Source of the DNA: Blasia pusilla
Taxonomy: Eukaryota
Assembly: GCA_050084515.1 (NCBI GenBank)
Contig: CM114271.1
Coordinates: 1,302,001-1,366,000 of the forward strand
Reading direction: 5' to 3'
DNA length: 64,000 bases
Shown: piece by piece, positions 1 to 64,000 of the stretch
Layout of the letters: every line of letters begins with the position of its first letter
Numbering within the stretch: the stretch's first letter is position 1
The notes under the pieces: model-generated
Told to the model about the DNA's origin: nothing
What the model saw: the letters and a program-made list of their open reading frames with translations, nothing else
The model's database searches: none
Position numbers and translations under genes: made by a program

Positions 1-808
1 ACCGGCGGAAAAAGTATCCCGCATACGAAATTCGCGAGATACTGACACGTAGCTAACAGCTGGAGAACATGAGGTCTAGATGGGTTCGGTAGCAGACGAC
101 TGGTCTGTACACATCTGGCCACAGCGAGGCCAATGATGCGCGGTCCAACCTGAGAACAAGTTTCGTTCGTCGGAGGGAGCATTTGGATGGATGGGTGTGA
201 AATGTAACGATTCTCGGTTGCGCGCGCGGAAAGGCTCACGGTCGGAGCGAGTGGTGAAGGTGTGGCAGTGGACTGACTGACGGACTGAGTGACTGGCTAG
301 CATTCCCGTGCCAGATAGTACAAACAGCCACTCTAAGTTTAACCCGTGGTAGAATAGGTGAGGTACGTTTACAGGGTCTGTACGGACTCCTTATTGACCC
401 GCCCGCGCCCTCGCCCTGAGGATGGAGAAGAGTAACGTCCCCGTCTCCCTTCTTCCCTCGCCTACGTTCATCCCTCAACTACCCGCGGCAACTACAAGAG
501 CGCTGGCGCCCCCTCCTCTCAGACGCAGTCTGCCATTCGTTCTCTCCACCTCAATCGATCAAGCATCCGCTCGGAGTGCGTTCGTGTGTGGAGCTCAAAG
601 AGAGAAGAGTTATCGTGTCGCCAACCCTCAAGGAGCGCTCTGGTGTTTCTGGTGTGTCGGCTTACGGACGCGAAGCTTGGCTTGGCCAGAACGTTTTGGA
701 GAGTTGTGAACGGCCTCTGCCGTTTGAGGGCCGCGGGTCTCTCAATTTCGATCTGTTCTCGAGTGGGAGAAGGTGATCACCACGACGACCGCTAGGGGCA
801 GAGATTTA

Positions 809-1373
809 GTAAGTAATTACGGGGTCGGGACGATCTTTGGGCGTCGGTGTCGATGTCGGTGTCGTTTGTAGTGTTTCGCGTCTGGATCTTTTCCTCATTT
901 AGAACAGTGCATGGACCGAGATCGGAGTTCAACTGCTGTCTAGGTTGTTCGAGTTTTTGATGTATCCCTACTCGTTCTGAATCGGATTTGGTCTGCATCT
1001 GTTATTCCCGCTTTGTTCATAGTGTTCGCCTCAGTTATTTTTCTAAATCTGTGCTCCGCCCCCTCATGATTCTCAGTAGACGCTAGGAATACTGGACAGT
1101 TACTATTCTCTGCTACTTCGACCGGTCTCTCGTCCTTTTAGGCGAATGTGCGTAGTTAGTCTAAGTAACTGTCCCTGAAATGCCGTTAGTAAATTGAATT
1201 CTCTGTGAGCGAGTAGTGTGTGGCCCCGGGGTGCCAACAGGTTGCCATTCCTAATTGACCCTCCTTGATGACGCTATTTGGTGGATTTAGTTTGGACAGT
1301 CCCACTCTCACTCTCATTCTAGATCCTTCTCTCAAATTTGGTTCTGATGTCTCTCTTCTCTCCGATCTCTCAG
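809..1373 (+). other. First 5'-leader intron of the SAMDC-ODC gene
   Basis: Donor TTTA|GTAAGT at 809; long pyrimidine tract and TCTCAG| acceptor ending at 1373, 9 nt before the tiny uORF ATG. Plant SAMDC genes typically have a leader intron just upstream of the tiny uORF. No ATG seen in the preceding exon (about 520-808). Confidence 0.7.
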
Positions 1374-1382
1374 AAGGCCTTA

Positions 1383-1391
1383 ATGTTATAA
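1383..1391 (+). promoter_or_regulatory. SAMDC tiny uORF (ATG TTA TAA, Met-Leu-stop)
   Basis: Sequence aATGTTATAATGgag: the last A of the TAA stop (1391) is the A of the small uORF ATG. This is the canonical 1-nt TAATG overlap of plant SAMDC leaders. Confidence 0.9.
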
Positions 1392-1743
1392 TGGAGGCTA
1401 AAGGAGGTGACAAGAAGAATTGCAGCCGTAGTCCTTGGCAATACGAGAGTCCCCTCGGATACGTTGTGGAGGACGTCCGACCTCTCGGTGGTGTTGAGAA
1501 GTTCAGAAGTGCTGCATACTCTAACGTAAGTGCAAGTGACTTTGAGCCGTAAAATTGTGACATTGTGAAGTTTTGGATGCAACGTAAATTTAATGATTTT
1601 CCGCTGTAGTCAAATGCGGATTGTGATGTTTTCGTCATTTACGCCTCGTTACTGCGAATTCACATTCATATAACCTATGACATAACGCTTAACATGTTCA
1701 CCTGTCTCGTGATAATGTGCAGTGCGTGAGGAAGCCATCCTGA
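1391..1743 (+). CDS. SAMDC small uORF / leader peptide, 51 aa, two exons (1391-1525, 1723-1743)
   Basis: Spliced translation MEAKGGDKKNCSRSPWQYESPLGYVVEDVRPLGGVEKFRSAAYSN|CVRKPS* matches the conserved plant AdoMetDC leader peptide (MESKGGKKK...YEAPLGYSIEDVRP.GG..KF.S..YSNC..KPS). GT-AG intron 1526-1722 (AAC|GTAAGT...GTGCAG|TGC) is at the conserved N|C position. Confidence 0.93.
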
Positions 1744-1934
1744 TATACGCTAAAGGAGTGCGAATAGGAGTGGTGCTGCTGCCCCCTGGAGTGGTCTGAT
1801 CTGCTGCTCGCAGCTCCCCTGCAGATCATTGCTTCATAAATTCTGTTTCCCTGCCAGTTCTCTCCCACCCCCCCACCACAAATATCAAATCCATCCTCTT
1901 AGGGCGTTCGTTAGTCGTCAACTAGATCAGCGAA

Positions 1935-4520
1935 ATGGGAGTGTGTGTTACATCCGAGTCCGGAGTTGCAATGGAGGCCCAAGCAGTGAGTCCGGGATTT
2001 GAAGGTTTTGAGAAGAGGTTGGAAGTCGAGTTTCATCCTGCTCCTGTCTTCACTGATCCTTCGGGTAGGGGCCTCAGAGCTGTTTCCCGGTCACAGTTGG
2101 ATGCCATGCTGGATGCTGCGAAGTGCACTATTGTGTCAATACTTTGCAACGAGGAGTTTGATTCATATGTGCTATCTGAATCAAGTCTCTTTGTCTACCC
2201 CTTGAAGATCGTGTTGAAGACTTGTGGTACGACCCAAATTCTGAATGCTGTTCCGTCTCTTCTGGAGCTGGCTTCCGCACATTGTCTCAAACTACGGTGC
2301 TGCAAGTACTCTCGTGGTACTTTCATGTTCCCCTCCGTCCAGCCGTTCCCTCATGGGAGTTTCAGCGAGGAGGTGAGATACTTGGAGCGATACTTCGGTC
2401 ATCTGGGATTGGGGGGCAAAGCTTACGTCATGGGTAATATGGCCAAGTTTCCGAACTGGCATATTTACACAGCGTCCGACGAGAATGATTTCCGAACTGA
2501 GCGTACGTACACTTTGGAGATGTGTTTGACGAAGCTCGACAAGAAGAAGGCCGAACAGTTCTTCAATGCAGATGGTACAAAATCGGGTGCGGACATGACG
2601 GAGGCGGCAGGGATTAATAAGTTGTTACCCAACTCAAAGATATGCGATTTTGCATTTGAACCTTGTGGGTATTCGATGAACTCAATTGAAGGCGCAGCAC
2701 ACTCAACTATTCATGTTACTCCGGAAGATGGTTTTAGTTTTGCCAGTTTTGAGACTATGGGATACGGCCCTCGGGAAGTGGATCTGCAGTCTTTGGTGGC
2801 TGATGTCACCTCTGTCTTCAAGCCCGCTTGCTTTTCCCTGTGCCTCTACGCAACTGGTGGGACAGACAGCGTTATCCGGCCTGGGTCCTGGGGGATTCCA
2901 ATCTGTCCGCCAGGTTACGTTTGTGACGGCACGAGCCGACAGGAGCTGCCTTGCGGCAGTGTCGTAGTGTTTCACACCTTCAAGGATTCAGCTAACTGTT
3001 CAGTGGTATCCGTTCAACCCCTTGCCTTGCTGTTCGATTCGGAGGACAGGTTGCTGAACGGTGATTTCGTGCCCGATATTAAAATGGTCGTGAAGGAAAA
3101 TGCGGTATCCAAAGGCCTGTCATGCAGTGTTGTTAAGAATGTGTGGAAGAGCAGCGGTCTCTTTGATGGAGGAATGGCGGATGTGCTGGCAGAACTTAAG
3201 CCTGACATAGTTGGTTCTACTGTCACCGATATGGACTCGTTCATCCGAAAAAAAATTGCCGGAACTGGAATGGAAAGTGCATTCTATGTTTTGGATTTGG
3301 GTTTGATAACCAGGCAGTGGAAGCTGTGGCAGTCTTGCCTACCCCGTGTGAAACCGTTTTATGCCGTGAAGTGCAATCCCGAAGTGGCTCTTGTATCGTT
3401 CCTGGCTAAGCTGGGAGCTGGCTTTGACGTTGCTAGCAAGTCGGAACTTTTAGTCGTCACCAATATTGGTGTCGCCCCTGATGACATTATCTTCGCAAAT
3501 CCTTGCAAACTTCCGTCCCACATTGTGGAAGCTGGAAAACTGCATGTGCAACGTACTACGTTTGATTCCGAGTCTGAACTCTTCAAATTGAAGAAGTATT
3601 TACCGCAGGCAGAATTGGTTCTGCGGATCAGAGCTGAAGACGTGGAAAGCTGCTTTTCTGGTATCAAGTATGGGGCAGAGCTGGACGAGTGCGAACATCT
3701 TCTCACAGTTGCGAAGCAGCTGAGTCTGAAAGTAGTCGGGGTTGCGTTTCATGTCGGCAGCGGCGCGTCAGATCCTAATGCTTACGCATACGGGATTGCA
3801 CGTGCGAAGCAGGTATTTGATTTTGCAGCGTCTATCGGCTTGAATGAACTGAACCTTCTTGACATCGGTGGAGGCTTCGTTTCGAACGGGTCGGTCGGCG
3901 TAAGATTCCATAACGTTGCGTCTGCAATCAACAAGGCACTTGATGCATATTTTCCTCCAAGCATGGGAGTGAAGGTCATGGCAGAGCCGGGCCGGTTCTT
4001 CGCTGAAGATGCGTTCACTCTTGCCACTTACGTCTTCGGCAGTCGTATGCGTAAGAAGGGGGCGACTAAAGTAGCAGAATACTGGGTGAATGATGGCATT
4101 TATGGATCGATGAATTGTCTTCTGTATGCTAACGCCATCTTGTCTGTCCGTGCCTTGTCTCAAACTGAGGAAGTGGAGGTGGGGTGGCATGACAAGAACG
4201 AATACCCTTCCACCATCTTTGGCCCTACTTGCGATGGACTCGACTGTTTGATGCGTGATGTTTGGCTTCCTCAGCTGCAATGCGGCGACTGGCTGCTTTT
4301 CTTGCGCATGGGGGCATACACCAAAGCTGCCGGATCCAATTTCAACGGGTTCGATGTAAAAGATATTCCCACGTTTACCGTCTATTCTTGTAGTGAGAAG
4401 GATTATTCTTGCTTAGACCACGAATATGTGGGCGTAGAGAAACGCGACTCTTGTGAAGAATGCTCCATTTTTAGTTTTGGTAATCTCAGTAGTGGTAGTA
4501 GCAGTGACGACGAGCAGTAG
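1935..4520 (+). CDS. SAMDC-ODC: S-adenosylmethionine decarboxylase / ornithine decarboxylase-family fusion protein, 861 aa, intronless
   Basis: aa about 20-350 are plant AdoMetDC: GFEGFEKRLE, YVLSE|SSLFV pyruvoyl cleavage site (S83, nt 2181), KTCGTT, PCGYSMN, TIHVTPEDGFSFASFE. aa about 445-820 are a fold-type III PLP decarboxylase: PFYAVKCN (PLP Lys479, nt 3369), FDVAS, FANPCK, HVGSG, LDIGGGF, AEPGRFF, GPTCDGLD (Cys766), MGAYT, FNGF. One uninterrupted ORF across a linker of about 95 aa. Confidence 0.95.
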   Translation: MGVCVTSESGVAMEAQAVSPGFEGFEKRLEVEFHPAPVFTDPSGRGLRAVSRSQLDAMLDAAKCTIVSILCNEEFDSYVLSESSLFVYPLKIVLKTCGTTQILNAVPSLLELASAHCLKLRCCKYSRGTFMFPSVQPFPHGSFSEEVRYLERYFGHLGLGGKAYVMGNMAKFPNWHIYTASDENDFRTERTYTLEMCLTKLDKKKAEQFFNADGTKSGADMTEAAGINKLLPNSKICDFAFEPCGYSMNSIEGAAHSTIHVTPEDGFSFASFETMGYGPREVDLQSLVADVTSVFKPACFSLCLYATGGTDSVIRPGSWGIPICPPGYVCDGTSRQELPCGSVVVFHTFKDSANCSVVSVQPLALLFDSEDRLLNGDFVPDIKMVVKENAVSKGLSCSVVKNVWKSSGLFDGGMADVLAELKPDIVGSTVTDMDSFIRKKIAGTGMESAFYVLDLGLITRQWKLWQSCLPRVKPFYAVKCNPEVALVSFLAKLGAGFDVASKSELLVVTNIGVAPDDIIFANPCKLPSHIVEAGKLHVQRTTFDSESELFKLKKYLPQAELVLRIRAEDVESCFSGIKYGAELDECEHLLTVAKQLSLKVVGVAFHVGSGASDPNAYAYGIARAKQVFDFAASIGLNELNLLDIGGGFVSNGSVGVRFHNVASAINKALDAYFPPSMGVKVMAEPGRFFAEDAFTLATYVFGSRMRKKGATKVAEYWVNDGIYGSMNCLLYANAILSVRALSQTEEVEVGWHDKNEYPSTIFGPTCDGLDCLMRDVWLPQLQCGDWLLFLRMGAYTKAAGSNFNGFDVKDIPTFTVYSCSEKDYSCLDHEYVGVEKRDSCEECSIFSFGNLSSGSSSDDEQ

Positions 4521-7500
4521 GCATACCGTTGCATCTCGCATTTTTGTAATCCTTCAAAGGATATAGTTAGTTTTGAAATTAGGGCGGAGTATAAGACTGG
4601 AAATAATAGATGTATTATATTCTACTGTCTAAGTAGGTATGGAGCATACATCTGTCCCGAGCAAGTGTGCAGCAGTCAAAAGTAGATAATATGTCAGAAT
4701 TTTTTCTCCCTTCCTATACAGGGGCTTTTCATTGTCGACTATTGAACAATTTTGTTGCTACCTCTAGCTAACTAGAAACTCTGTCTAACTCAATAAAAAA
4801 GGTGATGAATTATTGACTGTATCGTGGCTATATAGTCGACAAGTAGATTGAACATTTGTCAAATACGTGCATATTTAACATTTATCAAATACGTGCATAT
4901 TCTTACTAACTTGAAAAATGCTGGAAGGCGAGAAATCTCTCTTCGTTGAGCTATAAGCCTGAATCAGGTTGTAAAATAAGGAAGGAGAAGTAATGAAAAA
5001 ATTAGCGATTTTGAAACTAACTCTTGAATTATTACAACTACTTGTGCAGTACGGAAAAGACACTCTCGAATCTATTTGGATTCCCTTGCGTAAGCCGAAA
5101 ATGCACAATGCCAATAGAAAGAGCGGGGAACCGCAGAGCTGGCGACCTCTGCTAAACTGGACAGATAAACTTGCCAAGTTTCTACGTGAAAGTTAATCAA
5201 GGGCCGTCTCTGTAAGTAACGTCAGCAAACGTCACAGCAGCCGTAACCATCGAAATTCGTCCACACGTAAGCATCTCTGAAACACACTGGAAATGAGAAA
5301 TGGTATTATAATTCCTCAGATGCTGCACACTGCCCAAAAATGCTACGAGAGCCGGTGCTGCTCCGTCCCACACCCGTTATCCTGGACTCTTGAGCGTGCT
5401 CATTTCGCAAAGCGAGAACCTGAAATAGGACTCGGCAAGTTGGTCGAACGTCAACGACAATGCTTAACACTGCTGTCAAAGTCATTCGGTGGTCTGCAAG
5501 TGGCGCCTGCGTTCATCTCTGTAGATCGACTTCTGCCATGCTCATCCGAAACGACCACGGGTCCCGGGCTGCAACACTTGTAACCTCTGCCTCCATCTCA
5601 ACAAATTCGTCTGTGCACCATAGATTTGGACGCCGCGGAACCTGAGGCCCTGGCCGTCAAAGGTTGTACTCGGTCAGGAAACGGTCTCCCTGTCTGCCAC
5701 CGGTCGCCACTCTGTAACACGATTCGCGCCCTAAACGGCTTCCACCCTGCCCCAGTCGCCCGCGTTCAGCTTTGGGAGGGGGTAACCTTTGCGTTGGGGT
5801 CGTTCACCACAAGCGAAGGTGTTCGCTGCACCATCCGATTTAAAGCACGCACGCGTCCGCTGGGTTGGATGCAATGGCATCCGAACTTGGGCCGCACCAT
5901 TCGCTCTAAAGCACGAAACCGCTCCCGAACTGGCACGCACGGAATTTCGTACCACGCTGGGCTGCACCGTCCGTTCGAAAGCACGCTCTCTCTTTCTCAG
6001 ATAGATGCAATTTCATCCGGATCCGCAACTGGACTCGTGATTCTCGTGAGCTAAAACCGAGTCCAGGACCAAACACCACGACGAAGCTAGCGAGGTATAT
6101 ATGGATGTTTGTCCCGTCCCTACCCGCACCTCTCTCCACTTCCTTAGTAACAGCCAACTTTGCCGACGCGGCACACTCATGACTTTCGTTGGCATTGTCG
6201 TAGATGCCCGCCTGATCATCCGTGCTCTGCATTCCACGTGATGCGGACTCGTGCTGACCGTACGAGCCAGTCACTCAACGAATCATGTGGACTCCTCAGT
6301 GTTCTCACTGTGTTCGAACTCTTCTCAGGACCGTGCGTTCTGAGAATCTGGGATTCTGAATATCGTCCCGTCTCGGCCCCCGGGTCTCGCTCGCTCGTAT
6401 ATCGCCGCGATTCCACCCACGTAGTGCGCCATCCAACTAAAGAGCGCGACCGCACCACTTCAAAGTTCAACGCCCCGTCAACTTCAGCTCGTTCCAGGCT
6501 CGCCGTGAAACGAGCGGGAAATGGTGCGGCGTCACATGGGCGCGCATGGACCATTTCCGTCCCTACCGCCTATTAAATGTGGGTCATGATTGAAGAGGGG
6601 TTGGTGCAAAACATGGCACTTGGGAGAGGACTCGAATCTGGGCATTCGCAATGGACTCACCATCCACTCCACTAGAATACCCTACGTGAAGTGTAGGGTA
6701 TTAACAAAATTATTAATCTGTTATCCAAAATAGAACTTGTGGTTTCAGGATCTTGACCTCGGGTTAACTAACATGAGGATGAATAGGCGCGAGGTTTCCG
6801 TCAAGTGTCATGGGATATATTCTACTCAAAGCATGCCCATTTCCGCATGTATCGTGGATGCTCATGGACTTGTGTTTCCAGCCTAGACCATATTCATCAT
6901 TCGATTGAGAATTCTTCAATGTGAAATGGATTTGCTTTCCTATTCACAAGAGGGTCGAGAATTCTTTACGACCACCACTGTGAGTCCCAAATGGATTCAG
7001 GATTCTCTTGGTGCTCCATCTCCTCACAAGCCACATATACTTTGTTAAACTTTCGACCTCAAATCTTAAGATGTGCTACTCCCCTCCACACTCCCTTATA
7101 ATTTGACCTATTTAGTGGGGGCCCCCAAACTATTTATGTCCATATGAGTGTTTTCTTTAACGTAAGAAAGACTTTCATGGAGTCTCCAAATGTTACTGGG
7201 TAACACTTGAATCATGCTCTTTTTTTTTTTTCCCAAATATGCTCTTAATGTACTTTGATATCTTGAAAGAGAGCAAGGTTTCTTCTCATGGCATGATAGT
7301 TATTCTTTAGATATGTTTTGTAAGATGATTATGTGTGAGATGAAAATAGAGACCAACCAAGATTAATTTTTTATTACATCTCATATCTTACAAGAGATAT
7401 CATCCATAGTCATCCTTGGACCCTAAATGGGACCATACTATAAGTGGATGGAAATGGATAAAAGCACTAACTTTCTAATTTGATATAGATTCTCATTAGT

Positions 7501-7593
7501 AACCCAAATACATTGACATAATTTTTGCAAAGGATAAACATATAAAAAAAAGTGCACATAAGGTCGAAAAAATTTTATTATATATATATATAG

Positions 7594-7819
7594 CGGGTCC
7601 CATGGGCGGGACGTCGCGGCGACCTTCGGGAATCGCCACTTTTTCTGCGCCCAAAATTTTTTGGGCGTAGAAATTGTCCAATGTCATGGCGACGCTTTTC
7701 ACTACATATCTGACGGTTTCTGCTAAAATCCTTTGTACTTTCTTGGCTTGTCCTACGGAAATACAAAATGGTCACATAAATAAGGTCGTCGAGACCTCTA
7801 CGGAGGCCCATGGGACCCG
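7594..7819. mobile_element. 226-bp MITE-like element inside a (TA)n microsatellite
   Basis: Perfect 14-bp terminal inverted repeats CGGGTCCCATGGGC (7594-7607) and GCCCATGGGACCCG (7806-7819); (TA)n runs on both sides; no coding capacity. Confidence 0.7.
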
Positions 7820-8314
7820 ATATATATATATATATATATATATATAGGAACTTTATACTTTGATATATATTCTCACGACTCTCACAAAGAAGACGTAATA
7901 ATTTGTGTGAAGGATGAGTTTATTAGCAAAAATTTACAAAAGGTTGCAAAAGACCATGCTAACAAAGTTTTTTGAATTGGTGAGTTTTGTTGGATAAAAG
8001 ATCTTCAAATTTGATGTGTTGAGTTTGTTATAATTTCATTTAAAATTTTCTGATATACTAAATATTTCATACATTTTTTTTCTAATTATTTTTAACTATT
8101 GTTAGTTCTGCAAACTATGGTTGGAAGTTCACCATGGTCACAAGTCTCTTAGTTGGTTAGATTACTACTTATCTCTTAACCATTTTTGTTAGTTCTGGTT
8201 TTGTAAATTGTGCTCATGGTGTGTTGGCCTCCTCCTAGTGTGTTGGCTTACATGGTATGCTCGCCTGCTCATGTTGTGTTGGCCCTTCCACCTTCCCTTC
8301 TAGGAAACTCTATA

Positions 8315-8317
<3 letters not shown>

Positions 8318-8365
<48 letters not shown>
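8318..8365. repeat. (CT)n microsatellite
   Basis: About 24 consecutive CT units read directly from the sequence. Confidence 0.95.
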
Positions 8366-8368
<3 letters not shown>

Positions 8369-11300
8369 ACTTCCTTGATTCACTTCTACTCCTGCCCTTT
8401 AAGGCTTTGTGTTTTGAGATTAGCTAGCTACTACGTACCTGAACCTCTTATGGTGCCTTGATAAACTAAGAAGAAATGTGCATTAGTGTGGAGAATGCTC
8501 CAAGAACCAATCTACCACATATTCCTACATCTTGGTTTCAACCGTCTCTTTTCAAGTCTTGCGTATTCTAATAAGGTGTTGCTTTGCCAAGCACCCAATT
8601 CTCAATAGAAGTTGCAGACTAGTTCTCCATGTAATCCATTTCAGATTTGCTCTTTCAGGTTTGTAAGTGATTACCCTCATGTACATGGTTCTATGGAAGA
8701 TATTGTCGAGATCTACTATTTTACCTGAGAGAACTAGATTTTGATTTCAATAGACTTCACCATTTGTTCCTTTTCATGTGATGTAAATTTGTTGAACAAC
8801 CTACATGTGTAGTCTTTAAGGGGATCACCCTCATTGTTTTTAATTAGTAAAAATACTAAGGGTGGCACTAGGAAATCTTTGGATTGGAAAATTTGAAGGG
8901 TAAGTTTTAGGGTATAAGTAGATACCCTAAAGTATAGGAATATATCTATATTTTTATCAGCATTAGGGTAGAAGGAATGTAAAACAGTCCATGGATGTCA
9001 TGCATTAGTAGCAATACTTTATTCCAAAGCCAACTTTTAACACATCAATTTTTTTCATTGAGACTTATCCCTAAAATAAAATTACCCTTGGTAAGTTTTT
9101 CAATAATAATTATTTAATAAGTTAATATAATTTCCTTTTCTTTAACATTTATATTGTCTCTATATAGAAATTATTCACATGTTCTTATGACTTTTCTTTC
9201 ATGAATTAAATTTTCTTCCTAATCAAATGGAAACTTACTTCTTCAAACAACATTCTCTAGAGAATAAGATATGTATTTATCTCTTGTATTTAAAAATAAT
9301 CACTATTTAATAAGAAAAAGGGAAATAATGTTACTTGTAAAAATAATAATTTTATTAAAAAAATGGTTTGTCATGCCTATATGTTACACTAAGTTGGGTA
9401 TTCCCAAAAAACCATAATGGTGAAAAAAAAGGTATTTAATATATACATATTTGAGAAGAGGAAATAATGTGAAATCAATGGAATTTGAAAATATATGTTG
9501 TTTGGATCAAAAAAGTCTTATGGATATAAAGGACATGATAGTAAATTTTCTGCAAGTACGAAGACTATCACCATGTGAGAGAAGAATGAAACTCCTCGGA
9601 AAATTTGTCTATAATCTATCATGTTGACATTGTTCACTGAATTTTGGTACCAATTGTCCATGTGCTTAATACATTCTTGTTCTTATGCAATTTTGATATC
9701 CATAAGAACAATCAAAATTCATTTTTTTCAAGGATTGATAGAATTTCCCTCCAAAGAACTTATGGTATTTTTTCAAAATGTGAATCAATTTATCATTAAT
9801 TTTTTATCAGGAAAAATATAATTTCATCTTTTCTATTTCTAGAATATCCTTCCTGAAGTCTTTATACCTGATTTTTTTGGAAATTTTTTATAAAGTCACA
9901 TTTAAAATGTAACATGATATTAATCTATGTGTCTATTTTCCATCTCTATCATTTTTTTTCTCAATAGTATTTCCAACTTTTGATTTTTGAAAATTCTACC
10001 CATTTTATTTCATTAAATATTTTATAGTGTTATAAATTTTAATTTATGAAAGACATTCATGTATACTATTATTTGAGGAAGTTTTTTCATGACAATAAGT
10101 GTTCGCCACGTTTATTTTAGGCTCAAAAATGGAATAAACGGGCGTTTAGACGTAAACGGTTATAAAGACCGTCCTCACATATCCTAATTAGTTTTTAGAA
10201 AGAAAGTACTATTATTTATTATCGGAGTTTATGTATCATGCCCAAACCCCAAATAGATCTGGAGCTCTCACTCCTTACTCTATTTATGACATCCAATTTT
10301 AAATCATATCTTCTTACATGTAAAACTATCTCACTAAGTTTCTTTGGTAGAGGGCGACCGTAGATAAAAATTTTAATACTAAAATAATTACATACATTAC
10401 AAGAACATTATCAATTAATTTTTGAAATCCAAAATAAGATTTAAGTCACATGGATAAAATCTATAATATTTTATCTTCGAACAGATATTTTTCTTCCGAA
10501 AAGTTAAAGCGTCCGTCCATTATTAAATGAGAACAGAGGTATTTATTTATTATTATTATTTGTGTACGGGAATATTTATATATAGAAACCATCGCCGCTA
10601 CATTTATAGTTACAGGCGTCATGCATCGAAGGAAAATTCCTTGAGATGACGAAGGAAAGGCGCCCCGGGCTGCCCCTGATTCTAGGACAATCGTTGACCG
10701 TGTAGAGTAGAATGTCTCCACATTTTCTATTCCTTAGTCTTAAAGATTCTTCCAAATATCCTTGCTAGGGATTAGACTCGATCTTAGATTGCGCTTGCAG
10801 GATTGTCCCACTCTAGCAAGGATATTCTCCCTAGGCGCCCTTTTTTTTTGGTTGTCCGTATCGAGAATCCCCCGGAGAGGCAGGACGGATGTGACTCAGC
10901 GCACGGAAGGACTACTTGCTCATTCTCCCTATGTCACAGCCCTGAGCGGCGCATTGATCGACGGACTATTCATTCTCTACGTTTCAGTTGGTCTCGCAGT
11001 CCTGAGGTGTCTTTTGATTCTTTCCTTCTTTCTTTCTGTCCATCCGTGATTCCGTCTGTGACTCTGTGTGTGGCCACGCACGCCCCTTCAATACCGTACT
11101 TTCTGCAAAGACTCTTCCGGTACACATATCGAGGGCGGCGGTTTCCAAACTGCTGCGGGAAAAATTGCCTACGGAATAATAGGGCCACTCATTCCCGTGT
11201 AGTTCACACGAATGGACTTTATTGAATAATATTACTTTTTTATAAATAATAATTTAAAAATTGGTATAGTCCGAAAGAGGACAAAAATTATGTGAGTGTT

Positions 11301-12699
11301 ATTTTAAGAAACATAAGAAAATACATAGCAGTCCCCTAACATCTCATCTCTTAAAACCCTTAGTTTTGAGTAATGATAAATGAGTACCGAAAATTGGGCA
11401 AGCAGGTTTTAATAAATAATTTAATTTTAAATTTTAATAAAAAAGAGTAAAACTGATTTTACTATTGACACATGGCATCCATACAAAATTTTACATTTAT
11501 TAATCCCTAACATAAGTAACAATAGAGATGGTGAAGACATCTCATACATACCAATATACATGGCCCACATCGGGTATCTACGACTGGACTAGTCACATGC
11601 GTGTTCCGTGTATGACATGCAACATGACCCTGCTTCTCCTTCGTGGAGTTTATAACTTGTACTCCTCCTTGCCTCACTACGAAGCACTACGGACCTTGAG
11701 CTTTGCAAGCGTAAGTATCACATTCTGTCTCAAAAACCCAACCGGTTGCACGTTCTGTAGGTAGACGAGAAGCCACCAAGTGCTACGCGGTTATGAGTCT
11801 CGAACGCTTAGTGCATCCCATATCCCTATGAAGCCTCGACCAATCTCCCCAAGTCGCTCGCTTATACATTGTCAAGAGCACATCAGTTATTTCCTCATTG
11901 CTTAAGGTGCGTCCCAAATGATTGGCTTGTCGGGTCCTGGCTAGCATGAGCGCAATAGACTAAAATATTTGTGACATGCTGCTTGCCCGTCTAATATATC
12001 CTTGCTAGTCACTAATATGCATGGTGCCTAGATGCCGACCTCCTTTCAACCCTGTTGCATTCGTCCTTGCTACGTACTGCTGTAACCTTTGGGCCACCAT
12101 CCCTCAAGACTTTGTGTGGCCTTCTGACCACCAACCACATGGGAACATGCGCGACCTCCATTCTTGACTCTATCCATTGAAACCCATCCGACTGTCACTC
12201 TCCATCTATACGCCCTCTATTTAGCTGTTACTATCCATCTTTTAGCCAACCGTCACTGTTGTTCACATTGACTAACTACTCAACCAAGTTCACCGTCGTT
12301 CGAGTACTATTTTTCGCTTAAGCTTCTTGGATTACTGTGTAGAGACATTGATCGATTTTGACCTTGGGTGTGCTGATAAGTAATGTGATTGAGCCACATC
12401 TTTTGCTCCGGGATGCATAAAGAGTGGTTTTCGTTCCGAGTCAATTAGGTACCATATCTTCATGTCATTTCCACAACACACTACTAATTGCCGCATTATG
12501 CCAGTCGTGGGTGCACCACAATGTCTTGCTCACAAAGTCGCACTAACATTGAGGAATGGAGTACTTGATGATAGAGGAGATGCCTTTGTTTTCCGAACCA
12601 CATCATTGGTAACTATGCCGTCACGGGAGTTGATGCATTGAGGATAAAAGTGATTCTACTAGAGGAGAATGAGGGCCACCATTGCATCTTTTCAAGATT

Positions 12700-14000
12700 T
12701 TGAGAGGCGAGACGATATATCAGATTGAAGTAGAAGAGGGTTGATATGGAGTGGCGTGACATATCCAAGGTCTCTATATGAGGGACTCCCTCAACCTCAC
12801 TTTGTGTGAACCTCAAATTGAGGAGAGACCTTAGAGGAGGAGTTCCTTACCGCGTCATCAATGATGTTGACAAGGGCATACGAGATGGATGGTTGGGGAA
12901 GAGGATTGCCTAAATTTTGAGGGGCCATGGGTATTATTGACTCGGATTACTTCATAACAGAGTTCAAGAGGGTGTCAAACTCTCATAAGTTCAATCCTTT
13001 CACGACATAGAATAATTTATTATAGGGGCTTCAATGGACAACTTCAAAGATTTTTTTGTTGGATTTTTTTGTTGGGTTTGGAGGCTATACTATAACCCAA
13101 ATTACATATCATGGACTGAGCTGATGTCAAGGAGTACCTAGGAGGAGCTATCTCATCAACCTCAATTGATACCCATAAAGGGATAAGCCATCTAGAAGCA
13201 ATCATATCGTCTAATGAGGTTCACTTAAGGCTCAACCCCATGGTCAAGTTCTTGGCTCAATTACAATGAAACTATTATGGAGTACAAACCTAAAAGTCAT
13301 GGAGTATCCATGACTTCCATAGGCAGAGAGGTGAGAGTTTGCATGAGGCTTCACCCGCTTATGCCCATTGATTAGAATTACTCAAGGAATAATGGTTGCT
13401 TGTGTCATTTAGACATTATATGGGATGTTAGAGCATGACCTACAAATAGGGATTAGAGATAAGACCCTCTTACATCAAACCTCACCTACATTGAGGGAGA
13501 TTTTTGAGCTAGCTTAGTGCATTGAGCACAATATCGCAAAGAAGAGTATGGCAACCTTGAGATACTCGAGGGAGGTTTTGCGAGTGATGACTACACCACA
13601 TATGCTACAATACACATCTCAAGAGATACCTATGCTACAAAGACCATGCTATCATAATAGTCATATGCACTTCAAGAACAACCATAGTAACTTTGTTGGA
13701 TGTGTGGTGGGACTGTGGGGCACATCATCAAAAGGATTATACACTTTAGGTTAGGACCACTTCCATGAGTAGTCTATTGTGATCACTTTCAACGCTATAG
13801 CTACACTTGACAGAGGAGTTTCATCTTAAAACTTGAGCTACACATGGATAGAGTACCAAAGAGAGTTGGAGGTCCAAATGGAATAGAAGCCTCGGAGTAG
13901 GTGGTCTAATGGATGGATAAGGTGATTGAAATAGCCGTAGAGGAGGTAGAGGCCTACCACCTAGATAGATTGAGGGAAATAGTGGTCAATGGATGGTGAC
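12700..14000 (+). mobile_element. Highly degenerate retrotransposon gag-like remnant
   Basis: Purine-rich coding-like sequence with many stops and a decayed zinc-knuckle-like motif (CWMCGGTVGHII) near 13694-13730. Boundaries are approximate and the family is uncertain. Confidence 0.3.
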
Positions 14001-15289
14001 AACAATATATGTTATATAGTAATGGATACATGTACTATAATTATAATGTCTTGTCTAATTGACTAAAGAGTACTCGTGTGGCATATTTGGGGAGATCGGA
14101 AGTTAGTCTCGCATGGTCAAGGATGACTTGCTAAGGAGTACTTGATTCAAGTTATCTCCTTGTTTTTGGCTCATTTGGAATTATTTTAAGGAACTTAACA
14201 TGTCAAATAATTTCCGTATCTATGATAGAGCTTACTTTTTATTTGAGAAAATATTCCCTTGATCCACGATAGTAGGCTAGGGTCGAGGAGGTGACCTATA
14301 TGCCCATGTCACCTAAGATAGAGCTTGGGGAAAAGAGAAGGTATATCTAAGGAGAAGGAAGTCATCCTCCTTTTGTCTTCTCCCACGAGATGATGGAGTT
14401 ATGATCCTTTTTGCCTAGTATGAATATATAACCCAAAATCTCTCATCTTGAGAATAGGTTTGATTTTACAATTATAACCATCAAATGTTTTGTGAGAACA
14501 TAATTATCGATTTCTGATTTCTTTAATGGACACCTTTCTAGTGCATGATCGTTTGTATATACGAATATCATGGTCAAATGTTGCATCTTGTGTATGAAAA
14601 TGCATGGATGATGATAATAATATATGTAATGCAACGATATGTATGCACAAAACATCAATTCCCTATAAAGATGAAACCAAGACCAGAAATTCCATAGAAA
14701 ATGAAGAATGAGGGTAGGGGGTCAATGGCCTATTATGAAAGTACCCATTCTATTTGAATATGATATGATATAGAATGTATTCTAATTCAAAACCATTTCC
14801 AAAGTTGTTGAAATGGCTCACACGACACTAACCATTTTAAGACCCAATTACAAATCCCAAATGGATTTGGAATTCACTTCTTTACCTACATATGACAATC
14901 CACTATCTAAAACTACAACATACATCGTGCTGATTTCCCTTACGGTGGCAAATCTTCTTGTTGTGTCAATGTCAGTTCTGCAGACTGTTGTGATAAGACT
15001 ATGCAATGTGCCACTTTGGTCCCACATACGATCATCCATGTGAGTCCAATCAGCTTCATTTCATCCTTCCCATCCCACCATGAATTGGATGGCAAGTGGG
15101 TACCTGTGAAAATTCTAAAAGATCACATGAAGTAGTAAGAGAATCGGGTTTGGGTAGATATTTAAGAGTGTGGAAAACCTTGGCCAGTACTTGAAATTGT
15201 CAAGCATTACAAGCATTGAGACTTGTATGTGGTGTGGAGTGGATGGGTAGTCTCTTTCTAGAAAGAAGGTCAGACCAGTGGTTTATAAA

Positions 15290-15560
15290 ATTAGATCCAA
15301 CCTGAGGTCTATCACCCTTGGAGATACATACATAGTAGTAGGGTGGAGTCTCCACACCATGAGTTAGAGAGGTGAAGTGAAGTGGGATCCAACTACAAAT
15401 AGGGTCCATAGCTGAGGATACAAACCCAGAAATAGAGTGGAGTCTCCAGACCAGTTGTAAGGGAGATGGGGTAATAGGAATTTAGATCCAACTACAAATG
15501 AGCTCCATACCTATGGATACATGCCAACCCGTACGGTGGGGCCTCCAGGGGCCTCCAGAG
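15290..15560. repeat. Degenerate tandem repeat, unit about 95 bp, about 3 copies
   Basis: GATCCAAC...GATACA...GTGG(A/G)G(T/C)CTCCA blocks recur at about 15292, 15386 and 15483. Confidence 0.55.
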
Positions 15561-16190
15561 CTGGACTGGTCAAGTATCACTTACATTAACTATAAAGGTC
15601 TGACATGAATTTCTTATGCGTTGCAATTTCATGGCACCATCACCAGTGAATCAGCAGAAATGACTTCGTCCAAGGAATCTTGCTTGCCCATCAATGTCAG
15701 CTTCGTAAATATCTTCTTAACATCTTCTCATCAGCACACATGGGGAAAGCCCAAGGCTTGGTTGACGAGCAGCAAGCCTACGATTGGTGGTGTACTCCAT
15801 CGAAACAGTGTTCACTGGCCAAATAATGCTTATCAAGACTATATCCAATCAAATTCATTGGAATATCTGTTTGGTAAATCAAATTTCTTAGGGAATCATT
15901 CCCCGAATCCAGGGTAAGAATAGTTTTTTCAGGGCTCTCAATCCTGCCCCAATGTGACATCATGAAGCCAGAGCATGGTATGAAGCTTGTTGCAGATGCA
16001 GAACTAAAACTAGGTTTTGAAGTCACTTGGGGCACAAATGTCAACTCATCAACACACTGCAATCATCAGATCACCAATCATATCCATACAATGCTAGTCA
16101 AACAAGTATCCTTTAGTACAAGATTGGTAGCACAAATGAAAACTACGCTACACTTGGAAGTGATTGTGCACGAACATGCAATTCCAAATA

Positions 16191-18074
16191 CTACCAACCA
16201 TATTTAGCCTGTGTTTCAGCTTTTGTTAAGTTGCCCCTGGACCTCCTGTCCAACAATTCCATCTCTTTCTGCTTCATATCAAAATACAATGCTCCAATTT
16301 GATGTTTCCTTCGATGGATCTTCGAAGGCTTATCTTTATTGGATGACACAGGCTGCACAACATGACCACAAATTTAAAAATAAGCAGATTTCAGAATATC
16401 TGCCTGGGAACTACATTCCCCTGCATTGCCCGCCAAGATTTGGATATTTGATGTAATAAACAGACAAACAGTTTCACATCCCTTGAAGCAGACACTCCTA
16501 ATTCCAACATATATTCTCCATGTTATTTTTTCTCTGCCGCGTCTTCTTGCATATGTGACATGACAAGATACACAAGCAAGTGAATCAAGCTTGAGGAGCA
16601 GGATCTGTATCAGTTAACTTCGTGAATTCAGGTGTATACTTGTTAAGGTGTTATTAGAGTGAATACTCTAATAACACCTTAGGTGCTTACTAGAGAGGGG
16701 AAAGCATCCAGGAATAAAGGGAAGATGGCAAAGGCCCATCAAGAAGTTGCGAGGAAGGAGCAAGAGGAAGACCCCTCTTAAGAAAAAAATCAGTAACCAA
16801 AGAAACAATGTCAACTATTACTGCTATGTTTCACTCCACTGAAGTTACTCATAATCAATCTGCTCTTGACAAGAAAGGACGACTAACCTGATAAGTGGGC
16901 CCAAATGCAATGCCAGTTGTGCGAAGCTGATCCTCTCTCAATCTTCCACCCGTCAGATCAGCTTGCTTTACCTCTATAACCTGCGGTGGTGGCTCATCCT
17001 TGCCTTTCCTCCTCTCCCTCTTCAATACCTCAGCGAGGGGATCCACAGTTCTACTTGCTGGAGTTGGCTCAGATGAAAATCCATAAGCACCTTTTCCAGA
17101 ATATTGCCAACTTGTTTCATCCTGATAGCCCCCAACATAGTACCCACCACCACCATTCTCAATCTGCTCCTGTGCAAATTGCCCTTCTGAAATTCGAGAT
17201 TGTGTCCATGGTAACCTGTATCTGGTGCAGCTGCACCTTGACCTGGTTGGGCAGAATAATGATAGTGGGTGCTCAAATTTACACCCTTACGCATCTCTGA
17301 AGAAACTCTCTCTACCATGGATGAGTGCACAACGTTGTCTTCTGCATTATCTGAACTTCTTGGCTTGTCAGGAATATTGATGGAAGTTACTTCCTTGACA
17401 GTACTTGTGGCAGTCTCCATTGCGGTGCGGCGTCCACCTGCACCTAGACCTCCCCCAAAGCCCACACCTGCTCCCAAACTGTTCTTAGGTGGTGGAAGCA
17501 GAGCAGCTAACCCCCCTACTTTTGCCTCCGATATTTTGTTACTGTCTTCAGAGATTTTGGGACGCTTTTTGGTCCGTTCCAAGTCACCTTCATCTGATGA
17601 CTCTAACAGAGCTAGATTCACTGGTGGCTTGAATTCCACCAAATTCTTCTTGGACTTAGAGTTTGATGGAGGGGGCAATTTCGCAAGAAAAGACTTCGTA
17701 GATGAGGGAACACGTGAAGGAGGAGGCAAATGCATAAACAAAGAACCTGACTTCCCTCTGACGTCTGGAACTTTCTTTTCATGAATCACATCCGTTCCAT
17801 CAAAGAAATTTGACGGCAGAGGTACTTTCCTGTGCCCAGGAAGGGAAGCAGACAAAGAGCTACCATTTTCACCAATAACAGATTGGGCTAGGGTTCCACC
17901 TTTATTCACTGGCTCACCCCAATCATCTATTTGTAGAGCAGGTATTTTTGCAGGGGGAAGTGCAGTGAGAAATGAATGAAATGTGGAACTAGAACTCGTC
18001 TTGGCGACAGCAGCAGAAGCGTTGGGTAAATCTTCATCTTCTTCATCAGACCCATAGGTACCGAGTAGATCCAT
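16191..18074 (-). CDS. PRCC: PRCC-like proline-rich protein (mitotic checkpoint regulator / MAD2B-interacting family), about 414 aa
   Basis: Exons 18074-17291, 17186-16888 and 16352-16191, with GT-AG introns in consistent phase. N-terminus MDLLGTYGSDEE, LPPP repeats, and C-terminal domain IEVKQADL...TGIAFGPTYQ|PVSS..KPSKIHRRKHQIGALYFDMKQKEMELLDRRSRGNLTKAETQAKYGW*, the typical PRCC C-terminus. The ORF-track start at 18080 is GTG; the first ATG is at 18074. Confidence 0.88.
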
Positions 18075-19941
18075 TGCCACACAACCACACCCTCAACGTC
18101 CTCCTCTCTTCGGATTGAATCTAGGTTACAGTCTCAACTCAACTCAACTGCAACCACAACCAACAAGCAGAAAATATTTTATTCCTTGCGGTGGAAGGGA
18201 GGTTTGCTTTGCGTATCGCTGTTTATCTCAGGCACATTGGCTATGTACATCAGTTTACAGATACAAACTAGAGTACTAATTACAAATTTGAATGTATGTC
18301 AACTTTAAGGAATGCATGACTAGTGAAATTCTGCTCTGGGTGTAGAGTCTACGTAGGCCTTGGGATCTCAATGCAATGAAATCTTGCTACAACCTGAGTA
18401 AAACCCTTGGGCTACAAATCTCTGAAAATTGAAAGATTTATCCTGTAAACCTTGAAGGAAAATGCGGGTGTAAAGGGAATTTCTTTGGTGGATTAAGTGA
18501 TCCTCTCTCCTGCTGGTGAAGCTTCTAGGCAGCCTGGGCACCTGATTTAAAAATTGATGATAGTGGGTTGGTATTACTCAGAGTGTGGAGTTGCAAATAT
18601 CACTTTCTACCCTAAATTGAATGGAAAGAGTAGATTTCCACAGCTAGTGGGTTAGATGGATCTGCCGTGGAAAGTTTTGTTACCAATTCTGTCCGCTGTC
18701 ACTCGGCCGAACTGGATTTCCGAAGTGTCGCTTTTCTACTGCAAAACAGGAGCGAAGTTTAAACATCAGGAATTGGAACTTTACTTGCTGTCAACCCTGT
18801 AAATCACCTGAAGAGCGTGCGCACCGAGCGGGGGGGGGAACCGCGAGCGGGACGCCCTGCCAGCTTCAAAACTAGACGTCATCAGAGGGCGTGCCCACCC
18901 GTCAGAGATTGTAGCAGCAAATTCAGCTGGTCTCTTTCACCGATATTCTAAGCTCGAGTTCGTTTCTTGAGCTCATTTGAAAATCTGGAAATGGACGGGA
19001 TCACACGGGGGTCGGGCTCCTCACTTTGAATAAAATTAGGTTAATTTCAACTCGCTTGCAACCAAAACCAACAAGCAGAAAAAACTCTAGCCATTTCCTT
19101 CCTGGAGTCATTCCCACAATTTGTACTCAATCCGTCTCGCGACTTTGAAATCCCACTGTCTACTGCAAATCCAAAAGACTGATTACTAAATTCTTAAAAG
19201 CCTGTCCGAAGTTCCCAAACGTCGAACGTGCAAACGACACACTTTGCAGTTCATAATTTCTCTACTCGGACGAAAACCCCAATCCGGAACTCGCAGCCAC
19301 AACCACGAAAGCCTTGCAATCTCAACCAGCCGTTGCTTCCAAAGCGGAGAATTCAAAATCAATCGTTATATCCACAACCCATTGTTCTTCCCCCAAAGAC
19401 TCCCGCTATTCGGATTGCAATTGCACAGCAAAATCCACTCACAGAATGAAAAGCTAACTAAAGGCAACTACCGCACCTTCGCATCAAAACCAGGCCCCTC
19501 AAACCCGTCACATAAACCCCTTTTCAACACAGAGAGCTCAACGGCATCAAACCTCACCATCACGAGCAACGTTATCAGCGCAAAATCGAAGCCAATTCCA
19601 CAGGCGAGCATCTATAACCCCTGAACATCCTTAGCAAACTTAGTGCACCATCACCATCACCACACCACACCACACAATCCTCCAAAGCACGAGATTCCAC
19701 GCCTCTCTCACTAAGCCCCTTCAGGCGCCCAAGAACCCATGTGTCAAAAACTCACTCAAGCAGGCTCATCCGCCCTTCAATTCCTTGAAAACACAAGCCC
19801 CAATCTCGATCTCAGATTCGTCGCAGGCCAGTTCCACCAAACCCAACATCCCCTGTGATTCCCCAAAAGCCTTCGTCAACGACCCACCCTGGGCGGTTTG
19901 TGTATGTGTCGTTTGGTCATCCGTGACGATGAATTCAGCAC

Positions 19942-20132
19942 TAATAATCCTAAGTTCCTACACTAAGTGTACTAGGCTTGGACACTTTGACACACTTTGA
20001 CATGTGTCAAAGCCTTTGCCACAATACACTTTGGAAATAATCCTAAGTTCCTACACTAAGTGTATTGGGCTTTGACACTTCGACACACTTTGACATGTCG
20101 AAGTGTCAAAGCCTTTGCCACAATGCACTTTG
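19942..20132. repeat. Two-copy tandem duplication (unit about 94 bp) upstream of the PRCC-like gene
   Basis: TAATCCTAAGTTCCTACACTAAGTGTA...GACACACTTTGACATG...GTGTCAAAGCCTTTGCCACAAT repeated at about 19945 and 20038. Confidence 0.85.
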
Positions 20133-20226
20133 ATTCCAAAGTGTATTGTGGCATCACCTTCGAGTCATGTTTTTCTTCTTCTAATTATGTTAGGCCACTT
20201 CGAGTTTAAATTAAACGTCCCATTTA

Positions 20227-21116
20227 GGGTATGACAAGAAATCATTTTTTGATAGGAGGATAAAGTATAATTTGATTTTTTAATTAAGAGGGTCGCCATA
20301 ACATTTCTTGCATAGGTAGTTGGGCGATGCAAATATCCATGAGATCCAACCCTTATTTACGACCCCTACTATAAGGTGATTTTGAACATTTTGATTACAA
20401 GTAGATTCATTACCATTATTCGGCCCGTTTAGGGTTTTGAATTTCATGATGCAGTTTGAATTTTATAACTTCGTATATGCTTTGGAGGTTCACATAGTAT
20501 TTTATATACTAGTCGAATATAGTTTGGAGGTTTAGGTTTGGAAGTATAGATACTCTACAGGTTTTCAACCATGGATATGAACTTTTTGACAACTAGGATG
20601 AATGTGTACCCATCATATAAGGGTGATGCTCTCAACAGGGTTATTTCAAGCCTTCATAGGTTATTTCTAGCCTTGTTCCATTAATAGACTTATTTCTAGT
20701 CACGCCCTCTTTCCCGAAAGCTCATATCCATGGTTGAAAACTTGTAGAGTATCTTGCTCTCCGTTCAAAATCACCTTATAGTAGGGGTCATAAATAAGGG
20801 TTGGATCTCTTGGATATTTGCATCATGGATATTTGCATCGCCCAACTACCTAAAGCAAGAAATGTTATGACGACCCTCTTAATTAAAAAATCAAATTATA
20901 CTATATCCTCCTATCAAAAAATGATTTCTTGTCATACCCGAAGGCTGTATTAATTTCCCATACAAACCTCCAAACTATATTCGACTAGTATATAAAATAC
21001 TATGCGAACCTCTAAAGCATATACGAAGTTATAAAACTCAAACTACATCATGAAATTCAAAACCCTAAACGGGCCAAATAATGGTTCTAATGGAATCTAA
21101 TTGTAATCAAAATGTT
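20227..21116. repeat. Composite inverted-repeat block (foldback/MITE-like), order A-B-C...C'-A'-B'
   Basis: A 20227-20387 pairs with 20763-20939; B 20385-20533 pairs with 20964-21116; C 20548-20586 pairs with 20717-20754. Each pair is a near-identical reverse complement. Confidence 0.85.
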
Positions 21117-22501
21117 TTGAGTTGGTATGGTCAGCACTATAAAATGCACTAGTTGATAATAATTTTTTCGTTCCATATCCTTAATAAATATTTCATTTCC
21201 GTTTGATAATTTTGGCTTATCGCAATCAACTCCTCTGGTGAATATCTCACTCTTCACTAAAAACAATCCTCACTCCTCCACTTCTAGGTGAATATCAAAT
21301 AAATCTTCATGATCACTCCTCCTCTCTTCAAGACTCAAATATTATCTCTTACCCTCCCCCAAATTTTACATTCATCATAGTGTTAAGAGGCACTTCAAAC
21401 TCAAAATAGATAATGTGTTACTATTTTGTCTTATTGATCCGCTATTTTAGGCAATGGCGATGAGCTTGCAAACGAGCTATTTCAAGCTTGTCGATTACTT
21501 TGGTGGCTTAGAAGAAACGGGAGAGGAACTTCAAGAGATGATCTCCCTCACCAAAATCTGGTAACCTGTGGGGTATAGTCAAGTTGAAACGGCGGAGGCA
21601 GTTGGACTTCCAACACTATCCTAAACAGGTGATGGGGAAAACTTGAACCCAAAGAAGACCCATAGAGCAGACCAATCTTGGACCAAAAAGGTTCTAGAGA
21701 TTGTGCAAGCAACCAAGCTCCCTGCAGGCCTATACTGTGGGAGCAAGATGGGAAAGCATTCATGGATACCATAACCAAAGCAGTGGGCAAACACTTAAAG
21801 CAGAATAGCACAGAGGAAGCCATGAAAATGTCTGACCTCTCTCTCTTGACGGTACATCCTCAACAGGAAGAACTGAAGAACTATTTGCGGGAACCCCTTG
21901 CTTGGGAACCTGGCTTAAGTTCAAGTTTACGACGGGGGTAACCCCCTTGAACCAGAAGAAAAGCAGGATGGGAACACAACCAAACTCTTGCATCTTGTGT
22001 GACAATGGGGATGAAACCTCTAGTCACTACTTGGTCTCCTGCACAAAATTCACAACACAGAGTAAGAGCATATGTTGATATTGCCAAGCTGATAACATCA
22101 GAATCGTTCGACACATTTAGTAGCCTAGATTCATTGCCCAAAGCTGCTGCACTGGTAAGTAATGTTTATTGGGGATCCCAATGAGGTAAAGTAGATGGTG
22201 TGGTGAAGAAATTCTTGGTTGACACTTAGAAGCATTGCATCAACACATTGTTTGGTCAGCACTCACATTATATGAGAGTGTCCCCCTCCTCTCATATGGT
22301 ACCTTCTTCAGTTGTTCTTCTCTCTACACCCATCCTAGTCTCAAGCACCATCCAACCAGGGCGCGGGGTCTCTGGTTGCAAGCTATAACAGGCACTACTA
22401 ATGAGTACAGTCTGTTTGGGCCACTATTACAAGATGTTGCAACTCCACAAATGACATGCCTTTACCATCATATGAACGATATGAGGAGTCAGATGACAAG
22501 C

Positions 22502-23124
22502 TGTTGTAAAACATAGTAATTTGGAGTTTACTATAGTGAAAAGTAACTGATAGAATTACTATAGTAACTTAGTGTTTTACCACAGTAAATAGTAATTTCT
22601 TGTTACCATAGAGTTACTGAGTAATTCTGATAATTACTATGGGCGGCAAGCCTAACCTAAAAACCCTAAAACCTAGAAACTCATTCTCTTGGTGTATATA
22701 ACCCTCTCGAGGGTGCCCTGTGAATCTACATTCTCTTACACCTTTCTCGACACAACTCTCTCGAGTGAGGAGTGATTGAGAAGCACCGAGTGTGCTTTGC
22801 TTACCTGAGTGGATTGTGCTTTGACCTTAGTAGTTCAAAGTGTGCTAATCGAGTGTGCTACAGACCGAGAGGTCTGCTGCCTTGAGGAGTTCAGTGAGTC
22901 TTGTGATACAAGGTGTATAGTAGTACTAACATGAGTGGTTGCTATTGAGATGTCTACTACTGCTAACATGAGTGGTTGCTATTGCACTAAGTGTGCTTGA
23001 GAATGCAAGGTGATCTGGTGATGCAGGTTGTCTAGCTCTTTCCTCTACAATCTAACCTGAGTGGTTGCTATTGCACTAAGTGTGCTTGTAATAGCTAGGT
23101 TGTAGAGAAACTCTGATTCTAAAA
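22502..23124 (+). repeat. 5' LTR of copia element
   Basis: Starts TGTTGTAAAAC; near-identical to 27139-27758. Contains telo-box-like AAACCCTAA, TATA-like TATATAA and three copies of TAAC(C/A)TGAGTGGTTGCTATTG. Confidence 0.95.
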
Positions 23125-23128
23125 GGTT

Positions 23129-26100
23129 ATGGGCCCACAGGGCATGATATCAAGTAATGTCTCAAGATACCCTGGAGTTAATCTGACCATAGCATCTTTT
23201 GATGGGACTAACTATAGATATTGGTCATTCCAAATGAAACTCCTTCTTGAGCAGAAGAGACTATGGGAGTTTGTGTCTTCTGAGGTGAAAGACCCAGATG
23301 AAATCAAGGATTTTGAAAACAAGAATGGTGATGCTTACTCTACCATTTGCCTTCATACAGAGTGGTCTATTGCTGAAACTCTTAGGGATGAGAGTCTAGC
23401 TTGGAGGGTTTGGCAAATCTTGCAAAATCAGTATGAGAAAGTTCTTGTATGTGAAGGGTTACAACTCTGGCGAGATTTCAGAACCATTGAGTTTGAGGAG
23501 GGTCAGAGCATGCAAGCGCATGTGGTACAAGTTCGAGCCATGCAGTTGAAGGTGAAAGCTGCACTCTGACTTGACTTTGAAGGCAAGAATTCTATCTTGC
23601 ATTTCCTGGGGACATTACCTCCTAGGTTTAACATCATCATCAAAATCCTTCACAACAAGGATGCAGAGCTGTCTTGGGAATACGTGACAACACAAATCAT
23701 TCGAGAGGATGAAGAATGGAAGAAAGATCAAGAGGCAGATTCAGCTCTGTTATCCCGCTTTAAGTTCAAACCTGAAAGGTGGACTCCTAATGAGAGGAGA
23801 GACACAAAAACAAATACACAAATCTGTTACACTTGCAGGGAAAAGGGACATCTATCTCCTCAGTATCCCAAGAATAAGAACTACAAGATGAAGAAATTCA
23901 TCAAGAGATCTCACAAGGAGGGTGCAATGATTGCTGAGCATGTTGCAGATGCAAATTACTCAGAATGGGGGTTAGTTAGCAGCAAGGAGGCCACTCTCAA
24001 AAGTAAAGGTTGGTTTCTCGATTCTGGAGCTGCTGCTCACATTTGCTATGACAAAGATCTTTTTTGTGAGTTTGATCCTGTGTCAAGTGCACAGTATGTC
24101 AGATGTGGGACCTGGGAATAGAAGTCGTGTACTTGGGATTGGAAAAGTATCCCTGAAATTTGATAGTGAGCATAGTCAAGATGGGATGTTAAACAATATC
24201 CTTTTTGTACCAGAGTTCACAAAGAACTTGGTATCTGTGCATCAGACTGAGAGAAAGGCATTCTTGTATTATTCCTTGACAAAAGATGCATCCTTCAAAA
24301 GGGAGAAGAAGTTCTCTGTCAGGGTGTGACAGAAGAAAAGTTGTTTCGATTGGTGGAAACAACAAAAGTTGAAGCGATGGTGGCTGCTGATGCCATGGTA
24401 GCTGAAAACTCCAACAACATGAAATTGTGGCATCTTCGACTCGGCCATTTATCAAAGATCAACCTTCATTCTCTACAGAAGATGGTGGAAGGGTTGAAAC
24501 TACAAGCTGATGGTAGATAGGACTTTTGTAGAGCATGTGATGAGGGTAAATCTCACAAATTATCATTTCCCAAGAAATCTTTAGATCTCATCCACTCAGA
24601 TGTTTGGGGTTACATGACACAAAAGTCTCTAGGAGGAGCTGCTTGGTATGTGTCCTTTGTGGATGATTATAGCAGAAAAAGCTATATCAGATACATCATC
24701 AGATACACAAAGGTGAGGTTCTTGATAAGTTCAAGAACTTTGTGGCAATGGTGGAGCTACAAACAGGAAGAAGAATGAAGAAAATTCGCTCAGATGGAGG
24801 CAAGGAGTACAGGAACAAAGAGTTCTCCTCCTTTTTGCAACAAAAAGAGGATTTTGGCTGATGTCACAGCCAGAGACAGTCCCTCTCAGAATGGAGTAGC
24901 AGAGAGACTAAACAGAACTCTGTCAGAGAAGGCGTTGAGCATGCTCCAGCATGCAAATCTCAGGAAAAGCTTTTGGGGAGCTGCAATCAAGACTGCAAAC
25001 TTTCTGAGGAATGTAAGTCCTACTAGTGCTTTGAATGGGATGACTCTAGAAGAATGCTGGAGTGTTAAGAAACCAGATATCTCCCACCTGAGAGTCTTTG
25101 GTTGTCCAGCTTACGTACATATCCCAAAGGAGCAAAGATCAAAATTCAGTAAGAAGGCTGAAAAGCTCATCTTTGTAGGATATGAGACTGGCTTGAATGG
25201 ATATGTTCTCTACAATCCAAAGACTGGACAGTGTGTCACAAGTAGAGATGTGCAGTTTGATGAAACCTGGGAAGGAGATCAGAAGAAAATTTCTGAAGTA
25301 GAGGGTGAATCTCTGAAGGTATATGTCAGGAGAAAGCAGAAAGTTGTCCAAACTGAGGAGAATCATCAAGAATTCAACTTTCAGCCTGCTGAAGTACCAG
25401 GTACCTCTGAAGATGCACAAACTGAAGAAGTGGCAGAGACATTGCCAAGGAGATCCGGAAGAACGATCCGGAAGAACTCCCAACCTATTGACAGGTTGGG
25501 AGTTCATCATGAGAAACAGGCTCACTCCTCAGTGGATGAAGAAGCTTGTCTTACTATGGATGGAGAGGATGAACCTCAAACACTTGCACAGGCTATGAGT
25601 AGACCTGATTGGAGCAAGTGGGAGATTGCCATTGATCAAGAGAAAAAGTCTCTTGCAAAGAATGGCACATGGGAGTGGACTGATCTACCCAAAGAAAGGA
25701 GATCCATTGGTTGCAAATGGGTTTTCAAGATCAAGAGAGGAGCTAACAATGAAGTGGTAAAGTACAAAGCTCGTCTTGTAGCAAAGGGTTTCAATCAGCA
25801 AGCTGAAGTTGATTATACAGAGACCTTTGCTCCTGTAGTACGGTATGGTTCCATAAGGTTGCTTTTAGCTCTAGCTGCTGAAGAAGATTGGGAGGTGGAG
25901 CAATTAGATGTGGAGACTGCTTTTCTGAATGGAGACCTGAAGGAAACCATCTACATGGATGTTCCAGATGGGTATGGTGGACATAGGGGCAATGCATGTT
26001 TGTTGAAGAAGGCATTGTATGGTCTTAAACAGGCTCCAAGAGCCTGGTATGAAAAGTTGGACTCTTACCTTAGGGAACAGGGGTTTTGTAGAGCTCATGC

Positions 26101-27146
26101 AGATTTGAGTGTTTACTGCAAAAATGGTACATTGTTTATTGCAGTTTATGTAGATGACCTCCTGTTGCTAGGCAAAAGTAAGAAAGAAATCCGGCAAGCA
26201 AAGGACAATCTTTGCTCAGTCTTTGCTATGACTATCATAGGCCCAGTGAAGTTCATTCTTGGAACTAAAGTTGAGAGGAACAGAGCAGAAGGATGGATTA
26301 GACTCAGTTAGACTCACTACATTGATGCCATGCTGACAAGGTATAGAATGGCTGAGGCAAAGCCAGTTTCTACTCCACTGGATCCTGGGTGGAAACTTGC
26401 CAAAACAGGTGCAGACAAACAGGAGGAGAATGAGAATGTTGAAAACCTTCAACATTTGTATCAGAGTGCTGTCGGTTCTCTGATGTTTGCCATGGTTTGC
26501 ACAAGGCCAGATATCTCATATGCAGTGGGAGCACTGGCCAGGTACACGTCTAAACCTACTCTCACACATTGGAGATGTGTAAAGAGAATCTTACGGTACT
26601 TGAAAGGTACCAAGAATGCATATCTCGAATACAGGAAACAAGGATGTTTTCCTACCTTGACTGGCTTCACAGATGCTAGTTGGGGGGATGACCCTGACAA
26701 CAGCAGGTCTAAGTGGTGGATATGTATTTACATTGAGTGGTGGTGCTATCAGTTGGCGCAGCAAGCAACAAACATCTGTTGCCTTGTCCACAACAGAAGC
26801 TGAGTTTATGGCAGCTTCAAATGCTACTCAAGAAGTAGTTTGGCTGAGGAGATTGCTTGAGGAGGTTTGTTATAAGCAGAATGATGGAACTGTATTGTAT
26901 TGTGATAATACAGGAAGTATAAGTCTTCTCAAGAATCCTGTTCATCATCCTAGGACTAAGCATATAAATATTAGAAGAAGATTTATAGAAGAGAAAGAAA
27001 ATGAGCAAATAGTCCAAGTAGTATATTGTCCTACAGAGGATATGACAGCTGATGTATTGACAAAGGCATTGTCAAGAGAAAAGCACAACAAATGTTCTCA
27101 GAAGATGGGTCTTATATTAAACTCCAGTAAAGTGGGAGTGTTGTAA
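23129..27146 (+). pseudogene. Copia gag-pol polyprotein, disrupted as assembled
   Basis: gag FDGTNYRYWSFQMKLLL; knuckle CYTCREKGHL; protease WFLDSGAAAH; integrase LWHLRLGH, IHSDVWG, QNGVAERLNRTL; RT IGCKWVFKIK, YVDDLLL; RNase H GFTDASWG, ADVLTKAL. In-frame stops at 23567, 24518 and 26309, plus frameshifts at about 24120, 24245, 24700, 24845 and 26710. Confidence 0.92.
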
Positions 27147-27758
27147 AACACAGTAACTTGGAGTTTACTATAGTGAAAAGTAACTGATAGAATTACTATA
27201 GTAACTTAGTGTTTTACCACAGTAAATAGTAATTTCTTGTTACCATAGAGTTACCTGAGTAATTCTGATAATTACTATGGGCGGCAAGCCCTAACCCTAA
27301 AAACCCTAAAACCTAGAAACTCATTCTCTTGGCTGTATATAACCCTCTGAGGGTGCCCTGCGAATCTACATTCTCTTACACCTTTCTGGACACAACTCTC
27401 TGAGCTGAGGAGCTGATTGAGAAGCACTGAGTGTGCTTTGCTTACCTGAGTGGATTGTGCTTCTGACCTTAGTAGTTCAGTGTGCTGCTGCTTACAGACT
27501 GAGAGGTCTGCTGACTTGAGGAGTTCAGTAAGTCTTGTGATACAAGGTGTATAGTAGTACTAACCTGAGTGGTTGCTATTGAGATGTCTACTACTGCTAA
27601 CCTGAGTGGTTGCTATTGCACTAAGTGAGCTTGAGAATGCAAGGTGATCTGGTGATGCAGGTTGTCTAGCTCTTTCCTCTACAATCTAACCTGAGTGGTT
27701 GCTATTGCACTAAGTGTGCTTGTAATAGCTAGGTTGTAGAGAAACTCTGATTCTAAAA
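27139..27758 (+). repeat. 3' LTR of copia element
   Basis: Follows the PPT, matches the 5' LTR and is followed by the TSD CAAGC. Confidence 0.95.
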
Positions 27759-28260
27759 CAAGCCGACATAAGGATGTAGACAAGGACAAGGATGACAAAT
27801 ATGTGGTGGAGACCGAATATTAGGACCATCCTCAATGTAGGACCTTAAGAGAGGCATTCGAGCAACCCTTCACCGCCACGATATCAACACTGACAAATTT
27901 AAATTACCCCATGCATTGCACCGGCATCCACTAGTCTTCCATCAAGACACTTTCCAGACAAGTCTCCACCTCAACTCTAAACTTGACTCTCCAAGTGCTT
28001 CCACGACTATTTAATCTGACTCATTGTGTCTAGCCATGTGGATGACAACCATGGTCAGGTTCCACCAAAAAATGATGCACACAACAGCTTGCCAGCAATT
28101 CAGGGTTACCATTCATAACCTCTGATACTTTTTGACAGTTGGCCTTCATGAGAGCCGTAATGCATCTGGTTGTACAATTAAACTCCAATTGGATTTGAAG
28201 CACATGCATAAGAACATAAATCTTCCAATTCTCAGCTTCAGCAACAAAGCTTCCGCCAAT

Positions 28261-31200
28261 TTATCGATCCTTCAAAAGCTCCCTATGATTTACTGAATCA
28301 TCTATAACCTTCACTTTCAATGTGGACTCCTCCACAACAACAGACAAGTGTTCCACAGCCAGCTTCAGCCGTCGCATTTGGGAGTCTGGGATACCAGATC
28401 TATCATTCCTGCTCCGGTACGATGATGACTTTGAAGGCACAGGCTGTACACTTGCCATCCGCTCAGCACGTACTGACAGTGTTTCGACAGCTGAATTCAG
28501 TATGTCCAAATCTTGAAACCTCATATTATCTGTTGTACAACCATACACGGAAAATTTCTTGGAGTCAGATTCTTCTTTAAATTTTACTAATAAAAGGGAA
28601 AAATATACTACCTACTCAACTGTTGCTCACAAAATCATCAGATAACACTTCCATAAACAATTGATCCACACACTTGCAAACACAGAAGAGAAACCCTTCC
28701 TCCCACAACATCCAAAGTTACCTCAAGTTGTACTAACGATCTTACTTCGGTCAAACTTCAGAGTATAATCTTACCAAGCTGAGATTTCAGTTCCTGCTCC
28801 GCTAAAGTCAGGGGTTTTTCTGATACGGCAGGCAAAGTGCTACATTGCTTTACTTGTCGCTCTAAGTTTCGATTCCTGAGAATAGCTTGCTGGATGCGGT
28901 TGATCAAGTTACTTGAACCCCTTTGCGACTGACTCAGTTTTTCTTCAGCTTTCTTCAGCTGTCGCTGCTGCTCTTGAATGATATCATGTAGCCGTGATCG
29001 ATGGGATGTAAGCTCAATATACACCTAACAAAAAATCATTGTCAATGCCAAACTATGATTAAATGGTATCCACTAAGATATAACCAACAAGAATCATCTC
29101 TACCTGTAAAGTGAATTAGCATTCTAGTCATTAGAAATAAGTAAAACCAAGCAGAATCTCTTCGCTTCACTAGTGTTCTTCGTTTGACTCAAAAAAAGCA
29201 AAACCACAAATATAGCAATCAAATCACCAACCAACAACAGGAGTGAGACTCACTCTGTGTGCATACTCGATATACTTCTCATGGAGAAGCTTGCACTGAT
29301 CATGGAGAAAGGTTCGACCTTCAATTGAATCAACCGTCAAGGGAGCTCCCATAGAGGTCAACTGTCATCATAAAAGCCATAGTCAGCACCAAATACACAG
29401 AGAGGAATCCTAATAACATCTAACTGGGCATCCCAAATGGCTCCACACACAAACCCACATGATTTCTTCAACTTCTGTTTCAAGGAGTTTGAAGACCAGC
29501 TGTACTTCATACAAAGAACCCAACAAAGATATCAGAACTTCAATGACAGTCAATCTTCAAAAGAAGATATGATGCTTCTATACCTGTGTTAAAGGAATGT
29601 CCTTGGGTCCAAGAAGGAGCTCTCTGCTCATCATTTGGAAGACGCCCAACTCTAGTGGCAATGTATCATGCTCCCGAGAAACTTCACTCTCAAGTATAAG
29701 TGGCTCTGGCAGAATCCTCTGTGGCTTCATGTTCACAACAGCACACTCACAATTTGAGGTAACTGCTACAAGCCATGATTCACCTAGTGAATCCAAAATA
29801 AGTGAAACACCAAGCAATGAACGAGGGGTGGTGAATCCTGTGGGACAAATGTCTAATATAGGAAATACTGCAGGAGGAGTCGCAGAAGAAGGCTTATGGG
29901 TAGATTGCACAGAAAAAGGCAACCATTGCAAAAGTATTGCATCTAAGCCTGCTGCATGCTGGCAGTACAACCTCTCTGGAACCACTGGATCTGCCAACAA
30001 TACTACAGGGCCAGCTTCTAGTACAGCAGGTTGTAATGCAAGATCAACTATAGCTAATTGTAGCAAAGGTGGCAAGTGTCCATCCCACAGCGTAGTAGAA
30101 TTGTCGTTGGTTCCTCTTTCATGGGACATGGTATAGTCACCATTGGTTTTGGATGCCTCGGCCAGCATTCCTACTGCAAGTATATGTCCCTTATCATCAA
30201 CAGATAGTCGAGGGGGCTTTCCAATGCTCCAAGTAGGTTGAATCTCATCAGCAAGCACATAAAGTTGCACTTGCCCATCTTTCGTGCTGATGGCAAGGAC
30301 GCTATCTTTACCAACGACGTTGTACAAGAGTCCCACAGCCTGACAAGGTACACAGCTTGTCTGCTCCAAAAACCCTTGTCTCTCATCCCCTGCCATTCTC
30401 TGGCATAAAGTAGTGAAGGGGCCCTGTGCATAAAGTCACTTCCTACAAGTTCAGCAATATGACATGTGACAAAACAGGTAAACATATGAAGGGCAACAAT
30501 TACGGGTTACAGAAGTTAAGGGATATGGGCTGGAATGTAAGATGCAAAAGAGCCAATTGCATCTTTTTATGCCCAGGCCATGCAATATTAAATGAGCTGT
30601 CCCACAACACTGCAACTGAATCACTCTTCACTCTGAAATTGTATTAATTCACCCCATGTTAGCTTAATGACTCCTGACAGGAAAATAGGCATTAAAAACT
30701 CACTGAAGTCATCCTGCAGGAAAAGTACCTGAAGAACAAGAGAGGCATCGAGAGGAACATATGCATGAGCCTTCAGGACAAATGAGCCTCCTTGTAGTAC
30801 CCCAGCAGAAGAGCTCGTAAAATCAGCCAACCCTGGAAACACAGCCTCCAACCACATAAGGGCAAGGAAGGAACACTCTGATGACCTTGAGTCAGAACTG
30901 TCCACAAACTCGAGCTGCCCTGCATCTTTTGCCAGTTCCTCGATCGCCATGCCATTGAACATGCTGGTGAAGACAGGATAGGAAAACAGGAAACTATTAG
31001 GTGACTGACTGAGTCTGCACTTGCTGAACAATCTACAGCAATAACCCACATGATACAAGAGCACAGAGACGCTAGCTGGCCGTATCAAAAGCTTTCACAG
31101 GGAAGTAATGCAACATCGAATCCCAGCAAACGGTACTTCCCATACATAGTAAAACATATCTAATAAACACACCTAACCTACTGCAAATTTTCACTTTCTA

Positions 31201-34040
31201 AGTCCGCAGAAGTCTGGTAGGCACAAAGAGGATCTCAAACTCTGTAAGTCCTCCAGTGTCCGGCCGATGAAACAGATGCACAAATCCAGGTGTTATGGAC
31301 TATACTATACCAGTGGTGAGTATGTAATAGAGATGCTCACCTGCCAAATGGTACTATGGGGCAGAGGGCGTACACGCTTCCATCATTATACAGTATGAAG
31401 ACCTGCATAAAATAGCTGACAACTTTTAAATCTGTGAAAGATGAACGTTCTTTTGAGTCCGCGTTCACTTTTATGATATGCGCTTGCAAGAGTGCCTAAA
31501 AATAGATGCCAAATTAGACTACGAGAAAGTTCCCACGGGAAAAATTGCTCTTAGATGGGAATACCCTTGAGATTCTAAAGTTTACATAATTAATTATCAA
31601 AAGGCTTGAAGATGAACAGTTGAATTCGAGCAAAATGCTAAGAGATTCACCCAAGTTTTTATTTCTCTTTATCAAGAATCATCATTAACAATTCTGCAAT
31701 GGAAACTCCCACACCTGCTACACTATGCTTCTGTTGCCATGAACTTTGCATAAAGGCTCTGGTCCTTTGCATCCAAGCCATAACCCATCAATGCGTTACC
31801 AATTGCACTTCTGTGAGGCCACCTTTCCCAGAAAACTCAATTGTAGGACTCCAAGAATAAGTTTATCTTGTAGCAAAAAGATTTCACAGAATACAAAGAA
31901 TACACTGGTCATTTGATAACTGAATTCCAGTTCAAGACTCTTTTGTTATCATCAGTCTCCCAAGGCTGAATGACACATACTTCTACATTACTCTAGATCA
32001 ACTACAGCAGCAGAAGGTGTGCACTGACCGTGAACCGATCCCACAAATGCTCTCCACCAAAGGCGAAAGTTACAGCTCGAACCAATGGAGTGGAACTAGT
32101 TCTTTTAGATGAACTAGGCTGAAGATGATACTCCTGCTCTGCAGTTTCTGTATCCAGAGATAAATCAAACAGTCTGCAAGAATCAAGACCAAAGAGCCAT
32201 TGGTATAAAGGAGGGGGAGGTCCTGCAGTCAATTCCACAAGTAAAGTTGCAACGCAGGCGAATACCATCAATCATATCGTAATCACAGAAAGCCTATCAA
32301 ATTGAGCTGCACAAACTACAATGATGAAGCTCCAAGTCATGACAAAGCCAGCAAATGAGGCCTGTCTTTTTCTTAGAGAGTGAGTCAGTGAAGAGAACCT
32401 CAGGGTTACTCCTGGGACTCCAGTAAATTCAAAAGCAAAAAACACATCTTTCCAGTCATCCCCCACAAAGCAATGAACGACTCACCTGAAACAACCATCT
32501 GATGAAAGTACCCCAAGGTGGGTGTCACTGTATGGATGCCATGCTACTTGCAAGATGCGTAACCAGTGCCCATTTCCTCTACTAAATATTCGCTCCGCTC
32601 CCATTTTTTGTATTCTGTAACGGAATTGTGTAGATATCCCACCCCCGAACAGTCAGCAACTTAGTGCAACCTTCTGCTAACAGAAAACCAGCGCCAAAAT
32701 AGATCATGTCAAGCTGCAAAGTTTAGTGAACCATCAGGTAACAAATAATTCTCTCAAATTATCACTGTAAGGATGCCATGCTACTTGCAAGATGCGTAAC
32801 CAATGCCCATTTCCTCTACTAAATATTCTCTCCGCTCCCACTTTTGTATTCTGTAATGGAATTGTGTAGATATCCCATCCCGGAACAGTCAGCAACTTAG
32901 TGTGACCTTCTGCTACCAGAAAACCAACGCCAAAATAGATAATGTCAAGCTGCAAAGTGTAGTGAACCATCAGGTAACAAAAATTCTCTCAAAACCATAC
33001 TTAAAATCCAGTGGCTTAAGTATCTGTCCACAAGATAGCAAGTAGGCATACCTGCAGATGCCATTGGATGTGGACGAGCTCGGGGCAAGAAGGGTCACCA
33101 CCATTAAAGCTCCATCTCCAGCAAGAACTAAAGATCGACCGGTTCTGTTAAAAGTCAAGTGCAATACTTGAAAATCCACTGGAGAGCTCAACTGGACCGT
33201 CTGAACTCAAGGCAGATCAAGTTGACGCGGGAAATTTTTAGCTCCTTGTCAGTAAGTTCGCAAAGCAAGATTTAAAGTCTCCCATATTGAAAACCTATAG
33301 GGAGTTTCTCGTGTCTAAGATGACTCCATTTCAATATACCATTCTTGTCCTTCTAATAAACATGGAAAATTTTAGATTATCTCAGTATCCAAGTCCACGG
33401 CATTTCCAGGAAAATCACGCTACAAGTAACGTGCAGGCCATCATGGCATCATCCGAATGTCACTTCCAATGGACTTTCCAGAACAGCTGAAAGTTGCACA
33501 AAATTTGCAGCTATGAATCCATCGTCTAGGGACCACAACTTGGAAGGACTGATCCCAATGCTAAACTCTCAGGGAATGGCAATTTTTCGGACCATAAAAG
33601 CTTTAACTTAGCAGCTTAAAATGTAAAGCGCTATCCTGTAATCCAGTGGAACAAACCTTAAAATCCCGGCTGGCAAGAAGCGTTCCCGAGTCAGAGCCAA
33701 AAGATTGCAAATTGTCAGATCGTTGGATCTCTACAAAATGAAGTTGCTTGCTGTCTGAGTCCCAAACAAACAGCCGACCAAGGCCGTCATACGTGATCAA
33801 TTTCAACGGAATCCGTGGCCTGCACCCCTCCAAATTCTCCTTCTGTAGAACGAAATCGTTCAGCCGCAATTGTTTGATAACCCGATGAGCTTCGACTTTC
33901 TCATAAGCAGCACTTCTCGTCTGTTGTTCATAGCCTTTCCTCGCGGATTTTCGATCCTTGCCTCCGAAATCTTCACCGTAATCCTCCTTCTCTGATTCTT
34001 CCTCGCTGCCGCCCCTAAACCTCTCCAATTCCCTCCTCAT
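28261..34040 (-). CDS. NUP88: Nuclear pore complex protein NUP88 (MOS7), about 856 aa, 10 exons
   Basis: Exons 34040-33657, 33200-33052, 32614-32486, 32173-32029, 31402-31341, 30963-30729, 30423-29584, 29361-29254, 29024-28775 and 28529-28261. All GT-AG, phases consistent, total 2571 nt. Plant NUP88 motifs LQVAWHPYSDTHLGVLSSDGCFRLFDLS..AEQEYHLQP, FAFGGEHLWDRFTVFILYNDGSVYALCPIVPFG, DSIEGR..LH and a coiled-coil C-terminus. The start codon is the least certain part. Confidence 0.88.
32525..32993 (-). repeat. 236-bp tandem duplication in NUP88 creating an upstream truncated pseudo-exon (about 32762-32850)
   Basis: CCATCAGGTAACAAA at 32731 and 32967. The second copy repeats the acceptor and most of exon 3, is 1 nt shorter near its start, and lacks the 3' part and donor. 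Confidence 0.85.
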
Positions 34041-36099
34041 CTTGCAGACTCGATTGTCCCTCAATCTCACAACGATTCCGTCCGCCCTAACATTCTCAAA
34101 CTCCACAGTTCGCCTCCCAACTCAAATTTCAACATCCAGCTACCGATTTACGTTCAAATACACGGAATCCAAACTCTTGCGTGCTCTAGAACTGCGTCCC
34201 AGCGATTCGAAAACGAGGTCTGCACTGATTTGCGTCTTTCTCGCTCCCCATGAACTCCATATTTGAAAAAGTCGAGCCCGACTTTACCGGTGCCTGAAAG
34301 AGACCTTCTTGTTTGCCCGCTGACAAGGGAACACGGGACGGCGGCCGAGCCCCCTGCGAACCGAGTGGGTGCGTACAGGTCCCGGTTACCTTGTCACCTC
34401 CTGTGGCAACAGGTGGTTAAGGGGTTGGGTATTTTCGGTTTAGAAAGTACAGTGAGATTTTTCTTACAACTTTTCATTCGGAATGGAAAAATTTTATTAT
34501 TTCTTTTTCTCATGAATATATGAATTTATGTTACTAATATATGACAGATTTTCCTTTTAGTTTAACTATTTTTAAATGAAACTCATTAGCAATAGAAGAA
34601 TCTCAAGAGGATAGGTGTCAACAATAGAAGGCTCTTAATAGGACAGGTGTCAACACCTTAGAAGGATTTCCTCTAATCCTATGCACGGGAGTGTAAGGTC
34701 TTATCATGTTGCCAAAAAAAAAAAGTTTTGCTATCCATAGAATGGAAAAACATTTTGTGTTGCCCGTAGAGTATGAAACATTTTCTTTTAGCGGGCAGCC
34801 CGTGTCATACACGGGAATGAAGGTCTAATCATGTTGCACACAAAACATTTTTCTTACTGCCCATAGAGGAGAAAACATTTTCTTGCTGCCCGGTTGACAC
34901 ATGTCAAGCAAAGAGATATTTGCAAATCAAGAAGGCACTCTCCAATAATAATATAAATTATTGGAAGTAATATTTTATTTTTTTAATTTTCTTGCGCTTG
35001 AAATTTTAAAATAATAAAACATTAATTTTAAACTAATCAGATGGTTCATAATTAATTTTAAATGATATTTGAAAATTTTGGGAGTTGATTATAAGAAATA
35101 ATTTAAACCAGCACAAGCTTACACTAGTAGATTTTAAAGGGAATATCATGCATTGTAGGTTTTTTTTGGTATGGTTAGTGTCGAAACAAAAAGGTTCCTT
35201 TTGCTTTCTAACATTACAACTCCGTACCTTCATATCAATGGCCAACAAGAAGCTCTTGAACGTGAGGGACGAAGATGGACTATGGTAGTTTTCTTTTTTT
35301 CCATAAGCGGGTAATTATAAGGGCATCTGAAAATTTTCTAGGTTTCTTCAAATTTCAGTTGGTTGTTTGATAGAAAGTATAAAAGGACCCAAAAACTTCA
35401 ATCAATTTTTGTCTAGAAACGGAAATTCGAGGTTTCAACCGTCTAGGTCAATGCAGAACACCAATTTTTCCCACACGTTGAGTAGAACTCGGGAGATAGA
35501 GGGAGGTTGAAGCATAAGGGAAGATCTTTTCTCCATTCTCCTCCTTTTTTCCATTGGTTTTTAATGTGGAATAATGACATTAGTTTATCTTGTTATATCC
35601 TTGGCAAATAGATAGAGTCTTGCATTATGTTAAGTGCTAAAAAAAATTCTAGAATGATGATTACTTGTCAATGAAGAATGAAAATAAATCCAATCTTCAT
35701 TACTTTTAAAAAAAATTGTATCGTATTTCTCTTACAAAAATCTCTTTTCATCGAAATACCAATCATCTCTCTTCTTACATGAGATTTTTCTTCCCCCATG
35801 GTTTGAAAAAAAAACAAACCTTCCCTTATATCTTGATTTTTGGTGTTAAAATTTACACTCGGTTCAAATTGACTATAGGGATGAGATAATGTAGGCTTGT
35901 ATTGAGGGTAGTGGCATGAATAAAATTGAGAAGTAAAAGTAACTTTAGGGAGTGGAAAATGGAAACAATTGAGGTGGTCATGAGAGTTTTTGGTATGTGG
36001 ATTATTAAAGAGCATGAAACAAACTATTGATGCTCTATACATCTATTTATAGAGCCATGCATCTACATGTGGATTTTGATCCTTATCGATATTATTATT

Positions 36100-38600
36100 T
36101 GAGGAGAGAACGGTCACTATATGAAGAAAGTCTTTCTCTAAATAAGGTGTTTTTTGGCAAATGGAAAGGTGCCAAAAGAAGATATTTCCATCCGTAGAAC
36201 GAACATATTTTTTTCATAGTGCATAATTATAGTTCTACATTTGAGTATACCAGGCTAGCAATTCATGTTGGGACTCACACTCATCTTGTCAACGGTACAA
36301 TTCAAAGACACACCAAGCAAGGTGTGGCAAAGAAAGTGATGGAGGTACATAAAAACTCTCTGAGATGAAAGCTCGGAGTGATCAAATTGACAACGGCAAC
36401 ACATATTTGTGAAAAACTATTGGGAATCCTTGGCCAAGGGGAGATCATGACAATTGAGGAGAAAGAACTTTGGGAAAATCAAGCATTTCTGACTCAACGT
36501 GAATGTTTTATGAACTTGCCGCGTCAAATACAAATAATTGATGGAAAAACTAATAACATGGATGTCATTGCAAAGATCAAGGCTAACTCCAAGTTTCCAT
36601 TTATTTAGAGATGGCAGTTCATGGGCCAAGGAGGCGAGAGATCTAGAGCTTATCTCCTCAAAATATCTACTACATGGCCGTCTAGTGGCCTCGACCTTAT
36701 TGATAAAATGAGTGAAGGAGAAGATCTCTTTGGGAGCTGGGTAAGCTACTATAGGGTTTTGAATGGTTGGTTGACCATGGGTGCACACGTTTACGACCAT
36801 GTGGAGAAGGGACTCAAAACCACAATATGTTATTTTTGTGAGGTTAAGGCACAGGACGTTGCCAACTTGAAGATGTGATGGTTACTCCTAGTGGAGCTGG
36901 TGAAGGAAAAAAAAGGCCATCCCCTTAAGTTTAGGGGTTCATGGTGGAAGATGCACAATCAAGATGGATTGTTGTTCGAGACGTGTTCTGGAAGGTGAAG
37001 TTCAAGTGGAAATCGCAAACCTTGGAGATTAAGCAACCCGTCAGAATCGACAAGTTGCATCAGTCTGCAAACTTTTGGATTTCGACGGGTTGCAAAAACA
37101 CTTAGGTCCAAATTTCTTTCTCATGTAATGCGTAGGAATAAGACGGGTTGCAAGAAGTTCTTTTCCACCAAATTCTACTTTCAACCGGTTGGAATCCAAC
37201 GGGTTGCAAGATGTTATTTTCGATAAAATTGTACTTGCAATCCGTTGGAATCCGACGTGCTGCAGGAGAAAGATTGCAATCCATAAGAGTCCGAAAACTT
37301 GCCTCCTACTTGCAAAACTCATCAGATTCTGACGGATTGCAATAAGAGATTCCAGGGTGTTGCAAGATGTTATTTTTGATACAATTCTATTGGCAACTCG
37401 TCGTTGGCTTTGGCATTCTTTTTTTCTCTCTCAATAGACAATTTGGCCTGTGTAGGGATTGAACATTCATGAAAATGCCCTCTGCCGAAACACAAGTGGA
37501 GCCAAGAGTGTCCATTCGTCTTGGAGGTCATCACAAGCATGCCAAAAAATATCACTCGTGGAGGCATGCCAACAAGACCAGGCAAAAGCAATGCTACAAT
37601 CTGCAACATGCCACATATTTCTCACAAGCAGTATAACCAAGAGAAAGAGCCCTTCAAGTTACAAGCTCTATGTAAGGGCCGTTATGAGATCTCATGATGA
37701 GAGAATATATGTGGGAGCCTTCAATCGGTGTGTAGCAGGGAATCCTCTCAAGAACGATGTCCATAGTGGTGGGGATATTTGTGGGCATGTTTCAAGACAT
37801 CCCATACAGATGGTGGTAGAGCAATCTGAGCGAGACTCTTGGAAACCAAATAAATACCTTGACTTCAAGCAAATGAAGCATCAGCATCGAGGACAAACCC
37901 GATGATTGATCTCGATGATGAAATAGCCCCATCCAAGTATTCGGACACACTAAATGGCTCCCAAATTTGAGTTGAAGTAACTTGTGCAAAATTAGTGAAT
38001 GTTTTATTTCCGAATTTCTCTATTATTGGGACTTCCCAACATCCAATCTCAAGGGTTGTTCAACAATATGGCATTCCGGTCATTGAGGTGGATTGTAAAC
38101 TTAAGAGGTGGCATATTTCTTGACGCAACCTTAGACATGGATCTACCTGTAGGCCAAGATAGGATTGAATAAGGAGGGTATACGAGACTTTCCTGAATAA
38201 GAACTATACAAGGATTGGGCTACCATTGCCAAGCTTGTGGGGGCTGAAAACCTTCGATCGTTTTACAGGGACAAAGGATCAATTGAAGTTCTTCTTCTCC
38301 CAAATGAATCATGTATTTTCCAAAAATCATATCCTGCTGCCATTGGAGCTCTAGGGAATATCCCCACGATTTGTATATGTTGAGAAATGATTGGATGGAG
38401 GAAAGTTTCATGTATGCTCCAACTTGTCGGATTCAAACGGGTTGCCATAGTAAGAAGGAGAAAACAAAGTTTGTGGGAGTGACTTCAGAAAGAGAACATA
38501 ATTGTAAAATTAATTTCAAAATTTTCCTCCCTCTTCAACCCAAAGGAAACTTTCTTAAAAACCCCAATGTATGGCTGAGAGATGGTTAAAAATGTTCCTA
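36100..38600 (+). mobile_element. Degenerate MULE-like DNA transposase remnant
   Basis: Fragmented frames give RVLNGWLTMGAHVYDH and FRGFMVEDAQSRWIVVR (about 36920-36980), resembling MULE-type FMxD catalytic regions, plus Cys/His-rich fragments downstream. Many stops and frameshifts; family call is from recall only. Confidence 0.4.
37033..37340. mobile_element. MITE-like insertion of about 300 bp within the transposase remnant
   Basis: 16-bp inverted repeats GCAACCCGTCAGAATC and GATTCTGACGGATTGC (1 mismatch); several internal ACGGGTTGCAA subrepeats in both orientations. The true ends may extend further. Confidence 0.5.
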
Positions 38601-41512
38601 GCATCAAGGTCCATTTGAAAAACTCCAAACTTGTGGATAGTCTCCATGGTAATAACCAGAGTAACCACAAGCTGGATGATATTTGATGCCCCGGCGAGAC
38701 ATCTGATCTTCTAAAACTCTCCTAAATTCACCCCTCCATTCTTCAAGGTATGGCATGCTCATATCCAATCTTCAAGATGCCCACCATTCTAGTATGGATA
38801 ATTTTTCTAGTAGAGTTGTCTCTAGGACGATGGGCTTCTTCTTGTTCTATGTCTTGAGATCAAGATACACTCTTTGAAGGTTGCACATGGACAAATTCTG
38901 TGTCCGTGGACTTATGTTTGTCCTACGGATGGAAATATCTTCGTTTATGGAATTGAGGCGTGTCACTAAGTTAAGCGTGGATATGTTTGATTCAAACATT
39001 TCATAATTTCATCTACATTACATGTTATTTTCGTGTTGAGCAACCTCTATTTCTAATTTGGAAATAATGTGATTCTAAAATAGAGAAACTCTCATAATGA
39101 ATGATGAACCATCTCTTCTTTTGTAAGGAGATGGAATATTTTGGAATATTCAAAAAGAATCATGCCAAATTTTCTTAAAATGATGGGTTACGTGCCAAAC
39201 TAAAAATCTTAAATGAATTAATTGGAAGTAACATCATTTTTGGAATTCTTGCTAGTTGGTCATCATACTAAGTGGATGCCTGAGAAAGCTCTCAAGACCC
39301 ATTTTGCTTGTGTGAATGAATATAAGCTAACCTCAAAGTGAAAAAAAAAAAGAGAAAAAAAGGAATGATAATAGTGATCCCATTGGTTTGATTTAAGGGT
39401 TGTTGTGCCTACTTAGAAAGTATCTATGATTTTCCAAGGGTGTCTTAGCACATGATTCCATATCTAACACCCTATCAAGTGTTTGGGAATATTTAATGTC
39501 AATCAACTTATGGTCTTGGACTCGATACACCATTGTCAATTAACTATCTAAGTTTAGGCTATAGTGTAGAACCAGTTGTTTATTATACATTGTGAGCAAG
39601 AAAGGGAACAATGGTTATTTATATGATATCACGATCTTATCAATTGGAAAAGATATTTGTAAGACATTTGCTAAACCCATAGAGTAGGTTTACCTTACCC
39701 CGCCCTCCACCTTAAAAGCAAACAACTCATGATGAAAATAATATTGATTATCCACATGAACCAGCGTGTGTATGAGAAGGGTATTTTAGTTATTGAAGAT
39801 AGATTTAAGAGATTTTTTACTTTAAAAAAACATCTGTAGTCATGGGGATGTGATTCTTTTCCATAGACCACTATCTATGCTTGTTTCATGCACCGTTAAA
39901 TTAGTATTCTGATTTTGTTACATTTTGCTGGAGAGTGCTCCATCAACCATCCACAATTAGCCTTTAATTGTAAAGTTGCATTTGTTTGGTGTTATACCCA
40001 CAGGGAGAAAATACCCAAAAAACCATATTGATTATGAAGCAAATCTTCGATGTGTTTGTATCACCATGAAGGAGCAACACATAAAATATACTTGTGGATG
40101 AAAACGGGAGGGAAGGAAAGTCATTGGGAAAAGTGTGAAGATACCAAGGAGTTTATCGGCACTTCAAACAACGGTTAAAATTGGAGGAGAAAGACATTTA
40201 GGACTGCACCATTCATGAATGTCATAAGGTGTTCTCTTGCAATGCATCGTGAGCCAATCCAAACTATGAGCACCTCTTTTGCATTCTCGATTTTAAGACC
40301 AAACAAACTTTCCGAATGAGTGAAAAACCTTTCACCATAAGGATTATGTTAGTTTATCTATTAGTAGTATGCATCATTGCAACCGAATCACCCAATCAAG
40401 GTTGACGATATGATATCAATGCAATGGACACGGCGTGCTGATCTGCAAATACACACATCAGTAGTACAAGATAAACTTCCAGACTATTTAGAAATTAGAT
40501 TGGTTTAAGTAAAATGCACCAGCAATAACACTGAGTTTGTGCAAACCTACTTAAAGTTTGTTGAAAGTAAACCTGTAGTGAGGTCAGCTTCACATGAAGC
40601 CCAACTTGAACGCATATTGCAGATGCATGTTTGATCATAAGATTACATGTAAACTGCACCGATGAGTTAAAGGCTCATGTGCATGGATGCAAGACTAAGA
40701 TGGGTAGCCTCAGGTATGCCAGTAACTTGCATGGCAACTGCCTGGTTGGAGACCCTTCTACGTATGCAATCTCATATCTAAGGCTTATGGAGAACTATCT
40801 GCACAATTTAAGTGTTTTTATGCAGCAAAGGGTACAATTCATAAGTGGCCCTACTGTAGTGTGATGACTCCAAGGACTCCCAGCCAGATAGATTTCCTGG
40901 ACAAAGTAAATAGGGATAAATGTTCAGAAGTGAAATAACATGGAGCTCAGGTGACCAAAAAACTGATTCTCTTTGTCTCTTTAGTTCCATGATAGCTTGA
41001 TAGAAAACTTCATACTCTAGGTCAGTTTGAAACACTAGTGTATTCAACCGCCAGTGCATGCATATCAAAGAGTTGAAGACTGTAGGCCAAAAGTTGCCCA
41101 TGAACTCAGCACTTTCACATGAAGCTGTATGAACTCTCCGTCAAATTTTTCTATCTGGACATCCTCGTTTAGCCAGCACGAGGCTTGATATTGTGCAGGA
41201 TTCTGATTGAATGTCTAGAGACAACAACATTTTGAACTTTTCTTGCTGAAGGGAAAAGTACCAAGTGCTAATTCGGCGCCTGAAACTACTGTTGAATGCT
41301 GTTGACTAAGTTGTTTATTATTGTTAACGAAGGCCATCAGCCGTGAGAGATGGACCACAATGGAAAGAAGAGAAACTAGCAACTTTCTCAATGACTTGGG
41401 CTCTATGGGAGGGTGAATTGCATAACCCAAATATTTCCTAATTTTGATTCATGAAGAGAAACACTGTGCTGCATCAGGGTGCATGTGAAACATCAGAATA
41501 AAATGATCAGAG

Positions 41513-43140
41513 CTATTTGGATTTACGGGAGTCATTGCTTTCGCTGTTGTAGTCATCTAGCAGTCTCTCAACGTCATCCCAGAATACATTTTCCAATAGA
41601 ATTCCACCTTTTGTAAACCTACATCATGAATGTCAAAATTAGGCCACGGCTCTGCACAAGTAAATGGGCAAGCTTAATCCACTAGTACAAACAGACTAAC
41701 TCAAAATGTCGACAGCTATTTTGTTAGGGCTATCTCACCACTTTGTGACACTTCGGGTAATCTCAACTGGAGGATGGGCCGCAATAGACTGCGGGTCAGA
41801 ACTTTCAATTCGCAAAGTGTAGAGATCAGAGTACCGAGGTAGCTTGGAGGAGAGAGCCAATCCAGTGGTACTAAAAGAATCCTGCAACACATCCAAACCT
41901 CTCTCACTTCAAAAACGGTCAAAGCATTGCTAGACTAGCCAGCCGACAGCCATAGTCCTTCCTAGCACTAGCCATAAATTTAACCTAAGACAGCTTTGGC
42001 TAGGGCATTTCCTTCACCCTCTCTCCAACTGCAGCTCTGAAAATGTGATCTATGTGGTAACTTTCCGTAAGATAAAATATGGTGATAAGATCAATGGAAG
42101 ACATTACATGGCAGTCCCAACCATTTCCCGGTACTACTTCGAGATTTGCTCACACTTTGTGGGTGACAAGATAAATTTCTCCCGAAATTTCCTAACGAGG
42201 TCAACAACCTTGTTCTGATTACACTTAGGGCATGAAATGGAGGAAATACCTTCATAGGATATGTGAACAGAATGTGTTGCTTCTCTCTCGTGACTATGAT
42301 ATACTGCAAGAGGCCATTAAAAATGACATATGTGTGCTAGTCAAGGAGAGCCAACCGGGAACTAATCACCCCAAATTCCTTTCGCATAAGCATAGAGACA
42401 GATCGTCAGCAGCCTTATAAGTACTGTTCATATCGAGCTCCAAGAATGCACAACGGTAAGAGTATTCGGGTGCACTTCTTGTCAGCATGAACCCAAAAAT
42501 ATGAAACTCTCATCATCCTAAATTCCTCGATAGACATGCAGACCATTGTGAAAGGATATAGAACAATACAGCCGATCAGAAAGGGCTTGTTCTCAGGGAA
42601 CTTCTTGGGGTAAAATTGTGCAGCCAACGCTATGGCACAAGTTACGATTCCAATCGCCATCTTCACATTGCTGAGACTTACGTTCTCTACGTAACCACGT
42701 CCCAGTACAGCCTGAAATGAGAGAACCACGTTTCCAGACCGGAGTCGTTCATAATACCCCCCGATATGACGGAGGAGACAGCGGAATTCCATGCAAGATC
42801 CCAATAAAATCAACTCCCGGCATAGAGAAACATAATTAAAAACAAGCTTCCTTCCAGCCAAACTCTTCTTGCTCCTACCACAGAAAATTGCGCCTATAAT
42901 TCTCTACACTCTGCCGAAGAGTGAAATCACTATCTTCGTGTCTTACCTCCCGTTGCCTGCGATAGTCCCCAGAAACTTGATATTCTGGAATGAAAAAAAA
43001 AAAATCGACAAAGAAGGGCGATCGACAAAGCACACCTCCGATACAGCATCGTCCAGCACCCTTTTGATTGAGTAATGATCGTTAAGATTAATGCTCTTCG
43101 GCTTCTCCTCCTTCACTTCCTTCTCTTTATCTGCCGCCAT
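41513..43140 (-). CDS. SPCS2: Signal peptidase complex subunit 2 (SPC25 family), 195 aa, 5 exons
   Basis: Exons 43140-43036, 42711-42560, 42331-42250, 41881-41739 and 41618-41513 (588 nt). Protein MAADKEKE...SIKRVLDDAVSEAVLGRGYVENVSLSNVK...AQFYPKKFPENK...LYVIFNGLLQ...ILFTYP...SSKLPRYSDLYTL...SVTKWFTKGG; two transmembrane segments. Confidence 0.92.
42332..42559 (-). other. U12-type (minor spliceosome) AT-AC intron in SPCS2
   Basis: 5' splice site ATATCCTTT at 42559, branch-point box TCCTTGAC (42347-42340), terminal AC at 42333-42332. Splicing restores ...IVL|YVIFN in frame. Confidence 0.92.
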
Positions 43141-43899
43141 CACGACCACTCGCACCACTCACTCACTCCCCCACTCCCCTACCTCTCCCCGATTGCGTCT
43201 CCGCTCACGACACGGGCCCTCTCGTCCGAATCCAGTTCTCACAAACTCGCTCCCACCATCCACCGCCCTATCCCAATCTGCACGGCGACAAGGACACACA
43301 AAAACAACTTCTTCAGTTTTTCCTGCGCAGAACCTTCCGCTTTCCCCTCCTCTCTAGAGCTCTCTCTCGCTTCCTGCCAGCATCGCGAGGCAGTCAGTCC
43401 TGCTCGCTGCGCCTGAAGAAGACACTGAACTCCCGATCACCCGCATGACAGGTACTCCCGGGAGGGAGCCGGCCGGGCTTCCGGGCAGCGACCGGTCCAA
43501 CCGGGATTCTGGCGTAATCTCGGGTGAAGAGGGATATCTGTTAGGACCCGGTCCCTCGGAACCTAAAAACGTCTATGTTACGTTCTTCCTTTCACGTGTT
43601 ATTCTTCATGGCGCGCCCTCCCCGTTTTACCGTTCTCATCAGTGTTTTCCTCATAGGCCGTGTTACTACCGTCCGTAGTGTTTCTCCCATCGTCTTAACA
43701 TAGTGCGTTTCCTCTATTTCTTGCCCTCCGCCGTATTAGTACTTTTTTGGCCCTCTTAGGGCCCGGTCCCATGCGGCAAAAGTGGTCATGGTATCGCGAG
43801 GATCTCGTCCCACTATTCCGGATCTTGTTTGATCCGACGGATGAGATTCATGGGATTCCAACAGAATTCGCGCCCTTAGAACATAGGGTGCAAATATGT

Positions 43900-44138
43900 G
43901 CGACTCCTAGTGCGACCGGAAGGGAGTCGCACATTCTTTTTACTTTCTCATACCAGCGATGCCATACCCAAAGAGGGAAAAAAAGGTCGAGTGGGATTTT
44001 TTTATTTTTTTATTTTAAAAATGATGATGGCTGGGACCCCTAGTGTGACTGGAAGGGAGTCGCACACTCTTTTTACCTTCCCATACCAATGATGCCATGC
44101 CCAAAGAGGGAAAAAACGGTCGAGTGGGATTTTTTTAA
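43900..44138. repeat. Two-copy direct repeat (period about 133 bp)
   Basis: CCTAGTG(C/T)GAC(C/T)GGAAGGGAGTCGCACA...CCAAAGAGGGAAAAAA.GGTCGAGTGGGATTTTTT occurs at about 43906 and 44039. Confidence 0.85.
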
Positions 44139-45749
44139 TTATGTAAAAAAAAGAAATAATTTAAATTTTGATATCATCCTAAAGAGGATAAAAATTTCTT
44201 TCAGGCGTCTCAAAAATATGTTGTTTAGAGGAAGGGCATACCTATTTCAGTTCCCGTTTTTTCAAGCGGAGTTTCACCATAACCAGGGTATCCGCGGGAC
44301 TCCTAACTTGGTCGGAATCCGGATTTGAGTGGCCTTATTAGGGTCACACAAATCCGAATTATGGCCAAGTTCGGGGCCCCCATGAGCCTTGGGTACTATG
44401 AAGGATCAACTCCGTAAAGAGAGGTCCTATTGTCCTATAGAAGAAATCTCTTTACGGAGTTGATCTTGTTACGTAAGAGGTGGATTTTGTCTGATGTATG
44501 AGCTATGAATTATCAAGTCTTTGGGTCTAAGTATTATGGAGGGAGGGGATCTCAATTATTACATATTACAAGAAATCGAGCGCATACTTTGATTGCATCT
44601 CACGCCTAACATTCATTCAATGCTTTGATTCATCCGGCCAAAGATGGAAGAGGGAGTCAATCCTATAAGATGGATGGAACAATTTGGTGTAGTTGAGGTT
44701 CGCTCACCAATCACAACCGTGGGAGAGGAAGGAAGGAGGGGATAACGCATAAATAGCAAGGGTACGACGCGTTAGGAGGGGACGGTGGGACATGATAGCA
44801 GCCAAAAGATCTTGTGGATAGGCCCATTTAAGTCCAAAGAAGAAAGCCTCACTAAAAAGTGGATGATGGAAAATCAATCAAAAGTACAAAAGAGGAGGAC
44901 TCAAAGAGTTGAGTGCATAAAGGCCACATTCGGCCCGGAAAAGGGAAAGAGGAAACAAAGGCATGTTCGACTAGAGTACGGCAATGATGGCAAGACAAGT
45001 CTAGACATAGCAGTAGGGAATAAGGTAGCATAGTAAGTCTGGATTAAGTATTGATGTGGTAGCGTCATATGTCCATATACTATAGCAAATTAAGTCATGA
45101 TAAAGTTGTGTGATATGTGTGAAATTGTAACATGGTAGGGACCAAATTTCCAATGTCATTTTGGCTCCTTTTCTTCAAAGCGCACAATTTCCAATGAGAT
45201 ACCATTTTGGGGTTTGCTTGAGCGTAGGGTCCAATGTTGGGTTTGGAGAGGGACATGAATAGCTTGGATGTTGATAAAATTTTCAACTTGGAAGGCATCC
45301 TCTGATGTCGCGACCCTCATAACCAAACAAATGCCGATGCGCAACATTAGAACTCTAGTGGGCTCACGCTAGGATAGTTGCGTGTTGAAGAGGTCTTTTC
45401 AAGGAGACACAAGACATAAGACTTGAGCATGGTTGAGTGTTTCATGTGTTTATGGTCCAAGGCGGAATATCGGAACTCTAATGGGCTCTTACGTCCTAGG
45501 ATGGTTGCGCGTTGGAGAGCTCTCTTGGAGGAGACAAGATGTGAGATGCATGTACGTTGAATGTTTCATGCATCTATGATCACGAATTAGAAAGCGTGAG
45601 CCAAGACTTGAAAGAAGTTGAGTTTAGGAAGAGTGGTTACCAAGTTGGGAATCGGATTTGGAATGTGACTAGCGTTTGGTGTTTTACTATATTTTGGATC
45701 CATGAAACAACAATTGAAAAAAAATGAGGAAAGGATTGAAAAACATCAA

Positions 45750-48700
45750 TAATTATGTTTGAATATCATACATATTGTTAATTAGTTGAATAGCATTGGA
45801 ATGACTGTAGAAATGAAGATGTGATTTTATTCATTCTTCAAGGCCTTCCAAAACATTATAAGTCTTTGAGACCTCTATCTTTGTAAGACAACAGTATCCA
45901 ACATTTGAAGAGTTAGTCTCATTCTTAATTAGTGAGGACATGCGCCCAATTTGTAGCAATAGCTTGTCTAATATGCAAAAGAGTGTGTTATTTGCAGGTA
46001 ATGGATCACACATAAACAAAGGTTGTAATAGAAGCTTCTGTGGTGGTGGTGGATATGAAACATATGGAGGAATATGTACTCAACATAACTTTATATAATC
46101 AATTGTGAACCAATACAAGACACAGTCACAAGATGGTAATGGTGGAAATCATTTTTGTCGAAGTTAACAATAAAGGATCCCTAGATCTTGCAAGTATTGT
46201 GGGATGAAGGGTCAATATGCAAAGTTTTGCTTGAATAAAAAGATAGATATGAGAACGGGAGCCTTACAACAATAGAACTATGTGGAGCAACAACACCAAG
46301 TGCAATATCAAGAACGACAACATTCAAAAATTGAGCATATCTTGGTCATGTCTCGTTATATAGGAGCAATTTTCAAGTAAGACTCAACAGTACATTGGTA
46401 CATCGACTCTAGTGCATCAATTCACATAACCTCACAAGCTAAATGGTTTAATAGTATGAACTTTGTGAAAGATCAAGCAATAGTGCTCACAAAAGATGAT
46501 ACTCAATATCATATCCTGGATATTAATAAAGTTCCAATAGCATCAGATGGTTTTTATGCTCTTGGAAATATTATATATGCTCCTACCATTGCAAGAAATT
46601 TCATCTTTGTAGAATAGACAGTAAAACAAGGTTATTGTGTAAAGTTTAACACAAATGATTGTTTGATTGAAATAATGGATGATCAGACTATGATAGCCCA
46701 AGGAACAAGATCTGGCTGAATGTTCAAATTAGATGTTTCTATGTCAAAAATTCAAACGACAATATATAGTCAAATTAGCCAACAAGTCACAAATCTGAAT
46801 ATGTGGCTTAAAAAATTGGACAAATAAATCTTTAAAGATTATGGAGTCTTTCATCATCTAATCTAGTGATCGAACTTCCTAAATTATCAAGTGCTATTAT
46901 GTTAGAGGTATTCCCTACTTGCCAATTTTGAAAACAAGCTAGATTTATATTTCTAAAGCAAGAGAGAAGAGGATCCAATATTTTAAAGTTGATTTATAAG
47001 GATGTGTGGATAACATCATAACACATCCTTTATGGTTTTCAGAATTTTTTTATATTTTTTGATGACTTCTGTAGGTATGTATGGGCATATTTTTTGAAAT
47101 ATTCATAGTGTTTCCAGACATTTAAAATTCAAGTATAGAAGCAGACTAAACAACACATTCTCAAATTGGGTTGTGATGAAGGAGGAGAGTACCATTCAAC
47201 AGATTTTGATGACTACTTACATCAAATTGACATCCAACGACAAGTCAGTTGCTATTACACTCCACAACAAAAATCGAGCGATTGAGCAGAATAATCGACA
47301 TATTGCTGAGGTGACACGTGCTATATCTGCTGAATGATAAGAACATGCCTAAGGTTGATTGGATAGATGTTGTAGCGTGTACAATCATAATCAACCAAAC
47401 TCCAATGATAGAAGTTCATGATAAAAATCCATTAAAAGTTTTCATAAGAAATAAACATGTTTTTTCATTCTTGAAAGTCTTTGGTTGTATTTGTTATACT
47501 CATGTTCCTTCTGAATGACATAAAAAATTAGATCCCAAAATCTGAGAGAGATGTATCTTCATTTGCTACGGTGATGGAACTAAGGGGTATAAGTGCTACG
47601 TTACATCCTTTAGGCAGCTTATTGTTAGTCGCGGTGGTGTTTTTTATGAGTGCAAATCATAGCATGCTCAATATGTGCATATTCCACCTCTAAACTAGTC
47701 TGTTGAGGAGGAGAATATGACTTTAAATCAATAGATATTACCTACAAATTCCCCGAGCGCTAGTATAGCCTAGACCCTTCACGTAAATCTCTCAATCCAT
47801 GGTTGAAAAAAGTATATATTGAGTATGTTAACACTAGTCAAAGCTCAAATGAGATATCAGAGGTATCTAGCCACCTTTGATGAACAACTTCATAAATCAA
47901 GTTTATAGAGTCATAAATAAATGATTCCTTACAACATATCATACATAAATGATGATTGTCCTTCAAGAACAACAATTGAATTTTTTTGAAGGAGCTTCAT
48001 GTAAGGTTGAATGGATTGAAGCTATGGAGGAAGAGCTTGTTGCATTTAGCCATCAACCAACTTACGAGTTGGTTCACTAGAAGAAAAGCTTGGTTTTATG
48101 ATTAGAATATTTGACTGAAGTGAATCACATATTTTGATCAATGGCTAGGAATGACTCGTTACTCATAGAGACATGAGAGCCAAGTCATAAATACCAAATG
48201 ACTAAGATTACTAGCTTAGTCAAATGACGTGGAGGAGTCAAACCTGTAGTCATTTCATTACGACTGCCACGTCAATAACATAATGTGTACAAATGGCATA
48301 TCAGCATATGAAATGGAAAAAACACATCATCATAAGAGAAGACACATCAACTAGAGGAATGACACGTCAACCTCAACAGCTGCCATATCAACATATGAGG
48401 ATAAATTTTGTAGTCACTATTTATAGACAACTACTTGAGTCATATATTTCGTAAAATAATTGGAAAAAAATCGGTAATATCTAGTGATGTGTTAACACAC
48501 GTACACAAGCATGGAGTAGTAAACCATGTATGACCGATATTAGCACACAATGATTGAAAATGACTAGGTTGGTTGTGAAGGAATGACTACAAATGACGTC
48601 TACAGTTTTTGCATCATGATTATGCATGACTAATCGAGTTGGCTTTTTATGACTAGCAATGATTATATGAGTTTCATTTTATGACTTTGATTGACTTATT

Positions 48701-51700
48701 GGGTTGTTATGTAATGAGTAGGAATGTGCCTCAGAGTTGTCATATTATTACTAGACGAGTCATAATGTCATGACTCCAAATGACTAAACTAGTAATTTTG
48801 AAATGACTTGGGAAGTTACTTCTTAACGAATGAGCTTTATTTTAATGCATTTGATGAATCCTAGAGTCATTATGTAGGATTTAGCTTATCATTGTGTAAC
48901 TACTAATGAAGTCATTTCAGCATAAATGCATGTATTTCATGATGGATTCAGTGTGGTTTCTTAATGTATTCTTAGCTCAAAATGGTGCATGAGTAGATGA
49001 TAAACAATTGTTCTCTACAACCCAATACCTTAGAAGGAAAAATTGCTACAAGAACTTGCTTCATCTAGTGGTAATTTGATAAACAATGAACAAATAAAGT
49101 AATACAAACATGATGTAATTACACTTGAGTTTAAGAGGCTGCAAAGACCAAAAATAAATCCCATGATGTAAAATAATATTGGGACGAGTCGAAGCAAAGT
49201 TCACAAATCGAGCACATGTCTATAACCAAAGATTTGATGCATCACTTTCCTCAAATGCATTTTTGGCTAGATAAATAAGCCATAAAATGAGCACCATCCT
49301 ACTCAACTTTGATTAAGTGAGGATGACATGATCGCCAATGCGCAACCACAAACAACCACACAAACAACAAGACCATTAAATATGAGACCATGAAATTAGA
49401 TTTCTATTATAACTGTTCCTGGCTATGTTCATGATGGAAGCATTAGCTTACCTTCTTGAAGGATCATCCCCATGACAGTAGTTGAAGTGAAAATTTCAAA
49501 AGTCCTACATGATCAATTAACTGTCCACAAAAATTATGATCAGTCGAGTTTAATAAACCAGAATCAAAGGAAAGTTCTTGAGGTGTTCAAACTTTACTTT
49601 GGTTTGTCTTCTAGATGTTCCATACTTCATCTCACTATCTTGTTCACATGGTACATCATAATAAAGCCTCAATTTCTTGTGCTTCTTCTCTGGAGACTTG
49701 TGCTTATTGTTGTTTACACTCACTTCGTCTATTTACAACCAACAACCTCCGTGCACTGAGTGTTAGATCAAATACAAACCACAATATATTACAAAAGATA
49801 CCATAAAGTACTATAATATTCAGAATTCAATAATATCTTAGTCCTTGCGTGTAATCCATGTTATTGCACCCTCCTCAACCTTTGAGGATGTCTTCAAACT
49901 CACTATTGGCTCCGGATGAGGATAAACACATAGAAGCATAACAAATTAGGAAAAAATGAGGCTAGCGCTTAACCACAAGCTCATTTATTCAAAGTTTCTC
50001 TACAATCAAAAGGGAAAAGAGACAGTTTCAATAAGCTTATATAAATGCTTACATATGGAGTGTGTAATCATATCCTCCTCACTATGTATTGAGCTCCTCT
50101 CCTTACGATTCACCTTCATCTTCATATCAACATGAGGCGGAGAATCCATCTTGTCTTTAGTTTTGCCACATATATGCCAAAGAAGGTTCAGACTTATAAT
50201 GATCATTTATATGGTGATTCATCAAGTCAAGTAAAATTCCCTTGAAAATTGAAAGCATGTGGCCTTTAAGACCTAGATGATAAAGATGTTTGTATTCTAG
50301 TTTTTTTTCCTATAAAATGAACATCAACCTCACAATCATTATACACTAGAATATACGAATTATTGAGAAATCTGACGTAAAATACCCAAAAAAAGCCCAT
50401 ATGTGAAAAGCATGAAAGAATATCATTTCAGTTCTACATTTAAAGCACCAAGTTTCATTTCAAATATTTTGTAAGATGCAATCACAAGTAGAGGGTATAG
50501 AATATCAACTTTAAGACAGTAATCTTACCCATTTTTGTGGTTTGTGTTTAGTGAACATAGATTGATGGAGTTGGTTCTTTATCTAGAATAGGATCACATT
50601 TGGAAATATGCATAGGGGATGTCACTGAAGGAAAAGTCGACTGCAACGTATGTCAAACTTAAGGGTATTTTTAAATGTAATCTCCCACATGGACGATTTG
50701 GATTTTCTAATATTGACTTAAGGATGTAATTACAAGTCCAATATCATATTTGTGGTCTTTCATTTTTAATTCAATCTCTAGGTGAGCATGTGGAGAATTT
50801 TTTTTTCTCCATGCATTGTAAAAGCTTGGGGACATAATGTCACAAAGTTTCATGAGTTTTGAGCTTGTGACTAAAAATCAAGGCCAAGAAAGGAAGGAGA
50901 TAGTGGAAGAAGAGGGCTTGAAGTGAGGATTCATTTAGCACTCTTTCACAATTTTCCTTCATTTTGGGCCAAGATTTGTTTCCACCATTGGATTGGAATG
51001 AAACTTGGAAGGTTTGATCCTGATAATGTAATCTCATACTTGGACGGTTCCGATTGAATATTTTTTACTCCAAGATGTGACTAAAAATCCAAGATCATAT
51101 TTGGGGTCTTTCATTTTTAATTCAATGTTTGGGTGAGCACTTGGAAAGTACCCAACAGTAAAAATCTGTAATTTTTGTAATACATGTTATGCCTCATATG
51201 GTTTTCTTAATTAAGAAAAGGAATGATCAAAAAGGGAAAAAAGAAACCAAAAATTTATTCAAAGGGTAATTTTTATAGGCATATTTTAAATAAGTTGATT
51301 GAAAATAGGGAGGGTCAAATAGGGGCCTAGCCAAACGTGGTATATGGGGTATATGTACTGTGATATCCGTGAGAAACATGCATATCTTTTGGGGCTAATT
51401 TAAACACCATCTCCGTAAGAATTCCAATGGTCATGTTTATATGTTCAATTTGGGATTTCACATCTTCCAAATTTCCGATCCATTTCTTCTCAACTTCCTC
51501 TAATTGAGGCGTAACTCTTGATTCCACACTCTACACACAAGAAAGATGACTCAAAAGAAGCCCATTTTGAACATGTATTCCATTAAAGAAATATGAGATT
51601 TCAGGGGAGACTAAGTTTTACGGTTTATATTGGAGAATTTATATGTATACGAAAGTATGATCTCATTACATTTGGTTTTAGTACTTCCTCCTCAACACTC

Positions 51701-53490
51701 GCGCATGGCCATGAATCGTTTTTTTTACATGTGAAACCTATACCAAATCACCAAGGAAAGTTGTTATAGCTTCCAATAAGGAAGCTATTGGTTATAAATG
51801 GATTTTCAAAATCCAAAGCAATCAAGATGGTACAATGAATAAATACAAAGCCATATTAGTAACCAAGGGCTACACACAACAATATGGCATTGATTATGAG
51901 GAGAAATTTAGCCTTGTTGCAAAGATGGCAACTAAGAGAACAGTAATTACAATTGCAATAAGTAAGAAGTCGAGACTACATCACATGGACGTCTAGAATA
52001 CCTTTTTGAATGAAGATCTGTATGAGGAGGTATACATGGCTCAACCACTTGGATATAAGCATCCTGAGTTTCTATTATGCATATGCAGGCTAAAGAAAGC
52101 TCTATGCGGACTCAAGCAAGCCTCAAGAGCTTAGTATGGGAAGATTACATATGTCTTCCAAGAGCTTGGCTTTAGGGTTTGTGATTATGATTCCTCGCTA
52201 TATGTCTTGAGAGGATAAGGCCATACGCTTATCATCGTGTTGTATGTTGATGACCTCTTGATTATTGGGAGTATTGAAGATATGATACAACAAATCAAGC
52301 TAAAGTTACAAGCATAATTTCATATGAAGGACTCAGGAGAACTCAATTACTTCCTTGGTATTGAATTTATTAGGATTGGAGAGAGTAGTGGTTATTACAA
52401 AGATAATATGCTTTTCATATGATTTCAAAATATAGCATGATGTCTTATAACCCAAGTTTTACACCATTGGACCAGAGTATGAATCTAAGAGTGGATGAAG
52501 CAGAGTTGCTTGCATATTCTAATATATACATGCGTATGGTTGGAAGTTTGATATATCTACCTATAATTATGCCGCACTTGAGCTTCGCAGTTGGCCTTTG
52601 ATATTGTGAGGAGGATTATGTGGTATGTGAAATTTTCTATTCAGTTTGGGCTTCAATTTGAACCTTCTTTGAGTTTATAATCACAAGAATTCACAAATGC
52701 TAATTGGGTTGGAAGCGTGTTTGATAGAGATTCTATATTTGGTTATTCCTTCATTGTGGGAAGGGCAATTATAAATTAGGCTTCAAAGAAGTAATCTACA
52801 ATAGTTTTATCTTTAACTTAGGCCGAATATAGAGGAGCTACCAATGCAACATATGAAGCAGTGTAGCTTCATCGATTACTTGCTGAAATTGGTGTTAGTA
52901 ACTTAAGACCTTGTGTAATATATGCAAATAATATTAGTAATATCAAGTTTGCTAATAATTGTATATTTCATGCTCGAACAAAGTATGTTGAGGTGCACTA
53001 CCACTTTATTAGAGAGAAGGTGTTTGTAGGAGAAATTGATCTTGTGTATATATATAGGTATAAATCAAAAAATTGTTGATATCTTTACAAAAGAATTATC
53101 TAGAGATAAATTTGAGATGTTTAGAAGTGATTCAGATCTTAGAGATACTGATATAAGTTTGAGAGGAGTATTGAAGATTGAGCTATAGTCAAGATTATTA
53201 GTCAAACATACGAACTGCTACATTTGGTACTCACAAAAAGTAGGAAAGCTTAATCTTAGTTAGTTAAGCACGGATTTATTAACTATGATTAGTTAACCAT
53301 AATTAGTATAACTCAAGACTATGGTTAAGATTAGGATTTGGGTTGCTTGTACATATGTACCCTATATAATTGGGAAGGGGACTAGTCTTCATTCATTCTC
53401 TTCTTGCAAAATTTTGTTCTTCATAGTGGTGATGATGGTGTGTGTAAGGGTCATATCATATTAGTTATGCTTGTTTAAAAATTTTCCACA
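45750..53490 (+). mobile_element. Old, heavily mutated Ty1/copia element split by about 3.7 kb of insertions
   Basis: Knuckle CKYCGMKGQYAKFC (about 46190), protease WYIDSSASIH (about 46397), integrase fragments (LKVFGCICYTHVP at about 47471). RT breaks after QTYELV at about 48074 and resumes at about 51770 (KEAIGYKWIFKI...YVDDLLI). RNase H to about 53130, PPT GAGAGGAG at 53161-53168, then a possible decayed 3' LTR. The 5' boundary is not found. Confidence 0.8.
48075..49070. mobile_element. Non-autonomous CACTA-like element nested in the old copia
   Basis: Starts CACTAGAAGAAAA exactly where the copia RT frame breaks; a degenerate matching end GCTTCATCTAGTG lies at about 49070; dense ATGACT/AGTCAT subterminal repeats in both orientations. 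The 3-bp flanks GTT/GTA are imperfect. Confidence 0.55.
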
Positions 53491-53639
53491 ATTTAATGGT
53501 TGAAAATTGGCTATAGGAGTTTGATTGAAGAGGTTCTTATCTCTGTTTATTTCTCTTAAAGAACCTACTTGACAAAAACTCATACTCTTGGGCCAGCTTA
53601 TGGGACGCATGACTTAGTAATATATCATAAGATATATAT

Positions 53640-54350
53640 ACACTAGAAAAAAATGACTAAATGGTCATTACTTGCAAGACTTATGACAATCATGGAATTG
53701 ACCGCCTCCAACAAGTCCAGTGTTTTGTGAGAAGCAAAGTCATTAGCACATTCACTAATGTTGATTTCTTCTATAAGGTAGACTTTGTTTAGAGTCATCC
53801 CAAACATCCATGCACAATAGTGACCCATGAGAATCTCCCATAAAAACTCCTCCTTTTCAATCTCAGCAAACATACAACCTTGGCTAAATACTTCTTATGT
53901 GCAACAAATTATAAATACCTAAGGGCATCCCCAAGATTTTCCGATCCTCTAGGTAAGTTCCATCCCAAATATGACTAGATTTACAAATGATATCTCTTAA
54001 GTAGAATTCAGGGTCTCTATTTGTGTGGAATAAGTTATTAATCCACGTCTCAACAATACCTATCCCTCCATACAAAAACTTCTTAAGATTTTGTTGACCC
54101 CTTAATCCAACCCTTAAATTGCATTACATCCAAGGGTTTGGATAACTCACAATGATTATAAACTTACATATCTACTACATGCTAGTGGAATCCTCAAACC
54201 ATAGCACACATCAATCAAGAGTCACATAATATAGTTTCCATACTAAGATGTGAGATCATCAACTTCCTTTACTAATTTCTATTTCGAGATATAAACTAAT
54301 TAACAATCTCCCCTTCTCTCATGAGCTGCTACATTAGTTTCATTGCACCG
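53640..54350 (-). mobile_element. Possible degenerate LINE fragment
   Basis: Minus-strand fragments YGGIGI (resembles the post-RT GGLGI motif) and EFLWEILMGH; heavily decayed. Confidence 0.3.
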
Positions 54351-54384
54351 ACATAATCATGAAAATATGAAATAATCCCTTATA

Positions 54385-55180
54385 TATATATATTTTGGAG
54401 AGTGACAATTTGATTTTCAAACGCCTATCCTCTTGACACACATGGCCCTATCAACCAATAGGATTGTTTGATCTCTCAATAAGATCATCGAGAGTTGATT
54501 TGAAAAGTCAAATGATAATTTTAGAGGTTTTTTAATCACCGCAAAAGTAATTATTGCATCGCAAGGGAGTCCACCGGTCTTTACTAGTGTAAGCCCATGC
54601 CATGCACGAGTTTAGATTACCTTGCATAATTGACTCTCAAAGTTCTCAAGTACCATTGAAAATTAATTTCCAGCAATATTATTGGTTGAAAATGCCAAGT
54701 GTCGAGAGGAGAGATGTTTGCAAAATGAAAGGGCACTCTCTAAAAATATATACTTATGATACTATCTCGAACCACAATAAGAGACTACTAGAGGGTTGCC
54801 CATGCATAGCATGGATATCTTCAAATTTAAAAGCCCTAGCTCTTCATTTCCTTTCTCCACTTAATTCTCTCATCTTAATTAATTAATTTTTTCTTAAAAT
54901 GACATATGTCAACATCGTAAGAATCATCATAAGAATCCTTAGAGGACCCGTGTCAACAAGGTTTCCTAAATTCCATCCTCTTTTAATTACTAGTCTGTGC
55001 CCGTGCATAGCACAAGGGATACTTTTTTTTTCTTTATTATCTCTCCTTGATACAACTCCCTCTCTCAAAGTGACATATATGGGCACCGTAGAAGCCCTTA
55101 GAGGGCTTGTGTCGACACCCGACGAGAGTTTTCTCAAACCCTATCCTCTTTTAATTATACTAGAATACTGCCCAAGCTAT
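54385..55180 (-). mobile_element. Cluster of short non-autonomous Helitron-like units
   Basis: Four plus-strand ACTAG-N5-6-GCCC...hairpin motifs with CTAG at 54584, 54788, 54990 and 55160. On the minus strand these read as hairpin followed by CTAG|T. A related terminal motif (GGCACTCTC(C/T)AA.A..ATA) occurs at about 54732, 34934 and 59985, and inverted at about 54390. Confidence 0.55.
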
Positions 55181-56198
55181 GTGCGGGTGAAAGACATCTT
55201 AACTTCTTAAGTTACATTTCGGGTGTTTACATTACACGTGTCAACACCAAAAGAGCCAAAAATGATACGTGTCAATACTACAGGATGGGGTTTTCCTCAA
55301 ACCCCATCCACTTTACGGCCCCTACAAGAAGTCAATTCTAAGTGCAGAGTTTGCAAAATGCAAGTTATTATGTATGCTTCCGGATCGTAAGATCAGATGT
55401 TAGCATCCGTATTAGTATTAATTCTTCATTAATACGACACAGAATTTGTGTGCTTCAACGCCGTATTATTCCCTCCTCCCATAAAACCCAAAACCGGAAA
55501 AAAGGATATAATTATAAAGATAAAACAGAATTCAAAATCTCATCACTAATAAATCCTTATTTTCAGAGAATATGATCTGGACTTTTAAAAGAGGACGGAT
55601 TTAAAATTAAGGGTCGACACGTACGTTTTTTTAAGCCTTCGTATGTCAAGGGCTTAGACGTACGATTAATTAAATGCTATTAACACTACTGGCCCCCATA
55701 ACACCCCTCTTCTAGAGCCCGTGGGTCGTCACGGTATCACACTCAAAAAAGAGAGTTTGATCCTGGCTAAGGTGGCATTCGACAGCCGATAACCATTTGA
55801 TCAACCATCGTAGATACCATTTTTTCATACTAGTAAACAAATAAAGTTGGAGTTTCGTATGGGTGTCCGGAGCTGCGGGCCCTGAGATTGGTCGACCCGG
55901 AGCGTGGTAGACGAAGGCATGGTGCCAAAACTTTGAAGGTGGCTTGTTGGGCTGGCAGGCATGGGAGTCCGTGTCCCGAGGATCGACAGCGATCGAAGAA
56001 ACTCATATATAGTAAGGTGCGTGCGATCTGAGGGTGATGATCGGCGCTCACGGCTTGGACGGGTGCTTAAGCTGACGGTTTGGACTTGGGACGGATGTGT
56101 AGGGTGAGGATTTGGATGCATAGGCTGAGGATTTGGATGAGCCAGGAGGACAGAGTTGGGAGCTGCGGCCGAGGGAAGGATCGGTGATCGATCTTCGT

Positions 56199-58121
56199 AT
56201 GGCAAAGTTGCTTCGCGCATTAGGCCCGCGTCTTCTGCGGAACTCGAAGCCGATTGTGGTCGAGAGATTAATGCTGATGGAGACATCGAGGGTATGCTCG
56301 GATGATTTCCGCTTTGGTTCTGGATATTCACTGTTTGTCAAGTGGATGCATTTGTTCTTCTGTTTTCTTTCTTGTATCGGGACTCGATGTGGAGGTGTAT
56401 TGTGTCGAGGTGGTCATGGAATGACGAGATCGATGTAGAAGGTTCGAGTTGAACTATGCCGATCCACATGATTCTAGGATAGTGCTGGATGTTAGAGAAT
56501 TGGTATGTGCGGTGGTTGGAGTCTTTGTTCATGCGATCATGTTTATTGTAGACTAGGATAAGGTTCTTTTCAAACATCTTCAGTGTCTCTTTGAGCTGCC
56601 TTTGTCTAGGCATTTAAAGTCATTCCATCTTCGGAACGCGCTAGATGTTTATGTCAGATGATGATCGCACTGGAAACCAGGCTGTGAGCACGCAGAGTGT
56701 TGGAGTTGGAAGTGGTGGTCGTGCTGGTGGACAATCTGTCAGGAGTGCGCCGGAGGATTTACCTTACGCCGTGAAAGGATTGGCCCATATAGCCATCGTT
56801 GTGCCTGATCTTGCGCATGCTGCTGAAAGCTATCGCACGGCGTTTGGAGCTCAAGTGAGCGAGCCTCTGGTATGGTAGTTCAGATTATGATATCTCCGTG
56901 ACATATTTGGGTCAATTACATGTGGACCTTCTGAAATTATTCTTATGTTGCTCGCTTGTTTATAAGCTCACATCTTTCCATGTGGAAAGCTTTCGAAAGA
57001 AGGGTGGATGGCGAGGCTCTTCGCTTCTCGAAGTGGCAAGATTTTTGTGGAGGCACAACGGTGTGAGTTTGGAAAGCTTCTTGGGATATTAGATGGTTCG
57101 AATTCGAGCCTTGCATTTTTCGAGGTAACACAAAATGACAGTTCAAAGTAATTTGATGTTAGCTTCGTTTGTCTGTGGAAACAGGCCCTACCGCATCAAG
57201 GTGTGACTGTCGTTTTCGTACATATAGCCAATATTCACATTGAACTCTTACATCCTTTAGGGGACGGAAGCCCTGTCGCCAAGTTTCTCCAGAAGAATCC
57301 AGGTGGAGGTCTTCACCATCTCTGCTTATCAGTAAGTTTTTTCTACCCGTAAACAAATACGTTATTCAGTGAAGTGAATTGTTCTATCCATAAGCATACA
57401 TGTTATCTGTAGGGATTCGGTGGATGAACTGGTTGCTGATTAGAGGACCTGGTCAGCAAATCCTTCCTTCTTTCTTCCAACTGTGTGCAGTGACCTGACC
57501 CAGAAGTGCTGCATGCAATCCTTTTCTCGAACTCTGAGGGCCTAAATGCAGCCCAAGCCTAATCCATTGGACTGAACTTCTAGAATTTTCGTTATATTTG
57601 CTGAATTGGATTTCTGAAAATTTCGTGGATCGAACCCAGAATGCCTTGAGCACTGGAGTCTCTGAGCTTATTAATTTCCCATCGGTTACTTGATTCACCA
57701 CCTTGTACCCATCCCTCGACCTAACACCTTTGAGTGGTTCACTTGAGTAGCAGGAGCATGCTTTTCTTGATGTCTTTTGTAAGTGAGCGATTTTCGTCGA
57801 AACTCTCCTGATCTGCTATCTTTTTGAAGTCGCAGTGTACTTACTACATTACACGGTGTGGGACTCCAACATTACCAGAGAGTGGGTTATAACAAAATAA
57901 ATTTGTGAAAAACTGTGCAGGTGGATGACATCAATGCTGCGTCAAGCTATTTGAATGAAGATGCAGGAGTGAGGACTTTGGGTGCACCATCGCCTGGTGC
58001 AGATGGCAAGCCAATAGTATTTCTACATCCCAAAGACACTTCAGGAGTTTTGATAGAACTTCAGCAGGGTAAATCAGTTTCAACAACTGAAAGTGAAGCA
58101 ACTCAAGCTGGGAATCATTAG
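56199..58121 (+). CDS. MCEE: Methylmalonyl-CoA epimerase (VOC/glyoxalase fold) with putative mitochondrial presequence, 221 aa, 4 exons
   Basis: Exons 56199-56291, 56645-56869, 57185-57331 and 57921-58121, all GT-AG and phase 0. Core LAHIAIVVPDL..AAESYRTAFGAQVSEPLALPHQGVTVVFV..ANIHIELLHPLGDGSPVAKFLQKNPGGGLHHLCLSVDDINAA...GADGKPIVFLHPKDTSGVLIELQQ aligns closely with animal MCEE as recalled. Arg/Leu-rich N-terminus. The exon 1-2 junction is less certain. Confidence 0.88.
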
Positions 58122-61100
58122 TCATTTGACATTAATGGAATGGCCCTCCTTGGGAACTTCCTATTGTACAATGGAGAACAGCACCATGTTCATGTAATTA
58201 TCGAGCCTCATAGAGAATGTTGCACACAGATAGCAAGCTGTATAGAAGTTCTGATCGCAGCAGAGAACTCCGGTACTATATACAATATGATGTGATTTTC
58301 TGCTGAGACTTATTTAGTGACTTTCTGCTCAAATTAACCTGTAGACAAATCCTGCCAGTGTAAATTAAATAACACTGGGATTGTCCTTGATTTGATGGGC
58401 AGGAATTTGTGCATACAGTACACATATCTGTTAAAAGAAAACTCAAGTTGTGTGCAACATGTCAGCAAAGGATTGCAAAATGCAATGTTTAGATAGTACC
58501 TATCGTGGGCCACATCTAAGCCGATGGCCCTTAGTGTCAAGCTTTTGCATCTCGGAAAGCTTTGTCCATCTCCCAGATTTAGACCAACGTCCTCTACTCT
58601 TTTGGCCATCGAGTTGTGAAGTTGCAAAGAAGTACATGGACGTCAGCTCCCCAGCTCACCCCCACCCCCCGTTCGACCTTGCCAAGTAGGATTCTGGGCC
58701 TTCCTTCGCAGTTCTTTGAACACACTAACGTTGGGGTGGCCTTGCAGAGGTACTGGAGTCTCAACACAGCCAGTGTTTGAAACCTCGAATCCATATCCAA
58801 ACAAGTAGGATGAGTCTAAAACCTAAACCCAGACATGATCCCTAAATAGTAAAGAAAATATTTAGATTACTTGAAGTTGAGCAACTCTGGCTTGGAGACA
58901 TGGATGCGGGGCAGACGGGGGTATTTTCATATCTTCATAGGGAGCAATGAGATATTTTCATTTACTTATTTTGGGCATCATAATTAATGATATTGTGGAT
59001 GATCATTATTACGATCTAAAACCAAATCGGGTACCTACTAAAATATGAGGATGTCAAGTCGGGGACTAAAAAAGTCACATAGGGGCTTGTTATTGAGATC
59101 ATCTATTGCGCACATTTACTTGATTTCAATTCTAAAATTTGTGAGCTTTGAATTATTTTTTTAATTCTAATTCTAAATTTTAAGTGTATAAACTTGAATG
59201 ATCAATGCTCTTCTTCTTTTCTCATGTTTTATTGTGTAGATTTAAGCTTGCTTGATATTTTGGCCCTAAAGAAAACTCTATGGTATTACCATGGATTCTC
59301 GGGTCTTGCGGATATACATTGTTATCATCGAATACACATACGAAATATTTTACTAATTCATGACATCTAAACATTGAGACAATCGAACATAAAAATATTT
59401 CAAATAAATCATAAACATTCCAAATGTTTAAAAAGATGTACACAACTACATTTTTTTTTCATGTCAACCAAATGCATTCTTTTAATGAGTGGTTTGGGTC
59501 ATTCATAAGATAAGGAGGACCATACTTTAGTCGTCTTATAACAAGAGATTCAACAAAGAAAGAATGAACTCCAAAACTCTCTTTCCTTGGATATATCTCC
59601 TTCCCTCTCTCGAGCTCTATGGATGATAACTTATGTTTGCAGGTCACTTCTTTGGCTCTTGACCTACTATAGGGGATCACGGACTAATTCCCAAAGAGGA
59701 AAGACAACTTTATTCATAACAAGAACTTACCAAAAATAATAAGTCTTTCTATATATCTTCAAATGAGTCAAAACAAAAGAGAAACCTCAAGTTATCCAAG
59801 GCCTCAATAGGTCATCCTCGACCTATTATGATGCAAGAGTGTATATTATCTCCCATAATTAACTCTCATAACTCTAAAGTGCCATTTCAAATGAATGTTG
59901 AACGATCTTATTGGTTTAGAAGGCGAGCCATTCTATTGGATGAAGTGCGAGGTGTCACGAGGAGAGGAGTTTGAAAAATGAATAGGCACTCTCCAATAAT
60001 AATATAGATGATATGAGTATTTTATATATATTCTTACTTTTCACTATCTCATTTGTATCTCTAAGGGATCTTGCCCACACTTTTCTATCTTTTTGGTGGG
60101 TTTATGGATCTATGGCCCATACTTTTGGGATGGAGAATAGTTGATTACGTGATCCATGGGTGTGAGATGGAAGTAGTGATTTGAGTATGGGGTGAGCAAT
60201 GTCGTTATTTCCGGCTCCATGAATTATGAGTTTTGTGGCCTCGGACATCTTGTCCAAGTCATTCATTTTGCCAATTTCGATCATTTTTTCACCCCTTTTA
60301 ATTTACTTTAACGAATAATTTCAACTAAAATAGGAGTGATTCAAATTGTATACAATTTTGAAATTTTTTTTTAGGTTGGGTCCTTATGGTGTAACTATTA
60401 TTTTTGACCTTGCCACATGCCATACAGTAGGTACGATGTAATCCTAAAATTATCGTATAACCCAGTTGGCCATTTGTAAATGGTTGACCTTTAAGTTTTC
60501 AATTAGATAATTTTAAAGGAGGGTTTCAAATATTCTTTGAAGGAAAACGTTTTCATCTAAAATTATCACATAATGATATTTATTCCTGTTGAGTTAAATA
60601 TATAAGATTTTTTAATTAAAATATAGGAAATTTTTTCATAAGTGTCTTCAAATGAAAAAAATTAAAATTTTCTTTGAGGAACACTCTTGTGAATTTTAAT
60701 TTTTGACCTGATTTGGTTTTGTTCAATAAAAACATCTTTATGAAAATCTTTTGTGTGTAGAAACATTTTTTTTACTTGTGTACACATTACTTATAATTGT
60801 ACCATGAATTTCTTAAGTTAAGAAGATTCTTTTGAAAACCAATTTAACATGAGGAAAAATATTATTAAAAAAATTAAGAAAAAACCAAATAACCTCCCAT
60901 CTTCTCTAAAAAAAAAGGAGAGTAAAAATTCAAAGATATCTAAAAATCAGTAAATGAGAGGAAGAGAAGGAGGAAGAGGAAATTTAAAGAGATTTAAAAT
61001 CATATTGTCATAAGTTTTGCCATGAATCTTGAACGAGACACACTACTTTGAACTAGATGTAGCATAGCTATTCTCAAAAACCTCCTTGTTTATCTTATCT

Positions 61101-64000
61101 TGTTTATTTTCTTAATTTTTGGATGTTTGTGTTCCATTTGGAATATTTTTAACACTAATATAAGGCTGATTTGTGATAGTATGCATGTTATAGCCTCCAC
61201 CTAGAGCCGTTACTCATAGATGATGTTGCAACTGGAGGGTTCACAATGAAGTGTTTGTTGGTTGGAATGAACTTATGTAACTCGTATATTATTAACCCAC
61301 TTAAACTTTCTTCAATTCGCTATTACATGGTATTTTAGTTTTGAGAACTAGTACTAATTTTTTCACATGTGGCAATATTATATGCCAAACCTGAAAGAGG
61401 AGTGGGGCTAGGAGATTGCAGGGATGCTCGATGATGGACCAAAGGTTGCACTAGTGGTGGTTCCTCTTGCTAAAATCCAAGGAGGTGGTTAAAGTTCTAG
61501 AAGGAGGACTACTTGGCGGTTGGAGTTGGATAGTGACTCAAAATCGAGAGTGAGGAGGAGGACATGATTGGTGCCATTATGGAACTCGAAGTTAATAGCA
61601 AGTTTTGTGCAATGTGTGCATGATTGGATGGTCTAAAACATATTTGTAAAGACCCGACATCTAGCTTCTTTACGAGGCCCATCTACAATCAATGAAGACA
61701 TTGTTATAGTAGATCATGTGGTATGATCCCTTCTAAGGCTTTGGAGGGTCTATGTGTACGTACCTAATCCCACATAGGAATAGACAAGATACAAAAATTT
61801 GTCCCTACCATAGAAATATAGATATAGGTCCGTTTACATGATCATTGTGGAAAAAAACAAATCATTTAATGTATAAAAAATTATGAGGGTACAAAGTGGC
61901 ATAGTTCCTCCGTGCTTCAATTGAACTTGAACATGGTAAAAACTCAATACACAAGAATGTGTTATTTACCTTTGTGGTTCTTTGACAATTTGACTTCTTA
62001 GGAAACTAGGATATTTAACATATTTTCTTCAATTCCATAATTTTTTTTCTGCAATCATGATGCCTCATATCTTGATGAAATCGAAGGTTAGGTTATACTA
62101 ATAAGGCTCTATTTCATAATCGTCATAGAGTCCGACTTATAATTCTCCTAGCTTCGCCCCAAAGCAGTCCTATCGTTGAGCTTTACAAGCGGAAAACTTC
62201 CGTTGAATCCCAAGACTTAAATCAATATTTTATTCAAATAATAAATTTTCATATTTTTAAATCTCAATCAAAATACTTTTAAAAAAAAAAAAAAAGATAA
62301 TATTTATGAAATAAATATTTACCTATTTAGCGAAATACCATAATTCATGCAATCTTATTAGTATATCAGAAATTATTTTTTATGAGTTTGCTTTCTATTT
62401 GTTTACACAATATGATCTACGTTCTTATTAAATTTGTTGGATTGCTTAGTGATTGCCTAAAGGATAAAGGAAGAGTTACAACCACCATACTACACTTGAT
62501 CCTAAATGCTTTCTAGGAGTGTAAGGTAAGATAATTAAAGGAGAGAGACCACAAACATTCCAATAATTGGAATGTTGTTGAACACCTTTTAACAACATTC
62601 CAATATAGGAAAGAGGCAAGGAGTGCAAAAATCTAAAAGAAAAACCAACAAAAAAACCTTAAAGAGCTCCCGATTATTAGCTTGAAACAAATTTGACAAT
62701 AACATTACTCGTTGGTTATATATGAATGGATGATGAGGTGCATGGCCCCCCACCAATTCCTTACGAGATATAATGTTACTCCTCCTACATACATAATGTA
62801 ATGCCATCTATATATATTGCAAAAAAAAAGTAATGACAATGACTTACACAAATTTTCATAAAAATATACTAGTACAGTGCTAAAACTTTTTTCTTCGGCC
62901 CAAAACATGTGAAACATTTTTTTCTATCATAGAAGAAGATAATTTTATATATTTTCATAAAAATATATAAACATATATAAATGCTTAAATTCTTTTTGTG
63001 TCCCTTCATGAGCTATACACTGTATACTATCTTTGAGCCTTCCCATTCCTTGTCCCGAATCTGCGGATTCCATTTCTTTTCTCGTTTCATGCGCTCTCCT
63101 TTCGCCTTTCTCCCGCACATGATTTACGAGCGTGAAGGCGAAGGAATGGAAGGGCCGAAAGGCACGAGGGGAAGACGGAGCAACGAACGAACATAGTTCA
63201 AGCGAAAGTGAGATCTGTACGATTCTGTAGGGGTTGGAGAGTTAGTAACAATTCGAGCGTGGACGTGAGGGGAGGCATTCCAGCTGGAAATGAACTGGAT
63301 CGCTTGTCATGTTTAGCATTCTGCGGACTCTCCCGGAATTCTCCGGATCGCGTTTGAATGGATCTGCCCCTCTACGGCCATCTCGATGCCGTGACGACTG
63401 CCGGGATTGCACGCGCGCTGGAGTGGAGGCACGATTCTGCGAGGAGCGGCGAGGTTTGTTGGATGATGAGGAGGAGGAGGAGGTGAAGCAGTAGACAATC
63501 AGTTAATTGCTCCTGCGAGTGCGGCAGATTAGGATTCTTCTGATTCTAGTCTACTGGAGCTGCGCGGGCTCGGGCTCGAGCTCCAGATGTCCGATGCAAT
63601 TTTCCGTGATGCAGGAGTTTAGGAAATAGGAGCCGGAGAGGAGAGTCCGTTTCTGCCTCTTCGAGTTGGCAATTCCTTCGGTGTGCATCGAGGGGACGGG
63701 TCGGAAGGTATGGGCAGGTGAGGATGGGTTCCCTGCGCTGACAGGGTAACTTGCGGATGGCGGACCAGTGAATGGAGAAGCGGATAGTTGAGTACATCTA
63801 CGAATGGTGTGGGATGAGGATGGTCTGGGTCGGCTCCGCATTGCTGCAGTAGGAATGAGGATCATGCAGGTTTTGTCTCTGGGAAAGGGACGGATGCGGT
63901 GGTGAGACTGGGGGTCGAGGGAAAGGGAAGGAAGAAGAGAGGGACAGAGCGAGTCAGCGATGGTTTTGATTGATATTGGAGAGGATGCAACTCAAGCTCT

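What the first reader, a model, noticed from the sequence alone, without database searches (positions are those of the whole stretch)
1935..4520. SAMDC-ODC fusion: both rate-limiting polyamine decarboxylases in one plant polypeptide
Seen: one stop-free, intronless 861-aa ORF joins a complete pyruvoyl-type AdoMetDC (cleavage site SE|SS, KTCG cysteine, TIHVTPE histidine) through a linker of about 95 aa to a complete PLP-dependent ODC-fold domain (K479, HVGS, GGG loop, EPGR, GPTCD). Known: a bifunctional AdoMetDC/ODC with this domain order is a hallmark of Plasmodium, while characterised plant SAMDC and ODC are separate genes and some plants lack ODC. Inferred: the SAMDC half and its leader are plant-type, so this would be an independent, convergent fusion. 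After self-cleavage the ODC domain would stay attached to the pyruvoyl alpha chain, and obligate ODC dimerisation would pull a normally monomeric plant SAMDC into an (alpha-beta)2 complex that couples diamine and dcSAM supply. I know of no characterised land-plant example but could not search for one.
Basis: partly seen in the sequence, partly recalled or inferred. Interest (0 to 1): 0.92.

Follow-up and report, generated by a model that had tools for sequence, protein, structure and literature searches.

The report
Ancient plant SAMDC-ODC fusion gene
A liverwort gene really does encode both key polyamine-making enzymes in one protein, but it is an old fusion shared by green algae, liverworts, lycophytes and ferns, not a new or convergent invention.

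Summary
Window 1935..4520 (+) is one 861-codon ORF with a complete pyruvoyl AdoMetDC domain and a PLP-dependent ODC domain. Stranded RNA-seq covers it as one unspliced exon of a ~3.5 kb mRNA, with no indel or stop.

The interpretation does not hold. All 120 listed full-length relatives have the same domain order. Every named one is Viridiplantae: Marchantia (72% identity), Riccia, Calypogeia, Selaginella, Adiantum, Ceratopteris, streptophyte algae and chlorophytes. In the domain trees, stand-alone land-plant SAMDC and ODC sit inside the green fusion clades. Four stand-alone liverwort-type SAMDCs keep the fusion's hinge start and C-terminal tail around a deleted ODC core. The fusion therefore looks ancestral and the separate enzymes derived. 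Fusions also occur in proteomes labelled Selenidium (Apicomplexa), Leptophrys and Diphylleia. Plasmodium itself could not be tested.

New details:
- The spliced 638-nt leader carries only the classic plant tiny and small SAMDC uORFs, so one polyamine sensor would gate both enzymes.
- The flexible hinge is only about 27-40 residues.
- This assembly's allele has Ala/Asn at the human ODC Asp332/His333 positions. Three other data sets of the species read Asp/His.

This is a new member of a known, uncharacterised kind, of moderate interest.

The parts
535..808 (+). Leader exon 1; the transcript starts at about 535-539.
   Evidence: RNA-seq molecule ends cluster at 535-539, and a splice joint runs 808>1374. 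The first mate lies on the minus strand, so by the tool's note on most stranded libraries the RNA is + strand.
809..1373 (+). Leader intron 1 (GT..AG), with minor alternative donors after 767 and 770.
   Evidence: joints. 808>1374: 172 reads in X8, 117 in X9, and contigs of X1 and X2. 770>1372: 47 reads in X8, 37 in X9. 767>1372: 4 and 7. 808>1377: 3 and 12.
1374..1525 (+). Leader exon 2, which holds both uORF start codons.
   Evidence: joints; contigs X1 record 3 and X2 record 11.
1383..1391 (+). Tiny uORF (ATG TTA TAA, ML*). Its last base is the A of the small-uORF ATG.
   Evidence: Context CTTAATGT is weak: T at -3 and T at +4.
1391..1743 (+). Small uORF of 51 aa, made of 1391-1525 and 1723-1743 and split by leader intron 2. 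It ends ...RSAAYSN|CVRKPS*.
   Evidence: Pfam AdoMetDC_leader PF08132, E 1e-22, on exon part 1391-1525. Splice 1525>1723 confirmed by reads. Context ATAATGG is strong.
1526..1722 (+). Leader intron 2 (GT..AG), inside the small uORF.
   Evidence: 269 reads in X8, 257 in X9, and contigs of X1 and X2 skip 197 bases.
1935..4520 (+). Main ORF, 861 aa, a single exon: the SAMDC-ODC fusion proenzyme (94.0 kDa).
1995..2981 (+). AdoMetDC (SAM_decarbox) domain, residues 21-349.
   Evidence: E 1e-107; potato 1mhm E 1e-78, human 1msv E 5e-51.
2178..2183 (+). Predicted self-processing site E82|S83; S83 would become the pyruvoyl group.
   Evidence: The boundary between potato beta (aligned 16-82) and alpha (84-355) chains falls here. 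E82 and S83 are 90% or more conserved in 90 fusions. Processing itself is inferred.
3042..3122 (+). Flexible hinge, residues 370-396 (pLDDT under 50). Sequence conservation is lowest over 361-420.
   Evidence: AlphaFold2; top-residue fraction 0.13-0.25, occupancy 0.52-0.87.
3123..4406 (+). ODC domain including its helical N-extension, residues 397-824. Pfam envelopes cover 454-793.
3369..3371 (+). K479, the PLP Schiff-base lysine (human K69 position).
   Evidence: Alignment to human ODC; invariant in 90 fusions. The residue's role is recalled.
4128..4133 (+). Codons 732-733, GCT AAC (Ala-Asn), at the human Asp332/His333 positions. This site is polymorphic within the species: other data sets read GAT CAC (Asp-His).
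   Evidence: 4129 C>A in 380 of 380 reads (X8) and 873 of 874 (X9), and in the X2 contig. The X1 contig agrees with the window.
4407..4517 (+). Disordered acidic, Ser-rich C-terminal tail, residues 825-861, ending SSGSSSDDEQ.
   Evidence: pLDDT under 50. The tail is shared with Marchantia and Riccia fusions and with four stand-alone liverwort-type SAMDCs.
4521..4817 (+). 3' UTR of about 295 nt, with AATAAA at 4792-4797. Read ends lie at 4801-4817.

Best explanation
This is the liverwort orthologue of an ancient bifunctional polyamine gene of the green lineage. A ~3.5 kb mRNA has two leader introns and a single coding exon.

Its 638-nt spliced leader contains only three AUGs: the overlapping tiny uORF, the 51-codon small uORF typical of plant SAMDC mRNAs, and the main start codon. 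Translation of both enzyme activities would therefore be gated by one polyamine-sensing uORF pair (inferred from the angiosperm SAMDC mechanism).

The 94 kDa proenzyme should cleave itself at E82|S83. That would give an 8.8 kDa beta chain and an 85 kDa chain carrying the pyruvoyl AdoMetDC alpha part, a short flexible hinge and a PLP-dependent ODC domain. ODC is an obligate dimer with shared active sites, so the ODC halves should dimerise and produce an (alpha-ODC/beta)2 particle of about 188 kDa, as I recall for the Plasmodium enzyme (inferred).

The fusion was inherited, not invented here. Separate SAMDC and ODC genes of mosses and seed plants appear to be domain-loss descendants.

In the sequenced accession the ODC substrate-site Asp is replaced by Ala, so ODC activity of this particular allele is uncertain.
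For: Real single transcript:
- Two raw stranded RNA-seq runs give continuous depth of about 200-1300 over 1800-4800.
- The only joints supported by more than 3 reads are the two leader introns (a 3-read 'goes back' signal lies at 4679>4631 in the 3' UTR), and there is no indel in the ORF.
- One spliced contig in each of two further runs spans 1374-1525 plus 1723-4785 or 1723-4675.
- None of the 18 listed ORF variants makes a stop.

Both domains match above Pfam cut-offs, and catalytic residues align to potato and human SAMDC and to human ODC.

AlphaFold2 on 90 fusions: mean pLDDT 86.2 and pTM 0.64. The only segments of 3 or more residues with pLDDT under 50 are 1-14, 370-396 and 825-861.

Leader: the small uORF matches PF08132 (E 1e-22), overlaps the tiny uORF by one base, and the spliced leader has only 3 ATGs. 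The uORF mechanism is quoted from passages of PMC2811004.

Orthology:
- 120 of 120 listed relatives share the domain order.
- The window groups with Marchantia and two Riccia fusions in the SAMDC tree (97/83*) and the ODC tree (100/99*).
- Holding the 24 stand-alone SAMDCs as one clade is rejected (p-AU 4e-7), as is holding the 31 fusions as one clade on the ODC tree (p-AU 1e-51).
- Stand-alone SAMDCs P0122-P0125 align to window 1-~389 and then ~800-861, with the ODC core missing.
Against: - No protein-level data: self-processing, dimerisation and both activities are inferred.
- A732/N733 replace the Asp332/His333 equivalents. Passages of PMC3543441 call Asp332 a key ornithine-contacting residue conserved in functional ODCs.
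- The window is the only one of 90 rows with its residue at four further columns conserved at 85% or more (S572, S575, M682, C771), and it lacks a nearly invariant Arg in the 570s loop.
- The genome of the species was not available, so stand-alone paralogues that might carry the real flux cannot be excluded.
- Both AU tests used groups named after the trees had been seen.
- Tree rooting is limited: the SAMDC tree is rooted on chlorophyte fusions and the ODC tree on only 3 opisthokont sequences.
- RNA depth rises about 2.6- to 3.8-fold from 5' to 3' across the ORF. I read this as library bias, but an internal ODC-only transcript is not formally excluded.
Confidence: 0.85

Rival explanations
1. 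One reading: an independent, convergent fusion that arose within land plants and is unrecorded elsewhere.
For: The SAMDC half and its leader are plant-type. My 9 answered full-text searches found no paper describing a land-plant fusion.
Against: The same architecture occurs in 120 of 120 listed relatives, from chlorophytes to ferns. The window nests with Marchantia and Riccia fusions in both domain trees, and streptophyte-algal fusions branch below land plants. The leader-peptide family PF08132 is also recorded on Chlorokybus and Closterium fusion models.
Confidence: 0.03
2. In this accession the ODC half is catalytically crippled or has changed substrate. The protein would then act mainly as a SAMDC with an ODC-like dimerisation or regulatory module, a possible first step towards the domain loss seen in other lineages.
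For: A732/N733 sit at the Asp332/His333 positions, and the window is 1 of 90 rows with each residue. S572, S575, M682 and C771 are likewise unique, and there is a one-residue loop deletion. Asp332 is described as substrate-binding and as forming an ion pair with Arg277 (passages of PMC3543441 and PMC4139326). ODC is dispensable in some land plants (recalled: Arabidopsis, Physcomitrium). ODC-core deletion has happened in P0122-P0125.
Against: The other 12 ODC residues I checked are intact: K479, D498, E504, R564, H606, G645-647, E684, R687, D720, C766, D767, Y795 and F803/N804. Three other data sets of the species carry Asp-His. Human D332E keeps kcat at 177 versus 225 per min, so the site tolerates some change, although Ala was not tested there. 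No frameshift or stop has accumulated.
Confidence: 0.2
3. One gene but two proteins: hinge proteolysis or internal initiation releases free SAMDC and free ODC, so the fusion only co-regulates synthesis.
For: The hinge 370-396 is disordered and poorly conserved. RNA depth increases towards the 3' end.
Against: No cluster of read starts inside the ORF comparable to the ends at 535-539 and 4801-4817 (table 6 as shown; 3 rows were not displayed). Retention of the architecture across the whole green lineage suggests selection for linkage. Interdomain docking has only weak model support: ipSAE 0.48 against a best control of 0.00.
Confidence: 0.1
4. Assembly or annotation artefact (misjoin, or read-through of two adjacent genes).
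For: None found.
Against: Raw reads from two RNA-seq runs, and transcript contigs from two other runs, cross the junction without joints or indels. Orthologues have the same structure.
Confidence: 0.01

Closest known systems
Predicted SAMDC-ODC fusion proteins of Viridiplantae, for example Marchantia polymorpha P0002, Riccia P0003/P0004, Selaginella P0008, Ceratopteris P0024/P0030, Klebsormidium P0031; and the Micromonas fusion (noted in Green et al. 2011, recalled)
   Same: Same three Pfam domains in the same order, at 72% (Marchantia) down to about 37% identity. The window nests with the Marchantia and Riccia fusions in both domain trees.
   Different: This is a different species: it is sister to the Marchantia plus Riccia group. 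Its allele has Ala-Asn at the Asp332/His333 positions and four other unique residues at conserved ODC columns. None of these proteins has been characterised biochemically as far as my searches show.
Plasmodium falciparum bifunctional AdoMetDC/ODC (properties recalled, not fetched)
   Same: N-terminal AdoMetDC, hinge, C-terminal ODC. Self-cleavage is expected to leave ODC on the alpha chain, with a heterotetramer formed through ODC dimerisation.
   Different: At 861 aa it is much shorter than the roughly 1400 aa I recall for Plasmodium. It has no large low-complexity inserts: only 27 hinge residues are disordered. It carries the plant uORF leader. Common descent is untested. A fusion from a proteome labelled Selenidium (Apicomplexa) falls outside the green clade in both domain trees.
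Stand-alone plant SAMDC (potato 1mhm; Arabidopsis, moss and seed-plant genes) with the tiny plus small uORF leader
   Same: SAMDC domain 52-73% identical. It has the same processing site and catalytic residues, an intronless main ORF, introns only in the leader, and overlapping uORFs.
   Different: It carries a 500-residue hinge, ODC domain and tail after the SAMDC domain. In the tree, stand-alone forms are nested among fusions.
Stand-alone eukaryotic ODC (human 1d7k and 7s3f, T. brucei 1f3t; plant ODCs of Sphagnum, Ginkgo and Solanum)
   Same: 47-56% identity to the listed stand-alone ODCs. It aligns to human ODC over 439-808 (E 3e-98). The PLP and most catalytic residues are conserved.
   Different: It is fused behind SAMDC. 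Asp332/His333 are replaced in this allele. It has an acidic Ser-rich tail that matches no Pfam family.
Bacterial SpeD-SpeDC fusions (AdoMetDC plus pyruvoyl ODC; PMC10407285, passages read)
   Same: One polypeptide with both AdoMetDC and ODC activity, which couples putrescine and dcSAM supply.
   Different: In the bacterial proteins both halves are pyruvoyl class 1b SpeD homologues. Here the ODC is the unrelated PLP-dependent alanine-racemase fold.

Membership tests
Eukaryotic class 2 pyruvoyl AdoMetDC (Pfam PF01536) | Profile match above the curated cut-off over the whole domain | tested here: met
   360.6 bits against a cut-off of 22.2; residues 21-349 cover profile positions 3-342 of 343.
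Eukaryotic class 2 pyruvoyl AdoMetDC (Pfam PF01536) | Glu-Ser self-processing site at the beta/alpha chain boundary | tested here: met
   YVLSE82|S83SLF. Potato beta chain aligns to 16-82 and alpha chain to 84-355. E82 and S83 are 90% or more conserved in 90 fusions.
Eukaryotic class 2 pyruvoyl AdoMetDC (Pfam PF01536) | Catalytic Cys and His and the Glu/Ser of the active site (human C82, H243, E8, E11, S229; numbering recalled) | tested here: met
   C97, H260, E23, E26 and S247 align to human 1msv and potato 1mhm. E23, E26, S247 and H260 are invariant and C97 is 90% or more conserved.
Eukaryotic class 2 pyruvoyl AdoMetDC (Pfam PF01536) | Actual autoprocessing and AdoMet decarboxylation | not testable with these tools
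   Needs expression and assay.
Eukaryotic alanine-racemase-fold PLP ODC (PF02784 plus PF00278) | Both Pfam domains above their cut-offs | tested here: met
   234.4 bits (cut-off 23.4) and 69.2 bits (cut-off 23). Human ODC E 3e-98.
Eukaryotic alanine-racemase-fold PLP ODC (PF02784 plus PF00278) | PLP lysine, His197, the Gly loop, Glu274/Arg277, Cys360/Asp361 and Tyr389 (human numbering) | tested here: met
   K479, H606, G645-647, E684, R687, C766, D767 and Y795.
Eukaryotic alanine-racemase-fold PLP ODC (PF02784 plus PF00278) | Substrate-contacting Asp332 (LYDHA) | tested here: not met
   The window has A732-N733 (LYANA); 87 of 90 fusions have Asp. Other data sets of the species read Asp-His. 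Role taken from passages of PMC3543441. I therefore file this as an ODC-family domain whose activity in this allele is uncertain.
Viridiplantae SAMDC-ODC fusion group | SAMDC N-terminal and ODC C-terminal in one protein | tested here: met
   120 of 120 listed relatives, and the query, have this order. By BLAST domain spans the linkers are 51-208 aa.
Viridiplantae SAMDC-ODC fusion group | Both domains group with those of other green fusions | tested here: met
   With Marchantia and 2 Riccia: 97/83* in the SAMDC tree of 55 rows, 100/99* in the ODC tree of 50 rows.
Plasmodium-type bifunctional AdoMetDC/ODC | Domain order AdoMetDC-hinge-ODC | tested here: met
   The Plasmodium order is recalled.
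Plasmodium-type bifunctional AdoMetDC/ODC | Common descent with the apicomplexan fusion | tested here: inconclusive
   No Plasmodium sequence could be obtained. The Selenidium-labelled fusion P0467 groups with unnamed fusions outside the green clade in both quick trees, on long branches.
Plasmodium-type bifunctional AdoMetDC/ODC | Large parasite-specific inserts and a long hinge (recalled) | tested here: not met
   861 aa in all; the only disordered internal segment is 370-396.
Plant SAMDC dual-uORF leader (PF08132) | Conserved small-uORF peptide | tested here: met
   80 bits against a cut-off of 25, E 1e-22, profile positions 1-45 of 51. Splicing 1525>1723 completes it to 51 aa.
Plant SAMDC dual-uORF leader (PF08132) | Tiny uORF overlapping the small uORF by one base, with a weak-then-strong AUG context and no other upstream AUG | tested here: met
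   ATG 1383 and stop 1389-1391; small-uORF ATG at 1391; 3 ATGs in the 638-nt spliced leader.
Plant SAMDC dual-uORF leader (PF08132) | Polyamine-responsive translational repression | not testable with these tools
   Needs reporter assays.

The most novel reading that the evidence does not exclude
The uORF-gated SAMDC-ODC fusion is the ancestral polyamine gene of the whole green lineage and may predate it, since congruent fusions occur in proteomes labelled as an apicomplexan, a rhizarian and a collodictyonid. On this reading, every stand-alone plant SAMDC descends from the fusion by repeated loss of one domain, and probably the stand-alone plant ODC does too. Jungermanniopsid-type SAMDCs would preserve the in-frame deletion scar, and this liverwort's Ala732/Asn733 allele would be a living intermediate on the same path.
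Probability: 0.5. Interest if true: 0.65.

Novelty: new member of a known kind. Interest (0 to 1): 0.4.

Why it matters
For the gene itself: it is an ordinary orthologue of a fusion already present in public protein sets, so the claimed 'first plant SAMDC-ODC fusion' does not stand.

What may matter more widely:
1. The textbook picture of separate plant SAMDC and ODC genes seems to describe a derived state. The trees and the deletion scar give a concrete, testable history of domain loss.
2. Putting both rate-limiting decarboxylases behind one polyamine-sensing uORF pair is a simple design for balancing putrescine and dcSAM supply. It could be tested in the tractable relative Marchantia.
3. A natural Asp-to-Ala polymorphism at the ODC substrate site offers a ready-made pair of alleles for asking what the ODC half contributes.
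4. The bifunctional enzyme treated as a Plasmodium hallmark may belong to a much wider family.

Tried and rejected
- Own genome: not held, so paralogues in the same genome could not be sought.
- The look-up of sequencing runs: no RNA holder listed in the index. Raw RNA-seq runs of the same species label were laid instead.
- Plasmodium: no route to a Plasmodium AdoMetDC/ODC sequence among the permitted sources. It was not in the 120 rows listed of 530 hits or in the best 150 representatives.
- Papers: Green et al. 2011 is not held by PMC id or by PubMed id. One search term was rejected for a slash and re-sent with a space (0 papers).
- Nine answered full-text searches on the fusion found no description of a land-plant or streptophyte SAMDC-ODC fusion. 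One search was swamped by taxon terms. Passages of PMC9992855, PMC10407285, PMC6356823, PMC12803844, PMC2811004, PMC8503589, PMC11107197 and PMC11020214 do not describe it. The nearest trace is that the table of PMC6356823 lists one Micromonas accession twice in its row of pathway enzymes (I assume the two columns are ODC and SAMDC, as the headers were not shown).
- Supplements are closed. Supplementary Figures S1-S2 of PMC2811004 (algal leaders) might show fusion genes.
- A rooted SAMDC tree with non-plant stand-alone outgroups was not possible, because none were among the retrieved proteins.
- Putrescine-site residues of the SAMDC domain were considered, but I have only recalled numbering, so no claim is made.
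- Three other long frames in the window were scanned. One is a copia-type reverse transcriptase; two have no family.


Full report
**Observation.** Window 1935..4520 (+) is a single ATG-to-stop frame of 861 codons. Only five stop-to-stop frames of 200 aa or more exist in the 64 kb window. This one (864 codons) is the longest, and the next (510 aa) is a copia-type reverse transcriptase.

Pfam places SAM_decarbox at residues 21-349 (E 1e-107), Orn_Arg_deC_N at 456-690 (E 2e-69) and Orn_DAP_Arg_deC at 454-793. Against solved structures, the potato SAMDC beta chain aligns to 16-82 and the alpha chain to 84-355. Human, mouse and T. brucei ODC align over about 439-810 at E about 1e-98. No solved chain matches both halves.

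**Transcript.** Two raw, stranded RNA-seq runs carrying the same species label cover 535 to about 4815 without a break. Depth across the ORF is roughly 200-570 in X8 and 280-1300 in X9.
- The only joints supported by more than 3 reads are two GT..AG introns in the leader: 809-1373 (with minor donors after 767 and 770) and 1526-1722. A 3-read 'goes back' signal lies at 4679>4631 in the 3' UTR.
- No insertion or deletion is reported inside the ORF.
- In two further runs, one assembled contig each (3216 and 3105 nt) joins 1374-1525 to 1723-4785 or 1723-4675. These are spliced transcript contigs that cross both domains and the hinge.
- None of the 18 listed ORF variants creates a stop; 10 are synonymous.
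- AATAAA lies at 4792-4797, just before the read ends at 4801-4817.

**Domain integrity.**
- SAMDC: E23 and E26 (FEGFEK), E82|S83, C97, S247, H260.
- ODC: K479, D498, E504, R564, H606, G645-647, E684, R687, D720, C766, D767, Y795, F803/N804.
- Most are invariant or 90% or more conserved among 90 aligned fusions.

There is one exception. Residues 732-733 are Ala-Asn (LYANA), where 87 of 90 rows have Asp and 85 of 90 have His. By the ungapped alignment to human ODC these are Asp332 and His333.
- Passages of PMC3543441 call Asp332 one of five key residues contacting L-ornithine and conserved in functional ODCs.
- Passages of PMC4139326 describe an Asp332-Arg277 ion pair, and a D332E mutant with near-normal kcat.
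- The change is a polymorphism. Reads of X8 (380 of 380) and X9 (873 of 874) and the X2 contig read GAT CAC (Asp-His), while the X1 contig agrees with the window.
- The window is also the only one of 90 rows with S572, S575, M682 and C771, and it lacks a nearly invariant Arg in that loop.

**Shape.** AlphaFold2 on the 90-row alignment gives mean pLDDT 86.2 and pTM 0.64. Segments of 3 or more residues with pLDDT under 50 are 1-14, 370-396 and 825-861 only. Residues 397-445 form confident helices leading into the ODC barrel. The true hinge is therefore about 27-40 residues, not about 95.

A docking test of residues 15-360 against 397-825 gave weak support.
- The ipSAE score was 0.48, and the best of 3 controls scored 0.00.
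- By the tool's calibration, the mark was reached by 51 of 78 solved complexes and by 2 of 108 mismatched pairs. At 0.60 or under, however, only 5 of those 78 reached it, as did all 4 mismatches that passed (of 180).
- The runs agree in at least 77% of contacts, and the partner's pLDDT is at least 84.

I treat interdomain contact as open.

**Distribution.** The word-indexed search returned 530 hits in the 473-1507 aa length class. All 120 listed have PF01536 plus PF02784, and all 120 have SAMDC before ODC by BLAST spans.
- Named land plants: Marchantia polymorpha (72%), Riccia fluitans, R. sorocarpa, Calypogeia fissa, Selaginella moellendorffii, two Adiantum species and two Ceratopteris paralogues.
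- Named streptophyte algae: Mesotaenium, Spirogloea, Klebsormidium, Chlorokybus, Closterium and Mesostigma.
- Many chlorophytes are also named. Eight MMETSP entries resolved to Nephroselmis, Crustomastix, Dolichomastix, two Pyramimonas, two Tetraselmis and Mantoniella.
- No seed plant, moss or hornwort name appears among the 120.
- Searches for shorter proteins found stand-alone SAMDCs in Calypogeia, mosses, lycophytes, ferns and seed plants, and stand-alone ODCs in Sphagnum and seed plants. No Marchantia or Riccia name appears among either set of 120. This is only a hint, since most entries are unnamed.

**Trees.**
- SAMDC domain (55 named rows, careful IQ-TREE, rooted on 13 chlorophyte fusions). 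Every streptophyte alga is a fusion. A land-plant clade (99/97*) holds 10 fusions and 24 stand-alones. Starred branches force at least 3 changes of state. The window groups with Marchantia and Riccia (97/83*), and the next relative is the stand-alone Calypogeia SAMDC (100/99*). Holding all 24 stand-alones together costs 98.7 log-likelihood units (p-AU 4e-7).
- ODC domain (50 rows, rooted on a mite and two Mucorales). Green ODCs are one clade (100/100*). Stand-alone Sphagnum plus seed-plant ODCs (99/93*) are sister to the fusions of Klebsormidium, Zygnematophyceae and land plants (95/91* together). Chlorophyte and Mesostigma/Chlorokybus fusions lie outside. Holding the 31 fusions together costs 84.7 units (p-AU 1e-51).
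- Both AU groups were named after the trees had been seen, and the outgroups are few.

**Deletion scar.** The stand-alone SAMDCs P0122 (Calypogeia, 462 aa) and the unnamed P0123-P0125 (458-462 aa) have C-terminal tails that match two parts of the window protein. One is 341-~389, the hinge start (best E 6e-11). The other is 777/797-861, the last strand of ODC plus the acidic tail (E 5e-12 to 8e-8). In a MAFFT alignment they run with the window to about 389 and resume at about 800 (…NG-DVKD..TFY…DSCEE.SIF.F…SSSSDDE…), with the whole ODC core missing. This is direct evidence that at least this stand-alone SAMDC lineage arose from the fusion by an in-frame deletion.

The acidic Ser-rich tail (46-100 aa by BLAST spans, ending SSDDE or SDDD-like) is shared by streptophyte-algal and liverwort fusions. 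It is short or absent in Selaginella, ferns and chlorophytes.

**Beyond the green lineage.** The exhaustive search of 1.84 billion representatives gave 12138 hits at E 0.001 or below and 2072 at 1e-30 or below. Of the proteins newly added have both domains, all in SAMDC-then-ODC order. Source names attach three of these to Selenidium serpulae (Apicomplexa), Leptophrys vorax (Rhizaria) and Diphylleia rotans. These come from transcriptome proteomes, and the last two organisms eat algae as far as I recall, so prey contamination is possible.

In quick trees, all 37 sampled fusion ODC domains and the green stand-alone ODCs form one starred clade (97*, 58 of 70 rows). This clade excludes the opisthokont and 9 unnamed ODCs. 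The same partnerships recur in the ODC tree and the SAMDC tree: Selenidium with P0432 and P0434; Diphylleia near Leptophrys, P0463 and P0461 (one clade in the ODC tree, adjacent branches of an open fork in the SAMDC tree); and P0389 with P0392. That agreement argues the two halves travelled together. Branches are long, and stand-alone sampling outside plants and opisthokonts is thin.

**Regulation and mechanism.** The spliced leader (exons 535-808, 1374-1525 and 1723-1934; 638 nt) contains three ATGs only:
- a tiny uORF at 1383 (ML*, weak context);
- a 51-codon small uORF at 1391, sharing one base with the tiny uORF's stop (strong context; PF08132, E 1e-22);
- the main start at 1935.

This is the arrangement described for plant AdoMetDC mRNAs. 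There, high polyamine levels shift initiation to the small uORF, whose peptide represses downstream translation (passage of PMC2811004). PF08132 is also recorded on Chlorokybus and Closterium fusion models.

Inferred chain of events:
- One sensor gates synthesis of a 94 kDa proenzyme.
- The proenzyme self-cleaves at E82|S83 into 8.8 and 85.2 kDa chains.
- ODC-domain dimerisation gives an (alpha-ODC/beta)2 particle that delivers putrescine and dcSAM in fixed stoichiometry.

None of the protein-level steps was tested.

**Literature.** Nine answered full-text searches, and passages from eight papers on polyamine evolution, found no description of a streptophyte or land-plant fusion. From memory, the abstract of Green et al. 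2011 mentions an AdoMetDC-ODC fusion in Micromonas; that paper is not held. In PMC6356823 one Micromonas accession appears twice in its row of pathway enzymes. Supplements were closed.

**Verdict.** The interpretation as a novel, convergent land-plant fusion is not. The gene is a new member of a known but biochemically uncharacterised family. Interest is moderate and rests on four points: the inferred ancestral status of the fusion, the deletion scar, shared uORF control, and a natural active-site polymorphism.

Noticed in passing
window 4128-4133 (codons 732-733): Polymorphism within the species at the ODC substrate site. The window and the X1 contig read Ala-Asn. X8, X9 and X2 read Asp-His, the state in 87 of 90 and 85 of 90 fusions and in human ODC (Asp332/His333). 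The two base changes lie two bases apart.
   Followed up: partly
proteins P0122-P0125 against window residues 341-389 and 777-861: Stand-alone liverwort-type SAMDCs of 458-462 aa keep the fusion's hinge start and its C-terminal tail but lack the ODC core. This is an in-frame deletion scar.
   Followed up: yes
window 4407-4517 (residues 825-861): A disordered acidic, Ser-rich C-terminal tail ending SSSDDEQ. Similar tails of 46-100 aa end the fusions of streptophyte algae and liverworts, but not those of Selaginella, ferns or chlorophytes. Its function is unknown; a phosphorylation or turnover signal is only a guess.
   Followed up: partly
proteins P0467, P0496 and P0383: SAMDC-ODC fusions in proteomes labelled Selenidium serpulae (Apicomplexa), Leptophrys vorax (Rhizaria) and Diphylleia rotans. 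They fall outside the green clade in both domain trees. Prey or host contamination is not excluded.
   Followed up: partly
window 767-808 / 1372-1377: Alternative splice sites for leader intron 1: donors after 767 and 770 besides the main one after 808, and an acceptor shifted by 3 bases. All lie upstream of the uORFs.
   Followed up: no
window 1874-1877: 30 reads (X8) and 15 reads (X9) run off into unlike sequence just behind a C-rich run in the leader. Agreement among them is low (0.70-0.72). Possibly a length difference in the C-run between accessions or a library artefact.
   Followed up: no
window 24779-26308 (+): A 510-aa open frame with copia-type reverse transcriptase (RVT_2, E 5e-68) and a retroviral SH3-like domain: a retrotransposon remnant about 20 kb downstream.
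   Followed up: partly
window 8001-10000 and 46001-54000: AT-rich stretches (GC 0.31-0.35) contrast with GC of about 0.50 over the gene at 1-4000.
   Followed up: no
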